From: Syntrophaceae bacterium UBA4810
GTDB lineage: Bacteria; Desulfobacterota; Syntrophia; Syntrophales; Smithellaceae
Assembly (NCBI GenBank): GCA_002402545.1
Contig: DHGA01000011.1
Location: forward strand, 1 to 55,785
Reading direction: 5' to 3'
Length of the DNA stretch: 55,785 bases
Shown one piece after another: positions 1 to 55,785 of the stretch. Each line of letters opens with the position of its first letter. Within the stretch, counting starts at the first letter, position 1. Under the pieces are notes generated by a model. That model did not search any database. It saw nothing but the letters and a program-made list of their open reading frames with translations, and was not told the origin of the DNA. Both the position numbers and the translations under genes were made by a program.

Positions 1-1312
1 CCATATTGCCGCTGAAGCTGAAATAACCAACCGCGCCGCCGTAGGGACCTCTCTTTACTTTTTCCAGTTCATCAATAATTTCCATAGCGCGGATTTTCGG
101 CGCGCCGGTTAAAGTACCCGCCGGAAATGTCGCGGCCAAAACATCAAAAGCATCTTTGCCTTGGGACAGTTGCGCGCGGACATTGGAAACCAGGTGCATG
201 ACATGAGAATATTTTTCCACCACCATATATTGATTCACCTGCACGCTTCCGGTTTGGGCCACGCGTCCCAGATCGTTTCTGCCCAGATCCACCAGCATGA
301 CGTGTTCCGCCCTTTCCTTCTCGTCGGAAAGCAATTCATCGGATAGAGCGCGATCTTCCTGCTCCGTTTTACCCCTTCTTCTGGTGCCGGCAATCGGCCT
401 GAGCTCCATCGTATCCCCTTCGAGCCTAACCATGACTTCCGGCGAAGACCCGATTAAAGTCAGGTTATTAAGCTTAAGATAAAATAAATAGGGAGAAGGA
501 TTGACGTAACGCAGCGCCCGGTAAAGATCGATTGGATGACAGTGGCAGTCTGTCTCGAATCTCTGGCTGAGAACAACCTGAATGATATCTCCCGCCGTAA
601 TATATTCCTTGGCTTTGCCGATAACACTTTTGTATTCCGCTGGCGTCATGTTGGAGGTAAAGGAAATTTCTTTATCTTCTGCGCCTGAGTTTATTTCGTG
701 CGGTGAGGGCAGCGACAGAGTTTCAATCATGGCATCGATTTTCCGGCATGACTCCTTATAGATTTCTTCGAGCGAACCGATACCTTCCGTATAGGCGCAG
801 GATACAATTTTTATGGTATGGCGGATGTTGTCAAAAATCATGATGGTATCGCTAATCACAAAAAACGCGTCATCAATCTGCAGATCATCCTGGGCGCTCT
901 GCGGCAGTTTTTCAAAATAGCGCACCATTTCATAACCGAGGAAACCCACCGCTCCGCCGAAAAAACGCGGCAGTCCAGGCACCGTCACCGATTTATAGCG
1001 GTTCATTAAGCCGCGCAGAACTTTCAGCGGCTGCCCATTATGTTCACGGGAAGTAATCTTTGTTCCCTCCTCAATAATAACTTCACGGGATCTGACCCGG
1101 AAGATAATTGCGGCATCGACGCCCAAAAAAGAATACCTGCCCCATTTCTCGCCGCCTTCCACACTTTCCAGCAGATATACGTATTTTTTATGCTGCAGTT
1201 TCATCAAAACAGAAACAGGCGTTTCCACGTCGGCCAAGATTTCCCGGCAGACAGCAATCAAGTTGCCCTTTTGGGCAAATTTTTCGAATTCAGCAAACGA
1301 TGGTTGGTACAT
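1..1312 (-). CDS. trpE: Anthranilate synthase component I (3' end runs off the window)
   Basis: Not in the ORF track. Manual minus-strand translation from ATG 1312 (AAGGAG RBS) gives MYQPSFAEFEKFAQKGNLIAVCREILADVETPVS, then GDIIQVVLSQRF, NPSPYLF, TFPAGTLTGAPKIRAMEII and GPYGGAVGYF. Confidence 0.95.
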   Translation of the reverse strand, partial: MYQPSFAEFEKFAQKGNLIAVCREILADVETPVSVLMKLQHKKYVYLLESVEGGEKWGRYSFLGVDAAIIFRVRSREVIIEEGTKITSREHNGQPLKVLRGLMNRYKSVTVPGLPRFFGGAVGFLGYEMVRYFEKLPQSAQDDLQIDDAFFVISDTIMIFDNIRHTIKIVSCAYTEGIGSLEEIYKESCRKIDAMIETLSLPSPHEINSGAEDKEISFTSNMTPAEYKSVIGKAKEYITAGDIIQVVLSQRFETDCHCHPIDLYRALRYVNPSPYLFYLKLNNLTLIGSSPEVMVRLEGDTMELRPIAGTRRRGKTEQEDRALSDELLSDEKERAEHVMLVDLGRNDLGRVAQTGSVQVNQYMVVEKYSHVMHLVSNVRAQLSQGKDAFDVLAATFPAGTLTGAPKIRAMEIIDELEKVKRGPYGGAVGYFSFSGNM

Positions 1313-1328
1313 TTCATTCTCCTTACAT

Positions 1329-1361
1329 AAAAAAAGGCCGTGATTTTTTATCACGGCCTTT
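1329..1361 (-). terminator. Second (downstream) terminator of the trpE leader
   Basis: Minus strand AAAGGCCGTGAT-AAAAA-ATCACGGCCTTTTTTT: perfect stem plus U7, just upstream of the trpE RBS. Confidence 0.85.
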
Positions 1362-1379
1362 ACTTATATTTGCACAAAT

Positions 1380-1418
1380 AAAAAAGCCGTGAAGACCCAA
1401 GAGGTTCTCCACGGCTTT
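1380..1418 (-). terminator. First (3:4) attenuator terminator of the trpE leader
   Basis: Minus strand AAAGCCGTGGAGAACCTC-TT-GGGTCTTCACGGCTTTTTT. The 5' arm can alternatively pair with GAGGATTTTCCGCCGCT at the end of the leader ORF. Confidence 0.85.
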
Positions 1419-1436
1419 GATTTTAATCAGACTTCA

Positions 1437-1514
1437 TCAGCGGCGGAAAATCCTCCCTGCGAGACTCCACCACCACCAGTTATTAAGCGATAATTTGACT
1501 TCTTTTTTATTCAT
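1437..1514 (-). CDS. trpL: trp leader peptide MNKKEVKLSLNNWWWWSLAGRIFRR
   Basis: 25-codon ORF with four tandem TGG codons (1467-1478) and an AGGGA RBS, upstream of alternative hairpins and trpE. Confidence 0.93.
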   Translation of the reverse strand: MNKKEVKLSLNNWWWWSLAGRIFRR

Positions 1515-1542
1515 AAAATTTTCCCTACGTTTATTGGGTGCT

Positions 1543-1571
1543 CATATAGCAACACTAAATAACCCTGTCAA
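1543..1571 (-). promoter_or_regulatory. Sigma70-type promoter of trpL-trpE
   Basis: TTGACA-N17-TATATG on the minus strand. Confidence 0.6.
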
Positions 1572-1602
1572 TACTTTTTTTACTGAATAATTTCCTGATC
1601 TG

Positions 1603-2445
1603 TTATCTTTTCTTCACGTCCCCAAGGCCAATAAGCGGCACTCCTCCCGTACCCACAACCTGCGGCAAAATACCATCCCATTTTTCAATGGCTTTGAGAT
1701 TTGCCTCAATTCTACGCAACTCTATAAGATCAGGTGAAATGTTTGCTCTTTGTAATCGCAGAGATTCCGCTTCCGCTCTTGCCGCCGTAACTTTTTGTTC
1801 CGCTTCTATTTTTACTCTTTCCAGATCTCTACGCGCTTTAAGGGCGAGCTGTTCCGCTGTTTGTTTCGCTTCAATCGCTTCCGCGAACACCTTGGAAAAA
1901 CTGAAAGCAACAATAGAAAAAGCGTCAACTGCTATATTGTACTCTTTGAGTCTTTCCATAAGAGAAATTCTCATCGCCTCGCTGACCTGAGGCCGCTTGG
2001 TGATGAGCGCTTCCGCGGTATATGTTGCGGATACCGCTTTTACCACTTCAAGGATCGCGGGGTCTATAATTCTTTCTTTATAGTAAGCGCCAATCGTTTG
2101 ATAAACAATATTGGCTTTATCGGGAACCAGATGATAATTAAGGGCAATAGACGATGTCACATCCTGCAGATCCGCTGATGCCGCGACGGTATCGGTCACT
2201 ACTTTCTGCACCTTGACGTCCATTAACACAACTTCCTGCATGATAGGAATCCGGAAATGAAGCCCTTCCCCTAATACATCCTCCTGGACGGCGCCAAAAT
2301 AAAGGACAACTCCTCTCTGCCCGGGGCCCACCTGAACCCACGGCTTTGCAAAAAGAAGGACTAATATCACTATGGCCGCAGCCAATATAGGAGTCGGCAC
2401 TTTCCTTACTCCATCTCTCATGTTTCTCATTGTTCTTTCATCCAT
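1603..2445 (-). CDS. SPFH/Band7 prohibitin-family membrane protein
   Basis: N-terminal TM, VGPGQRGVV..FG, EGLHFRIP, SADLQDV and an AIEAKQTAEQ coiled coil. TTGACA-N17-TATACT lies upstream. Confidence 0.9.
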   Translation of the reverse strand: MDERTMRNMRDGVRKVPTPILAAAIVILVLLFAKPWVQVGPGQRGVVLYFGAVQEDVLGEGLHFRIPIMQEVVLMDVKVQKVVTDTVAASADLQDVTSSIALNYHLVPDKANIVYQTIGAYYKERIIDPAILEVVKAVSATYTAEALITKRPQVSEAMRISLMERLKEYNIAVDAFSIVAFSFSKVFAEAIEAKQTAEQLALKARRDLERVKIEAEQKVTAARAEAESLRLQRANISPDLIELRRIEANLKAIEKWDGILPQVVGTGGVPLIGLGDVKKR

Positions 2446-2624
2446 TATTGAAACCTCTCTTTCTATTTCTATGGGTTATTATCTTCGTTGTTAGCAGTAT
2501 AGGCAATCGCTTATGCCGTGTCAAATGAAAACGAAATCTAATAATCATATAATTTCATAATCTTGCTTGACAGGTTGAAAGTTTTTTCTGTATAACGTTC
2601 ACAATAAAGCAAAAGGGAAATCGC

Positions 2625-4082
2625 ATGGATCTGGTCAATGCTGCGTTATCCGCCATAAAGAGCTTACGGATACAGGATGTTCTGGATATCGCGATTATTG
2701 CCATAATGCTCTTTGCTTTTTTTATCTGGTTTAAAAACAGAGCTTCGCGCTTTGTACTCATCGGCATCATTCTTCTTGGCGGAGTTTATATAGCCGCCCG
2801 TTTCATGCAGCTTTATCTTACCACTATCGTGCTTCAATCTTTTTTCGCCATCGTATTGTTTGTGCTGGTAGTAATTTTCCAGGAAGATTTACGCAACCTT
2901 TTTGAAAGATTGGCTCTCCTGGGCAATCTCAGGAAAAAGTCCCGTCCCCTTTCCGACCTGGAAAAAGCCTCCGAGATAATAACGCACACGGCGGCGGATC
3001 TTTCAAAAAAAGGCGTCGGCGCGTTAATTGTCCTGCAGGGCGAAGATCACCTGGAGAGACATCTGAACGGAGGAACAAAACTCGATGGATTGCTCAGCGA
3101 ACCTCTGCTGCAAAGCATTTTCGATCCTCACTCTGAAGGCCATGACGGAGCGGTTATTATCAAAGACAACCAAGTAAAAATGTTTAGCTGTCATTTGCCT
3201 TTGTCTGTGAACACATCGAGATACGGAAATATTGGCTTACGACATACGGCAGCGGTCGGGCTCGCGGAGCGTTCCGATACCCTTTGTGTTGTCGTTTCAG
3301 AAGAATCCAGATCAATATCGATTGCCTACCAGGGTATACTTATCAAAATGAATAACGCTTCCGAGCTGCATAGCGAACTGGATAAATTTTATGTGCGCAA
3401 TGTTCCATTAAAAAAACGGCATCCGGTGATCGCCTGGCTTAAAGAAAATTCCAAAGAAAAAATAATCGCTCTGGCTTTGGCCTGCATTTTATGGTTTGCC
3501 TTTGGCTATCAAAGAGAAATCGTGCGCCGTAATTTTATTATTCCGATTGAATATCGAAATGTTCCGACTGATTGGCGAATTGATGAACCACGCCTGACCG
3601 AAGCAAAGGTCATTCTTCAAGGCCCCCAACAGGCTTTTTATTTACTTGATGAACGCGCGCTAAAATTATCTCTGGATCTTTCTTCAGTATCCGCGATAAA
3701 ACAAGAAATTATACTTTCTAAGGATATGATCAGCGTACCCTCTAATTTATCGATTACGGAAATAAAACCGACCAAGGCCTATATTTACGCGACGCGGCTG
3801 ATAAGTGGTTCCTTTCCCGTAAAAATTGCGACCCAGAATTCCTTACCAAACAACCTTTCATTGCAAAGGATAAGCATATCGCCCCAAAAAATTAACCTCC
3901 TTTTTGATTCCCGCATGAATCATGAAAAAATCAAGATTGAAACAGAACCAATCGATTTACAGAATATAACTTCCAACACTACCATTGATACAAAAGTTGT
4001 ATTGCCCGAGGGCGTTTATTTTCCGGAAAGAAAGCCGCCGACCATACGTGTAATAATCAGCGTAAAAAACAAAAAGCTTTAG
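2625..4082 (+). CDS. dacA: Membrane diadenylate cyclase (CdaA/DacA type) fused to YbbR/CdaR-like domains
   Basis: Three N-terminal TM segments, VIFQEDLR, GALIV, HDGAVII and GLRHTAA, then KIIALALACILW plus YbbR-like beta domains. Confidence 0.85.
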   Translation: MDLVNAALSAIKSLRIQDVLDIAIIAIMLFAFFIWFKNRASRFVLIGIILLGGVYIAARFMQLYLTTIVLQSFFAIVLFVLVVIFQEDLRNLFERLALLGNLRKKSRPLSDLEKASEIITHTAADLSKKGVGALIVLQGEDHLERHLNGGTKLDGLLSEPLLQSIFDPHSEGHDGAVIIKDNQVKMFSCHLPLSVNTSRYGNIGLRHTAAVGLAERSDTLCVVVSEESRSISIAYQGILIKMNNASELHSELDKFYVRNVPLKKRHPVIAWLKENSKEKIIALALACILWFAFGYQREIVRRNFIIPIEYRNVPTDWRIDEPRLTEAKVILQGPQQAFYLLDERALKLSLDLSSVSAIKQEIILSKDMISVPSNLSITEIKPTKAYIYATRLISGSFPVKIATQNSLPNNLSLQRISISPQKINLLFDSRMNHEKIKIETEPIDLQNITSNTTIDTKVVLPEGVYFPERKPPTIRVIISVKNKKL

Positions 4083-4140
4083 AACACTGAATAAAATTAT
4101 TGTCAAATCAGTTACATAGCTAATTAAAACCCTTGCGCGA

Positions 4141-4159
4141 AATGCAAAACCATTGCATT
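4141..4159. promoter_or_regulatory. Palindromic operator candidate upstream of the ferritin-like gene
   Basis: AATGCAA-N5-TTGCATT, directly downstream of a TTGCGC -35-like hexamer. Confidence 0.35.
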
Positions 4160-4219
4160 AGTTGAAGAAATATGCTCAACTTTTAAAAGTTAAATCATCC
4201 AAATCAGGAGGAGTTAAGT

Positions 4220-4699
4220 ATGGGAGTTTTTACAGCAAGTGACATCGTGGAAGTAGCCATCAGGATTGAGGAAAACGGCATTAATTTTTATAAATTTGCC
4301 GAGCAGATAGCAAAGCAACAGGAAGCAAAAGAACTTTTTGCCCATCTGGCAAAAGAAGAGGCGAATCACAAAAAGATTTTTGAAGGTATCTTCGCAAAAA
4401 TAGAAAAATATAATCCTCCCGAAAGCTATGCGGGAGAATATAGCGCATATTTACGTTCTTACGTCGATAACAACATAATTTTCACTAAAGAAGCGATGGA
4501 TAAGGAACTATCCAGAGTAACTGACACGATTGCCGCATTTGACTTTGCCATCAGGCGCGAACTGGATTCAATTCTTTATTATCACGAAATTAAAAAATTA
4601 GTTCCCTCGGCGCAACACGACACTATCGAGCAAATTATAGAAGAAGAAAGAAAACACTACAAGATTCTTACCGAACTGAAGAAAAGAATCGAAAAGTAG
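4220..4699 (+). CDS. Ferritin-like / rubrerythrin-family diiron protein (no rubredoxin domain)
   Basis: AIRIEENG..FY, EEANH, AIRRE..SILYY and EERKH diiron motifs. AGGAGGAG RBS. Confidence 0.88.
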   Translation: MGVFTASDIVEVAIRIEENGINFYKFAEQIAKQQEAKELFAHLAKEEANHKKIFEGIFAKIEKYNPPESYAGEYSAYLRSYVDNNIIFTKEAMDKELSRVTDTIAAFDFAIRRELDSILYYHEIKKLVPSAQHDTIEQIIEEERKHYKILTELKKRIEK

Positions 4700-4724
4700 C
4701 TGTCAGGCAAGCCGCTTTAGGCTT

Positions 4725-6077
4725 TTAAGAATATTTCTTAAGTTTGTAGCGTAGCATGCGTTCAGACATACCAAGTATTTCCGCAGCTTTTGTTTGATTG
4801 TCGTCAGCCTTTTCCATGGCGTCGGCAATCAATTTTTTTTCTAAATCTTCGACAGATTCTTTTAGATGGCCAAAATGTTTTCTCCCGGAATCGATACCTG
4901 GCGCTGAAGATTGAAAAGGCAGGTCCTCGGTGGCAATATATTCATCTCTTGCAATTACTACTGCCCGCTCCAGGATATTTATCAGTTCGCGAATGTTGCC
5001 CGGGTAATTATATTTCAAGAGGAGATCGCGCGCTTCCGCGGTTATACCTTTGATTATTTTCTTATTTTCATTGGCGTATTGTTGAATGAAAAAGTCAATT
5101 AAGATAGGCAAATCTTCTTTTCTCTCTCTCAACGGCGGCAAAGACATGGTTACGACTTTTAACCGGTAAAACAAATCTTCTCTAAAAGCGCCCTCTTTTA
5201 TTTGTTTTTCCAAATCGCGGTTAGTCGCGCTTATCACCCGCACATCGACATTTATATTTTGATTGCTGCCGAGGCGTTGAAGTTCCCGCTCCTGCAAAAA
5301 CCGCAGCAGCTTAACCTGAACAGTAGGAGTCAGCTCGCCAATTTCATCAAGAAATAAAGTACCGCCGTCAGCTTCTTCAAAACGGCCGATGCGCCGTGAT
5401 GTGGCGCCGGTGAACGCCCCTTTTTCGTGGCCAAATAATTCACTCTCCAATAAATTTTCGTGCAGCGCGACACAATTAACAATTATGATCGGCTTGTTTG
5501 CCCGGGGGCTCAATTGGTGAATAAGCCTGGCTAAAAGTTCTTTACCCGTGCCGCTTTCTCCCTGAATCAAAACCGACGCCCGGCTGGCGGCCACACGGCC
5601 GGTCATATTAATAACTTCAGCCATTTGCGGACTTTTATAAATGATCTTATCGGCAGTAATGCCTTTTTTCCCCAGTTCCTCTCTCAAAAGCTCGTTTTCT
5701 TTAATCAGTTGTCTTCTTTCTGCCACACGGTTTACCAAAAGCAGCAGTTCATCTAGCTCCACCGGTTTGGTAATATAATCAATCGCGCCGACCTTTATTG
5801 CCTCAACGGCTGTTTCGATCGTGCCGTAAGCGGTAATAATCACAACATCTATTTCCGGGTTGATGCGTTTAATTTCTTTGAGAACTTCCAACCCGTCCAT
5901 GCCCGGCATTTTATAATCAAGAAGAACAAGGTCGAAATGATTACCCATCACAGTTTTAATAGCATTTTTGCCGTTCTCGGCTTCAGAAATGTTATGCCCT
6001 TCGGAAAGCAAAAAATCCCTCAGCATTTCCCTCTGGGATTGGCCATCTTCAACTATGAGGATGCTCAATTTTTGCAT
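4725..6077 (-). CDS. Sigma54-dependent response regulator (NtrC/ZraR family)
   Basis: REC domain (LLDYKMPG), Walker [31 protein letters not shown] and a Fis-type HTH. Confidence 0.95.
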
Positions 6078-6081
6078 AATT

Positions 6082-7881
6082 TTATCCTTTTTCTTTTAAC
6101 GGCCTGTCGTTTAATCTTTCTCGTGGCAAGACTACCTCAAAAGTTGTCCCCTCGCCTTTTCGGCTGATCACTCGTATTTCCCCTCCGTGTCCGCGGATGA
6201 TTTCGCTAGCCAACGGAATTCCCAGCCCAACCCCTTTTTCCTTAGTCGTGTATTCAGGGCTGAAAATCCTTTCTATTTCATCCACCGCCATGCCGCAACC
6301 GGTATCTGAAATTCTCACGATAATATAATTTTTCCCTTCCTTATCGACTGTGATGGAAACTTTCCCCTGGGCGGGTATTGATTCCATGGCATTTTTAATT
6401 AAGTTAAGAAATGCCTGCTGAATTTTATTAATATCAACCGGAATTACCGCGGGTGACTCGCGCCACTTAGTTTCGATAATCACTCCGCGATCCTGCGCCT
6501 CTTCCCGAATAAGGCTTACGATTTTCTGTAATATTTCCGTGATAGAAAAATCGCGCAGCTCCAGCCTGCGGCTTTTGGAAAAAGATAAAAATTCTTCAAT
6601 GATACCGTTTAATCGCTTTATTTCATCTTTGATAACACTAGACAAATTATTAAAGTTTTCTTCTTTGCTTGATTCAGCGGGAACAAAATCTTTTTTCAGT
6701 CTCTGCGTAGCGATACTGATCGCATTTAATGGATTACGGATTTCATGAGCCACGCCCGCCGCCAGCTGTCCCAGCGAAGAAAGCCGTTCCGCTTTTTCCA
6801 GGCGCCTTTCCATTTCAATAATACCAGACAAATGGCGGTTTTGGTCGTAATAAAGAAGCCACATCGAAAGAAGCGCGATAATTACAATAAAAACCATAAA
6901 CACAAAAATATTTTTCTTGTTTTCCGCAATAATCTTATCCATCGAGCCGCGATCAAGCCCCATCCGGACAATGCCGACAACTGTTTTGTCTAAAAACAGG
7001 GGCGCGGCCAGATCCAAAATTTTTTGTTCACCGTAATCGACTTCTCTGCTGGCAATCTTAATCTTGCCGGCAAGAATGTCTTTATAATTAAAATCGGTTT
7101 CTTTTAAAGCATGGCTTGGATTGCCAACACTGCTCAAAAGCTTTTTTTGATCGTTTATTATCTGAACATAGGTGATGCCGTGCCCCTCACCGATTTTTTC
7201 CATGCCTCTTTCAACGGCAACTTTAAGGCTCCAGTAAATCAACCCTTCTTTATCCAGATTTATTATAACCATGCCACTGTTGTCTTTGCGGCGAAGAACA
7301 ACAAATCCAATTCCATGCTTGGCCCGAATTTTCTCCAGTATTTCCAGCGTTGTCAAATAACGTCCGTCGATTCTAAGTTCTCTGGGTTCAAGTAAATTTG
7401 TTTGCAAGGGACCGCTCTGATGGACGACTTCACCATAGCGATCCAGCACGGCCAGGTACCAGAGATTATTTTCCGCGGCAAACTTTTTCAAATAATCATC
7501 GTTTACCTTGCCTTTTCTCCACTGGTCATCTATTTTTTTACCCAAATCAGTTACTGCTTCAATAACCCATCTTTTGGAGTAAGCCGCTTCTTCCCTGCTT
7601 GGCGACATCAACCGGGATGACTTTTTATCAGCCGCCGAAATTATGCTTTTTAAATTCTCTTCCGTTAATCGCTGCAAAACACTGATCGTGCTTAAAGCCT
7701 GGTCTTCCAAAAAGCCAACCAGATTAGCTTTGCTTCTTCTGATATCGAGTAAACCCATAATTAATATCAGGGTTACTAAAATAGCGCTCACAATGCCTAC
7801 TGCCAGCGGCTGAAGAACAGTGCCCCTTTTACCTCTTAGTTTGCTGTTGAGAATTAATTCCTTTTTTCTAAAAAAGCGCAT
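6082..7881 (-). CDS. Membrane sensor histidine kinase
   Basis: Two TM segments around a periplasmic domain, H-box AHEIRNPL, NLIKNA, DTGCG and GVGLG. Confidence 0.93.
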   Translation of the reverse strand: MRFFRKKELILNSKLRGKRGTVLQPLAVGIVSAILVTLILIMGLLDIRRSKANLVGFLEDQALSTISVLQRLTEENLKSIISAADKKSSRLMSPSREEAAYSKRWVIEAVTDLGKKIDDQWRKGKVNDDYLKKFAAENNLWYLAVLDRYGEVVHQSGPLQTNLLEPRELRIDGRYLTTLEILEKIRAKHGIGFVVLRRKDNSGMVIINLDKEGLIYWSLKVAVERGMEKIGEGHGITYVQIINDQKKLLSSVGNPSHALKETDFNYKDILAGKIKIASREVDYGEQKILDLAAPLFLDKTVVGIVRMGLDRGSMDKIIAENKKNIFVFMVFIVIIALLSMWLLYYDQNRHLSGIIEMERRLEKAERLSSLGQLAAGVAHEIRNPLNAISIATQRLKKDFVPAESSKEENFNNLSSVIKDEIKRLNGIIEEFLSFSKSRRLELRDFSITEILQKIVSLIREEAQDRGVIIETKWRESPAVIPVDINKIQQAFLNLIKNAMESIPAQGKVSITVDKEGKNYIIVRISDTGCGMAVDEIERIFSPEYTTKEKGVGLGIPLASEIIRGHGGEIRVISRKGEGTTFEVVLPRERLNDRPLKEKG

Positions 7882-7911
7882 TATTATCCTTTGTTATTAA
7901 TTTCGGCGGTA

Positions 7912-7939
7912 ATCTTAAGCTATTGATGAGAAAAGTCAA
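7912..7939 (-). promoter_or_regulatory. Sigma70-type promoter of the kinase-regulator operon
   Basis: TTGACT-N16-TAAGAT on the minus strand. Confidence 0.5.
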
Positions 7940-7957
7940 CTTTTAATCCTAAAAAAA

Positions 7958-8065
7958 TCGACATTTTTGTCGAAAACTTCGCCAATTATGTAAAAACTTC
8001 TTAAACATTTGTATTATTTATATATTTACCATAAGACTCTCTTTTCATCCGACAATTATTGCCGT
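7958..8065. promoter_or_regulatory. Candidate enhancer (UAS) sites for the adjacent sigma54 activator
   Basis: Perfect TCGACA-TTTT-TGTCGA (7958-7973), a degenerate copy TCGCCA-ATTA-TGTAAA 21 bp later (7979-7994), and CCGACA-ATTAT-TGCCGT (8049-8065). Confidence 0.6.
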
Positions 8066-8152
8066 AATTTAAGAGCCGCTTATCTCTCACAAGATTGGTA
8101 TTTAAAGCCTTTATATCAATAATTTCAGCCATTTAAAATATTTAAGCTGATG

Positions 8153-8169
8153 TTGGCACACTAAATGCT
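8153..8169 (+). promoter_or_regulatory. Sigma54 (-24/-12) promoter
   Basis: TTGGCAC-ACTAA-ATGCT, with GG at 8155-56 and GC at 8167-68 (exact GG-N10-GC). IHF-like TATCAA-N4-TTC at 8114-8126. Confidence 0.75.
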
Positions 8170-8179
8170 TGATTAAAAG

Positions 8180-8305
8180 TAAAATTGGTAACAATTGTCG
8201 ACTAAAATAACGGGCATAACTAGCCGGCAGCAGATTAACCTTGAAGGCATTAAGCCTTCTCTCTTCACTCCTAGGGAGGCTCCAACAGAGCCTCCCTTTC
8301 CTTTT
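8180..8305 (+). ncRNA. Candidate sigma54-dependent small regulatory RNA (~125 nt)
   Basis: Lies between the sigma54 promoter and a plus-strand terminator, with no ATG or RBS. A CU-rich stretch TCTCTTCACTCCT (8260-8272) sits between two hairpins. Confidence 0.65.
8273..8305 (+). terminator. Intrinsic terminator of the candidate sRNA
   Basis: AGGGAGGCTC-CAACA-GAGCCTCCCT followed by TTCCTTTT. The U-rich tail exists only on the plus strand. Confidence 0.75.
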
Positions 8306-8317
8306 GTGCCAAAACAA

Positions 8318-9664
8318 CTAATCATCCCCGCTCTTCTTTCCTTTTTTCCACGCATCTATTCTGTCTTTGATAATCTTTTCAAAACCTGTGCCTTTTGGCT
8401 GATAAAATAACTTCTGCCCGATTTTTTCCGGCAGGTAATCCTGGGCAACATAAGAATCCTGATAATCATGCGCGTATTTATATCCTTTGCCGTAATCAAA
8501 TTCTTTCATCAATTTTGTGGGCGCGTTGCGAATATGCAGCGGCACCGGCAGATATCCGCTCTGACTTATTTCCTCTTTGATACTTCCCAAAGCGGTGTAA
8601 AGGGAGTTGCTTTTGGGAGACGTGGCCAGATAAACAGCCGCCTGCGCCAAAGCCAATTCTCCCTCCGGCAAACCGATAAAGTGATATGCCTGCTGTGCCG
8701 CCATACAAACAATCAGTGCCTGGGGATCGGCCATTCCCACGTCTTCCGAGGCAAAGCGGATCATGCGCCGGGCAATGTAGAGGGGATCTTCCCCGGCCAG
8801 CAACATTCTGCCCAGCCAATATAAAGCCGCGTCAGGATCGCTGCCACGCAAACTTTTATGAAAAGCGGAAATAAGATTATAATGTTCCTCTCCGTCCTTA
8901 TCATACAAAAGAGCTTTTTTCTGCAACGCCTCCCGGGTAAATTCCAGCGTAACATTTCTCTCATTTTCAGGTAAATTTTGCACCATGGAAACAACTGCTT
9001 CCAGATTGTTTAAAGCATTGCGCGCATCGCCATCAGACAGACAGACGACATAGCGCAAAGCGTCTTCATCCATCCGCACATAATACTTTCCAAGTCCTTT
9101 CTGTTCATCTTTTAATGCCCGCTTAACAATAGTTATAAGCTCTTCTTCAGAAAAAGGCTTCAAAATCAAAACTCTGGTGCGTGATAAGAGAGGAGCAATA
9201 ACTTCAAAGGAAGGGTTTTCCGTGGTAGCGCCGATTAAGGTAATCAAGCCGCTTTCCACATGCGGCAAAAAAGCATCCTGCTGCGCTTTGTTAAAGCGAT
9301 GAATTTCATCAACAAAAAGAACGGTTTTTTTATTTTTTTCATTATGCAATTGACGGGCTTCGTCAATAACCGCGCGAATCTCTTTCACCCCGGACAGCAC
9401 AGCAGAAAAACTGACAAATTTAGATTTGGTTTCATTGGCTAAAATTCTGGCCAGGGTGGTTTTCCCCGAACCGGGAGGCCCCCAGAAAATCATGGAAAAC
9501 AGTTTATCTTCTTCAATGGCGCGCCTTAACAAGCAAGCATCGCCCAGAAGGTGGGGCTGCCCGACATATTCGGAAATATTTTGCGGCCTCATTCTTTCCG
9601 CAAGCGGCGCCGATTCTTTTATTGCGGCTGCTCCGGTATTACTGAATAAATCCAGGTTTTTCAT
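8318..9664 (-). CDS. rarA: Replication-associated recombination protein A (MgsA/RarA AAA+ ATPase)
   Basis: PLAERMRP, WGPPGSGKTT, FVDEIHRFNKAQQD, GATTENPSF and HYNLISAFHKSLRGSDPDAA. Confidence 0.96.
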   Translation of the reverse strand: MKNLDLFSNTGAAAIKESAPLAERMRPQNISEYVGQPHLLGDACLLRRAIEEDKLFSMIFWGPPGSGKTTLARILANETKSKFVSFSAVLSGVKEIRAVIDEARQLHNEKNKKTVLFVDEIHRFNKAQQDAFLPHVESGLITLIGATTENPSFEVIAPLLSRTRVLILKPFSEEELITIVKRALKDEQKGLGKYYVRMDEDALRYVVCLSDGDARNALNNLEAVVSMVQNLPENERNVTLEFTREALQKKALLYDKDGEEHYNLISAFHKSLRGSDPDAALYWLGRMLLAGEDPLYIARRMIRFASEDVGMADPQALIVCMAAQQAYHFIGLPEGELALAQAAVYLATSPKSNSLYTALGSIKEEISQSGYLPVPLHIRNAPTKLMKEFDYGKGYKYAHDYQDSYVAQDYLPEKIGQKLFYQPKGTGFEKIIKDRIDAWKKGKKSGDD

Positions 9665-9921
9665 TTTTTAGCCTTGGCTTTTTCAATAAGTTCGATCAGG
9701 GATAAAGCCTTTTCTTTGGGCTTAGCGCTGATAAAACGAGCCCATTGATCCGGGGTTAAAACACGCTTGAGCACATCCGTCACGTCAAAAGCCACCTGCC
9801 AGCAGGCGACAATACGGGCGCATGGCATTTCCCCCGACTCGCGCCGGCAATAGGAAAAAGTCATTTCGTCGCCCAGTTTTGGACAGCGAATCATTTTTTC
9901 ATCATGCACAGTTTTCATCAT
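9661..9921 (-). CDS. Small four-cysteine hypothetical protein, stop overlapping the rarA start (ATGA)
   Basis: RCPKLG..TFSYCR.E...PCARIVACW pattern and translational coupling to rarA. Confidence 0.75.
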   Translation of the reverse strand: MMKTVHDEKMIRCPKLGDEMTFSYCRRESGEMPCARIVACWQVAFDVTDVLKRVLTPDQWARFISAKPKEKALSLIELIEKAKAKK

Positions 9922-9935
9922 GGCTCAGCTTGTCG

Positions 9936-9978
9936 AAAAAAAGAAAAGCCGTCAAGAAATTTGTTTCCTGACGGCTTC
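9936..9978 (-). terminator. Intrinsic terminator after trpB2
   Basis: Minus strand GAAGCCGTCAGGAAA-CAAA-TTTCTTGACGGCTTTTCTTTTTTT. Confidence 0.8.
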
Positions 9979-10000
9979 GTGAAAAACTGATAATTATAGA

Positions 10001-11362
10001 TTAAGGTTTGGGAAAATCCTTAATCGCCAAAAGCGCCTTTTGTATTTCTTCGTCCGGCAATTCATAAGCCTGAAGTTTTCCGGACAAATAGGCGTCATAA
10101 GCCGTCAGATCGACCAGGCCGTGACCGCTCCAGTTAAAGAGAATGGTTTTTTCCTTGCCTTCTTCTTTCGCACGCATGGCCTCATCAACAACTGCGGCCA
10201 ATACATGGTTAGTTTCCGGCGCGGGGATATAGCCTTCCGAGCGCGCCCACTTGACACCTGCTTCAAAGGTCTTTAGCTGATCATAGGCCCGTGCTTCAAT
10301 AATTTTCTCATTAACCAGATGGCTGACAATCGGCGCCATGCCGTGATAACGCAATCCACCGGCGTGAATCGGCGCGGGAATATAGTCGTGCCCCAGAGTA
10401 TGCATGGGCAAAAGAGGTGTTGTCCTAGCCAGATCTCCGAAATCATACGCGAAAGGACCTTTGGTCATCGTGGGACAAGAAGTCGGTTCTGCGCCCACAA
10501 CCTTAATCTGCTTACCGTGGATTTTGTCACATACATAAGGCATGGCCAAACCGGCAAAATTACTTCCACCACCACAGCATCCCATCACGACATCGGGATA
10601 AATACCAAGCTTTTTCATTTGCTTTTGGGATTCCAGGCCATTGATTGTCTGGTAAAGAAGCACATGGTTGAGCACGCTACCCAGCGAGTATTTCGTATTG
10701 GGTGAAGTAACAGCATCTTCAATGGCTTCGCTGATGGCAATACCTAAGCTGCCTGGAGAATCGGGGTGTTCAGCCAGAACGTTGCGGCCGGCCTGAGTCA
10801 GGTTACTGGGACTGGGAATGCATTCAGCGCCCCAGGTATTCATCATCATGCGTCGATATGGTTTCTGATCATAGCTGATCCTGACCATGTAAACCCGGCA
10901 GGGAAGCCCAAACATCTGGCAGGCCATGGAAAGAGCGCTTCCCCACTGACCAGCCCCTGTTTCTGTTGTAATGCGCTTAGTTCCCGCGACTTTATTATAA
11001 TACGCCATTGGAATGGCAGCGTTGGGCTTATGCGAACCGGCCGGACTCACTCCTTCGTGCTTGTAATAAATCTTTACCGGGCAACCCAACAATTTTTCAA
11101 AATTACGCGCGCGATAAAGAGGAGATGGCCGCCACAACAGATACTTTTGCAGCACCTCGTCAGGAATATCGATCCAGCGCTCCGTCGACGCTTCCTGCTC
11201 GATAATGTTCATGGGAAAAATGGCCGCAAGATCCTGTGGAGTAACCGGTTGCCCAGTACCGGGGTGGAGCGGCGGCTTCATCGGTGTCGGCATATCGGCC
11301 ACAATGTTGTACCATTGCCGGGGTATTTCACTTTCATCTAAAAATGTTTTTACCTGTTCCAT
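10001..11362 (-). CDS. trpB2: Tryptophan synthase beta chain 2 (TrpB2, PLP enzyme)
   Basis: [17 protein letters not shown] (PLP Lys), [19 protein letters not shown] and [10 protein letters not shown]. Confidence 0.95.
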
Positions 11363-11400
11363 ATAATCTCTCCTTACAAAATTATTTGAAAAATAAAACT

Positions 11401-11435
11401 AAAAAAATGCCATGGTTTATTTTCCCATGGCATTT
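11401..11435 (-). terminator. Attenuator terminator upstream of trpB2
   Basis: Minus strand AAATGCCATGG-GAAAATAAA-CCATGGCATTTTTTT. Confidence 0.85.
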
Positions 11436-11498
11436 GATTTTAATTATCAGAAACATGGGAAGGATCTTCCCCGCCCACGCTCATTATTTTTTCTGAGT

Positions 11499-11558
11499 TT
11501 ATGGGCAGATATTGATTATCTGCCACCACCAACTGATATTCAAAATATCTGATAACAT
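11499..11558 (-). CDS. Trp leader peptide of trpB2, MLSDILNISWWWQIINICP
   Basis: 19-codon ORF with three tandem TGG codons (11523-11531), followed by mutually exclusive hairpins and a terminator. Confidence 0.88.
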   Translation of the reverse strand: MLSDILNISWWWQIINICP

Positions 11559-11660
11559 TCATTCTTTCCGGCTTAACATTTAATTGTGCTTTCACGTAGC
11601 ATAGCGAAGAAATGATTGTCAAGATTATTTTTCGCAAACAACAGTCTTGCCTGAATTAAA

Positions 11661-12617
11661 TCAGACATGATTGCGCAGCTTCAGTTCTGTGGGATGAGGA
11701 TTCAAATACACCTGTTCGGTAAGATAATTTTGCCGATATTTACGCGCATAATGCCTGATTAAGGTAACAGGAACAATCAGAGGAACAAAACCTTTATGAT
11801 AATCACCTATTATCTCCAGAAGCTCTGATTTCTCATCTGCGGATAATTGCTCTTTAAAATATCCCATCATATGTTGAAGAACATTCGTATGTTTTTTAGG
11901 CGTAGCTCTTAGAGACAGAGCTTCCAGCAAAAGATTTTCATACTTACCGCGTAATTCCGTCAGGGAGATTTTTTTCTGGTCAGCAACCAGCTTGCCCATT
12001 ATCTGATAATGTTTTGTGCTGTGCGAAAGAATCAATAATTTATGTGTGGTATGAAAATGTAAAAGGCTTTCTCTGCCTTTCGTATTTTTTAGATATTCAC
12101 GCCATCGCCTGAAGGCAAATATTCTTTCGATAAAATTTTCTCTCAGATCCGGATCATGAAGCCGTCCCTCATCTTCCACCGGCAAAACAGGAAAATAATC
12201 CATGAAAATTCCGGCAAATATCCCCACGCCTTTCTTCACCGGCATTTTGTTTTCATTATATATTTTTACTCTTTCCATGCCGCTTGAGGGGGAATCGCTT
12301 TTGAAAATAAAACCGCACAGATCTTCTTTCTCCAGTTCCCTTACACGCTTTTGCGCCCAATTTACCATACGCAGCGTAAGGTCAATTTTGGTGCGTGTTG
12401 TGATGAGACGCGGGGCATCAGTTTCACCCTCCAGATGCATGGATTCGCGCGGAATCCCCAGGCCGCATTCCACTTCCGGACAAACGGCGACATATTCCAC
12501 ATATTGCCCCAATGTTTCTTTGATAAATTTATCCAGTTTATGCCCGCCATCATAACGAACATTTTCACCAAGCAGGCAGGCGCTGATACCCAGCTTTATT
12601 TTTTCAGAATTAATCAT
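11661..12617 (-). CDS. DUF523 (TudS-like desulfidase)-DUF1722 fusion, YbgA/RudS-like
   Basis: GISACLLGENVRYDGGHK, CPEVECGLGIPRE, SPSSG, EDEGRL, HTNVLQHMMGYFK and QVYLNPHP.EL.LRNHV. Confidence 0.88.
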   Translation of the reverse strand: MINSEKIKLGISACLLGENVRYDGGHKLDKFIKETLGQYVEYVAVCPEVECGLGIPRESMHLEGETDAPRLITTRTKIDLTLRMVNWAQKRVRELEKEDLCGFIFKSDSPSSGMERVKIYNENKMPVKKGVGIFAGIFMDYFPVLPVEDEGRLHDPDLRENFIERIFAFRRWREYLKNTKGRESLLHFHTTHKLLILSHSTKHYQIMGKLVADQKKISLTELRGKYENLLLEALSLRATPKKHTNVLQHMMGYFKEQLSADEKSELLEIIGDYHKGFVPLIVPVTLIRHYARKYRQNYLTEQVYLNPHPTELKLRNHV

Positions 12618-12623
12618 TTCTTA

Positions 12624-13817
12624 TTAAAAAAACGGTTCTTTGTCGCGGCGGTACCAGTAATTTGGAAGAATATGGTACATAAATCTGGACATCGGTCCGA
12701 TATATTCTTTTTTCCTTTTGTCGTACTGGCAGGCATGGATAATCATATCTCTGATTTTATCTTTACTACCCGCTTCGTTAAAGAGCTTGTACGCGCACGA
12801 AAAAAGCGGGCTATACATATTTTTCTTTTCCAGATATTTATGAACGTTTCTGATTGTATTGGGACCTTCCGGCATGCCGTCAATTTTTTCCAACACGCGC
12901 AAATTGGTTTCAATGGGATTGCCTGAATAAAGTTGATAAAAATACTTTCCATAACGATAATTTTTGCTCGCAATCGATGATATGGTCACATACAAATCGC
13001 CCACACCTGCCTGGCTGTGAAAAGCCTGAAAATGACCGCCGAGAATTCGGGATAAAGAACGTATCTCCACTCCCGCGCGGGAAAAGAGTGTGCCGGGCAA
13101 TGAATCGCCGAGAGCCAGAGAATCTGCCACTCCCTTAATATTGGCGACTATGTTTTTTAACGCTCCACACGCTTCCACTCCGACGATGTCAAAATTATAG
13201 TAAGTATTAAGCTCCCTGCGGTTAAATTTAAGAAAATGTTCCCTTACGATATTGGTAATTCTTTTTTTACCGGCCACAGTGAGGCAAACTGGATTTCCCA
13301 AGGCCAAATCAAGATCAAAAAAAGGACCGGCGACGCATACAATGTCATACTTATGCTTAATGCCGGCAAAATTGTAATTTATCATTTGCGATGGCGTCAC
13401 AAGCTCTTTATGTATCTCATTGGAAACCAGACCCTTTATGGGTGAAATCAAACAGGTGTCGCCGGCTTTTTTGTCAATTAAAGGTTTCAGATAATTAAGC
13501 AATTCGGTCAGGCGATTCATCGTCACGGCCAGAATAATGAAATCGTTGTTTTCCACAACATATTCCAGATCATTGGTCGCGTAAACATTCGATGACAGCC
13601 GAGGAACGTTTTCCATCCCGCCCAGGCGATCAGCCAGGTCTTTCGTCAGATGCAGCGGATTTAAATGATCGTTGTTAATCGCCTTGCATACTTCCGAATC
13701 GTGATAATAAATGGTAACTCGCTTTTTATCGCGTCCCAGCTTATAGGCAAAAGAAGTGCCAAGGCGGCCGGGCCCGATAATCGCCACCTTTGTTATGTCC
13801 AGATTGGAAATTATCAT
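12624..13817 (-). CDS. Divergent NAD(P)H-dependent glycerol-3-phosphate dehydrogenase family protein
   Basis: GPGRLGT Rossmann motif, GVEACGALKNIVA, AGVGDLYVT..S.ASKN and PEG. TTGACA-N16-TATAAT upstream (13849-13876). Confidence 0.75.
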   Translation of the reverse strand: MIISNLDITKVAIIGPGRLGTSFAYKLGRDKKRVTIYYHDSEVCKAINNDHLNPLHLTKDLADRLGGMENVPRLSSNVYATNDLEYVVENNDFIILAVTMNRLTELLNYLKPLIDKKAGDTCLISPIKGLVSNEIHKELVTPSQMINYNFAGIKHKYDIVCVAGPFFDLDLALGNPVCLTVAGKKRITNIVREHFLKFNRRELNTYYNFDIVGVEACGALKNIVANIKGVADSLALGDSLPGTLFSRAGVEIRSLSRILGGHFQAFHSQAGVGDLYVTISSIASKNYRYGKYFYQLYSGNPIETNLRVLEKIDGMPEGPNTIRNVHKYLEKKNMYSPLFSCAYKLFNEAGSKDKIRDMIIHACQYDKRKKEYIGPMSRFMYHILPNYWYRRDKEPFF

Positions 13818-14107
13818 TAATAATGCCTTTTATTAAAAATACAGCGTTATTATAGGAAAATATGCTCTTGTGTCAAATAGTAATAGACACAAACTCAAAA
13901 TAATTAAAAATGTTTATACGCTGGTTTTTTGTTGCAATATCACAAAGCATTGATTAAAAAAAGTGTTGTCTTCAATAAACTAAATAACGTACAATAATAT
14001 AAACAGTTACAGGCATGTTAAAAAGATCATGCTTGACCAGCTTTGAGCGAGATTATATCCTGTATTTTAAAAAAGAAAGAGGATTTAAGCTGTAGGCTTA
14101 TATTTTT

Positions 14108-14773
14108 ATGAGCAACCTTATTGATCATCCGCAAGAAAAAAAATTATTTTTCCCAAGCGGCAACATAAAAGAAATAAAATATATCCTGGCAGGGAAACTC
14201 GAAGGCGAATATACTTCTTATTATAACAGCGGACAGATATTGGCACGTCTGCATTTTGTCCGCGGCAAAAAAAACGGTGAGGCAGCAACCTATCATCCTG
14301 ATGGCCAAATAAAGGAACAAGTCAACTTCAATAAAGATAAAATGGACGGCCCTTATATTTCTTATTATGAAAATGGCCGTATTCGCGAAGAGGAATATTA
14401 CAAGACGGGGAAGCTGCATGGCCGTTACCGTCGTTATTTCAAAACGGGCGAATTAAGAGAAGAGGAAAATTTCAATAACGGCAAGTTCGACGGTGAATAT
14501 ATTTGTTATTACAAAGACGGGCAAATCAAAGAAAAGGGATGCTTTGTTAATGACAAGCGCCATGGAGAATACGTCGCTTATTTAAAAAATGGGCAAATCA
14601 AAGAAAAGGCTGTTTACCAAAACGGTAATCTTGTTGGCAGTTTCTATTCCTGCAGTAACGAAGTAAATGATTCAAAATTGTCAGACGAAGAAAAAACAGA
14701 TAAGGTTTGGGAAGAAAAAGACATCGCCGATTTATTAAAAGACTTGGCTAATTTTGACAAAATCGAAAAATGA
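14108..14773 (+). CDS. MORN-variant repeat protein (YwqK antitoxin-like family)
   Basis: About six tandem 24-aa repeats of G.Y..YY.NGQI.E...F.NGK..G, plus an acidic tail. Confidence 0.85.
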   Translation: MSNLIDHPQEKKLFFPSGNIKEIKYILAGKLEGEYTSYYNSGQILARLHFVRGKKNGEAATYHPDGQIKEQVNFNKDKMDGPYISYYENGRIREEEYYKTGKLHGRYRRYFKTGELREEENFNNGKFDGEYICYYKDGQIKEKGCFVNDKRHGEYVAYLKNGQIKEKAVYQNGNLVGSFYSCSNEVNDSKLSDEEKTDKVWEEKDIADLLKDLANFDKIEK

Positions 14774-14797
14774 TTTTCACCAAAGGGAAAATGTGTC

Positions 14798-15637
14798 ATG
14801 GTAAATAAAATTCTCGTTCCGGTAGACGGTTCCGTCAATGGATTCAACGCTCTGGAATACGGAATTTACATCGCTCGACAGCTGGGAGCTTCGCTCATTG
14901 GCGTTTATGTGCTGGATGTGAATCTAATTCAGGGCCCAATGTTCACTGATATATCCGGTTCGGTGGGCATGCCGCCTTACGACGGTTTTTTTGAAGCTGT
15001 TGAAACCTCTCTCAACGAAAAAGCGGATTTTATTTTAAAAGATTTCGCCTCGCGCTGCCGGCGGGCGGGTGTCAGCTTTGAAACAAAAAAACCTATCGGC
15101 AAAATCAGCCAGGTGATTATTGAAGAGGGGCAAAACGCTGATTTGATTGTCATGGCAAGAAAAGGAGAACATTTTCATCTAAAAGAAGGCGGCCTGCTTG
15201 GTTCGGTAGCTGAGGCTGTTGTCCGTAATTCCGGAAAGCCGGTCATTGTTACCCCGGAATATTTCATGGAAATTGAAAGCATGGCGATAGCCTACGACGG
15301 CAGCGAACCGGCTAAAAAAGCCCTCAAGTTTAGTGTGGATTTTTCAGAAAATACTGCATGGCCGCTTACCGCGATTATTATAACTTCAGATTCTAAAAAG
15401 GCGGTCGCTCTGGTCGACGAAATTGAAGATTCTCTGGAAGATCGTTCCACGGATTGCGCTATTGTCACTCTGCAGGGAAAAGAAACGGAAGAAATTATCA
15501 ATTACATAAAAGAAGGAGCGGTAGAATTAATGGTCATGGGGGCATTCGGCCATAACCGTCTTCGTTCGCTGATTATGGGCAGCACAACATCATATGTTAT
15601 TCAAAAAAGCACTATTCCTGTATTGCTGACCCGCTGA
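14798..15637 (+). CDS. Tandem universal stress protein
   Basis: KILVPVDGS, DLIVMA..G...LGSVAEAVVR, AYDGSEPAKKAL and VMGAFGHNRLR...GSTT. Confidence 0.93.
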   Translation: MVNKILVPVDGSVNGFNALEYGIYIARQLGASLIGVYVLDVNLIQGPMFTDISGSVGMPPYDGFFEAVETSLNEKADFILKDFASRCRRAGVSFETKKPIGKISQVIIEEGQNADLIVMARKGEHFHLKEGGLLGSVAEAVVRNSGKPVIVTPEYFMEIESMAIAYDGSEPAKKALKFSVDFSENTAWPLTAIIITSDSKKAVALVDEIEDSLEDRSTDCAIVTLQGKETEEIINYIKEGAVELMVMGAFGHNRLRSLIMGSTTSYVIQKSTIPVLLTR

Positions 15638-15651
15638 TTACCGCCGTTTTT

Positions 15652-16419
15652 TTACAGTTTGCTTTCGGATACCGCTTTCTGTAACTCGTCAAGCAGATCA
15701 TAATTAGTTAAATCGTATTGAATGGGCGTGATGGTCACATAACCGGCAGCCAAAGCGTTAACATCGTTATCTACTTTTTCCGCAGTAGCCTTATATGATC
15801 CGGAAACCCAGTAATAAGTGTTTTCTCTGGGATCGACTCTTTTTTCAAAAGATTCGATAACATTATTTTTACCCTGGCGGACGACCACCACACCTTTAAT
15901 TTCTTTTTCAGGCAGGCAGGGTATATTAACGTTAATGGCGCTGCCGCGCAGGGCCGGGTTCTTTAAAATTAACCTGGCCATTTTACGGGCAAACTTTGCC
16001 GCGTAGGAAAAATCCGCTTCTTTGTGCGTGTCTAAAGAAATAGCCAGAGAAGGAATGCCGATAATCGCCGCTTCGGTTGCCGCGGAAACAGTACCGGAAT
16101 AGATAACATTTATGCCCGCGTTCGAGCCACGGTTGATTCCGGAAACAACCAGCCCTACCGGTTTCTGCGCCAGTTCTTTAACTCCTATCTTGACACAATC
16201 CGCCGGTGTGCCATAGACGGCATATCCTAAAAAATTATTGTTCTTTGTCGCCCGCCGCACCATCAACGGACGAAAAATTGTTATCGCGTGCCCGACCGCG
16301 CTTTGCTCAATTTCCGGCGCAACAATCAGACATTCCGCGTCACGGGAAAGTTCTTCATAAAGAGAGCTCAAACCCTTAGCGTAAATCCCGTCATCATTAG
16401 TCAACAAAAACATCGTCAA
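15652..16419 (-). CDS. surE: 5'/3'-nucleotidase SurE (alternative ATG start at 16413)
   Basis: LLTNDDG, VAPE.EQSAVGHAIT, GTPADCV, VSGIN.GSN and YSGTVSAA. Confidence 0.96.
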   Translation of the reverse strand: MTMFLLTNDDGIYAKGLSSLYEELSRDAECLIVAPEIEQSAVGHAITIFRPLMVRRATKNNNFLGYAVYGTPADCVKIGVKELAQKPVGLVVSGINRGSNAGINVIYSGTVSAATEAAIIGIPSLAISLDTHKEADFSYAAKFARKMARLILKNPALRGSAINVNIPCLPEKEIKGVVVVRQGKNNVIESFEKRVDPRENTYYWVSGSYKATAEKVDNDVNALAAGYVTITPIQYDLTNYDLLDELQKAVSESKL

Positions 16420-16444
16420 TATATCCTTTTGCCTTTAGTCTTTT

Positions 16445-17704
16445 CTATCTTACCTGTTCGAGTTTTCCGTTTTGTACCCTCAGGATAAAAGGTGTTTTTT
16501 GAGAAACCCGTTCATAGCCAAAAGAGGTAGTTCCCGTCACGCCAGGGTAATTTTCCATCCCTGCTAAAGATGCCACCAACTGTTGGCGCGTCCGAATATC
16601 TTGCTTTTCTATGATATTAAAAATAATTGCCGCTGTATCATAAGCGAGAGCTTCGATGTTTTCCGGATCGCGGCTGAATGCCGTGTAATAAATATCCGTG
16701 AAATCATTGGTTTCCCGGTAAAAAGTATGGGGGAAAAAGCTGTCGGCAAAAACCGCGCCTTCCAAATATTCCGCCCCTCTCGTTAACAAATAAGGAGAAT
16801 TCCATAAGCTTGTTCCCAACAGGTTAATTTCTCGGACATCATAAAAAGCGAGCTGCGCTGAAATCATCTGAACGCGTCGGTAGGAATCCGGTATAAAAAG
16901 AGCTTCAAAATCAATAAATATTTTTTTCTTAGGCTGTGTTTTTTTCGCCGCTTTTGCTCTTGCCATAGCAACTTGATTTCCGGTTAATCTGTTTATTTCG
17001 TTCGTAAAGTCAGTTTTATTTTTGGCGTAAGGAATCGCCTTCTCCAGCCTACCTCCGACACGCGCTACTTCTTCACGAAATATTTTCATCATTTCCTCGC
17101 CATAATCATCATCAGGATACAGAGCTGAAAATATAGCGCTATTCATATTCTTCAGAGCGTAATTTACCACTGCTCTTACTTGCTGAGTGGGCGTTAAAAA
17201 ATGCTGAAAAACATATTCGCTGGCTAAAGTAATCCCTTCACGGGAAGTAATCAAAATCAGCGGCACCTGCAATCTTTCCGCTTCACGGGCGGCATCAAGC
17301 GCTTCCGCCGTGCCGGAAACAGCGATAATTGCTATGACATTATCGGTATTAGCCAGATGTTCAATGGCCGCTTTCGTATCATCAGGCAATCCACGAGAAT
17401 CCCGCGCGATCACCTTCCACAATGACTTATTTCTTTCATCAAATATTTCCGCCGACAATAAAATCGCGTCCAGCGCTTTTCCTCCCAATTCCGCGTAAGG
17501 CCCGGATAAAGGCAACACACATCCTATCGCATAGCGGTCGACTTTAGGCGGGAAAAAAGGGCGCTCTGCTTCCGGCGGCCTTGCCGCCTCTTCTGAAGGA
17601 ACGGCGTCTGGCTCTTTGACCACAACTGCCGGTTTGGCACAGCTTGCGATAAAAATTAGCAATAGTAAAATTGCTACCTTGGCAAAGATTTTATAGTGTT
17701 TCAT
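16445..17704 (-). CDS. Lipoprotein with PBP1-type fold, penicillin-binding protein activator LpoA-like
   Basis: Lipobox FIASC, IGCVLPLSGPYA, YPDDDYG, FEALFIPDS and ALAYD. Confidence 0.75.
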   Translation of the reverse strand: MKHYKIFAKVAILLLLIFIASCAKPAVVVKEPDAVPSEEAARPPEAERPFFPPKVDRYAIGCVLPLSGPYAELGGKALDAILLSAEIFDERNKSLWKVIARDSRGLPDDTKAAIEHLANTDNVIAIIAVSGTAEALDAAREAERLQVPLILITSREGITLASEYVFQHFLTPTQQVRAVVNYALKNMNSAIFSALYPDDDYGEEMMKIFREEVARVGGRLEKAIPYAKNKTDFTNEINRLTGNQVAMARAKAAKKTQPKKKIFIDFEALFIPDSYRRVQMISAQLAFYDVREINLLGTSLWNSPYLLTRGAEYLEGAVFADSFFPHTFYRETNDFTDIYYTAFSRDPENIEALAYDTAAIIFNIIEKQDIRTRQQLVASLAGMENYPGVTGTTSFGYERVSQKTPFILRVQNGKLEQVR

Positions 17705-18297
17705 TTTGCATCCTTAACAATAGTAAGAATATAATCACGCGCTTCCCGAGCCAGCTCCTGGCTTTCCACCAGCAATGATATCTCATTGTTATATTTAAGG
17801 GCGGATTGCGTCCAGTTATGGCTGCCCAGAATAACCAGGCGCTGATCGATGACAATAAGTTTTGTATGCGTTGTTTTTTTTGGTGAATCTAAATAAACAA
17901 CAACTCCCTGCTCTTCCAGCAGCTTTTTTGTTTTTCGGTTTTGCGCGCTCAGTTCATCGTTTGTTTTCCCCGTGATTTCCAGAACAACCTTGACATCTAC
18001 GCCTCTTTTTACCGCGCGCCCCAGATGCGCCAGAATCCGGTCGGGATAACTTCTTTTATGCACACCGGCACGAAAAGAAAAAATAGATATGAATATTTCG
18101 TCACGGGCTTCATCAATCACATTGATCAGCGCGGGCAAAAAATCATTATTTTTAAGCACCACCACCGGGCAACCAGACCCCGGGTTCCCCGAACTGGTGA
18201 TAGTTTTTTTCCCGCCCGCGTCAGCATTTGCCAAAAAAACAACAAACAGCAAGAATATGACATGCGCGGCTATTAATTTTTTCCCGGTAATAAACAT
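17701..18297 (-). CDS. Single-HKD phospholipase D / Nuc-like exported protein
   Basis: HTKLIVID...LGSHNWTQSAL..NNE. The probable start is ATG 18297 with a signal peptide, because the longer track start runs through the dnaK terminator. Confidence 0.82.
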   Translation of the reverse strand: MFITGKKLIAAHVIFLLFVVFLANADAGGKKTITSSGNPGSGCPVVVLKNNDFLPALINVIDEARDEIFISIFSFRAGVHKRSYPDRILAHLGRAVKRGVDVKVVLEITGKTNDELSAQNRKTKKLLEEQGVVVYLDSPKKTTHTKLIVIDQRLVILGSHNWTQSALKYNNEISLLVESQELAREARDYILTIVKDAK

Positions 18298-18357
18298 TTT
18301 TATAGACTGCTCACAATTTTCGCCGCATTGTATATTATTTTTAAACGGCAGTCGATA

Positions 18358-18396
18358 CAAAAAAGCCCGAAACAAAACAAGCTGTTTCGGGCTTTT
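18358..18396 (-). terminator. Intrinsic terminator after dnaK
   Basis: AAAAGCCCGAAACA / TGTTTCGGGCTTTT inverted repeat with a minus-strand U6. Confidence 0.8.
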
Positions 18397-18409
18397 GAAC
18401 AAAGATATT

Positions 18410-20332
18410 TTATTTCACTTCTTCAAAATCAGCGTCTACAACGTCATCATCTTTTTTGCCGGAAGACTGTCCGGAATCGCCGCCTTGCTGCTGCGCGCCT
18501 TCGCCTCCTGCCGGACCGCCCGCTCCGGAGGTTTTCGCGTACATAGCTTCCGCCAGCTTATGAGAAGCGCTCATTAATTCATCCTGCGCTTTTTTGATGG
18601 CCTGGGCGTCGTCTCCTTCCATGGCTTTCTTTGTCTTAGCCATCGCCTCTTCTATCTTGGTTTTTTCTGCCGCGTCCACCTTATCGCCGAATTCCTTGAT
18701 ATTCTTTTCGACGCTGTAGATCATGGAATCCGCCTGGTTTCTCGCTTCGATTAACTCCTTGCGGCGTTTGTCTTCTTCGGCGTGCTGCTCCGCGTCACGC
18801 ACCAGTTTTTTAATTTCTTCTTCGGAAAGTCCGCTGGACGCGGTAATTTTAATGCTCTGCTCTTTTCCCGTACCCAGATCCTTCGCGTTGACATGCACAA
18901 TACCGTTAGCGTCAATATCAAAAGTTACTTCAATTTGGGGCATGCCGCGCGGCGCGGGAGGTATGCCTACCAGCTCAAAGCGCCCCAATGTTCGGTTGTC
19001 CGGGGCCATCTGGCGCTCGCCCTGCAGAACATGAATACTCACCGCCGGCTGATTATCCGCCGCCGTGGAAAAGATTTGACTCTTCTTGGTAGGTATCGTC
19101 GTGTTTTTCTCGATCAGCCTGGTCATCACACCGCCCAGCGTTTCAATACCGAGGGAAAGCGGCGTTACGTCCAGCAGCAACACGTCCTTGACGTCTCCGG
19201 CCAGAACACCGCCCTGAATTGCCGCGCCGATTGCGACTACTTCATCCGGATTCACGCCCTTGTGCGGTTCCTTGCCGAAAATTTCTTTGACTTTCTGCTG
19301 AACGCGGGGCATACGCGTCATGCCGCCGACCAGAATAACCTCATCAATATTTTTCGCGGATAAATTAGCGTCTTTAATCGCGGTCTGGCAGGGCCCTATT
19401 ACTTTATCAATCAGTTCTTCCACCAGAGATTCCAGCTTCGCGCGCGTAAGTTTGATATTCATATGTTTCGGACCGGAAGCGTCGGCGGTAACAAAAGGCA
19501 GATTAATATCCGTCTCCATGGTTGTGGAAAGTTCCATCTTCGCCTTTTCCGCCGCTTCTTTCAGGCGCTGCAGTGCCATTTTGTCATTCCTTAAATCAAT
19601 GCCCTGGTCTTTTTTAAATTCCGCGACAAGATAATCCATTACGCGCTGGTCGAAGTCTTCACCTCCCAGATGGGTATCGCCATTGGTGGATTTAACTTCA
19701 AAAACACCTTCGCCTAGTTCTAAAATAGATATATCAAAAGTCCCTCCGCCCAGATCGAACACGGCGATTTTTTCATCTTTCTTCTTGTCCAGGCCATAAG
19801 CGAGCGCCGCGGCTGTCGGCTCATTGATGATACGCAGCACATTCAATCCGGCGATGCGTCCGGCGTCTTTGGTCGCCTGTCTCTGTGAATCGTTAAAATA
19901 AGCCGGAACAGTAATAACCGCGTCTGTTACTTTTTCACCCAGGTAATCTTCCGCCGTCTGTTTCATCTTCGTAAGAATCATAGCGGAAATTTCGGCGGGC
20001 GAATAATTCTTTCCGCGTACTGTCACCTGAGCGTCGCCGTTCGACGCCTGCGTTATTTTATAAGGACTGATTTTAACGTCATACTGAACTTCTTTAGAAT
20101 CAAATTTTCTTCCGATAAGCCTTTTGACGGCATAAACTGTGTTTTCCGAATTGGTTACGGCCTGCCTTTTGGCTACCTGCCCCACCAGCCTCTCTCCGTT
20201 TTCCGTAATCGCCACGACCGATGGCGTGGTACGATTACCTTCCTGATTGGCAATAACGACCGGATCCCCTCCTTCCATTATGGCCACACAAGAATTAGTT
20301 GTTCCCAGATCAATCCCGATAATTTTTCCCAT
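18410..20332 (-). CDS. dnaK: Chaperone DnaK (Hsp70)
   Basis: [25 protein letters not shown] and C-terminal DADFEEVK. Confidence 0.99.
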
Positions 20333-20342
20333 TTTTTACCTC

Positions 20343-20936
20343 CTATTCTCCATTATCCGCGTTTTTATCGCTTGTATCATTTTTTTTATTATTTCTCTTG
20401 CACACGCAAACTTTTGAAGGTCTTAACAACCTGCCGTTTAGTAAATATCCTGTGGCTATTTCGTTAATAACCTTATTTTCATCGTGCTCGTCGCTGTGCA
20501 TGTGCATCATTGCTTCGTGAAAATTCGGGTCAAAATCTCCCCCGGCGCTTTCAATTTTTTCCACGCCGTGTTTTTTCAAACAACATAAAAGCTGATCCTG
20601 AATTAATTTAATGCCGTCTTTAAAGCTGTCCAGCTCGGCGGAACCTGTGTGCTCCATAGCCCTGTCCAGACTGTCCATAAAAGGCAAAATATCTTTGATC
20701 AGTTCTTCGTTGGCGAATTTGATTGTATCTGTTTTGTCTTTTAGTGCGCGTTTTTTATAATTGTCAAAATCCGCGACCATGCGCAGATATTTATCATAAT
20801 TCTCCGCAGCTTCTTTCTCCTTTTCCTGAAGTTTCGCCGTCAGCTCATCAATTTCGCTTACAGACGCTGCCCCTTCTTCCTGGGAACGCGCAATTTTCGC
20901 GTCGTGTTTTATGCCGTGATCTTTTTTACCCTTCAC
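20343..20936 (-). CDS. grpE: Nucleotide exchange factor GrpE
   Basis: YLRMVADFDNYKKR, FDPNFHEA and GYLLNGRLLRPSKV, directly upstream of dnaK. Confidence 0.96.
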   Translation of the reverse strand: MKGKKDHGIKHDAKIARSQEEGAASVSEIDELTAKLQEKEKEAAENYDKYLRMVADFDNYKKRALKDKTDTIKFANEELIKDILPFMDSLDRAMEHTGSAELDSFKDGIKLIQDQLLCCLKKHGVEKIESAGGDFDPNFHEAMMHMHSDEHDENKVINEIATGYLLNGRLLRPSKVCVCKRNNKKNDTSDKNADNGE

Positions 20937-20955
20937 TATAACCTCGTGCTCATTT

Positions 20956-21552
20956 CTATTTTAAATCAGGTTTCTGAAAAAGCTTAATATCCACAAGCTC
21001 GCAAATCACGTGACTGGCGGTGATATGCGCTTCCTGAACACGCGCCGTATGCGACGCGGATACATGGACTGAAAAATCAGCCATTTTTGCTATTGCCCCT
21101 CCGTCTTTGCCGGTAAACGCAATCGTTATCAATCCCATTTTTTTTGCCGTTTCCATGCCCTTAATGACATTCGGGGAATTACCGCTCGTGCTGATTCCCC
21201 AGGCTATGTCACCTGCCTGGCCAATCGCCCGGATTTGCTTGGCGAATATTTCCGCGAAATCATAATCATTGCCGATACTCGTTATTATTGATGTATCAGT
21301 CGTCAGAGCAATCGCCGGCAGAGGCGGCCTCTCTATCGTAAAGCGGTTGACAAATTCGGCGGCTATGTGCTGCGCGTCGGCGGCGGATCCTCCGTTGCCG
21401 AAAAGCAATATTTTATTGCCGGATTTCAGCGCCGCGGTTATTGCTTCAATGACATCTGACAATTTGCCTAAATTTTCATTCAAGAAATTCTCTTTGACGC
21501 GGCCGCTTTCTTTAAATATTTTTACTATATGATCCTGCATGGGCACCTTCAA
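20956..21552 (-). CDS. gmhA: D-sedoheptulose-7-phosphate isomerase
   Basis: GNGGSAADAQHIAAE, GNDYDF, ISTSGNS and RVQEAH. Confidence 0.96.
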   Translation of the reverse strand: MKVPMQDHIVKIFKESGRVKENFLNENLGKLSDVIEAITAALKSGNKILLFGNGGSAADAQHIAAEFVNRFTIERPPLPAIALTTDTSIITSIGNDYDFAEIFAKQIRAIGQAGDIAWGISTSGNSPNVIKGMETAKKMGLITIAFTGKDGGAIAKMADFSVHVSASHTARVQEAHITASHVICELVDIKLFQKPDLK

Positions 21553-21586
21553 TTACCGCAAATGATTATGTTTTCAAATCTGTGCT

Positions 21587-21716
21587 AATATATTTACCGG
21601 TATTTGGCATGTCAAGGGTATGAGCTGATAATTTCTGGATTTTTCAATGTTTTAACCCGAAAAGATACGGTCATTCACAAGTGATCTTGACAACGAAATT
21701 TTCATAAATATATTTA
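21587..21716. promoter_or_regulatory. Back-to-back promoters for gmhA-grpE-dnaK and the Hsp20 cluster
   Basis: CTTGACA-N13-TAAATATATT on the minus strand (21587-21616) and CTTGACA-N12-TAAATATATT on the plus strand (21686-21714). Confidence 0.6.
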
Positions 21717-21783
21717 CAGTAAATAGGTAAAATAACCAATAAAAGCAAAAGGTTATAAAATTAATTAGAAAGGAGATTAGTTT

Positions 21784-22227
21784 ATGTTCACGCCAAGTTT
21801 TTGGAGAAGGAGAAGATTTTCAGAAAGTGTTCCAGAAATTCTGCGCCTACAACAGGAGATGAACAGACTCTTTTCCAACGCCGGACAAAGCGCGTCCATT
21901 GATTACCCAGCGATAAATGTGTGGGAAAAAAATGGAGCCGCGGTGGTTACAGCGGAGTTACCGGGAATGAGCATTGAAAACATTGACATTTCCGTAACGG
22001 ACAATGTTTTAACGATTTCCGGAACAAAAAAAGCTCATGAACTTAAAGAGGGAGAAAGTTATCTGAGACAAGAAAGAATTCCGGGCAGTTTTCAGCGCAA
22101 TGTGCAGCTTCCTTTTCGCGTGGATTCAAAAGAAGTTGACGCGAAATACGAAAAAGGGGTTCTCGTCGTTACCTTGCCGAGACTCAAAGAAGATCTGCCG
22201 AAAAAAATTAAAATTAACGTGAATTAA
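21784..22227 (+). CDS. Hsp20/alpha-crystallin small heat-shock protein 1
   Basis: LQQEMNRLF, PAINVWE, AELPG, ER..GSFQR.V.LP and A.YEKGVL.V.LP. Confidence 0.95.
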   Translation: MFTPSFWRRRRFSESVPEILRLQQEMNRLFSNAGQSASIDYPAINVWEKNGAAVVTAELPGMSIENIDISVTDNVLTISGTKKAHELKEGESYLRQERIPGSFQRNVQLPFRVDSKEVDAKYEKGVLVVTLPRLKEDLPKKIKINVN

Positions 22228-22252
22228 AATTAAAGAAGGGAGGCCAGTAACA

Positions 22253-22645
22253 ATGTCGGAAAAAGAACTGCAAAAGACAGAAAACGCGGCGGCGGCGGAA
22301 AAAATCCGTAACGTGAAAACCTTCGTTCCGCGCGTCGATATTTACGAGACCAAAGAATCAATATTTTTGATCGCCGATATGCCCGGCGTTGACGAAAAGA
22401 CAGTAGAAGTTGAACTGGAAAAAAACATTTTAACAATTACCGGGTGGACAGACGAGGGTAAATTAAAAGATCACTCTCTTTTATTTTCTGAGTATGAAAC
22501 AGGAGATTACGAGCGGTCTTTTACTTTATCTGATGAAATAGACCGGGAAAAAATAAACGCGACGGTAAAACAGGGCGTTTTGCTCCTGGAATTGCCAAAG
22601 GCGGAAAAAATCAAACCGAAAAAAATCGCCATTAAAGCGGCGTAA
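22253..22645 (+). CDS. Hsp20 small heat-shock protein 2
   Basis: PRVDIYE, ADMPGV, YERSFTL and GVLLLELPK...PKKIAIK. Confidence 0.95.
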   Translation: MSEKELQKTENAAAAEKIRNVKTFVPRVDIYETKESIFLIADMPGVDEKTVEVELEKNILTITGWTDEGKLKDHSLLFSEYETGDYERSFTLSDEIDREKINATVKQGVLLLELPKAEKIKPKKIAIKAA

Positions 22646-22678
22646 AATATTAAGTTTAAAGAAAGGAGGAAATGATTT

Positions 22679-23173
22679 ATGAAAATCAGAAATCTGTTGC
22701 CGGCGGTTCGTTCCGGCAAAGAACAAGAAATTGATCATCCCTTCTATTCTCTGCAGCGCGAGATGAACAGCCTTTTTGACAATTTCTTCCGCGGTTTTGA
22801 CATATCCCCACGGGGATTTTATGAGGGCGATTTAGGGGGATTCAGTCCTTCCATCGATGTGAAGGAAAACGAAAAAGAGTTCATTATCAAAGCGGAAATT
22901 CCCGGCGTGGAAGAAAAAGATGTTGAGGTAACTGTAAGCAACGATTCGGTAACGATCAAGGGAGAAAAAAAAGAGGAAAAAGAAGATAAGGACAAAAACT
23001 ACTATTACATGGAAAGATCCTATGGATCATTTCACAGGGTGATTCCTCTGGCCACGGAAGTTGAATCCGGCAAAGCTCAAGCTAGTTTTAAAAACGGGGT
23101 TATCGACATCAAAATTCCGAAAAGCCAAACTGCTCAATCGAAGGGAGTTAAAATACCGATAAAAACCGGTTAA
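22679..23173 (+). CDS. Hsp20 small heat-shock protein 3
   Basis: LQREMNSLFD, PSIDVKE, AEIPG, ERSYGSFHR.IPL and FKNGVI.I.IPK. Confidence 0.95.
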   Translation: MKIRNLLPAVRSGKEQEIDHPFYSLQREMNSLFDNFFRGFDISPRGFYEGDLGGFSPSIDVKENEKEFIIKAEIPGVEEKDVEVTVSNDSVTIKGEKKEEKEDKDKNYYYMERSYGSFHRVIPLATEVESGKAQASFKNGVIDIKIPKSQTAQSKGVKIPIKTG

Positions 23174-23175
23174 AC

Positions 23176-23209
23176 TGTTTCCCTGCCCTTGGAAAAGGGC
23201 AGGGAAACA
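23176..23209. terminator. Hairpin between convergent Hsp20 and fdhE-like genes
   Basis: 15-bp perfect stem TGTTTCCCTGCCCTT-GGAA-AAGGGCAGGGAAACA. Confidence 0.75.
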
Positions 23210-23211
23210 AA

Positions 23212-24075
23212 TTAATTATATCCCTCGTCGTAAGCGATCATATCCAAATGCAGGGTAGCAATATCTTCCACATCCAGATTGAGCTCTTCGCTTGATTTGG
23301 GTAGTTCCACAATTTTGATATAGCGGCGGCACTTATTGCACACATCAACCCGGTGGCGCTCTTCCCCTTCGACGGCAAAATAAGCCAGGGAATGCTGTTC
23401 ATCATTGCCGCAAAACGGGCACTTGATCCGGCGAAAGTGCCATTTAAAACCGCACTGATTGCAGAAAAGATATCTCCTGCCGTCTTCACCAGCGCGTATT
23501 TCGCCTATCTTCGGCTCTTTGCCGCAAATCGGGCAATAACCTTCCGACCAGCCCGCTTTCTCCACGGCAGCGCCGTATTTTTCAGCAACTTTCTCCAACT
23601 CCGGCCGCAGACTTTCTTCGGCAAAAAGATCTATCAGATCAAAATTATCCTGATCTTCGACGGCAGAAGAAACAATTTCTGTCGCGCTTTCTTCCTTCGC
23701 GTCGCTATCAACACAATCAAAAGAAGACTTGATCATTTTTTCCCAATTAAATTCGTCGCTGTTAATAAAATCCGTTATTTCTTTTCCCGCCTGCGGCATT
23801 CTTTTTTCCGCGATAGCGATGAGAGATTGAAAATATTTTTTGGGGCGCGACAAATCATATTCTTTACCGGCTATATCAACCAGGGGAAGGCCGCCTTCCA
23901 TCTTTTGCGCGAGCAGGCTCTCTTGCACATCAAAGATGGACTCACTCATGTTTTTACGGTATTCCTCCCGTAAAACAAGAATATCCGCCAGTATATCCAG
24001 CAAATCAGCGTAATGGGGATTCACTGATTTATAATTTTCTATAGTTTTTAAAGAATCTCGCAGTGTTACAGTCAT
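23212..24075 (-). CDS. fdhE: Formate dehydrogenase accessory protein FdhE-like
   Basis: WSEGYCPICG..P, RYLFCNQC...W.F.R.KCPFCGN, VDVCNKC.RYIK and DIATLHLD.IA..EGY. Confidence 0.85.
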   Translation of the reverse strand: MTVTLRDSLKTIENYKSVNPHYADLLDILADILVLREEYRKNMSESIFDVQESLLAQKMEGGLPLVDIAGKEYDLSRPKKYFQSLIAIAEKRMPQAGKEITDFINSDEFNWEKMIKSSFDCVDSDAKEESATEIVSSAVEDQDNFDLIDLFAEESLRPELEKVAEKYGAAVEKAGWSEGYCPICGKEPKIGEIRAGEDGRRYLFCNQCGFKWHFRRIKCPFCGNDEQHSLAYFAVEGEERHRVDVCNKCRRYIKIVELPKSSEELNLDVEDIATLHLDMIAYDEGYN

Positions 24076-24212
24076 TCGTTATTCTCCTGTTTAAGTCTTT
24101 CCTTAATTGTTCAGCGCGTCTATATCTGCTTTCACAGGTATGTTCAAGGAATATTTATGACGCGCGCTACGCCTTTTATTTCGGCATCCAGTTTTTCATA
24201 TTTATATTTTAA

Positions 24213-25652
24213 TCAGTAAAACAAAAAAGTCATCAGCAGAAATAAAACAATTAAAATGGGGAGAGAATATTTCAGCATATAACCAAAAAAAGTAGGCATA
24301 TTCACGCCTGCTTCTTCGGCAATAGATTTAACCATAAAATTCGGCGCGTTGCCGATATAAGTGTTTGCTCCCATAAAAACGGCCCCGGTGGATATAGCCA
24401 TCAGATAAGGAACCTTCTCTACAATTAAAGCGGATACCGCCTGCGCTTCTGGCACCCCGGGATAAAACTTGCCGATGACACCGTTGAAAAAAGTCAAATA
24501 GGTGGGCGCGTTATCCAGAAAACTGGAAAGGCATCCAACCAGCCAGAAATATTGCTGCGGATGCTCCAATCCCTTTACTAAAAAAGCCAGGGCGCCGCGT
24601 TCGCCCGCCTTCAATATCGCCAGCGCGGGAACAATAGTAATAAATATGCCGGCAAAAAGATAAGCCACTTCCATAATCGGCGCCCAACTGAATTCGTTTC
24701 CTTTGCGAACATCCGGCGATGTCCAGATTAGCGAAAGGCCTCCCATAAAAATCAAAACCACGTCTCTTATTAAATTTTCTATATCCTGCGAAACACCAAA
24801 GATCTCCACATTGCCAAGTTTAACTGTCCCGCTAAATAACACAGCCGCGATAATACCTGCCAAAAAAATAAAATTGCGGCGTCCCTTGATGCTCAAAGGT
24901 TCGGCAATGGATTCCTCTGTATCATTTTTAATTTCCTTTTTATAATACCAGGAATCTGCAACAAAATATAAAATCAAAAGAACGGCGGAGGCAAACGCCA
25001 TTTTGGGAAAAAGATTCAAAGTCCAAAAAAACGGAACGCCGTGCAAAAATCCGAGAAAAAGCGGCGGGTCACCCAAAGGCGTCAGCGAGCCGCCGATATT
25101 GCTGACCAGAAAAATAAAAAACACTATTGTATGAACCTTGTGCGCGCGCCAGGAATTGGAACGCAATATCGGCCTTATTAAAAGCATCGAGGCGCCGGTA
25201 GTGCCGATCACGGACGCCAGCATCGTACCGATTAGCAAAATGACCGTATTGACAGCGGGCGTTCCTTTCAAAGAACCCTTGATATAAATGCCTCCGGCTA
25301 CAGTGAACAATGACCAAAGCAAAAGTATAAAAGGAATGTAATCGATAATAATCACGTGAATTATTTCATGAAGCGCTTGTCCCCTAAAGAAAAATAAAAA
25401 AGGCGCACTAAAAACCACCGCCCAAAAAGCGGAAATTTTAGGAAAATGATGATGCCAGAGACGGGGAGCGAAAAGAGGCACCAGCGCAATGGAAAGCAAA
25501 ATACCGACAAAAGGCGCCACTGACCACAGCGGAAGAACAACACCTAGTTCCGCGCCCGTAACCGGCTCGGCTGATGAACCTGCAAAGCATGGCGCGGCAA
25601 ACGCAAGAAGCGATACCAGATAAAACAGCAAAACGCGGATAAACAACTTCAT
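24213..25652 (-). CDS. Putative Na+/H+ antiporter (IT superfamily)
   Basis: Many TM segments, IGTTGASMLLIRP, SNIGGSLTPLGDPPLFLGF, SSFLDNAPTY and YIGNAPNFMV. Confidence 0.82.
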   Translation of the reverse strand: MKLFIRVLLFYLVSLLAFAAPCFAGSSAEPVTGAELGVVLPLWSVAPFVGILLSIALVPLFAPRLWHHHFPKISAFWAVVFSAPFLFFFRGQALHEIIHVIIIDYIPFILLLWSLFTVAGGIYIKGSLKGTPAVNTVILLIGTMLASVIGTTGASMLLIRPILRSNSWRAHKVHTIVFFIFLVSNIGGSLTPLGDPPLFLGFLHGVPFFWTLNLFPKMAFASAVLLILYFVADSWYYKKEIKNDTEESIAEPLSIKGRRNFIFLAGIIAAVLFSGTVKLGNVEIFGVSQDIENLIRDVVLIFMGGLSLIWTSPDVRKGNEFSWAPIMEVAYLFAGIFITIVPALAILKAGERGALAFLVKGLEHPQQYFWLVGCLSSFLDNAPTYLTFFNGVIGKFYPGVPEAQAVSALIVEKVPYLMAISTGAVFMGANTYIGNAPNFMVKSIAEEAGVNMPTFFGYMLKYSLPILIVLFLLMTFLFY

Positions 25653-25798
25653 AAAAGCAAGTTTCTGTTTGATATTTTTATACCCAAAAAAAGCATTTGA
25701 TAAAATAATTTAAGCGCAAGATATACCTTGCGCTCTTTTTTATTTACCACACAAGCAACATTTTCACTATCAATAATAACTATATATGAAGCCTTGCG

Positions 25799-26851
25799 CT
25801 ATGTTTCACGCGGGATAAACAAAGTTTGCGTGGGGTAGGCAAATTCAATGCCTTCTTCCTGGAAATGTCCGAACATCTCCAGATTAATCGCTTCCTGAAC
25901 ATCCATATAAACACCAAATTCAGGGTTGGTCACATAATAAACAACCTCAAAATTGAGCGAAAAATCACCATATTCCTTAAAATGAACCCGATCCAGGCGC
26001 GCTTGCGGCTGATCCTTAATGATTTCTTTGATTATTTTATCAATCAGTTTGAGTTTTTCCAGGGATGTTTGATAGACGACACCGAATCCAAACACGATAC
26101 GACGTTCCGACATCCTTTTATAGTTACGGATACGGCTTTTTAAAAGATCGTTGTTGGAAAAAATCATCTGTTCACCGCTGATACTTCTGATGCGCGTGGT
26201 TTTCAAACCGATATGCTCGATCGTACCCATCAGATCGTCAACGACAATAAAATCACCAATTACAAAAGGTTTATCCAGAACAATGGAAAGCGACGCGAAC
26301 AAATCTCCGAGAATATTTTGCAAAGCCAGCGCGATGGCAATACCGCCGATGCCCAAACCGGCAACCAGGCTGGTGATATCGACTCCCAGATTATCGAGAA
26401 TCAGAAGCAATACGATTGACCACAAAAAAACGCGCGCCACAAAGCCAAGAAAAGATATTGTTGTGGCGCTGGACGAATCCTCGCTCATGCGCTTTTTTAC
26501 CGCGCGTCCCAGCCAGAAGTTGATACCGCTGCCCGCCCAGAATCCCGCCTGCAAAATCAAAACAAAAATAAATATTTTATAGTTTAAGGCTATTATACCG
26601 GGCTTGAGGTTAAGAAAATTCAGGCCCGCGTAAAAAGAAATAACCAGCAGGGTTAAAATTTTTGTTTTTGCCAAAATATCCGCCAGTAAATCGTCGATCT
26701 GGTTTTCTGTTTTTCTGGCCAATATAGATAACTTGGAAATGGCGATTTTCTGGACAATCTTCAAAACAGTAAAAACAATCATGATAATGGAAAATGCTAT
26801 TGTCCAATCCTTTATTGAATTACCAAAATAAACATCCTGCCAAAACATCAC
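25799..26851 (-). CDS. Small-conductance mechanosensitive channel (MscS family)
   Basis: AGLGIGGIAIALALQ..LGDLFAS.SI..DKPF.IGD and IGLKTTRIRS. TTGACA-N16-TATAAT upstream (26965-26992). Confidence 0.93.
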   Translation of the reverse strand: MMFWQDVYFGNSIKDWTIAFSIIMIVFTVLKIVQKIAISKLSILARKTENQIDDLLADILAKTKILTLLVISFYAGLNFLNLKPGIIALNYKIFIFVLILQAGFWAGSGINFWLGRAVKKRMSEDSSSATTISFLGFVARVFLWSIVLLLILDNLGVDITSLVAGLGIGGIAIALALQNILGDLFASLSIVLDKPFVIGDFIVVDDLMGTIEHIGLKTTRIRSISGEQMIFSNNDLLKSRIRNYKRMSERRIVFGFGVVYQTSLEKLKLIDKIIKEIIKDQPQARLDRVHFKEYGDFSLNFEVVYYVTNPEFGVYMDVQEAINLEMFGHFQEEGIEFAYPTQTLFIPRET

Positions 26852-27042
26852 TCGGGGCTCCTTTTAAAAAACATTTTTATTAAAAAATAAAATCATTCCC
26901 GCTGTACAAAAAATATCAACCGGGCGAATAAAAGAAAAAATGACAACAAAATATACTGGAATGAATTATATACAAGCATCGGCATATGTCAACATTTTCA
27001 GCTTAATGTCTAAAAAGACATTTGATTACTTTTTAATAATTA

Positions 27043-27071
27043 TTGACATAGGAGAACCGCGCCCTTATACT
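27043..27071 (+). promoter_or_regulatory. Sigma70-type promoter
   Basis: TTGACA-N17-TATACT. Confidence 0.7.
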
Positions 27072-27095
27072 TTCGCAAAAAAGGGCATATAAAAA

Positions 27096-27710
27096 ATGGA
27101 CTTGGCGTCTTTTTACAATTCTGAATTATTTACTCTTGTTATTATCCCTCTGCTTATTTTTATGGCGCGCATCTGTGACGTCACGCTGGATACCGCGCGC
27201 ATTATTTACGTATCCCGCGGCATGAAATTATTAGCAGCGGTTATCGGATTTTTTGAAGTTCTTATCTGGCTTATATCCATCACTCAGATTATCCATAACC
27301 TGACCAACATCATTTATTACGTAGCTTATGCCGGCGGCTTTGCCATGGGAAATTATATCGGCATATACATAGAAGAGCGTATGGCCATCGGTACGGTGGT
27401 TATCAGAATAATCACGCAAAAAGAAGCGGCGGGTCTTGTCGATTGCCTCAAAAGCGAAGGTTATGGAGTAACCTATATTGACGCCAAAGGCTCCATGGGG
27501 CCGGTAAAAGTTGTTTTTACTATTATCAAAAGAAAGGATATCCGGCACGTGCTCAATATCCTTCGCAAATTCAACCCTCTGTCTTTTTATACTATAGAGG
27601 ACATCCGTTCTTTCCGTGAAGGAGTTTTTAGAAAAAAACCCAAAAAATCATTTATCCCCAAAATAAATAGAAAACATAAATCCAAAGAAAAATCTCACGA
27701 AAAAGACTGA
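27096..27710 (+). CDS. UPF0316 / DUF2179 membrane protein
   Basis: IFMARICDVTL.T.R, GFFEVLIW, YAGGFAMGNYIG and GYGVT...A.G..G. Confidence 0.85.
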   Translation: MDLASFYNSELFTLVIIPLLIFMARICDVTLDTARIIYVSRGMKLLAAVIGFFEVLIWLISITQIIHNLTNIIYYVAYAGGFAMGNYIGIYIEERMAIGTVVIRIITQKEAAGLVDCLKSEGYGVTYIDAKGSMGPVKVVFTIIKRKDIRHVLNILRKFNPLSFYTIEDIRSFREGVFRKKPKKSFIPKINRKHKSKEKSHEKD

Positions 27711-27852
27711 GATTCCGGCCTTTATGCCGCTTTATTATATTGTATTATCAACGCCATAGAGATTTCCGATCGTGGGCGAATCTTATATGCTTGACAGGTC
27801 TTTTATTTTGCTAAACAATATTAAAATATAAAAAAATCAAAGGAGGTAATCT

Positions 27853-28620
27853 ATGGGACACAGCAATATTATTTTGTCAACACAGGATTTTATCACCACC
27901 ATCACTCTAAACCGCCCGCCGACAAATTCCGTTAATCTGGGCATCCGCGAAGAACTGAATCAGGCAGTAACCGAAGTGGAACAGAGCAAGGAAACCCGTG
28001 TGGTCATCATCACCGGCGCGGGGGACAAAGGCTTTTGCGCGGGCATGGATGTAAGCGACCTCGCCAACATCGCCAAAGGCCCTAATGGCAATGATGTTAT
28101 GAATAAAATCGAACGCTCAACAAAACCATTCATCGCGGCGATAAACGGCTACGCTCTGGGCGGCGGCTGCGAAATCGCGCTGGCCTGCCATTTCCGTTTT
28201 ATGACAGATAACCCTAAAGCGCTGATCGGCTGTCCGGAACTAAACTTAGGCATCACTCCCGGCTGGGGCGGTATTCAGCGCCTGCCCAGACTCCTGGGAA
28301 AATCCAAAGCGCTGGACATGATTATTTTCGCCAAAAGACTCACCCCTCCCGAAGCGCTGGCTATCGGTCTGGTCGATAAAGTTATTCCGGCGGCAGACCT
28401 AATCAAAGAAGCCACGTCTCTTGCACAGGCGCTGGCCAAACGTCCTCCTCTGGCGGTAAACGCAGTATTACAGGGCATGAGCGTCGGATTGGAAAAAGGC
28501 CTGGAAGAAGGCCTGCGCGTGGATAAAGAATGGTCGACCAAGCTAAGCCAGAGCAAAGACGCGGTGGAAGGAATGACGGCGTTTTTTGAAAAGCGCGAGC
28601 CAGCATTCAAGGGCGAATAA
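27853..28620 (+). CDS. Enoyl-CoA hydratase (crotonase)
   Basis: FCAGMD, AINGYALGGGCEIALAC and PELNLGITPGWGG. Both catalytic Glu residues are present. Confidence 0.93.
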   Translation: MGHSNIILSTQDFITTITLNRPPTNSVNLGIREELNQAVTEVEQSKETRVVIITGAGDKGFCAGMDVSDLANIAKGPNGNDVMNKIERSTKPFIAAINGYALGGGCEIALACHFRFMTDNPKALIGCPELNLGITPGWGGIQRLPRLLGKSKALDMIIFAKRLTPPEALAIGLVDKVIPAADLIKEATSLAQALAKRPPLAVNAVLQGMSVGLEKGLEEGLRVDKEWSTKLSQSKDAVEGMTAFFEKREPAFKGE

Positions 28621-28650
28621 TTTTATCCGCGCAAGGATGTATATGAAAAG

Positions 28651-29523
28651 ATGAAAATCGATCTTGGCAGCGTGAAAACAATCGGCAGCGGCTTGGTGCG
28701 GCCCGAAGGAGTAATGGCCTTGGATGACGGGCGCGTTTACACCGCTGATGGCCGCGGCAGATGCGCGCGGATTGAAAAAGACGGCCGCACAGGCTTCTGG
28801 GGAAACTTAGGCGGCGTGCCCAACGGCATCTGTATTGATGAAAAAGGCAAATGCATTATCGCCAACATCGGCAACGGCCAGGTGCAATCTCTGACGCCCG
28901 ACGGAAATCATGTCATCTTAATGACTCATGCCCAGGGCAAAAGAATGTCCAGCCCCAATTTCCCGTTTATCGATTCAAGGGAAAGATTATGGGTTTCCAA
29001 TTCCACAAGTCTTGCCAAGATTGACGCCGCGCTGCGGGCTCCTGTTGCCGACGGTTGCCTGGTGGTCATTATAAACGGCGAGGCGAAAATTGTGGCGGAA
29101 GGCATCTGTTTTGCCAACGGTGTTTCCGTCGATGAAAAGGAAGAATTTGTTTACGTGGCGGAAACAATGAAAAGACGCATCCTGCGCTACCGCATCAACA
29201 GCGATTCCGCTGTTGGCGAACCGGAAATTTACGGGCCGGATTCCCTGGGCCCTTTAGGTTTCCCCGATGGCATTGCTTTTGATGAGGCCGGTAATCTCTG
29301 GGTGGCACTGCCCGCACAAAACGCTGTTGGTTACATTACCCCTGCACGCAAATTCGAAATATACCTTGAGGATCCTCAACACAAGGTGTTGCGGCGTCCG
29401 ACCAATATCTGTTTTGGCGGAGAAAAAAGAAAGGTCGCCTTCATCGGCTCTCTCGACGGCACAAATGTTCCCTGTTTTGCAGTGCCGCATCCGGGAGCAA
29501 GGCTCATCCATCAGAAAAATTAA
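28651..29523 (+). CDS. SMP-30/gluconolactonase family beta-propeller
   Basis: RPEG, PNGI, SPN, FANG, FPDGIAFDEAGNLWV and PTNICFGG. Confidence 0.88.
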   Translation: MKIDLGSVKTIGSGLVRPEGVMALDDGRVYTADGRGRCARIEKDGRTGFWGNLGGVPNGICIDEKGKCIIANIGNGQVQSLTPDGNHVILMTHAQGKRMSSPNFPFIDSRERLWVSNSTSLAKIDAALRAPVADGCLVVIINGEAKIVAEGICFANGVSVDEKEEFVYVAETMKRRILRYRINSDSAVGEPEIYGPDSLGPLGFPDGIAFDEAGNLWVALPAQNAVGYITPARKFEIYLEDPQHKVLRRPTNICFGGEKRKVAFIGSLDGTNVPCFAVPHPGARLIHQKN

Positions 29524-29526
29524 TCC

Positions 29527-29561
29527 AAAAAACCCCCGGATAGATAATGCCGGGGGTTTTT
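29527..29561. terminator. Bidirectional intrinsic terminator
   Basis: AAAAAACCCCCGG...CCGGGGGTTTTT between convergent genes. Confidence 0.85.
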
Positions 29562-29566
29562 ATTGC

Positions 29567-30025
29567 CTAGAAAAATAGCATGGCCAGAGCTTCGGCAATA
29601 CAGGATGGTTTTTCCTGTCCGTCAATTTCGATGGTATGCGTGGTTGTCATCAGAATACGGCCGGGGCCTTTTTCTTCCAGCGCGCTGATAGACATCTTTG
29701 AACGCACGCGCGAACCTACCGGGACGGGATTGAGGAAGCGGACTTTATTCAGGCCGTAATTAACCGCCATCTTTAATCCCTCAGGCAAATAATTTGCTGA
29801 TTCGCTGAATACCGGAATCAATGAAAGTGTCAGAAATCCATGGGCAATCGGTCCGCCGAAGGGGCCTTTTTTCGCTTTTTCGATATCCACATGAATCCAC
29901 TGATGATCCTGTGTGGCATCGGCAAACCTATTGATTCTATCCTGGTCAATAAGCAACCATTCGCTCACACCGTTGTCCTGGCCAATCAAGCTTTTAAGTT
30001 TTTCGAGGGATACTAGTTCGGGCAT
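29567..30025 (-). CDS. MaoC-family (R)-specific enoyl-CoA hydratase/dehydratase
   Basis: FADATQDHQWIHVD, IAHGFLTLS and NYGLNKVRF..PV. Confidence 0.92.
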   Translation of the reverse strand: MPELVSLEKLKSLIGQDNGVSEWLLIDQDRINRFADATQDHQWIHVDIEKAKKGPFGGPIAHGFLTLSLIPVFSESANYLPEGLKMAVNYGLNKVRFLNPVPVGSRVRSKMSISALEEKGPGRILMTTTHTIEIDGQEKPSCIAEALAMLFF

Positions 30026-30044
30026 TTTTTCTCTCCTTTTTTTA

Positions 30045-31019
30045 TTAATTGTTTATCAGCCAAAGGGGTTTTTCGCCTTGCAGCACCCTGGCCAAATTAT
30101 CTAAAGCCATATTAATGATACGCCCACCTGATTCCCGGGTTGAACCGGCCAAGTGACAGGTTAAAATCATATTGGGCAGGCCGAAAAAAGGATGATCCGG
30201 CGGTGGCGGTTCTTCGGCGAACACGTCAACCGCGGCAAAAGCGATTTTCTTCTCTTGCAAGGCATGAGCCAAAGCTTCCTCATCAACCAACGCTCCTCTG
30301 CCCACATTGATGAGAACAGCCGATGGCTTCATCAGCGCCAGCTTTTCCGCGTCAATAATTTTTGTTGTTTCGGGCAGAAGCGGCAAGTGAATACTCACCA
30401 CATCAGCGGTTCTGAGAATTTCTTCCATTAAAGCATAAGCCGCGCCGTATTTTTTTTCCTCCGCCGCGCTCAATTTTACAATATCATAATAAAGAAGCTT
30501 GACGCCGAAAGGAGACAGGCGCTCTGCCACGGCGCGCGCCGTGCGTCCCATGCCCAGAAGTCCATATATCTTTTCGTTGAGTTCAAACACACCGGCGCTC
30601 TGCGCCTCGGAAAACAGCCATTCGCCCGCGTGGGTCTTCGCGTTATAGTAAGGAAGATTTTTAAGCGCCGACAAGGCCAGCATGATGGTATGTTCAGCCA
30701 CACCGATATCGTTGGCACCCGGCGTGTTGGCCACGGGAATGCCCGATTTCTTGCACGCGGCGATATCGATGTGATTATAGCCGACACTCGGCTGCTGGAT
30801 AAGTTTGAGTTTTTTGGCGTTACTAACCGCAGCGAGGGTTATAGGAGTGCTGGCGGTGTAATCGCCCAAAACAATATCCGCATCTGCAAATTCTGCCGCA
30901 AGCTTATCTTGAGAGAATTTGTGCGCATCAACAATTGTCAAATCAACACTGGAAACCCTGGTTTCGACAAGACTCTTAAGAAAGTCTCCAGGAAGAGGGG
31001 TGGTATTAACAATTTTCAT
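30045..31019 (-). CDS. D-isomer-specific 2-hydroxyacid dehydrogenase
   Basis: VGYNHID, VAEH, GLLGMGRTA, INVGRG.LVDE, DVFAEEP and HLAG. Confidence 0.92.
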   Translation of the reverse strand: MKIVNTTPLPGDFLKSLVETRVSSVDLTIVDAHKFSQDKLAAEFADADIVLGDYTASTPITLAAVSNAKKLKLIQQPSVGYNHIDIAACKKSGIPVANTPGANDIGVAEHTIMLALSALKNLPYYNAKTHAGEWLFSEAQSAGVFELNEKIYGLLGMGRTARAVAERLSPFGVKLLYYDIVKLSAAEEKKYGAAYALMEEILRTADVVSIHLPLLPETTKIIDAEKLALMKPSAVLINVGRGALVDEEALAHALQEKKIAFAAVDVFAEEPPPPDHPFFGLPNMILTCHLAGSTRESGGRIINMALDNLARVLQGEKPLWLINN

Positions 31020-31234
31020 ATATCCTCTATGATTCTTGATTAAAAATCAATCGCAATCGAAGAATCTTTATTTTCTCTAGAATATTGATTGCTCAATGTC
31101 AATGTGCAATAACATTACCCGACAGCTATTATAACTTAATTTTATTGACGCACAAGTTCCTTACTCATATACTCGAGGCATTAAAGAATAACAAGGCCAA
31201 CGAAGATCGACCAAAAATATTTTTTTAGATCTGG

Positions 31235-31573
31235 ATGAATAGCTTTATGAACGTCGTGAAGGCTATTTCGCAGACGGCGAAAGATGCGGGTGTAGAGATA
31301 TGTTTTGCCAATGCGGGAACAACGGAGCTGCCGCTGGTGGCGACCTTCGATAAGGTACTTGGTATCCGTCCCGTACTGGGACTTTTTGAAGGAGTATGCA
31401 CCGGCACAGACGACGGCAGTGCCATGTATACCGTTCAATCTTTGCGGTCGCCGGCGCAGGAGAAAGTCAATGTGCTCAAGATTATTTGCTGCGACCGCAA
31501 ATATTTTACGATTGAATTCGAATGCCGCCGCGCCGGAATGAATTCGCTAGGTGAAGCGGTGCTTGGCAGATAA
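31235..31573 (+). pseudogene. Internally deleted ThDP-dependent (acetolactate synthase large subunit-like) gene
   Basis: N-terminal AGVEICFANAGTTE...VLGLFEGVCTG is joined in frame to C-terminal DGSAMYTVQSL. Only 112 aa remain. TTGACG-N17-TATACT promoter at 31145-31173. Confidence 0.78.
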
Positions 31574-31675
31574 AAAGCGCAAGGGTATTTGTACATGATT
31601 TGACTAAATATTTAATTTGCTTGACGCGTAAAATGAACCTGCTAGTATTCCCTAAACAACAAAGTCTTATAAAAA

Positions 31676-32398
31676 ATGAAGGTAAATAAAATGACTAAGA
31701 TGCACTATACCATCGAAGACAAAATCGCCTTAATCACGCTGGATGACGGAAAAATGAACGTCATGAACCGGGAGTTTTTTCAGGAACTAAACGATTGCCT
31801 TGACCGCGCATTAGCCGACAAAGCCTCTGTCCTGATTTTTACGGGACGGCCGGGGATATTCTCCGCCGGCCTGGATTTAAAACTTCTGCCCACCCTTTCC
31901 ACCATTGAAGAACAGATTAAGTTTCAAAAGACATTCGCCTCCGTCATGCTGCGGGTTTATATGTTCCCCGTGCCGACTATCGCGGCCTACGCGGGACATT
32001 CTATCGCGGGCGGCGCCATTCTTTCTTACGCGTGCGACCGGTTTATGGTTGGCGAAGGCCCTTATAAAATTCAAATCAATGAAGTCGCGAATAAAATGCT
32101 TATCCCCAGCTGGATTTCTTTGATCTGCCGTTCCTCGATCCCCCCTCAGCACTGGAGGGAAGCCCTGCTGCATTCGCGGGCATATTCGCCTCGCGAGGCG
32201 TTTGAACGCGGCATTGTCGATGACCTGATTAAAGAAGAAGGCAAAGTAATGGATGCCGCAAAAGAGCTGGCCAGAGACCTTTGCAAACTTGATGGCAAGG
32301 CATATGCTTTTACCAAAAAATTCATGCGCCAGGAAGAAGCCGACAAGACCTTTAATTTGCTGGAAAAAGAACTTTTGACATGGCAAAAAAACACATAG
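31676..32398 (+). CDS. Crotonase-family protein (enoyl-CoA isomerase-like)
   Basis: LDDGKMN, FSAGLDL, GHSIAGGAIL and QINEV. Confidence 0.85.
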   Translation: MKVNKMTKMHYTIEDKIALITLDDGKMNVMNREFFQELNDCLDRALADKASVLIFTGRPGIFSAGLDLKLLPTLSTIEEQIKFQKTFASVMLRVYMFPVPTIAAYAGHSIAGGAILSYACDRFMVGEGPYKIQINEVANKMLIPSWISLICRSSIPPQHWREALLHSRAYSPREAFERGIVDDLIKEEGKVMDAAKELARDLCKLDGKAYAFTKKFMRQEEADKTFNLLEKELLTWQKNT

Positions 32399-32435
32399 AT
32401 TTTGTTTGATGCCCATCATTACAATATAAATTTTT

Positions 32436-33296
32436 ATGAGCACTAAAACCGGAAAAACAGCGCTGGTCGTGGAAGGCGGAGGAATGCGCGGCATTTTCGC
32501 CGCGGGCATTCTGCATGCATTCGGCAGGGAAAAATTTGACCCTTTTGATTTATATATCGGCGTTTCCGCGGGCGCCTGCCACCTGGCCTCGCATCTGGCC
32601 GGACAAAACGACCGTAATTTCGATATTACGCTGCGCTATTCGCTTACCTCACGCTTCATCAATCCCTGGCGTTTTTTGCGCGGCGGGCATCTGATGGATC
32701 TGGACTGGATGTGGGAGCAAACCATTACCAACTACCGGCTCAATCTTAAATATTTATTTGATAATCTGCGCGCCAAAGACAAGGAATACTTTGTCGTCGC
32801 CACATCAATGGAAACAGGCGAGGCACTTTATCTCAAACCCGATGAAAAGACGCTGGAAGACTATCTGAAAATCTCCAGCTCGATCCCGATTTTTTACAGA
32901 AACATTCTCGAGGTGGCAGGTGAGCCGGCCACGGATGGAGGCATGGCGGATTCCATTCCCGTGCGCCGCGCCTATGACTTGGGCGCGAACAATATCGTTG
33001 TTCTGCGCACCCGGCCTTCAGATTATGTAAAAAAGCAAAGCCGCCTGACTTTTATTTTTTCTCTTTATTTCAGAAAATATCCGCGTCTGGTGGAAAAATT
33101 CAAACTGCGCGCGCAAAATTACATGGAATCAGTAAATTTCATCCATCAGCCGCCGGACGGAGCCAATATCATCGAGCTTGCCCCGCCAAATAATTCCGGT
33201 GTCAGCAGAATAACACAAAACCAAGCCGCTCTACGGGCAAACTACGAAGCAGGCATCGAGTACGGTTATAAATTTATGAAAAGCTATCAGGCTTAA
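32436..33296 (+). CDS. Patatin-like phospholipase (DUF6363 type)
   Basis: EGGGMRG, GVSAG nucleophile and DGG.ADSIP. Confidence 0.9.
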   Translation: MSTKTGKTALVVEGGGMRGIFAAGILHAFGREKFDPFDLYIGVSAGACHLASHLAGQNDRNFDITLRYSLTSRFINPWRFLRGGHLMDLDWMWEQTITNYRLNLKYLFDNLRAKDKEYFVVATSMETGEALYLKPDEKTLEDYLKISSSIPIFYRNILEVAGEPATDGGMADSIPVRRAYDLGANNIVVLRTRPSDYVKKQSRLTFIFSLYFRKYPRLVEKFKLRAQNYMESVNFIHQPPDGANIIELAPPNNSGVSRITQNQAALRANYEAGIEYGYKFMKSYQA

Positions 33297-33436
33297 ATTG
33301 TTATCGTGATGCGAACAGCAATTTTATTACGTCCCTGCTCACAGATTTATTTTCTTGACACACCCTTTCGTTGTAATTATAGATAAAACACTATTCATTC
33401 TGGATATATAGTCGTCTCCACAAAATAATTTCTTGC

Positions 33437-36400
33437 GTGGTTACAATGGTCAAAGTCACCCGCCCCGTCAAACAGGATAGTTATTTACGCCAGCGTCTTT
33501 TTGATCAACTTGATAAAATGCGCAAAAATCCGGCCATCTGGATTTCCGCCCCAGCGGGCGCGGGAAAAACCACGCTGGTCAGCAGTTATATCGGCAGCCG
33601 TAAGCTGCCCTGTCTATGGTATCAGTGCGACAAAGATGACAGCGATCCGGCCACATTCTTCTATTATATGGGGCGCGTCGCGCAAAAAGCCTCCCCGGGC
33701 AAACGAAAGCCCATGGCTCTTTTCACCCCGGAATATCAGCACGGATTAGAAGCATTCACCCGCAACTACTTTCAGCAGCTTTATTTAAGGCTAAAAAAAC
33801 CTTCCTTGCTGATATTGGATAATTATCAGGATGTTGCCGATGCCCCGGAATTTCTGAAGATCATAAAAACTGCTTTTGCCCACGTTCCTGATGGTGTGAA
33901 TATTATCGTCATCAGCCGCCACGATCCGCCCGATGCTTTAATTCGCCTGCAGGCCAATGACATTATGGATATCCTGCGCTGGCCGGATATCCGTTTAACC
34001 GAAGAAGAAGCGCGCGGCGTTATCCACGCGCGGGAAAAAACTCTGGCTTCCGAAGAAATCTTTGAGGACATCTACAAAATTTCCGAAGGCTGGGCGGCAG
34101 GTCTTGTGCTGATCGCCGCCTCACTGAAAAATCAAAAAAGCAGCAGCGCTTTTACCGGCAAGCAAAGCCACGATGAAATCATCTCTTATTTCGGGCAGGA
34201 AATATTTAACCATCTCGATACAAAAATGCAAAATTTCTTTCTGCGCACGGCTTTTCTGCCGTAGATGACGAAGCACATGGCAGAAGAAATAACCGGCGAT
34301 TCATCAGCGAGTGATATTCTCAATGAGGTGAACAGAAAAAATTATTTCATTTCACGCCATGGCCAGGCGGATCCTGTTTATGAATATCATCCGCTATATC
34401 AGGATTTTCTGCAGGCGCAGGCCAAAAAACTGCTGCTGCCTGCTGACTTAAGGGAACTCCGCGGAAAATCGGCTACGCTACTGGAACTAAATGGCCAGAC
34501 AGAAGCCGCTGTTTTCCAATTAAAAGAAATCGGCGAATGGAAAGCCATGGCGGACATTGTGCTGACTCACGCCCCGGGCATGCTCAATGAAGGGCGCCAT
34601 CGCCTGCTTCAGGAATGGCTGGAATTCATGCATCCGGATGCGGCACAGGCCATACCCTGGCTTATCTATTTCAGGGCGATGAGTATTATGCCTTTTAATC
34701 CGGCTACGGCTCAGGAGCTTTTCGAAGAGGCCTTTGATAAATTTCAGAAGCAGCAAGATCAATTCGGTGCAATGCTTTCCGCCTCCGGCGCAATTAATGC
34801 CATCTTTTGGGGATACGAAAATTTCGCGCCACTTGATCATTGGCGCGCGGGGCTCAATGAACTCGCGCAGGATATGGATTCATTCCCAGATCAACAAATA
34901 GAGGCATGGGTCACGGGCTGTCTGGTCATTGCTTCATCCTTAAGAGAAGTATATTCTCCAGAAACCGAAGTCTGGGAAAAGCGGGTGTTCACTATTGTGG
35001 AAACATCTGCTACCGCTAGCATCAAGGCCCAGGCCTTGTATTTAGTCTATTGGCATCAATTATTCTACAAGGGCATTCCCGATGCCTTGCCCGTGTTAAA
35101 TGAGTTACAACGCATGGCCAGTGCTTATGAAACCCAACCATTGGTATCCGCCTGCGCCCTGTTAGCAGAAGCCCAATATCATCTGTGCACCGGCCTGCAT
35201 GATAAAGTAATGGCCGCGGCCATAAAAGGCCTGGATATAGCTGAAAAAACCGGCGTTCACTCTGCGGACGTTTGGTATTATTTTTTTCTCATCATGAGTT
35301 ACAACAATCGCATGGATTACGCGGGAACCGATCCCTGGATCGACAAGATACAAAAAGACGTCAATACCTGGCCTAAATGGTCGAAATCTAGTTATCACTG
35401 GATAATGACGCAGAGAGAAATATTCAGAAAAGATTACACACGGGCTCTGTATGAAGGAGAACTGGGGCTCGATCTTGCGATTAAATCGGGGAATCCGTTC
35501 AGTATTGCCTCAAACCATTTGTCATTGGCGAATTTGTTCCATATCATTGGTAAGCGTCATGAAGCGCTGGAGCATCTTGAACAGGGACGCTCTTACGCTT
35601 TGCAAAGAAACTCTAAAGTCACCATGATTATTGTCCTGCTTCATGATGCCAAATTTGCATTCGATGACGGAGACGAGGCCAAGGGACTTTCCCTGCTTGG
35701 TCAATCACTTGCCCTGGCACGAGAAAGCGAGGTTGCCATACACTTGTCTTATAATCCGATGCTGGCGCTGAGCATGTGTGAAAAAGCGCTGGACGAAGGC
35801 ATCGAGGTCGACTTTGTTCAGCATATCATACGCCGGCGTCAGCTCATTCCGCAAAAATCACCTGTTCACATAGAACACTGGCCCTGGCCGGTGAAGATTT
35901 ACACCATGGGACGTTTCACCATTTTGATTGATGATGAACACTCGCCACCGCAGAGAAAAACAAAACAGACGCCGATCAAACTGCTTCAGGCGCTTATTGC
36001 TCTGGGCGGCCGTGATGTTTCCTGCGAAAAACTGTCTGATCTTCTTTGGCCGGATGCCGAAGGCGATACAGCCCATCATGCGTTGGAAACAACTTTGCAC
36101 CGCCTGCGCGGACTGCTTGGATATCCCGATGCCATTCGCCTGGCTAACGGCAAACTCACTTTGGATAACCGTTACTGCTGGGTGGACACCTGGGCTTTTG
36201 AGCGCTTGCTGGGACAGGCCGATAATTGCATTGCAGGGGCAAATGAAGAATCACGTAAAAAAGACCTGATAGAAAAAGCTACTTCTTTATAAAAGGGTGG
36301 ATTTTTCGCTGGGCAGCCGGAGGAATCATGGATGATTTCCCCTGCCGAACACTTGAAATCAAAATATTTCAAAAGTACTTGGTGGATGGTCAACTATTGG

Positions 36401-36637
36401 GAAAAAAGAAACCGGTGGGATGAGGCTGCGCAATATTGTGAAAACCTTCTGGCCGTTGATGAATGCCGCGAGGACATTTACCGCAAGCTCATGTTCTTAC
36501 ACAAGAATATGGAAAACAAGAGCGAGGCCCTGCTTGTTTATAAGCGTTGCCGCAAAAGTCTTTCTTCCGTGCTGGGAATAGAGCCTTCACTCGAAACACA
36601 GGCGTTATATAAGGCGCTACAGTCGGATAAATCTTAA
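33437..36637 (+). pseudogene. MalT-like STAND ATPase + TPR + OmpR-type wHTH + BTAD regulator, broken by two in-frame stops
   Basis: One reading frame of 3201 nt containing APAGAGKTT, LILDNYQ, YEYHPL, LSDLLWPD...LETTLHRLR, WVDTWAF and EDIYRKLM...LGIEPS.ET. TAG at 34262-64 and TAA at 36290-92 (SL*KGGFF, where LYxG is expected). Confidence 0.82.
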
Positions 36638-36704
36638 AACCTGTTTATAATCAATTATTTGCGTCTCGATTTTTTAACCGGAATATTTTTTCATTTTTTT
36701 CCCA

Positions 36705-36724
36705 ATCTGTGAGCTATCTGTAAG
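36705..36724 (+). promoter_or_regulatory. 11-bp-period direct repeat, candidate SARP/OmpR-type binding site
   Basis: ATCTGTGAG (36705) and ATCTGTAAG (36716), with a weaker ATCTGCGCG at 36740. Confidence 0.55.
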
Positions 36725-36834
36725 TCCCTCCGTGTAACAATCTGCGCGAAATTAATTTTATTAAAGAGGCCGGAATGCGCGGCGTATCTTAGCAGGCGGA
36801 AATATTAATCGTGGCAATGAAGGGAAGATAAACT

Positions 36835-37071
36835 ATGCGCTCTATAACAGCTTCTCCAAGGCAGTCACGCATATCTTTTGCCACCTATATTGTACGTATT
36901 TATCAGTTTGAAAAAAATAAGCCGCAGCGTCTGCTGGGAGTTGTGGAAGAAGTAGGGACAAGGAAAAAAAGCGCCTTTGCCGGCCATGATGAGCTTTGGG
37001 CCATTCTCAGCTCACCTAAGGCCGCCGGGATAAAAAGTGGAAAGGGAAATAAGCGAAATAAAAACATTTAA
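36835..37071 (+). CDS. Small hypothetical protein downstream of the BTAD regulator
   Basis: AGGGAAG RBS and a protein-like core YIVRIY...LLGVVEEVG...F...ELWAIL. Confidence 0.6.
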   Translation: MRSITASPRQSRISFATYIVRIYQFEKNKPQRLLGVVEEVGTRKKSAFAGHDELWAILSSPKAAGIKSGKGNKRNKNI

Positions 37072-37091
37072 TAGAAAAAAGGAGGAAAGTT

Positions 37092-37796
37092 ATGAAAAAA
37101 TTATTTTGTTTGTCTGTATTTTTAGTTTTGGTTTTCGCATCATCTGGTTTTTGTCAGGATAAAGCCTATGATACCTACGGTATTTATCTTGGTCTTGTCG
37201 GCGGTTATGTTATTCCCACAGACGAAAGTGCAAAATTGACATTTCCAGCGGGTACTGTATTTAACCTTGACCCAGAATTAAAAAATGGTTTCCTATATGG
37301 GGCAAAAATCGGATGGCTCACCCCTTTCACCAAAAGGATTCTGGCTGTGGAATTAGAGTTCAATCGTCTGCAAAATAAATTTGATAGTGTCAATGATCCA
37401 ATTCTTCTAAATGGCGACATGAGCGGAAAAGCGGCCATCAACCTTTTTATGCTGAATCTGCTGGTCAGAAAACCAGATGGAAGATTTCATCCCTACGTTG
37501 GCGCCGGTGCCGGTTACGCTGATATAAAAGTTAGCGATATAATCATAAACACTATTACCGCTCCGGTTCCTGTATCTTTATCTGCCGGCAGCGACGGGGT
37601 GTTTGCTTACCAGGTCATGGCGGGAATTGATATCGACATTACCAAAAACTTTTTTTTAGGCATGGGTTATAAATACATTTCTCCTCAAAAGATTTCTTAT
37701 GACACTATTCTGACGGCTGTGGGACCTATCATGAGTACTATGAAACTGGATTATAGTTCTCACAACTTCGTGTTGAACATTGGTTACCTGTTCTAA
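37092..37796 (+). CDS. Outer-membrane beta-barrel protein (8-stranded OmpA-TM/OmpW-like)
   Basis: GGAGG RBS, signal peptide, PYVGAGAGY, FAYQVMAGID, GYKY and C-terminal NIGYLF. Confidence 0.88.
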   Translation: MKKLFCLSVFLVLVFASSGFCQDKAYDTYGIYLGLVGGYVIPTDESAKLTFPAGTVFNLDPELKNGFLYGAKIGWLTPFTKRILAVELEFNRLQNKFDSVNDPILLNGDMSGKAAINLFMLNLLVRKPDGRFHPYVGAGAGYADIKVSDIIINTITAPVPVSLSAGSDGVFAYQVMAGIDIDITKNFFLGMGYKYISPQKISYDTILTAVGPIMSTMKLDYSSHNFVLNIGYLF

Positions 37797-37848
37797 TTTG
37801 ATAAACTTTTGATAAAGTTGGAAGTGAAAGAGCGAAAGGCAAGCATCT

Positions 37849-37911
37849 AATAAACAAAGGGAACGGCTTTTTTAAACACAAAAACAAACAGAGCCGTCCC
37901 CTTTGTTTATT
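37849..37911. terminator. Long inverted repeat between convergent units
   Basis: ATAAACAAAGGGAACGGCT...AGCCGTCCCCTTTGTTTAT. Confidence 0.6.
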
Positions 37912-38400
37912 GTCTTTTCAGATACTGCATGGCGGCATCCTGAATGACGCCTACGATTGCCGCTGCAGGAAATTATTTTTTTGCAGAATCCGCAGAACTT
38001 CCGGCCAGGTTTTAACGACAGTTAGATCATCTTCATGCCCGATCCATTTGAGGCACGACGGCGTCGGCCGGGGGTTGAGCACGATTAATTTTTTCATCAT
38101 CCCCGGCATTCATTCTCCCTTTCGGCATAAACCTGTAGTGATGTCCTCCGTAATCCGTCCCCCAGGGACCGAACACATAATGCGGCACCTGGCCTTCCGG
38201 CGCGTCAGAAATAATTACGCCCACCCCTTTTTTATCGCCTCTTAATAGTTGCCGGATAAGGAGCAGGGCAATCCCCGCTTCGTTGGCCTTGACGATAACC
38301 GTTTTTTTGCGGCGTGGCACAGCATGGCGCTAGCTGTACAGATTCTCCGCCGGATCATTTACCGGCTTCATGCCGATAGATTACCGCCGTCGCGAAGAAT
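37907..38400 (-). pseudogene. Frameshifted C-terminal remnant, lactate-racemase (LarA)-domain-like
   Basis: Successive frames give KANEAGIAL, GVGVIISDAPEGQVPHYVFGPWGTDYGG, KKLIVLNP..WIGHEDDLTVVKTWPEVLRIL and AIVGVIQDAAMQYLKRQ*. The family call is from memory of the motif pattern. Confidence 0.5.
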
Positions 38401-38466
38401 CATCTTCTTTAACGCCCTTCTCTGTTTGGAAAAATGGTTTTTTAAACCTTCGCGCAGGGGCGATAG

Positions 38467-38958
38467 TTACACGCCCAGTTTGGAGCGGAAATCTTTCATG
38501 TGCGCTCGGTACTTTTCCACTTCATCGGCAGTCATATCATCGGGGAACCTCAGTTCCACCTGCGTCATGGCATCGACCAGCGTGTTGGAATGCGGAGCGA
38601 TATTCAGGATACCCACCTTGCTGCCGTGATCCAGCTTAATCTTCCCCAGCATAAAATCCGTGACAAACTTGGACTTTTTCGTGAGAATGTTTTTCCATTC
38701 CATAGGTGTTGCCGAAAGAATAAAGTCGCCGACTTTTTTGGCGTTCTCAGCGCTGATAAATTCAACTCTGGCCATCTTGCCGGATTCGAGCGCTGCTCCG
38801 AACAAGATATCCTGATCGATTCCCCATTTAGGTTCAGCCAAAACTTTGAAATAAACCGTCGATGTAAGTTTTTTAAGCGCTTTTTCAAACTTCGGGTTAT
38901 CCCTGTATGCCTGTGCAAAAGCCTCCAGCCATTCCGGTGTGCAGTAAGGTACGGACAT
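38467..38958 (-). CDS. SCP2 (sterol carrier protein 2)-like lipid-binding protein
   Basis: TPEWLEAF...NP, DFILSAT..EWK.IL and M.GKIKL..G. GGAGG RBS. Confidence 0.7.
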   Translation of the reverse strand: MSVPYCTPEWLEAFAQAYRDNPKFEKALKKLTSTVYFKVLAEPKWGIDQDILFGAALESGKMARVEFISAENAKKVGDFILSATPMEWKNILTKKSKFVTDFMLGKIKLDHGSKVGILNIAPHSNTLVDAMTQVELRFPDDMTADEVEKYRAHMKDFRSKLGV

Positions 38959-39000
38959 CGATTAAACCTCCCTTTCTAATTTTTTGGCATCAGCCGAGTG

Positions 39001-40674
39001 TTACGCTTTTTTGCCAAGAATATCTTTAAATTCTTCACGGAGCTCCTTTTTCCAGAGCTTTCCCGTTACCGTCATGGGCAAATCGTCTTTAAATACAACA
39101 ACTTTCGGGACTTCGTAATGAGCGAGTTTTTCCTTGCAGAGGTTGATGATTTCCTCCGCGGTAATTTTTCCGGTAAATTCCTCTTTCGCTCTGACAATCG
39201 CGACAACGCGCTCGCTTCCCTCCTTCTCCGGATCGGGAACACCGATTGTAACCACCATCTGGACACCGGGGTGGCGGAAAATCACCTCATCCACTTTGGT
39301 TGAATAAACTTTCAGCCCGGAAACATTAATCATATCTTTGATGCGGTCTGTTACATAGAAAAACCCCTCGCTGTCCATGTAGCCCAGGTCTCCGGTATGA
39401 AACCAACCTTCTTGAGTGAGACCCGAAGCATCGGGCCAGTACCCTTTCATTACCTGCGGACCACGAATCATGATTTCGCCGGTATCCCCGAAAGGAACAT
39501 CCTCGCCCGTGGCCGTATCCACAACACGGAAATCTGTATCGGGAACGGGAACACCGAGCCCGCGTTTTTCCTTGGACATAAAACCGGTAATTTTAGAAAA
39601 AGCGGAAGGATTAAGGGTCGCAATGGGTGCCGTTTCCGTCAAACCGTAACCCTCGGCGATGGGATTTCCCATATCTTTCATGACCGCTTCACGGACCGAT
39701 TCCGGAAGAGGCGCCGAGCCGGAAAAAAATAGACAGTTTACCCGGCCTATTTTGTAATTGCCGATCCGCATCAGCTGAGTGGGAATGGTGGGAATGAGAA
39801 ACGGGCGATGCTCTTTGATGGTATTCACAATGTTTTCTATATCGCGCGGGTCGGGAGCGATAATCACCCGCAGACTCCAGTGAGCAGCCTGGTGCACAAG
39901 CGCATGCCCGTAAGAATGAAAAAGGGGTATCGTGATGAAGACCGAGGACTTGCCGATGATCGCTCTGGACAATGGTTCCATCATCCAGGCCAGCCCTTGT
40001 ATAAGGTTCGCATACCTGTTGAAATGTGTAATCATGACGCCTTTGGGAAGCCCCGTAGCCCCGCCCGTGAAGGAAAGCTCACAGAGGTCATTGAGAGGAT
40101 CTATTTCCACCGCTACCGCCTTACCCATGTTTTCTTCAATCAGTTTTTTAAATTCCGCGACGCCTGCCGGAAGAGACGCATTTTTTATCTCCTCTGATCC
40201 AAAATCCGGAGCGATAATAATATTTTCCAGCGCCGTTTGTGGTTTCAGCGCCATTACCCGTTGTAAATCGGCTTCGCAACAAATGATAACACGGGCTCCG
40301 GACTGCGTCAGTTCATGTACGAGACCTTCGTCCGTCCTCGCCGTACTGGTGGGTACCGTGGCGGCGCCGGATTTAATGATCCCCCAATCACCGATGACAA
40401 ATTCAATACAATTAGGCAGAAAAAGGCAGACCCGGTCGCCACGTTTTATTCCCATGCCGGCCAGGGCAGAGGCAAAGGCATCCGCCTGTTGTTTCAGCTC
40501 TTTGTATGACATTGTCTTTTCATCGAGCTGCACGGCGGTTTTCCTGCCGTTTACTTCCGCGGCTTTGTCCAAGACTTTCCAGAGCGGCTCAACAGGATAA
40601 GGCGCACAACTTGCTTTCAGTTTGTAAGGCCCCAGTTTGTAGCTCTTCAGCCAAGGTTTGTCAGAATAGTTCAC
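39001..40674 (-). CDS. Long-chain fatty acid-CoA ligase
   Basis: FTGGATGLPKGV, EGYGLTETAP, GEIMIRGPQVMKGYW, TGDLG, DRIKDMI and TGKLWK. Confidence 0.93.
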   Translation of the reverse strand: MNYSDKPWLKSYKLGPYKLKASCAPYPVEPLWKVLDKAAEVNGRKTAVQLDEKTMSYKELKQQADAFASALAGMGIKRGDRVCLFLPNCIEFVIGDWGIIKSGAATVPTSTARTDEGLVHELTQSGARVIICCEADLQRVMALKPQTALENIIIAPDFGSEEIKNASLPAGVAEFKKLIEENMGKAVAVEIDPLNDLCELSFTGGATGLPKGVMITHFNRYANLIQGLAWMMEPLSRAIIGKSSVFITIPLFHSYGHALVHQAAHWSLRVIIAPDPRDIENIVNTIKEHRPFLIPTIPTQLMRIGNYKIGRVNCLFFSGSAPLPESVREAVMKDMGNPIAEGYGLTETAPIATLNPSAFSKITGFMSKEKRGLGVPVPDTDFRVVDTATGEDVPFGDTGEIMIRGPQVMKGYWPDASGLTQEGWFHTGDLGYMDSEGFFYVTDRIKDMINVSGLKVYSTKVDEVIFRHPGVQMVVTIGVPDPEKEGSERVVAIVRAKEEFTGKITAEEIINLCKEKLAHYEVPKVVVFKDDLPMTVTGKLWKKELREEFKDILGKKA

Positions 40675-40689
40675 AGCATTTCTCCTTTA

Positions 40690-42573
40690 TCATTGCATCT
40701 TTTTCACATCTTCTAGCAGCCCATCCAAACCGAGCTCTTTTAGTTTATCCGGCGATGGTATGCCGGTGGCTAAATCCCAGCCGCGGTAGTTATAGTAAGC
40801 ATCCTTGAGCATTTCCAGCGTTTCTGCATCTAACACCATTCCTTCGGCGGGACCTTCCGGCAGAGGTTCTTTCATGAGTCTGTCCGGAAGTATATCGTCT
40901 TTTCTTCTTATACCCTCCCGGTTGCAGTATACCCGGCCCAGGTTGTAAATCCTCTCGCCACATTTTCTGAAATCATCAACGCTGAAATCAGTCCATCCAG
41001 TAGCGTTTCTGATAAGATCAACAAGGTCCTCAGCTTTAAGGAGAGCGCCCATAAATTTGCATCCGCCCAGAGCATCCAAAGAGGTCAGGGCATCCTCCAT
41101 ATCCATAAGAATTTTAGCCTCCTCCGGCTTGGCGTTCAGCGGATCTTCTATGCTGCTTTCCTCGACAATCAGTATCGGTGCGTCGATAAAAGTGGGTGCT
41201 TCAATAAATGCTGTGATATGATCACCGCCTCTGTTCGCCGTTACGAATCCCAAACCGCATATTTTTGCGGCGCGCGGATCGTAAGCCGGCAATTCTAGTC
41301 CCTTCACGTTCATGGCAAAAACGGATGAGCCGCCACCGAGTTTTTCCGCCATAACTTTTGTTCCTTCTGCCAACAAGTCGCCAATTCCTTCCCGCTTCGC
41401 GATTTTTTCCACAAGTTCGACAATGAGATCAGCGTCGCCGAATTTAATGTCGATGCCCCCGGTCATCTCTTTGGTCAAAATGCCTTTCTCAAAGCATTCC
41501 ATGGCAAAGGCAATGGATGATCCTGCTGAGATTGTATCGAGACCGTATTCGTTACAAAGATAGTTGGCCATGGTGACCGCATTCATGTCCGCTATGCCGC
41601 AACAGGCCCCGAACATGTTGGTCGTCTCATATTCCGGTCCCTCGCCACTCCTTCCCGCCCACTTGCCTTGCTTAATCGCCGTGCCACGGCCGCAGGCGAT
41701 GGGACAACCGAAACACGCCAATTCTTTAACCAGTACTTTTTCGGTCATGGCCTGCCCGTTCATTTCCTCAATCTGATCGAAGACACCTTTTTGCCAGTTC
41801 AGAGTGGGATATCCGCCCCGCGCGTTAACCATATCAGCAACCAGATTGGTCCCGAAAGCCTCGAATCCAACCTTGAGCACAGACTCATTGAGATAGCCAA
41901 TCTGCTTTTTGGAAATTTTCTTGAACTCCTCCGAGTCATGGAGTTCAATCTTGGTTTTACCGGAACAAACAACAGCCTTGAGTTTTTTGGAGCCCATCAC
42001 CGCTCCCAAACCGCAACGCCCTACGGCGCGATGGCTGTTATTCATGATGGCCGAGTATCTTACAAGGTTTTCTCCTGCCTGGCCGATAGAGGCGGTAATG
42101 GGTTTTGGAACCGCGCCTTTCTGAATAATGTCCTCCGTTTCATTGACGCTTTTTCCCCACAGATGCCCCGCGTCTTTGAGCGTTGCTTTGCCGTCAGCGA
42201 TTTCCAGGTACACCGGTTTTGGCGAAACTCCTTCGATAATGATTCCGTCATAACCGCTTCTTTTGAGCATAGGACCGAAGTTTCCGCCGGAGTTTCCATG
42301 CCCCCATATCCCGGTCAGGGGCGACTTGGCGACAACGGAATAACGGGCGGCGCTGGCCGATGTTGTCCCCGTAAGCGGCCCGGTCATGAAAATAAGTTTA
42401 TTATCTGCCCCCAGGGGATCCACGCCGGCAGGGACTTCTTCATATAGGTAACTCGTGGCAATCCCCACGCCGCCGAGATATTTACGCATTTTGTCTTCCG
42501 AGATGCGCTCTTCGGATATTGATCCTTTGGTCAGGTTAACCCTCAATATCTTTCCCATAAAACCATTTCCCAT
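40690..42573 (-). CDS. aor: Aldehyde:ferredoxin oxidoreductase (W/Mo AOR family)
   Basis: GKILRVNLT, KSPLTG, GRCGLGAVMGSKKLKA, CFGCPIACGR, GPEYET, EYGLDTIS, VKGLELPAYDPR and YYNYRGWD. Confidence 0.94.
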   Translation of the reverse strand: MGNGFMGKILRVNLTKGSISEERISEDKMRKYLGGVGIATSYLYEEVPAGVDPLGADNKLIFMTGPLTGTTSASAARYSVVAKSPLTGIWGHGNSGGNFGPMLKRSGYDGIIIEGVSPKPVYLEIADGKATLKDAGHLWGKSVNETEDIIQKGAVPKPITASIGQAGENLVRYSAIMNNSHRAVGRCGLGAVMGSKKLKAVVCSGKTKIELHDSEEFKKISKKQIGYLNESVLKVGFEAFGTNLVADMVNARGGYPTLNWQKGVFDQIEEMNGQAMTEKVLVKELACFGCPIACGRGTAIKQGKWAGRSGEGPEYETTNMFGACCGIADMNAVTMANYLCNEYGLDTISAGSSIAFAMECFEKGILTKEMTGGIDIKFGDADLIVELVEKIAKREGIGDLLAEGTKVMAEKLGGGSSVFAMNVKGLELPAYDPRAAKICGLGFVTANRGGDHITAFIEAPTFIDAPILIVEESSIEDPLNAKPEEAKILMDMEDALTSLDALGGCKFMGALLKAEDLVDLIRNATGWTDFSVDDFRKCGERIYNLGRVYCNREGIRRKDDILPDRLMKEPLPEGPAEGMVLDAETLEMLKDAYYNYRGWDLATGIPSPDKLKELGLDGLLEDVKKMQ

Positions 42574-42645
42574 AATTCCTCCTGCAAATGACTGCTAAGT
42601 TCCTTTATAAAGGGGCTTGCCCCTCATGCAATTTATTATTAATTC

Positions 42646-44337
42646 TTAAGCTATTGGCTGATGCTTCGATTTCTTCAGCAAATAATCCTTCACGCCCCAT
42701 GCTTCTTCCGCTTTCAGGTGCCTGATCTTGCCGCTTTTTGGCTGGATATAAGACATCGCTCTTTCGGCAAACGCCAAAATAGACAATGCGGGATTTACGC
42801 CAAGATTTTCTGGCATTTGTGAGGCATCACAAACCAGCATATTATGATATCCTTTAATCCGGTTTTCTTCATCAATAACCCCGTTGTCAGGCGCCTGCCC
42901 GATCGTGCAGCCGCCCATGATGTGCGCGGTAATCGGCGCGTCCATCCAATTCTCTGTTGTGATATTAGCGGGGGTGCCGTCCATTCGCTTGGCCAAGCGC
43001 CTTGCAAAGTCGTAGCCGATGGGAATCCAGGTTGGATTTTTTTTCTCCGTTCCGTACGATGAAGTCAGCGTCCTGGAAAAAGGCCACAGGAACCTTCGTT
43101 TTCTCTGAATGATAATATAATTATCAAGGGTCTGCATGATGAGAAGAATAATGGAACGCTGGGCAAATCCTATGGGATTACATACCCGCAGAAAAGTGAT
43201 CGGATGAAAAAGGGCGTTAAAAAACGCTTTAATCTGCCGCGGTATCTTGCCGCCGCCTTCCGTCATGATTCCCGTGAGCAATCCCATAAAATCATGGCCT
43301 TTGCCGTAACGCACCGGTTCAATGTGAGTACTCTCATCGGGGTGAACGCTTGAGGTAATGGCAACCCCCTTGCTGAAATCCGCGTCTTTGGACTTCGCTT
43401 TCACGCCGATTATTGATTCACTGTTGGTACGGGAAAATTTTCCGATATGATCGGAAATCAGCGGGAGACGCCCGGTCTGTTTTAATTTCATCAAAAGAGA
43501 CAGCGTGCCGATGACGCCGGCGCCAAGAACAATCCCTTTAGTTTTGAACGTCTTCCCACCTAGTCGACCCAGCAATCCCGTTGTTTTTTTTGATTTGACG
43601 ATATATCCCTGGTCGCCATTGGGCGACAGCGGAATAATGTCATAGACCTTTTGCTCGGCAAAAATTTGAGCCCCGAATTTTTCGGCAAAATAGAGATAGT
43701 TTTTATCCAGAGAGTTCTTAGCGTTTTTTTTGCATCCCGTCATGCACTCGCCGCATAGTTCGCAGCCGACGCGGTCCGGCCCCTCGCCAAAGAAATACGG
43801 GTCCTCTTCAGGCATTTTTTCTTTGCCATAAAAGACAGCGACATCCGTTGTGGTGTAGGTGTGTTCTCGGCCGATCTCCGCGGCTGTTTCTTTTAAGAGC
43901 TGATCCTGGGGGGTGGCAACAGGATTAGGCACAACCCCGACCATTTTTTTCGCGATATCGTAAAAAGGCAACAATTCCTTTTTCCCACCAAGCCGTTTGA
44001 TGGTTTCACGTTCAAAAAATACCGGAGGAGGAGTATACATCGTGTTGGCATAGTTAAGACTTCCTCCACCCACCCCGGCGCCTGCCAATATAAACACATC
44101 CCTCAGAAGATGCATTCTTTGTATGCCATAGCAGCCAAAGGCGGGAAGCCACATAAACTTTTTAACGTTCCAGTTGCTTTTGGGAAATTCATCGGCATGC
44201 CACCTCTTTCCGGATTCGATAACGCCTACTTTGTATCCTTTCTGGGAAAGACGCATTGCGGCGACGCTGCCGCCAAAACCCGATCCGACAACAACATAAT
44301 CAAAATCAAATTTGTTTATGCCTGCATTTGTGCTCAT
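42646..44337 (-). CDS. GMC oxidoreductase, ChoD (cholesterol oxidase-like) subfamily
   Basis: VVGSGFGGSVAAMRL, GAGVGGGSLNYAN, CELCGECMTGC, TNSESI, TAHIMGG and LGVNPAL. Confidence 0.9.
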   Translation of the reverse strand: MSTNAGINKFDFDYVVVGSGFGGSVAAMRLSQKGYKVGVIESGKRWHADEFPKSNWNVKKFMWLPAFGCYGIQRMHLLRDVFILAGAGVGGGSLNYANTMYTPPPVFFERETIKRLGGKKELLPFYDIAKKMVGVVPNPVATPQDQLLKETAAEIGREHTYTTTDVAVFYGKEKMPEEDPYFFGEGPDRVGCELCGECMTGCKKNAKNSLDKNYLYFAEKFGAQIFAEQKVYDIIPLSPNGDQGYIVKSKKTTGLLGRLGGKTFKTKGIVLGAGVIGTLSLLMKLKQTGRLPLISDHIGKFSRTNSESIIGVKAKSKDADFSKGVAITSSVHPDESTHIEPVRYGKGHDFMGLLTGIMTEGGGKIPRQIKAFFNALFHPITFLRVCNPIGFAQRSIILLIMQTLDNYIIIQRKRRFLWPFSRTLTSSYGTEKKNPTWIPIGYDFARRLAKRMDGTPANITTENWMDAPITAHIMGGCTIGQAPDNGVIDEENRIKGYHNMLVCDASQMPENLGVNPALSILAFAERAMSYIQPKSGKIRHLKAEEAWGVKDYLLKKSKHQPIA

Positions 44338-44520
44338 GGGGGATCCTCCTGATACTTAAACGTATATTTTGCATTCTTTGTGGATGGATGATAATTATTC
44401 AAACGTGACAACTTCCAAAATAAGCGTTTAACCTAATGATAGCAATTTTCTGTTTACACTTCAATTTAGCTGGGTTCGGCACCAGGCAAATTCCTGCAAA
44501 AATACCCGCATTATTTTTTA

Positions 44521-44549
44521 ATTATATTCCCGCTTTAATTGACTGTCAA
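44521..44549 (-). promoter_or_regulatory. Consensus sigma70 promoter of the GMC-AOR operon, with a palindrome over the -35
   Basis: TTGACA-N17-TATAAT on the minus strand. TTGAC-T-GTCAA palindrome at 44539-44549. Confidence 0.75.
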
Positions 44550-44582
44550 CTGTTTAAAGTTTTTTATTAAAAAGACTTCCCC

Positions 44583-44640
44583 AAAAAACATAGCCGCGGG
44601 GCCATTTCTTTAATATATCAAGAAAATGACCCCGCGGTTT
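44583..44640 (-). terminator. Terminator after the membrane hydrolase
   Basis: CCGCGGGGTCATTTTCTT...AAGAAATGGCCCCGCGG followed by CTATGTTTTTT on the minus strand. Confidence 0.7.
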
Positions 44641-44659
44641 ATGTCACCTCAACAATCAG

Positions 44660-46432
44660 TTAAAACGCGAAATGTGTCGCCTGTCCGGCAACAATTATCC
44701 ACGTAATCAGCATGGCATTGAGAAACGCGCCGGTGTAAATATGCCCTGTTTTTCGGTAAAAGTAGGTCGAAATCAGCGCCACAATAGTGAATATCGGGAA
44801 GAACTGGAACATCACAATATACCACAGAGCGGCTTCCGGTATCGCCAGAGTACCGCCGGCGAAAAACGGCAGGTAGCCCAGGGTTTCAAAAATAATATAC
44901 GCGGTAATGAGCAGGAAAATATTGATGAGCATTTCCTGCCATGCCTTCAGCTCGCCTTTTTTACCGCAGCGCAGCTCGCCGTGCAAAATCATGCCGATAA
45001 TCAGGAAATAGAAAGCAAACGGAATCAGATAGCTCAGGAAGATGCGAAAATGCAGCAGCGTCATTGGCTTTATCGCGAACACCCAGAGACGGTAATCGGT
45101 GGTGAAAACTAAATGTGAAAAAAGCAGCGTCAAGTACGCCGCAACGCAGATAATCAGGGCAAGCAGAAAGGATTTCCCGATTTTTTTAAAATCTAGGCCC
45201 TTGTTCTTCCAGGTTACACCATAATTCACAAAACTTGCTTTTTTCTTTCGGTTAAAAAACACATGCCACAGGATAAACAAAATTAACGAAATAACCGCCA
45301 CAGTGCACGCCCACATCATGATTACCGTGGTATTTATCTGAGCGAAAAGCGCTGTTGGATTGAGCTTCTCCGGAGCAGAATAACCGATAGCCCACAAAAA
45401 TACCGGCAGGGGAATCAGCACCGTTAAAACGGCGCCCACCCACCAGCCGAAGCCGTTAGCTGATTTAATTTGCGCCGGTTTTTCGCTAATTTCTTTGAAA
45501 AATTTGGTCTGCAGCAAGAGCTGCCCTAGGGGGAAGATAAGCAGCAGCATGCCCAGCATGGCAATGAAAGTGCCTATTTCTTTCCAGTACCAGATCTGAC
45601 TGGAAACAGGAATATCTTTGCCGCCCTTAAGCGTCATCTGCATCCATTCAACCGCATTCCCGATTCCTTCTTGGGAAAAATGAACGCGCGGGTGAATAAT
45701 CGGCGGCTGATACAATTTTCTTGCCGTACCTTTTTCGATGGAACCGTAAAGCTTGCCCACTTCCACGTCTTCAGTCGTGCCGAACAATTTTTTCAGTTTA
45801 TCCGTTTTTACGATATCTGCCGGAATCGCCGCGCCCCACATTAACTGAGAAAATTCATCGTATTTGGAAAAAATAAGCGCCGTGTTGCGCGGGAAGGTTT
45901 CCGTCCCTTCGGGTATGCCGAAAGTTCCCGTCGAGGAACTTGCCAGAACAACCGCTTTATATCCTTTAGGATTGGTGGCGGCCGCCACCACCGATGCCCA
46001 CCCACCCATGGAATGTCCTTCCAGACCGATATTGTCAAGATCAACAATATCCAGAGTGCGTAAATAGGCAAGCGAATCCATCCCTCCGAAACCTTGGGCG
46101 AACGCAGGCGGGTCGGAAAAACCATGTCCGGTTTGATCAACCGCCAGAACGACATACCCACGTCGGGCAAATTCGATGGCAAAACCATCCTGTGTTTCGC
46201 GGGAGTTAATATATCCGTGCGTGGCCACAATGCCGGGTGCTGGTTTTTCTTTGCTCACCCCGGCAGGAATATATAAAAGAGCGCTCACCATTTTGCCGTT
46301 GGATGCCTTGAAGCGTATATCCTTAATTTTGATGGTGCCCCCGGATGTCTGGATTAAATAAGCCAGTAAGCCCCCGCCAATGATTAAAATCAGGGCTATC
46401 ACAATCAACCATTTGCATTTTTTTGTGTCCAT
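44660..46432 (-). CDS. Alpha/beta hydrolase with a C-terminal multi-TM domain
   Basis: N-terminal anchor, HGY, GHG.S, GHSMGG nucleophile elbow and about eight C-terminal TM helices. Confidence 0.85.
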   Translation of the reverse strand: MDTKKCKWLIVIALILIIGGGLLAYLIQTSGGTIKIKDIRFKASNGKMVSALLYIPAGVSKEKPAPGIVATHGYINSRETQDGFAIEFARRGYVVLAVDQTGHGFSDPPAFAQGFGGMDSLAYLRTLDIVDLDNIGLEGHSMGGWASVVAAATNPKGYKAVVLASSSTGTFGIPEGTETFPRNTALIFSKYDEFSQLMWGAAIPADIVKTDKLKKLFGTTEDVEVGKLYGSIEKGTARKLYQPPIIHPRVHFSQEGIGNAVEWMQMTLKGGKDIPVSSQIWYWKEIGTFIAMLGMLLLIFPLGQLLLQTKFFKEISEKPAQIKSANGFGWWVGAVLTVLIPLPVFLWAIGYSAPEKLNPTALFAQINTTVIMMWACTVAVISLILFILWHVFFNRKKKASFVNYGVTWKNKGLDFKKIGKSFLLALIICVAAYLTLLFSHLVFTTDYRLWVFAIKPMTLLHFRIFLSYLIPFAFYFLIIGMILHGELRCGKKGELKAWQEMLINIFLLITAYIIFETLGYLPFFAGGTLAIPEAALWYIVMFQFFPIFTIVALISTYFYRKTGHIYTGAFLNAMLITWIIVAGQATHFAF

Positions 46433-46710
46433 AGCTCCTCCTCATTTATGCCTGTTATTTTAATAAGTTAACCCTTTGACGACGCGAAGAGACCTCTGAA
46501 TAAATACATGAATTATTATAACACCTTGGGTGGGGCACGACAGATAGTTAAGGATAAAAAAAGATTAAAAATGAATTGATATTCAAGAATTACACGGGAA
46601 AAGAAAAAAACTTTCTCGCAGGGCGCTCTTTTTCCCCCGGCGAACCAGACGTTTCTTTTGACGGATCTCATAGACACCACCAAAAATATCGTTAAACATC
46701 GCCAAGGGTC

Positions 46711-46757
46711 AAAAAACACATTGCCGATATAATGTCAAATTATATTCGGCAATGTGT
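46711..46757 (-). terminator. Terminator after ppdK-pckG
   Basis: ACACATTGCCGA..TATAAT / ATTATA..TCGGCAATGTGT inverted repeat with a minus-strand U tract. Confidence 0.7.
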
Positions 46758-46774
46758 CTGGTGTGCTATTATTT

Positions 46775-48556
46775 TCAACCTAACCGTTTTTTAAGTTCAT
46801 CCAGTTGTTGTTTCAGGCGTCCAGGCAGTCGCCCACTGAATTTTTCAAAGTGTTTTTCGATATCCGGAATCTCCGCTTTCCAGGCAGCAAGGTCAACTTT
46901 TAGCAATTCTTCCATATCCGCCACGGGAACACTCAAACCTTTCAGATCAAGGTCTTCTTTTTTAGGCAAGAGCCCTATGGGGGTTTTCACCGCGTCAACT
47001 TTTCCTTCCACTCTCTCGCACATCCACTTCAGTACGCGGCTGTTTTCGCCGAATCCCGGCCAAAGCCAGCGACCGTCAGAAGTTTTTCTAAACCAGTTGA
47101 CGTAGAAAATGCGCGGCGCTTTGTCTTTTAATCTATCGCCCATGTTGAGCCAGTGCTGAAAATAATCTCCCATGTTATAACCGCAAAAAGGCTGCATGGC
47201 AAAGGGGTCACGCCGCAGATTCCCCACCGCGCCGATGTTGGCGGCGGTTGTCTCCGATGAGGCGGTCGCGCCCAGGAAAACGCCGTGATCAAAATCGTAA
47301 GCTTCATTTACCAGCGGGACAACACCGGCGCGGCGGCCGCCGAAAACAAAAATATCAATGGGCACGCCTTGGGGCTTTTCCCAATCTTCCGAAATAACCG
47401 GGCACTGCGCCGCAGGCGCGGTGAAGCGGGCGTTGGGATGAGCGGCGGGTTCTTTAGTTTCACCAGGCCAGTCGCGCCCCTTCCAGTCGATGGCATGCTT
47501 GGGAGGCGCTCCATCCATGCCTTCCCACCACACATCGCCGTCATCGGTTAAAGCACAGTTGGTAAAAATAATATTTTCTTTGATTGTGTCCATCGCCATG
47601 GGATTGGAATCATAAGATGTTCCCGGCGCAACGCCGAAGAATCCGGCTTCAGGATTGATGGCGTAAAGACGCCCGTCCGGACCTATTTTCATCCAGGCGA
47701 TGTCATCGCCGATACATTCGCATTTCCAGCCGGAAACAGTCGGCTGCAGCATGGCCAGATTGGTTTTGCCGCAGGCTGAAGGAAAAGCCGCCGCGATATG
47801 ATATTGTTTTCCTTCAGGGCTGGTCAGACGCAGGATCAGCATGTGTTCCGCCATCCAGCCTTCCCTTTTAGCCATAGCCGAGGCAATACGCAAAGCCAGG
47901 CATTTTTTACCCAAAAGCGCGTTTCCTCCGTAGCCGGAACCAAAAGACCAGATGAGATTTTCCTGCGGGAAATGGCTGATGTATTTTTTCTCCATGGGTG
48001 CGCAGGGCCAGGCAACATCTTTTTGCCCTTTTTCCAGCGGCGCGCCGATGGAGTGCAGGCAGGGAATAAATTCACCATTCGCTCCCAGTTTATCAATAAC
48101 TTTTTTTCCCACGCGCGTCATAATATGCATGTTACAGACAACGTAGGGGCTGTCCGTAATCTCTATCCCTATTTTGGCAATAGGCGAATCAACCGGCCCC
48201 ATGGAAAAAGGAATCACATAGAGCGTGCGCCCTTTCATGCATCCTTTATAAAGCGTTTTCATCGTCGCCTTTAATTCATCAGGATGAAGCCAATTATTCG
48301 TTGGCCCGGCTTCACTCTGCTCGGGCGTGCTGATATAGGTTCTGTCTTCCACTCTGGCGACGTCAGAGGGATCGGAACGAAACAAAAAGCTGTTCTTTCT
48401 TTTCTTAAGCGGTGTTGCACTGCCGCTGTTCACCATCTGCGTCATCAGGCGGTCATATTCCTCTTTAGAACCGTCACACCAGTAGACACTTTCCGGTTGG
48501 CACATTTCTTCAACTCCTTTAACCCAGTCTTTCAGCTTTTTGTTTTTTATCTCCAT
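46775..48556 (-). CDS. pckG: Phosphoenolpyruvate carboxykinase (GTP)
   Basis: [42 protein letters not shown] and HPNARF. Confidence 0.98.
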
Positions 48557-48579
48557 ATATAAACCTTTCTTTTTTTAGA

Positions 48580-51354
48580 TTATTTACGTTTCTTTTTAGC
48601 AGTTTTCTTTTTTGCAACACTTTTCTTGGGAGACTTCTTTAACGCTGCTTTTTCTTCAACTACTGCCTGCGCGGCGGCCAACCGGGCAATCGGCACGCGG
48701 TAAGGCGAACAGCTTACATAGTCCATACCAACGCGGTGACAGAACATGACGCTGGAGGGCTCTCCTCCATGTTCGCCGCAGATACCGACCTTCAAACCAT
48801 GCCTTGTTTTTCGCCCTCTTTCAATCCCCATGGCAATCAGCTGGCCTACGCCATTCTGATCAAGCACCTGGAAGGGATCAACCGGAATAATTTTTCGACC
48901 AACATATTCGGGCACAAAAGCGCCGACATCGTCACGGCTGAAGCCGTAAGTCATCTGCGTAAGGTCGTTTGTACCATAGCTGAAAAATTCCGCTTCTTCG
49001 GCAATACGGTCAGCCAGAAGCGCTGCGCGGGGAATCTCGATCATTGTCCCCACCATGTGAGGTATTTTCTTAAGGCCGTATTTGGCGCAAACTTCAGGGT
49101 ATATATTTTTGACCAGTTTCGCCTGATGGCTGATTTCGGCTTTATCGCAGACAACCGGAATCATGATTTCCGGCAGAGCTTTTTTGCCTTCCTTAATTAA
49201 TTCCGCGGCCGCTTCCAGAATGGCGCGGATCTGCATTTCACTGACTTCAGGATAAGTAATGCCCAGGCGCACGCCGCGATGTCCCATCATCGGGTTTGTT
49301 TCATGTAAATTTTCCGCCCGGCTGTTGAGCTTGTCGATTGATATATTCAGGCTCTGGGCGAGACGCTGGCGTTCCTGCGGATTTTCGGGAACAAATTCAT
49401 GCAACGGCGGATCCAGAAAACGAATTGTCACGGGCCTACCGGCCATGACTTCCATTGTCTTTTTGATATCGCTTTTCACAAACGGAAACAAATCATTCAG
49501 CGCGGCGCGGCGCTGTTCCACATTGTCGGATAAAATCATTTTGCGCAGATGAAAGAGCGGCTTCTCGCTGTTTTCGCCGTAAAACATATGCTCGGTACGG
49601 AACAGGCCGATGCCTTCAGCTCCAAATTGTATGGCCTTGGCGGCATCTTTGGGTGTTTCGGCGTTGGTACGTATTTTAAGGCGCCTGAGCGAATCGCAAA
49701 TTTTCATAAACGCCATAAAATCTTTGTCATCCTCCGCTCCGCTAATCATGGCCAGCGCTCCCTTATAAACGCGTCCCGCCGTTCCGTTAAGAGTAATGAT
49801 ATCTCCTTCACGCAAAACTTTGCCGTCAACATTCATTGTTTTCTGCTTAATATCCACGTGTAAAGAGCCGGCACCGACAATACAGCATTTACCCCAGCCG
49901 CGCGCCACTAATGCCGCGTGTGAAGTCATACCGCCGCGCGCGGTAAGAATGCCCTGAGCTACGCGCATGCCTTCCACATCTTCGGGATTAGTTTCTTCGC
50001 GCACTAAAATAACTTTTTTACCTTTTTCCACCCAGCTTACCGCATCTTCCGCGGTAAAAACTATTTGGCCTACCGCGCCGCCGGGACCGGCCGGCAGTCC
50101 CTTGGTCAGAAACTCCGCGCTTGCTTCGGCTTTGGGATCAACCATGGGATGAAGAAGTTCATCGAGCTGATCCGGCGTCACGCGTGTTACCGCTTCGGCC
50201 GCGCTGATCATTTTACTTTTATACATTTCCACCGCCATGCGCACCGCCGCTGGGCCGTTGCGCTTGCCGTTGCGAGTTTGCAGCATCCAGACATGTCCGT
50301 CCTGAATGGTAAACTCCAGGTCCTGCATGTCCCTGAAATGCTTTTCCAGCCTGTTTCGAATTCTTTCGAGTTCAATATAAGCTTTGGGCATAGCTCTTTC
50401 CAAAGAGGGGTGTCCTTCGGTGTCGTCAATCTGTCGCGTTTTTTCATTTATCGGATTAGGCGTACGCAAACCAGCCACCACATCCTCCCCCTGGGCGTTA
50501 GGCAGCCATTCGCCGTAGAATTTATTTTCGCCGGTAGCCGGATTGCGGGTGAAGGCCACACCTGTGGCGGAATTTTCGCCCATGTTGCCGAAGACCATGG
50601 CCTGAACATTAACTGCCGTACCCCATTCATCGGGAATTCCTTCAATGCGCCTATAAGAAATAGCGCGTTTGCCGTTCCAGCTTTTAAAGACCGCGCCGAT
50701 CGCACCCCAGAGCTGCTCATCTGCATTGTCCGGGAATGGTTTGCTTAAAACCTGTTTGACTTTTGCTTTATAAATTTCCGCAAGTTCGGCCAGGTCATCA
50801 GCGGTGAGTTCTACATCCTGCTTAACATTGCGGCGCTTTTTCATATCCGCCAGTTCTCGTTCCAGTTGCTGACGCACGCCCATACCCTCGGTAGGTTCAA
50901 TTCCTTCTGCCTTTTCCATAACAACGTCCGAATACATCTGAATCAGACGACGGTAGGAATCCCAGACAAAGCGCGGATTTTTAGTCTTCTCAATCATACC
51001 GGCAATTGTTTTGGAGGTAAGCCCGATATTGAGCACCGTCTCCATCATGCCGGGCATGCTGCTGCGTGCACCGGAGCGCGCCGAACAAAGAAGCGGGTTT
51101 TTCGGATCGCCAAATTTCATGCCGGTTTCACGCTCCATTTTTTGCAGCGCCTTGTAAACCTGTTCCTTCAATCCCTGCGGATAGCGGCCCTTATTTATAT
51201 AAAAAATATTGCAGACTTCGGTAGTAATGGTGAAACCGGGCGGAATGGGAATTTTAAGATGAGCCATCTCCGCCAGCCCTACTCCCTTGCCGCCTAATAA
51301 ATTTTTGTTTTTCCCGTAACCTTCGGAAAAAGTATATACGTATTTAGTGCCCAT
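48580..51354 (-). CDS. ppdK: Pyruvate, phosphate dikinase
   Basis: LLGGKG, SMPGMM, GGMTSHAA (phospho-His), GIGLFRTEHMF, GTNDLTQ and CGEHGG. Confidence 0.98.
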   Translation of the reverse strand: MGTKYVYTFSEGYGKNKNLLGGKGVGLAEMAHLKIPIPPGFTITTEVCNIFYINKGRYPQGLKEQVYKALQKMERETGMKFGDPKNPLLCSARSGARSSMPGMMETVLNIGLTSKTIAGMIEKTKNPRFVWDSYRRLIQMYSDVVMEKAEGIEPTEGMGVRQQLERELADMKKRRNVKQDVELTADDLAELAEIYKAKVKQVLSKPFPDNADEQLWGAIGAVFKSWNGKRAISYRRIEGIPDEWGTAVNVQAMVFGNMGENSATGVAFTRNPATGENKFYGEWLPNAQGEDVVAGLRTPNPINEKTRQIDDTEGHPSLERAMPKAYIELERIRNRLEKHFRDMQDLEFTIQDGHVWMLQTRNGKRNGPAAVRMAVEMYKSKMISAAEAVTRVTPDQLDELLHPMVDPKAEASAEFLTKGLPAGPGGAVGQIVFTAEDAVSWVEKGKKVILVREETNPEDVEGMRVAQGILTARGGMTSHAALVARGWGKCCIVGAGSLHVDIKQKTMNVDGKVLREGDIITLNGTAGRVYKGALAMISGAEDDKDFMAFMKICDSLRRLKIRTNAETPKDAAKAIQFGAEGIGLFRTEHMFYGENSEKPLFHLRKMILSDNVEQRRAALNDLFPFVKSDIKKTMEVMAGRPVTIRFLDPPLHEFVPENPQERQRLAQSLNISIDKLNSRAENLHETNPMMGHRGVRLGITYPEVSEMQIRAILEAAAELIKEGKKALPEIMIPVVCDKAEISHQAKLVKNIYPEVCAKYGLKKIPHMVGTMIEIPRAALLADRIAEEAEFFSYGTNDLTQMTYGFSRDDVGAFVPEYVGRKIIPVDPFQVLDQNGVGQLIAMGIERGRKTRHGLKVGICGEHGGEPSSVMFCHRVGMDYVSCSPYRVPIARLAAAQAVVEEKAALKKSPKKSVAKKKTAKKKRK

Positions 51355-51537
51355 ATTTTTCTTTTAACCTCCTGTCTTTCCCTGTCTGAATTCATGGATT
51401 ATTGGGAAAGTGATAAAGCCACAAATTTATATTTATTGTCAAGTTAAAACGCATCCGGAAGAAAACACGAGGGGGGAAAAGTGCGCAGACCAGATAATTT
51501 AAACAGAGGCGTGCAAAAGTGCGATAAAAAACTTTAA

Positions 51538-51580
51538 GCAAGGCGGGCTGATTAAGGAAGGGCTAATCAGCCCGCCTTGC
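51538..51580 (-). terminator. 17-bp hairpin after the acyl-CoA dehydrogenase
   Basis: GCAAGGCGGGCTGATTA-N9-TAATCAGCCCGCCTTGC. Confidence 0.75.
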
Positions 51581-51605
51581 AATATTGGTTATTTACCCAA
51601 AAGAT

Positions 51606-53480
51606 TTACTCTTTCAGCGCTCCGGTAAAGTTTTCCGAAACGGATTTAATCGCCGCGCCTTCATTGTTCATAATGGCGTCCATCATTCCGAAATACTTTG
51701 GAAATTCTGACCCGATAAAGAACTGGGAAGAGAGCACTCTGCCGCTGTAATAGGCCGCCTCGTTGTTATTCGCGATGATTTTCTGTCTTTCTTCGCCCTT
51801 CGCGTCACCGACAAGTTCCTTCATTTTGGGAACAGTAATCGCCAGACTCCACAGATGCAGCCAGGCCACTATCAGCGGGAACATCGCCTGCTGCAGCGGT
51901 GTGGCATTGAGCACCAACGCCATGAACTTGCCTTCGCCCATCTGTTTTTTCATCATCTCAATGACTTCTTCGAGTTTCGCCAGGCCACGGACAACCGGGT
52001 TGATGTATTTATCTTCCACTATACCCTTGGCTTTATCAATCGCGTCGTTCATCCACTTTCTTAGCTGTGAGTAATTATACATTTCCGGATTCATCAGTAT
52101 TTTACGCATCTGCAGGTCAAGCGACTGAATGGCGTTGGTTCCTTCATAAATTGAGAAGACCTTGGTATCACGGGCATACTGTTCCACCGGATATTCCTGA
52201 CAATAGCCGTAGCCGCCGTAAACCTGCATGGCTTCGGCCGTAACCAGCCAGGAGGCATCGGAAATACCGGCTTTGACGATGGGTGTAAGAATCTCCACAA
52301 TGCCCGTTGATGCTTTGCGTTCTTCTGGATCGGTCGACACGTGCATGACATCTTCATGGTAAGCCAAGAACAGGCAAAGCATGCGCATTCCTTCAACGGT
52401 GCTCTTCATATACATCAGCATTCTCTTTACATCAGGATGCTCGATAATAGCCACGCCAGGGGCCTTGTCGTTGAGCATTTGTGTAATGTGCTTGCTCTGA
52501 ACACGGTTGCGCGCGTAAGTTACGGCGTGCATATAGCCGGCGCTGGACTGCCCCAGAGCCTGAACACCCGTATGAATGCGGGCCGCGTTCATGAGCTTGA
52601 ACATAACCTTCATGCCCTCGCGTTCCTTGCCCAGCAGGTGGCCGACGCATTTGCCGTTATCACCGAAGCTGAGTGACGATGTGGCGTTGCCTTTGAGGCC
52701 CATTTTGTGTTCAACGCCCGTGCAATAAACATCGTTTCTCGCTCCGAGAGAACCGTCTTTATTAATGAGATATTTCGATACCAGGAAAATGGATATTCCT
52801 TTTGTTCCCTCGGGATCGCCTTCAATTCTGGCCAGCACCGGATGAATGATGTTGGGATTTAAATCGTGCTCGCCGTTGCTGATGAAAATCTTTTGCCCGG
52901 TAATCAGGTACGTGCCGTCTTTTTGTTTTACAGCCTTGGATTTCAGCGCGCCCACGTCCGAGCCCGCACCCGGTTCGGTAAGGCACATCGTGCCGCCCCA
53001 CTCACCGGAAAGCAACTTGGGAAGATACATCTGTTTGACTTCTTCGGAAGCGAAAGGCTCGATAATCGCCGCGGCGCCGGTAATCGCACCACAATACATC
53101 GTCAGCGATGTGTTGCCCGCGTTGAAATATTCCGCGGCAGCCATAGAGACGCTCTGGGGCATACCCATACCACCAATTTCCTGCGAGAAAGACAGGACGT
53201 GGAATCCGGCTTCAACATAAGCGTTGAATCCTTTGTGGAATGATTCGGGAACCTTTACTTCATGTGTTTTGGGATCAAATTTTAATCCGGTTTTGTCACC
53301 ATCGGCATTGGATGAATAAAACTGGTCAATGGCTATTTTTTCCGCCAGCTCCAACGTGTCCTCATACATGCTCCGGTCAAATTCTTTGAACTGGTCAAAC
53401 CGGTTCATTTTCTCCAACTCAAGCATTTCAAAAAGGACAAATCTCACGTCACGTGAGTCAACTAATGGGTTTAACGACAT
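51606..53480 (-). CDS. Acyl-CoA dehydrogenase (long FadE5-like type)
   Basis: GTMCLTEPGAGSDVG, GQKIFIS, EHKMG, GGYGY and YEGTNAIQ. Confidence 0.94.
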   Translation of the reverse strand: MSLNPLVDSRDVRFVLFEMLELEKMNRFDQFKEFDRSMYEDTLELAEKIAIDQFYSSNADGDKTGLKFDPKTHEVKVPESFHKGFNAYVEAGFHVLSFSQEIGGMGMPQSVSMAAAEYFNAGNTSLTMYCGAITGAAAIIEPFASEEVKQMYLPKLLSGEWGGTMCLTEPGAGSDVGALKSKAVKQKDGTYLITGQKIFISNGEHDLNPNIIHPVLARIEGDPEGTKGISIFLVSKYLINKDGSLGARNDVYCTGVEHKMGLKGNATSSLSFGDNGKCVGHLLGKEREGMKVMFKLMNAARIHTGVQALGQSSAGYMHAVTYARNRVQSKHITQMLNDKAPGVAIIEHPDVKRMLMYMKSTVEGMRMLCLFLAYHEDVMHVSTDPEERKASTGIVEILTPIVKAGISDASWLVTAEAMQVYGGYGYCQEYPVEQYARDTKVFSIYEGTNAIQSLDLQMRKILMNPEMYNYSQLRKWMNDAIDKAKGIVEDKYINPVVRGLAKLEEVIEMMKKQMGEGKFMALVLNATPLQQAMFPLIVAWLHLWSLAITVPKMKELVGDAKGEERQKIIANNNEAAYYSGRVLSSQFFIGSEFPKYFGMMDAIMNNEGAAIKSVSENFTGALKE

Positions 53481-53573
53481 AAAAAACCTCCTTCAAATTT
53501 CCTTTATTAAGAACTGTGTCGGGCGGGAATACCTTACACAATTTTCTCGCAAGATCATTTAAAACTGACCGGC

Positions 53574-53602
53574 AGTATAGTTATATAAAATGGCCGTGTC
53601 AA
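53574..53602 (-). promoter_or_regulatory. Sigma70-type promoter of the acyl-CoA dehydrogenase
   Basis: TTGACA-N17-TATACT on the minus strand. Confidence 0.7.
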
Positions 53603-53715
53603 GATAATTGCGTAAAAATGTTTGCCCGGCAAATAAGGCCGCTTGTTGCTTGTCGAGCTCTCCATAAAATGATAGAGTAAAACCTCGATATCATAAATAA
53701 ATTTGAGGTTTTTAA

Positions 53716-54933
53716 ATGATAGATGAGAAGCTTTATCTGGTCCTGATGGGCCTTCCGGCCCGGGGAAAATCAACACTGGCCATACGCCTGCAGGAATCTT
53801 TAAGAAAAAGCCGAATTCCCACAAAAATATTCAATAACGGCAATCTCCGCCGCAAAAACCTGCCAGCCAATGATACATTTTCCGCTGATTTTTATCACCC
53901 CGAAAACAAGGCCGCGAGGCTTCTGAGAAATAAATTTGCTCTTGCCAATATAAAAATGGCCAGAAGCTATCTTGCGGGCTCCGGCCAGGTGGCTATTCTG
54001 GACGCGGCTAATGTCACCCGGACACGCAGAAAAATGATTGAAGAAAATCTCAGCAATCACCCCGTTCTTTTTATTGAATGTCTTAACGATGACGAAGAGA
54101 TTCTTTCTTTGATGATTGAAGCCAAAACAAAACTGCCGGAATTTTCTCGCCTGGCGCGCAAAAAAGCGCAGGAAGAATTTTTAAAACGTATAAAAAACTA
54201 TCAAATGGTTTACACGCCTCTGAAAGATGAAAGAAATTATTTCCGCCTGGATTCGCTGCAAAACAGATTATTCGAAGAAAAATTGACGGATAAAATCCCC
54301 CTGCATTTGCTGATTAAAGATATTTTGGTAACGGACGTGGTGAAAAATCTTTTTCTTATCCGGCACGCGCAAACCAGATTCAATGTTATCGACCGCATCG
54401 GCGGGGATTCCACGCTCACCGCCAAAGGCATCATGCAGGCCAAAGCGCTGGGGCGTTTTTTCCAGAACCTTGAAATTTCCTATATCTTCACCAGCAACAA
54501 GAAACGCACCATACAAACCGCGCGGGCGATTGCGGAGCGGCAAAAATATTGCAAAGTCATTTCACTCAAAGAATTCGATGAAATTAACGGCGGAATCTGT
54601 GAAGGACTGACCTATAAGGATATCGAAAAAAATATGCCGGAGGTCTTCAGCGCAAGGGCGGCAAACAAATATCACTACGCCTACCCGCAGGGGGAAAGCT
54701 ATGCGATGATGAAACCGCGTATTGGAGCAGGCCTGAAAAAAGCTTTTTTCCTAAACCGCCACGCGGAGAATATCATGATTGTCGGCCATCAGGCGGTCAA
54801 CAGGATGATTCTGTCGCACTTTCTCTTCCGCCGTGACGACGACGTCCCCTACATCTACATCCCGCAGGATCAGTTCTACCACATCGTCTCGACACAGAAT
54901 AAAAAACTGTTTGAATTAAAACCGTACGCGTAA
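53716..54933 (+). CDS. Bifunctional 6-phosphofructo-2-kinase/fructose-2,6-bisphosphatase-like protein
   Basis: Kinase half: MGLPARGKS, FNNGNLRR, DAANVTRTRR. Phosphatase half: RHAQT..N...RIGGDS.L, DEINGGICEGLTY, KYHYAYPQGESY, HQAVNR. Confidence 0.9.
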   Translation: MIDEKLYLVLMGLPARGKSTLAIRLQESLRKSRIPTKIFNNGNLRRKNLPANDTFSADFYHPENKAARLLRNKFALANIKMARSYLAGSGQVAILDAANVTRTRRKMIEENLSNHPVLFIECLNDDEEILSLMIEAKTKLPEFSRLARKKAQEEFLKRIKNYQMVYTPLKDERNYFRLDSLQNRLFEEKLTDKIPLHLLIKDILVTDVVKNLFLIRHAQTRFNVIDRIGGDSTLTAKGIMQAKALGRFFQNLEISYIFTSNKKRTIQTARAIAERQKYCKVISLKEFDEINGGICEGLTYKDIEKNMPEVFSARAANKYHYAYPQGESYAMMKPRIGAGLKKAFFLNRHAENIMIVGHQAVNRMILSHFLFRRDDDVPYIYIPQDQFYHIVSTQNKKLFELKPYA

Positions 54934-55025
54934 ACGCGTTTAGTTCGTTGAATAATAATCATGGTCATAGTAATCTTTATAAAATTAATTGTTAATCGAA
55001 TGCAAAATTACGAGCATAAAAGTTA

Positions 55026-55757
55026 ATGATATATCTTTTTGTAACGATTTTTCTTGCCCCATTATTAATTGCGCAAGGCCTCTATGTCAGGTTCATAACG
55101 CCGAGGTTGCCCGAGCCGCAAGGTAATCGCTGTGGTAGTGACGGATCTGGACCAATCTTGCGTTTGCTGATTATCGGAGATTCTGCGGCAGCTGGTGTTG
55201 GTGTATCGACACAGGGTCAGGCTTTATCAGGTCAATTAGTGACTGCGTTGAAGTCGGATTTTTTAGTTTATTGGAAATTATTGGCACAAACAAGCAATAC
55301 CGCGAAAGATGTTTTAGCAAATATTGGGATGGCTTCACCGGAGCCGTTTGATGTTGTTGTCACGTCCGTGGGAGTTAATGATGTCACACACGGCACAACA
55401 TTAAATAAATGGATTTATCAAAAAATCAATATTATTGAGTTGCTCCAATCTAAGTTCTGTGCGCAGCAAATACTTTTATCAAGCCTTCCCCCCATGCATC
55501 AATTTCCTGCCCTACCTCAACCCCTGAGGTGGTATCTTGGTCTAAGGGCAGAACGATTCAATATGAAGCTAAAAAAGATTACGGGTGAATATGGCAGATG
55601 CGAGTTTGTCTCAATAAACCTACCCTTGCAATCAAAGTATATGGCAAAAGATGGTTTTCACCCCGGAGCACTTGCATATTCTTTATGGGCCAACCATATT
55701 GCAGGTATCATTCGTAATCGTCTAGAAGTGAATATATTAATGAAAGGAAAAAGTTGA
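55026..55757 (+). CDS. SGNH/GDSL hydrolase
   Basis: GDSAAAGVG, GVND and DGFHP blocks. Confidence 0.92.
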   Translation: MIYLFVTIFLAPLLIAQGLYVRFITPRLPEPQGNRCGSDGSGPILRLLIIGDSAAAGVGVSTQGQALSGQLVTALKSDFLVYWKLLAQTSNTAKDVLANIGMASPEPFDVVVTSVGVNDVTHGTTLNKWIYQKINIIELLQSKFCAQQILLSSLPPMHQFPALPQPLRWYLGLRAERFNMKLKKITGEYGRCEFVSINLPLQSKYMAKDGFHPGALAYSLWANHIAGIIRNRLEVNILMKGKS

Positions 55758-55785
55758 TATTTGCTTCCTGAAATGTTGTTTTAGG

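Follow-up and report, generated by a model that had tools for sequence, protein, structure and literature searches.

Porin-repressing small RNAs (sRNAs) are presented as the non-coding arm of the envelope response in the available sections of two reports (PMC11005410, PMC1804206). The sRNA predicted here lies in a 55,785-nucleotide contig of Syntrophaceae bacterium UBA4810 (the window, meaning the whole stretch of DNA that was analysed), and it resembles MicA/RybB, VrrA/MicV and FoxI/FoxJ of Fusobacterium nucleatum in being, as predicted, the non-coding arm of an envelope response that would repress abundant porin mRNAs by base pairing. By analogy, it is likely to work like MicA/RybB or FoxI/FoxJ. 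MicA and RybB are Hfq-dependent and controlled by sigmaE, whereas the RNA described here would be under sigma54 and two-component control, with a conserved -24/-12 box and enhancer sites, and Hfq was found in none of 121 genomes of the order (control positive in 5/14). It has no sequence or Rfam match to MicA/RybB or FoxI/FoxJ, and differs from them in having a dedicated target hairpin, 40–65 nt upstream of the target gene, that changes together with it.

According to the part of PMC8383071 available, Staphylococcus aureus RNAIII acts on rot and coa through two contact sites, with loop–loop kissing, a translation block and RNase III cleavage, and Listeria LhrC uses CU-rich anti-RBS motifs and has no need of Hfq; LhrC is induced by envelope stress via a two-component system (PMC4132741, in part). 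The RNA described here is likely to pair in the manner of RNAIII. It differs from RNAIII and LhrC in its Gram-negative host, porin target, sigma54 promoter and length of about 125 nt, and in a kissing loop that is G-rich on the sRNA, C-rich on the mRNA and away from the RBS. For Myxococcus Pxr, the available portions of PMC5568312 and PMC5684412 describe three stem-loops, a sigma54 promoter beside an NtrC-type regulator, an essential SL1 loop, a host without hfq and a role in the control of development, and give no direct targets. The three stem-loops, the sigma54 promoter by an NtrC-type regulator and the hfq-less host recur here; however, Pxr lies downstream of nla19 in myxobacteria, whereas the RNA described here is divergent from a kinase gene in Smithellaceae relatives, and Pxr gave no Rfam match to it at E<=10.

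Salmonella ZraR drives the divergent sigma54 promoter of zraP under envelope stress (PMC4987338, in part). Our locus is similar in its kinase–regulator pair divergent from a sigma54 promoter, with AtoS/ZraS and AtoC/ZraR as best family matches, and in the ZraP-like genes that fill or flank the same slot in three relatives (G040, G042 and G049). Unlike ZraSR–ZraP, it has an RNA as its output, profile scores below cut-off and a predicted sigma70 promoter for the operon, and a separate ZraP module lies elsewhere in the genome, on contig C90. CpxQ is cut from the cpxP mRNA and needs Hfq, whereas the RNA described here has its own predicted promoter. Further sigma54 sRNA outputs of two-component systems are described in the available parts of PMC4987338 and PMC3333781, and both GlmY/GlrKR and Desulfovibrio Dv_sRNA2 (DVU0679) share with our locus the plan of an sRNA output of a two-component enhancer-binding protein. 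GlmY differs in being a protein decoy, and GlrR recognises TGTC-N10-GACA where the sites here read GACA-N4/5-TGTC; Dv_sRNA2, compared from its description, is encoded downstream of its regulator, and no function is known for it. By the tests run, the RNA belongs to none of these systems; we take it to be a new sRNA family, the predicted target of which is specific and co-evolves with it. No published description of it was found in the literature searched, a collection without most subscription papers.

A sigma54-type unit between the kinase and rarA genes

The gap between the start of the kinase gene (7881) and the stop of the convergent rarA/mgsA gene (8318..9664, minus strand; Pfam) holds a whole non-coding unit, and sequence inspection bore out the earlier note, which had placed a sigma54-type transcription unit there. 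Synteny with rarA/mgsA is usual but not required, the gene being missing from RNA-bearing loci such as L027, L036 and L049. The adjacent minus-strand operon encodes a membrane sensor histidine kinase with a Cache-like extracytoplasmic region (6082..7881; AtoS/ZraS-like) and a sigma54-dependent response regulator with receiver, AAA+ and Fis-type HTH domains (4725..6077; AtoC/ZraR-like). These assignments come from Pfam, with NCBIfam matches all below cut-off: AtoC and ZraR are the best matches of the regulator (471 bits against 760 for the ZraR profile), and the kinase scores 209 bits against 479 for the ZraS profile. A predicted sigma70 promoter of the operon, TTGACT-16-TAAGAT, lies at 7912..7939 (minus strand), its words being visible also in most relatives' sequences. 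The regulator is likely to be the activator of the small RNA.

Two palindromic upstream activator sites, the perfect TCGACA-N4-TGTCGA of UAS1 (7958..7973) and the CGACA-N5-TGCCG of UAS2 (8049..8064; bases 8050–8064), had been proposed previously and are each present in all 31 family loci that had enough flank for comparison (here and below, named relatives are Smithellaceae/Syntrophales metagenome-assembled genomes); a third palindrome proposed at 7979 is degenerate, with a match in only 4/31. UAS1 lies 185–196 nt upstream of the promoter box, and the perfect palindrome occurs five times in the 2.3-Mb genome. The activator site accompanies the kinase even in loci with a different output, which supports its belonging to the adjacent regulator. 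The -24/-12 box, TGGCAC-N5-ATGCT (8154..8169, plus strand), is kept in relatives and has the correct GG-N10-GC spacing, as the sigma54 promoter claimed for this position should, and rpoN is present in the genome. As for an IHF-like site previously put at 8114, a modest signal held up and the position did not. Within the AT-rich region at 8114..8135 the exact matches fall in a conserved register at about 8123, 30–31 nt upstream of the promoter box; scored against an IHF consensus, 21/31 family loci match with at most one mismatch, compared with 9/31 in a control stretch, and 4/31 match exactly, compared with none in the control. The genome has four IHF/HU genes.

The predicted RNA (8180..8305, plus strand; about 125 nt) takes its start from promoter spacing and has three stem-loops, which are described by our covariance model R1. 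Stem-loop 1 (8196..8229) displays the loop motif ACGGGCAU at 8210–8217; stem-loop 2 (8243..8259) covaries, with two-sided changes in 5/6 pairs, and is missing in some lineages (e.g. loci L040 and L045); a single-stranded CU-rich stretch, UCUCUUCACUCCU (TCTCTTCACTCCT in DNA; 8260..8272), forms a predicted second site; and an intrinsic terminator follows (8273..8306; two-sided changes in 7/8 pairs), the 10-bp hairpin of which (8273–8297) has its T tail on the plus strand only, as had been reported. The RNA folds with z = -3.08, only 1/200 shuffles being equally stable. In an alignment of 38 RNAs, with a three-stem structure specified by us, 87% of cells were paired and 18/24 pairs showed two-sided changes, a count reached by none of 500 shuffles; slid controls were 30–57% paired. 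RNAalifold's own consensus for stem 1 (GGC/GCC) was set aside because the longer stem shows two-sided changes. The RNA is 78–84% identical to 19 other-genus loci, and the spacers between the promoter elements are 57–59% identical. Within the family, CUCUUC and a GGGY(A/G) loop are each present in 31/31 loci, and the unit recurs beside orthologous kinases, where the earlier note had proposed to look for its conservation.

The claim that the unit is non-coding stands: there is no ATG in 8180–8310, and a small peptide was rejected on this ground and because closed ORFs within the RNA vary in length across relatives, anywhere between 0 and 40 codons. A CsrB/RsmZ-type sponge was likewise rejected, there being no repeated GGA loops in the RNA alignment and no CsrA found in this 87%-complete genome; ProQ was not found either, in a search of this genome only. 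An Rfam scan, proposed in the earlier note, gave no family match to the RNA: with the Rfam 15 covariance models the best E value was 3.7 over positions 7000–9500 of the window and 0.26 over eight loci (homologues and porin leaders), all far below gathering, and such families as Rfam has for Pxr, GlmY, Qrr, MicA and RybB did not match. In the contigs of a single low-share RNA run (one RNA run among three runs found), positions 8180–8290 are uncovered. Three features of a trans-acting base-pairing sRNA are present, namely its own promoter and terminator with no conserved ORF, a conserved structure with covariation, and conserved complementarity to an mRNA encoded elsewhere. We have little doubt that this is a real sRNA gene, its transcription being predicted from the sequence.

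Model R1 places the RNA beside the orthologous kinase in 48/50 family genomes and 90/146 order genomes, and recovers 50 of the 51 relatives' loci searched, the single miss being a contig that ends early. Kinase matches at E<=1e-40 were obtained in 55/61 genomes searched, and most of 40 further order-level matches have the same activator site and promoter box. In the order search the RNA was not found in families f2, f4, f5 and f14. Among 150 genomes of the phylum, only the four that belong to the order scored strongly, and the 14 weak matches, spread over 12 others, covered the terminator alone and had neither promoter nor loop; the class sample consisted of same-order genomes only.

Several other features of the neighbourhood were observed. 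A diadenylate cyclase (CdaA_N and DAC) fused to YbbR domains is encoded at 2625–4082 of the window, in a Gram-negative syntroph, and a rubrerythrin-like gene (4220–4699) is convergent with the regulator gene; a rubrerythrin-like gene also lies downstream of the sigma54 unit in genome G040 (locus L054, 1048–1515), an association that might point to a signal of oxidative or metal type. In several genera, short palindromic repeat-like insertions occur between the terminator and rarA (L018, L021, L025–L028).

The RNA loop and its complement in porin leaders

Stem-loop 1, absent from the earlier note's listing, is the most conserved part of the RNA. Its near-invariant loop is the main predicted recognition site, and the complement, AUGCCCGU, occurs in a hairpin loop 40–65 nt upstream of porin genes. 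A search for the complement near the starts of 2204 script-called genes gave four matches, two of which are tandem paralogues on contig C26 that carry AUGCCCGUUU at -59/-60. Both of these genes begin AGGAGG-N4/5-AUGAAGAGA, the complement of UCUCUUCA-CUCCU in the RNA; thus UCUCUUCA of the CU-rich stretch is complementary to UGAAGAGA at the porin start codon, and CUCCU to AGGAG. The two hairpin-bearing genes took ranks 1 and 2 when 2135 called genes were scanned for two-seed duplexes, and a motif match of at least 7/8 in a hairpin loop at -80..-25 was found in 2/2141 genes of this genome, again these two. Their products are exported proteins of about 450 residues ending in Phe, modelled as an 18-strand beta-barrel (AlphaFold, pLDDT 69) with AlgE and C. 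jejuni MOMP as best Foldseek matches, and they have weak Porin_4 and DESULF_POR1 profile matches; on the barrel model and these fold and profile matches we call them porins. Two further porin paralogues in the genome lack the hairpin and keep the start-site match. Other single-seed targets, e.g. genes that we take to be mlaD-like and phoU-like from our own reading of their sequences, included none with a hairpin-loop site.

Among relatives, the site lies in a hairpin loop in 88/147 porin leaders and in 58/66 genomes of the RNA type (a set that includes G023 and G036, in which the RNA locus is cut by the contig end), compared with 0/12 genomes without a clear RNA match, of which G089 has a borderline model match. 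These counts cover the fetched porin copies and leave out leaders shorter than 80 nt and locus L347, which has a misplaced start. Genome G077 has AUGCCCGU at -60 and no RNA match, and there the word is predicted to be paired. The leader hairpins fold with a median z of -2.3 (100 sites), and their arms are 25% identical between groups (ungapped) whereas the 6-nt core is 90% identical. The predicted opening cost is 0.8 and 0.3 kcal/mol for the two RNA sites and 0.0 for the leader GCCC loop; such open sites and the failure to find Hfq fit chaperone-free kissing of the RNAIII type. In many family members (e.g. L169, L121 and L159) the docking hairpin is flanked by a second conserved pair, GRRGU upstream and ACUCU downstream, words that may form an outer stem around it. 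Porin paralogues are expanded in some genomes, with 8–12 matches, partly in tandem (G035 L116/L089, G007, G002, G015), and the hairpin is present in some of these copies and absent from others.

Loop and leader site change together. All six genomes of genus g2 have the RNA loop ACGGGUAU, and 10/15 of their leader sites read AUACCCG, the other five pairing by G-U, compared with 1/48 elsewhere in the family; this co-change is one evolutionary event. Matching changes were also seen in G059 (GGGCAC/GUGCCC), in G051, G070 and G112 (CCGGGCA/UGCCCGG), in G067 (GGGGCAU/AUGCCCC) and in G087, where they extend to 13 bp. Letter-by-letter predictions of the leader sites were written in advance, those for families f15 and f16 not being blind, as G050 and G051 had been seen. 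The predicted octamer was exact in G070, G112 and G087 and correct at 7/8 positions in G067 and G100; all seven f15 leaders departed from the prediction at the outer letter, and G062, G080, G145 and G150 departed from it at the two 3' letters, pairing in these four being extended at the opposite side instead. Of the 24 loci in the prediction set, 22 had the UGCCC core. Across 15 lineage groups, cognate loop–site pairs exceeded swapped ones in stability (p = 0.0003 by permutation; 0.004 when the outlier f18 was dropped, 0.006 for 10 groups and 0.004–0.016 after influential groups were taken out), p-values that are optimistic since the lineages are related and the sites were chosen by motif; the cognate group ranked first in only 6/15 groups. 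Taken from this complementarity and co-change, pairing of the RNA with porin leaders appears to us highly probable.

The CU-rich stretch had earlier been taken for the seed of a general repressor directed at Shine–Dalgarno (SD) sequences. It could indeed cover the ribosome-binding region, and against all four porin starts of this genome it falls in the top 1.5–2.5% of 400 sampled SD-bearing starts. It is, however, variable and missing in some lineages: CUCCU follows CUCUUC exactly in only 18/31 family loci, and the second site is absent in RNAs of the G051/G070/G112 type and weak in G041, G052 and genus g3. Order-level RNAs often have CUCCUG, matching CAGGAG. The anti-SD seed is thus a real but secondary determinant, the invariant one being the loop of stem-loop 1, and in place of general anti-SD repression the evidence points to one target class, the porin mRNAs.

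Proposed mechanism and competing explanations

Our current working hypothesis, to which we assign a probability of roughly 0.64, is that activation of the neighbouring ZraSR-like system, probably by envelope stress, leads a sigma54-dependent sRNA to repress porin synthesis independently of Hfq. The kinase would sense an extracytoplasmic cue, envelope stress being suggested by the likeness to ZraS/ZraR and by the ZraP-like genes in the slot. The phosphorylated regulator would bind both CGACA/TGYCG sites, probably with the help of IHF, and the sigma54 promoter would open. The open loop of the RNA would then nucleate pairing at the GCCC loop exposed in the porin leader, 40–65 nt upstream of the AUG, and the loop–loop contact would zip up to 7–13 bp, after which the CU-rich strand, complementary in most lineages, could cover the SD sequence and start codon. 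With the start site covered, initiation would be blocked and RNase III might be recruited; this enzyme was found in 60/60 relatives and not in this 87%-complete genome, probably through incompleteness. The built-in kissing hairpin would stand in for Hfq in allowing fast pairing. In G041, G051, G052 and genus g3, where the second site is weak or absent, repression would need another route.

The same RNA and the same kissing contact might instead activate or stabilize the porin mRNAs, by shielding them from nuclease or by unfolding an inhibitory structure, with the CU-rich stretch as a secondary element. Stabilizing sRNAs can act at sites 40–65 nt upstream of the start, where the invariant contact lies here. 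FoxJ is described, in the available part of PMC11005410, as activating by hairpin targeting. The loss of the second site in some lineages points the same way, and in some fold models the SD sequence is partly paired in the porin leader, which leaves room for activation; we nonetheless think it unlikely, since the 3' strand is complementary across SD and AUG in most lineages, at the high rank among SD-bearing starts given above, the leader hairpin has no U tract immediately after it, and the stretch leading up to the SD is for the most part rich in A and without structure. Repression could also be broader than we propose, with the RNA acting, as the earlier note had it, on the SD or start codon of many envelope mRNAs, of which porins would be one class. 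The 3' strand does fit the two hairpin-less porin paralogues and other MKR-starting genes (eight genes of this genome begin ATGAAGAG), and the unit on contig C100 described below keeps UCUCUUCAU with a different loop. We consider this a slim chance: the loop is near-invariant while exact CUCCU is not, the loop site is confined to porins, and short single-site pairing would be less likely to be efficient without Hfq.

Repression of porins through RNA pairing must also be set against two explanations in which there is no pairing at all. GGGCA and UGCCC are reverse complements, and hence the same word in DNA, so they might be one DNA motif read by a protein, or the RNA might be a protein-binding decoy, with the complementarity as a by-product; an altered protein specificity could yield the co-change as well. 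This is improbable, as both words lie in hairpin loops whose arms covary or turn over completely, the orientation is always complementary on the sense strands, the variants are mostly G-U tolerant, and a second, independent complementarity exists at the start codon; searches of this genome turned up no CsrA, Hfq or ProQ. The earlier note had itself pointed to a deletion scar should relatives carry a protein gene after this promoter. One does: in G049, alone among the loci examined, a ZraP/Spy-like gene (PF13801) follows the same activator sites and promoter, and in each of G040, G042 and G049 the first gene of the kinase operon is ZraP-like. On this account the unit would be functionless today, a scar or the 3' UTR left behind by a ZraP/Spy-like gene that was lost. 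The covarying stems, reached in no shuffle, and the matched target site that co-changes with the loop speak decisively against it, as do conservation far above that of the flanking spacers and retention across many families, and we regard it as extremely improbable. An origin of the RNA from the UTR of a ZraP/Spy-like gene, as with CpxQ, is possible.

How sRNA and mRNA pair fast in Gram-negative bacteria without Hfq is an open question, and the porin-repressing pair proposed here would give it an answer that is concrete and open to test: the target itself contains a structured receptor loop, and compensatory variants occur in nature. We see about an even chance that the pair is an order-wide, chaperone-free arrangement, in which Syntrophales porin mRNAs have evolved a docking hairpin that co-evolves with the sRNA loop, kissing in trans in the style of plasmid antisense RNAs replaces Hfq, the RNA has taken the ZraP slot as the envelope-stress output, and each porin paralogue comes under control or escapes it according to whether it retains the hairpin. 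For Syntrophales, syntrophs of key importance in anaerobic digesters and wetlands, it would also be a predicted sRNA–target pair, none having been found in the literature searched, and, if true, would link their porin content to a two-component signal. The case lends itself to tests in vitro or in an E. coli hfq mutant, for which the organism need not be grown.

ZraP-like genes, the signal and related units

The kinase tree groups 29 kinases together against four paralogues and gives no order for RNA and protein outputs. ZraP/Spy-like periplasmic genes were seen at L053 of G049 (1333–1806 and 2219–2701, one on each side of the kinase), L054 (2120–2647) and L064 (3169–3810), and no ZraP-like gene under a divergent sigma54 promoter was found in the window. 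Elsewhere in this genome, on contig C90 (16397–18800; L367), a separate kinase gene is divergent from a sigma54 promoter and ZraP-like gene, with no CGACA palindrome in the 300 nt inspected. Because of this separate module, we put envelope stress as the signal of the kinase, suggested by the analogy with ZraS, at only about even odds.

No second close copy of the RNA was found in this genome. Several other genomes hold a second copy or diverged paralogue (L316–L322; e.g. G030, G033, G041, G072, G121, G320 and G321), usually with the activator site and a GGGCA loop. Three loci (L050 in G037, L054 in G040 and L055 in G055) have no GGGCA loop and keep the activator site and the promoter, which is followed by a different non-coding stretch and a terminator; the stretch in G037 holds CCUCCUGU, matching ACAGGAGG of its own porin, the leader of which has no hairpin. 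A second unit with UAS palindrome and sigma54 promoter lies on contig C100 of the present genome (1910–2225; L058 and L351) and recurs at L352 and L353; it was found in only 3/81 family genomes, and in it a non-coding stretch of about 120 nt with a different first loop ends in UCUCUUCAU and a terminator. Its RNA matches all four porin starts at AUGAAGAGA, and the unit is likely to be a young sibling sRNA of the same regulon.

Follow-up and report, generated by a model that had tools for sequence, protein, structure and literature searches.

How strict anaerobes take up long-chain alcohols and aldehydes, such as those of surfactants, waxes, ether lipids and alkenes, is thinly described at the enzyme level. 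A contig of Syntrophaceae bacterium UBA4810 (DHGA01000011.1, assembly GCA_002402545.1) raises the question of whether such compounds could be activated by one small set of soluble enzymes. We analyzed 55,785 nt of this contig, the whole of which is referred to as the window. It carries co-oriented genes for a GMC flavoprotein, an aldehyde:ferredoxin oxidoreductase (AOR), an acyl-CoA ligase and an SCP2-fold protein. We favor the view that these four genes, which lie behind one consensus promoter, are an operon that would convert long-chain primary alcohols to acyl-CoA without oxygen or NAD+.

Gene Organization and Boundaries of the Unit

An ORF check placed five minus-strand genes where a sequence-only reading of this DNA had put them (Table 1). 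The gaps between the GMC, AOR, ligase and SCP2 genes are 72, 15 and 42 nt, and the gap between the hydrolase and GMC genes is 322 nt. The consensus promoter claimed in that reading is a perfect one; three TTGACA-17-TATAAT sites occur in the window against 0.02 expected. By eye, six of nine related loci show boxes of the type TTGACA-17/18-TA-rich upstream of the GMC gene, and two of these are near-identical. The claim that the hydrolase gene is separately terminated also holds: the hairpin, which is followed by a U run, folds with -35.1 kcal/mol (z -5.75), none of 200 shuffles equals it, and its stem is retained in locus L003. A metatranscriptome run contained 0.07 of the words, with 13 short contigs on the SCP2, ligase, AOR, GMC and PEPCK genes, of which none listed spans genes. 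We conclude that the genes, the promoter and the terminator are real, and that the unit is smaller than had been proposed.

Table 1. Features of the locus; all coordinates are window positions.
Feature	Position	Strand	Basis or remark
Promoter TTGACA-17-TATAAT (sigma-70 consensus) before the GMC gene	44521..44549	-	Sequence
ChoD/SlfH-type GMC flavoprotein, 563 aa; predicted Fe-S long-chain alcohol dehydrogenase	42646..44337	-	Activity and cluster inferred
Single-subunit AOR (class I WOR), 627 aa	40690..42573	-	Domains, alignment to 1aor
Acyl-CoA ligase, 557 aa; FadD-like, own subfamily	39001..40674	-	Motifs; chain-length preference inferred
Stand-alone SCP2-fold protein, 163 aa; predicted carrier of hydrophobic substrate or product	38467..38958	-	Structure model
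Intrinsic-terminator-like hairpin between hydrolase and operon	44583..44637	-	Folding
Membrane alpha/beta hydrolase, 590 aa; neighbor, likely outside the unit	44660..46432	-	
MalT-like/BTAD regulator with two in-frame stops; outside the unit	33437..36637	+	
Small outer-membrane beta-barrel (PF13505); outside the unit	37092..37796	+	

Neighboring Hydrolase, Regulator and Barrel Genes

The sequence-only reading had made the membrane hydrolase (eight hydrophobic segments, GHSMG with Ser141) the first step of the pathway, cleaving wax or other esters and feeding the alcohol to the operon. Indeed, the window, L003 and L047 have the hydrolase gene adjoining the operon, and in L005 it lies two genes off; a different hydrolase gene is divergent to the GMC gene in L004 and L037, and a patatin gene is often present downstream of the operon. 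Against this chain stand the strong terminator and the separate promoter, as well as the absence of the hydrolase from 3 of 6 informative GMC loci. Moreover, close homologues of the hydrolase are present in 10 of 201 genomes, of which six lack the cluster, two more have the gene on contigs apart from it, and the neighbors are varied. We consider the full chain improbable, and rejected the hydrolase as a fixed member since it travels independently of the cluster.

An analogy with the AlkS regulator and the AlkL barrel of the Pseudomonas alk system had also been drawn, based on a MalT-like regulator and a barrel gene next door. The MalT-like gene is one frame, ending in a BTAD domain, that is broken by in-frame stops at 34262-64 and 36290-92, and it was found in 1 of 41 genomes, the window's own; the analogy therefore fails. 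The barrel matches PF13505 and not OmpW, and neither gene was seen next to the cluster in the related loci.

Conservation of the AOR, Ligase and SCP2 Genes

The synteny set comprised 92 loci, forming 51 groups at 90% SCP2 identity; L008 and L009 (weak matches) and L034 and L091 (duplicates) were left out before counting. The ligase gene precedes the SCP2 gene in all 65 loci with 700 nt upstream, and the AOR gene precedes the ligase gene in all 37 with 3 kb upstream. A GMC gene is present upstream of AOR in 10 of 13 close loci but in none of 15 distant ones, and these counts overstate independence because the close loci are mutually related. The idea of a conserved four-gene cluster was thus right for three of its genes and wrong for the GMC gene: AOR-ligase-SCP2 is the conserved core and the GMC gene a lineage-specific addition, and the four genes do not always travel together. 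The core module occurs in uncultured Desulfobacterota and Anaerolineales. It is followed by a ThiS-like WorX gene in 27 loci, and its neighbor genes are catabolic (sulfatase, thiolase, enoyl-CoA hydratase).

The GMCs co-oriented with AOR do not form one clade (p-AU 0.0003). Linkage of such GMCs to AOR genes arose repeatedly, once together with an alkyl sulfatase: in L048, a GMC of another sort (45%) and then an alkyl sulfatase (41% to SlfS) come after AOR-ligase-SCP2. An Fe-ADH module occupies the place of the GMC gene in one other locus. No AOR lies beside seven distant GMCs of the phylum (12-19 kb read), and of nine distant GMC loci in the order, only three have an AOR near the GMC. Two GMC loci were found among viral contigs.

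These patterns bear on an alternative in which AOR, ligase and SCP2 alone are the pathway, serving salvage or detoxification of hydrophobic aldehydes from plasmalogen cleavage or of aromatic or terpenoid type, while the GMC acts elsewhere. The three genes are without an upstream GMC gene in 18 of 28 informative loci. The genome has three matches to YhhN, presumably a lysoplasmalogenase, and a YhhN gene is near the trio in L097, though in just this one of the loci examined for it, which counts against this alternative. Aldehyde detoxification is also the usual role of class I tungsten oxidoreductases (WORs) (PMC13328260). On the other side, in a sample of 201 genomes from the order, the close GMC and the close SCP2 are confined to the same five (5/5), from three families; GMCs met AORs repeatedly; and aerobic homologues of the GMC adjoin aldehyde dehydrogenases. 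We regard this alternative as rather unlikely, and prefer the four-gene route in this lineage.

AOR, Ligase and SCP2-Fold Protein

The AOR carries AFOR_N and AFOR_C domains and matches 1aor with an E-value of 1e-147. It retains T243, E313, Y427 and H448 of PfAOR, named as catalytic residues in PMC13328260, and four Fe-S cysteines. In a quick tree with long branches outside the core clade, the core AORs group together as a single clade (24 rows, support 99), and all 25 core AORs have an RGGDH motif, in which Asp replaces Cys before the catalytic His. There is no gene for WorS, the small Fe-S subunit, in the operon. As to a tungsten rather than a molybdenum cofactor, binding proteins of PF12849, a family that includes phosphate binders too, are present in the genome. 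The earlier suggestion that the AOR yields reduced ferredoxin gains from its assignment as a single-subunit class I WOR (PMC13328260), and ferredoxin is the likely electron acceptor as judged from the sequence.

The ligase has an AMP-binding domain and intact catalytic motifs (Lys539), with conserved insertions unique to its subfamily. Models of long-chain-fatty-acid ligases come out on top, although every NCBIfam score is under cut-off (best scores 352 bits against 1116, and 350 against 476). The nearest solved structures include feruloyl- and coumarate-CoA ligases, and the identity to SlfL is only 24%; together with the low FadD-type scores, this makes an aromatic substrate possible. No AOR-ligase fusion was seen among the 150 matches listed for the ligase against 50% representatives, where multi-domain synthetases dominate.

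The 163-aa protein has no Pfam match by sequence, PF02036 included. Its structure model (pLDDT 94) matched SCP2 structures in Foldseek (1wfr, E 3e-9; 2cx7, TM 0.69/0.85), so that the modeled fold is that of SCP2 and a role as carrier is predicted. The predicted ligase-SCP2 complex scored 0.01, which weighs neither way.

AORs are reversible, and the module might instead run reductively and supply aldehydes and alcohols to the synthesis of ether lipids or wax; low-potential ferredoxin, perhaps with ATP-dependent adenylation, would then reduce the fatty acids. The Asp-for-Cys exchange in all 25 core AORs and the insertions of the ligase make special chemistry possible. A CoA ligase would, however, compete with reduction, because AOR acts on free acids; GMC flavins favor alcohol oxidation; and the neighbors are catabolic, with no lipid-synthesis gene recurring among the annotated neighbor families. 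A reductive module is highly improbable in our judgment, and we return to the oxidative direction.

GMC Flavoprotein

The GMC protein matches GMC_oxred_N and GMC_oxred_C. Its best NCBIfam model is ‘cholesterol oxidase’ NF058674 (605 bits, cut-off 850); the ChoxAB model scores 605 bits and PRK02106 41.9 bits. His472 and Asn515 are invariant in 51 of 51 homologues and align with His447 and Asn485 of class I cholesterol oxidase. The protein is a full-length homologue of SlfH (36.5-37.5% over about 550 aa; E 3e-86 and 2e-123). A CxxCxxCxxxC motif (Cys192/195/198/202) is present in 120 of 120 GMC homologues and in SlfH; the sole exception in the tree is L116, changed in the +3 cysteine only. Cysteines at 0, +6 and +10 are spaced like Cys212/218/222 of Burkholderia FAD-GDH, which ligate a 3Fe-4S cluster (PMC6719666), the equivalence being one of spacing and chain position rather than residue-level superposition. 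Fold matching gave a near tie between an Fe-S fructose dehydrogenase and a cholesterol oxidase (Z 33.3 and 32.7), and the 60-aa cysteine loop gave ferredoxin-type matches only against the PDB, all non-significant (E 0.1 or worse). The operon is without a gene for a partner subunit or electron acceptor of the GMC. Given the ligand-like spacing of its cysteines, the protein is likely an Fe-S alcohol dehydrogenase independent of oxygen, despite its ‘cholesterol oxidase’ label.

If that label were correct, the GMC would be a genuine cholesterol oxidase, or a dehydrogenase of the sterol 3-OH group, and the compounds processed by the cluster would be steroids, as had been suggested among other substrates. 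Cholesterol oxidases are its top sequence and Foldseek matches, including those in the PDB, the SCP2 fold would be in keeping with this, and in L118 a relative of the GMC is part of a thiolase/SCP2/ChsH2 cluster. Acinetobacter ChoxAB does have some cholesterol oxidase activity, but only 0.054 U/mg (PMC8409315), and that of ChoD is disputed (PMC11060060). The NCBIfam score is well short of the cut-off, and a 3-ketone cannot serve as AOR substrate. No match to 3-ketosteroid dehydrogenase (KstD) exceeds the cut-off in the 87% complete genome, and steroid ring degradation was rejected on this ground. Steroids are unlikely substrates, and this reading is the least probable of those considered.

Proposed Route from Alcohol to Acyl-CoA

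In the four-gene route, the GMC would oxidize the alcohol to the aldehyde, with electrons passing from FAD through the predicted Fe-S cluster on Cys192/(195)/198/202 to a carrier (quinone, ETF or ferredoxin-like). The AOR, whose class is read from the sequence, would oxidize the aldehyde to the acid and reduce ferredoxin; by keeping the aldehyde low, it would pull the first step. The ligase, likewise classed from its sequence, would then make acyl-CoA for beta-oxidation, and the protein modeled with an SCP2 fold may hold and pass the insoluble intermediates. AOR-ligase-SCP2 would be the older, widespread aldehyde-to-acyl-CoA module and the GMC an add-on for alcohol entry. The order alcohol, aldehyde, acid, acyl-CoA had been proposed before; the homology to SlfH and the Fe-S-type cysteine motif add support to it.

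Thirteen matches to acyl-CoA dehydrogenase exceed the cut-off in the genome, which also encodes ETF and 3-hydroxyacyl-CoA dehydrogenases. Candidate sources of the alcohol are alkyl sulfates, wax esters, ether lipids and phytol. A sulfatase was found in L048 and at G000:C36; the genome of the window holds a parallel sulfatase - Fe-ADH - AOR cluster, and away from the operon it encodes a homologue of SlfS (48%). A glycyl radical enzyme of the genome was considered as a known alkane-activating source and rejected, as it falls in no class.

In a fatty-acid-oxidizing syntroph, ferredoxin reduced by the AOR could make up for what the alcohol step costs. The four proteins of the operon are soluble candidates for a joint assay, and the module can serve as a marker in uncultured anaerobes. 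Only 5 of 92 WOR clades have a defined role (PMC13328260); the route, if true, would give one more clade a growth-linked role. The weak ‘cholesterol oxidase’ activity of ChoD-type proteins would then come from assays on the wrong substrate and an overlooked Fe-S cluster. We put forward, tentatively and as somewhat less than an even chance, that the large ‘cholesterol oxidase’ family of ChoD/ChoxAB/SlfH type consists of oxygen-independent Fe-S flavoprotein long-chain alcohol dehydrogenases. Anaerobes would have plugged these repeatedly into a dedicated tungsten AOR-CoA ligase-SCP2 module, giving a route from fatty alcohol to acyl-CoA free of NAD and O2, with reduced ferredoxin from its second step.

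Comparison with Known Systems

A literature search, in which some queries may have missed papers, found no paper in which AOR, SCP2 and a CoA ligase are treated together. In the 2026 WOR classification (PMC13328260), the terms ligase, sterol, SCP2 and fatty do not occur in the main text and three supplements gave no match; its gene-neighborhood table of 4,064 WORs may list the clade. On balance, the proposed route seems to be an anaerobic variant of a known pathway type that our search did not find in print.

The AOR resembles class I tungsten oxidoreductases such as Pyrococcus furiosus AOR (1aor) in both domains, catalytic residues, Fe-S cysteines and single-subunit form, and differs in its separate clade, its RGGDH motif and its fixed link to ligase and SCP2. 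The GMC shares its fold (Z 33), a His/Asn pair 43 residues apart and the cysteines at 0, +6 and +10 in the corresponding region of the chain with Burkholderia FAD glucose dehydrogenase (6a2u) and Gluconobacter fructose dehydrogenase (8k6k). However, identity is about 19%, the window protein adds a fourth cysteine at +3 and has no export signal. No small hitchhiker or multiheme cytochrome c subunit genes are in the operon or recur beside it. With ChoD/ChoxAB and class I cholesterol oxidase (1coy, 1b4v), the GMC has the fold, the His/Asn pair and the family label in common; true cholesterol oxidases are without the cysteine motif at the aligned place, their substrate domain, including the region of the isomerase base Glu361, is unaligned, and the window's host is an anaerobe.

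The alk system of Pseudomonas putida (AlkJ, AlkH, AlkK, AlkL and AlkS) takes alcohol through aldehyde and acid to acyl-CoA with a flavoprotein first. Alk and P. aeruginosa LaoABC, the latter as described by citing papers, share this reaction order with the window, which differs in having another GMC subfamily (AlkJ-type GMCs being, we assume, choline-dehydrogenase-like), an AOR for the aldehyde dehydrogenase, and no working MalT-type regulator, OmpW barrel or LaoB-type partner. No AlkB alkane monooxygenase or rubredoxin family was found among 46 window ORFs scanned.

A close parallel is slfCHSL of Psychrobacter plasmid pP62BP1. Lauryl aldehyde induces this operon, whose products degrade alkyl sulfates of C8-C16 (PMC10779009); SlfH itself is a predicted alcohol dehydrogenase in that paper. 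Its gene order is aldehyde dehydrogenase - GMC - alkyl sulfatase - CoA ligase. Among eight plasmid contexts of related GMCs (of 33 matches; not a random pick, two uninformative), four have an adjacent aldehyde dehydrogenase and three an alkyl sulfatase. The SLF host is an aerobe whose operon uses an NAD(P) aldehyde dehydrogenase and lacks SCP2, whereas the window has AOR, SCP2 and a non-orthologous ligase, and no sulfatase. In both operons, a homologous GMC (37%, same cysteine motif) stands with a CoA ligase and an enzyme that oxidizes aldehydes, and L048 extends the likeness with its homologous alkyl sulfatase.

Genes and signals of the predicted operon

The contig, C85 of its assembly, belongs to a 2.31-Mb genome that is 87% complete. 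An ORF check found the five minus-strand genes of the sequence-only reading where that reading had placed them, and the MalT-like regulator that it described beside them turned out to be broken: its single frame contains two internal stops, and a BTAD domain forms its end. According to Pfam and NCBIfam, the first gene encodes a membrane alpha/beta hydrolase, the AOR (aldehyde:ferredoxin oxidoreductase) contains both AOR domains, and the ligase has an AMP-binding domain, its nearest models being long-chain fatty acid ligases. The nearest NCBIfam model of the GMC flavoprotein is "cholesterol oxidase" (605 bits vs a cut-off of 850). The last ORF has no Pfam match; its confidently predicted fold matches SCP2 proteins by structure, and the Atlas assignment is concordant. 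The four presumably co-transcribed genes from GMC to SCP2 are separated by 72, 15 and 42 nt and preceded by a perfect sigma-70 promoter. Downstream of the hydrolase gene lies a highly stable hairpin with a U run, which is also kept in the related locus L003.

The broken regulator matched only its own genome among 41 genomes, and neither it nor the neighbouring barrel gene was found in related loci, in which the same flanking patatin gene directly adjoins the operon. Together with two gene remnants (Table), the broken regulator marks local decay and, likely, a recent insertion.

Table. Positions of features in the window and in other contigs or loci
Feature	Contig or locus	Position (strand)	Remarks
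Hydrolase	window	46432-44660 (-)	
Hairpin	window	44637-44583 (-)	
Promoter	window	44549-44521 (-)	
GMC	window	44337-42646 (-)	
AOR	window	42573-40690 (-)	
Ligase	window	40674-39001 (-)	
SCP2-fold protein	window	38958-38467 (-)	
Barrel	window	37092-37796 (+)	
Regulator	window	33437-36637 (+)	
Gene remnants	window	31235-31573 and 37909-38294	truncated TPP-enzyme gene (517 aa in related loci L003 and L005) and LarA-like gene end
Further perfect sigma-70 consensus promoters	window	13849-13876 and 26965-26992 (-)	
Alkyl sulfatase - 117-aa protein - Fe-ADH - AOR	G000:C36, L133	3172-8917 (-)	same genome; second alcohol-to-acid cluster; sulfatase 48% to SlfS
AOR-Fe-ADH fusion, 949 aa	G000:C61, L135	3994-6843 (+)	same genome; acyl-CoA-dehydrogenase-like and enoyl-CoA hydratase genes follow
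Glycyl radical enzyme, 850 aa, and activase	G000:C107, L132	3682-6234 (-)	same genome; GCLE loop; below every NCBIfam cut-off
AOR - SDR - SDR cluster	L134 (also L117, L118, L120)	5143-19999 (+)	thiolase-like pair, SCP2/ChsH2 fusion, OB-fold/beta-keto acid cleavage fusion, ligase, CoA transferase
Glycyl radical enzyme, 931 aa	L122	13578-16373 (-)	N-terminal SCP2 domain; then activase, ligase - GMC - ligase - 2-hydroxyacyl-CoA-dehydratase-like genes
GMC - polyferredoxin - AOR	L116	5912-9799 (-)	GMC with three of four cysteines, a 3Fe-4S site pattern
GMC - ferredoxin - cytochrome P450 - reductase	L155	5983-10899 (+)	Rhodococcus plasmid

AOR, ligase and SCP2 form the conserved core

Loci were gathered around SCP2 relatives; the 92 belonging to this SCP2 clade form 51 groups at 90% identity, with two weak matches and two duplicates left out. 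Wherever enough sequence was available, the ligase gene lies upstream of SCP2 (65/65 loci) and the AOR gene upstream of the ligase gene (37/37). Thus, of the four-gene synteny that was to be surveyed, AOR-ligase-SCP2 was constant and the GMC gene was not, being upstream of AOR in 10/13 close loci but 0/15 distant ones. Moreover, the AORs of this trio form one clade in a quick tree, with RGGDH in 25/25, and its ligases have common insertions that are absent from five other ligases compared. These gene-order counts, the single AOR clade and the common insertions lead us to conclude that AOR, ligase and SCP2, evolving together as a trio, make up the core, to which the GMC is a later addition. That the trio alone serves for aldehyde salvage is a reading that we consider rather unlikely.

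The module is rare: five near-full-length SCP2 matches of >40% identity were found among 401 genomes of the phylum, the window's own included, and among 201 genomes of the order, close GMCs and close SCP2s occur in the same five genomes from three families. The module is also found in Anaerolineales, and in 27 loci a ThiS-like gene lies downstream of SCP2. Other neighbours recur 3' of SCP2 in loci L004, L036 and L044, namely a flavin amine-oxidase-family gene, a 746-786-aa protein without Pfam matches and an aldehyde/alcohol dehydrogenase fusion. Seven loci (L024, L025, L027, L028, L030, L031 and L096) carry a paralogous module, AOR - SCP2-like - Fe-ADH - SCP2-like, which in L096 lies immediately 5' of AOR-ligase-SCP2.

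The hydrolase had been proposed to start the pathway by releasing the alcohol from an ester. It is present in three of the six GMC loci long enough for judging, and six of the 10 genomes of the order (201 screened) that encode close hydrolases lack the cluster. These counts argue against its membership, and a full ester chain including it is quite improbable.

The GMC is a predicted Fe-S flavo-dehydrogenase

Cys192, Cys195, Cys198, Cys202, His472 and Asn515 of the GMC are invariant across 51 aligned sequences, and the CxxCxxCxxxC motif is present in 120/120 homologues; in true cholesterol oxidases, the aligned stretch is devoid of cysteines. The Burkholderia FAD glucose dehydrogenase is described as having His476/Asn519 as its catalytic pair and, on Cys212, Cys218 and Cys222, a 3Fe-4S cluster that takes electrons from FAD (PMC6719666). 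The spacings reported there equal those of the GMC (cysteines 0/+6/+10, His-Asn pair 43), and in the single tree member without the full motif (locus L116), only the +3 cysteine is changed. The GMC model (pLDDT 87.6) has a cholesterol oxidase as its best Foldseek match, and in VIA an Fe-S fructose dehydrogenase (Z 33.3, rmsd 3.6, 449 aligned) tied for first with cholesterol oxidase (Z 32.7). Based on the invariant cysteines, the matching spacings and the fructose dehydrogenase match, we infer that the GMC is an Fe-S flavo-dehydrogenase able to act without oxygen.

Tested family members are described as weak or disputed cholesterol oxidases: ChoxAB has 0.054 U/mg (PMC8409315), and the activity of ChoD is disputed (PMC11060060). 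A plasmid search gave 33 full-length GMC homologues, including SlfH of Psychrobacter pP62BP1, encoded among aldehyde dehydrogenase, alkyl sulfatase and CoA ligase genes. The slf cluster is reported to be a demonstrated operon induced by lauryl aldehyde, in a strain degrading C8-C16 alkyl sulfates; in that account the activity of SlfH itself is a prediction (PMC10779009). In eight hand-picked plasmid contexts of the 33 homologues, an aldehyde dehydrogenase gene is adjacent in four, three of which also have an alkyl sulfatase; the others comprise one P450 system, one ligase with hydrolases and two without telling neighbours. The Rhodococcus plasmid locus L155, headed by the same GMC type, has a layout known from CYP153 alkane operons.

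In the anaerobe locus L048, a different GMC and an alkyl sulfatase lie downstream of the trio. Three distant GMCs of the order adjoin other AORs, and a single clade of GMCs co-oriented with AOR was rejected (p-AU 0.0003; 6 rows vs 9). Evidence against a general pairing is that the other six of the nine distant GMCs of the order have no AOR in the sequence inspected, three of them on short contigs, and that none of seven distant GMCs from the rest of the phylum has one nearby.

We tentatively propose that the ChoD/ChoxAB/SlfH family may consist of Fe-S long-chain alcohol dehydrogenases, which anaerobes would have repeatedly joined to AOR-ligase-SCP2 for the oxygen-free conversion of fatty alcohols to acyl-CoA. 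This reassignment of a family widely mislabelled "cholesterol oxidase" is testable. Steroids are most improbable as substrates of the window operon, as no KstD match over the cut-off was found in the genome.

Proposed pathway and other AOR clusters

The operon probably encodes a route from alcohol to acyl-CoA. The GMC would oxidize the alcohol to the aldehyde, passing electrons via its predicted Fe-S cluster to a carrier; the AOR would yield the acid with ferredoxin, which class I tungsten oxidoreductases are reported to use (PMC13328260); the ligase would form the acyl-CoA, and the SCP2-fold protein may act as carrier. Reductive use of the module is very unlikely. The genome can use the acyl-CoA product, because it encodes acyl-CoA dehydrogenases (13 matches over the cut-off), ETF and 3-hydroxyacyl-CoA dehydrogenases.

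The sulfatase - Fe-ADH - AOR cluster and the AOR-Fe-ADH fusion in the same genome (Table) show that the alcohol-oxidizing partners of AORs vary. The AOR - SDR - SDR cluster includes a ChoD-type GMC in relatives and none in the copy of this genome. The glycyl radical enzyme of L122 may be a radical dehydratase that acts on a lipid diol.

Comparison with known systems

The route proposed in a preprint on the anaerobic use of hexadecane has these same intermediates and ordinary dehydrogenases; the accessible text of the preprint makes no mention of a GMC (10.64898/2026.01.09.698600). In the literature searched, mostly non-subscription papers, no report was found that links an AOR to SCP2 and a CoA ligase; within this scope, the operon is apparently new as an anaerobic variant of a pathway type that is already known. 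Of the sequence-only reading, the alcohol-to-acyl-CoA logic is supported by gene order, folds, motifs and co-occurrence, but the hydrolase is not, nor is the Alk analogy drawn from the regulator and barrel, given that the regulator is broken, both are absent from related loci and neither is linked to the operon as in Alk. The operon resembles the aerobic Slf, Alk and Lao routes in its working but belongs to none of them: the AOR replaces their NAD aldehyde dehydrogenase, and SCP2 is an addition.
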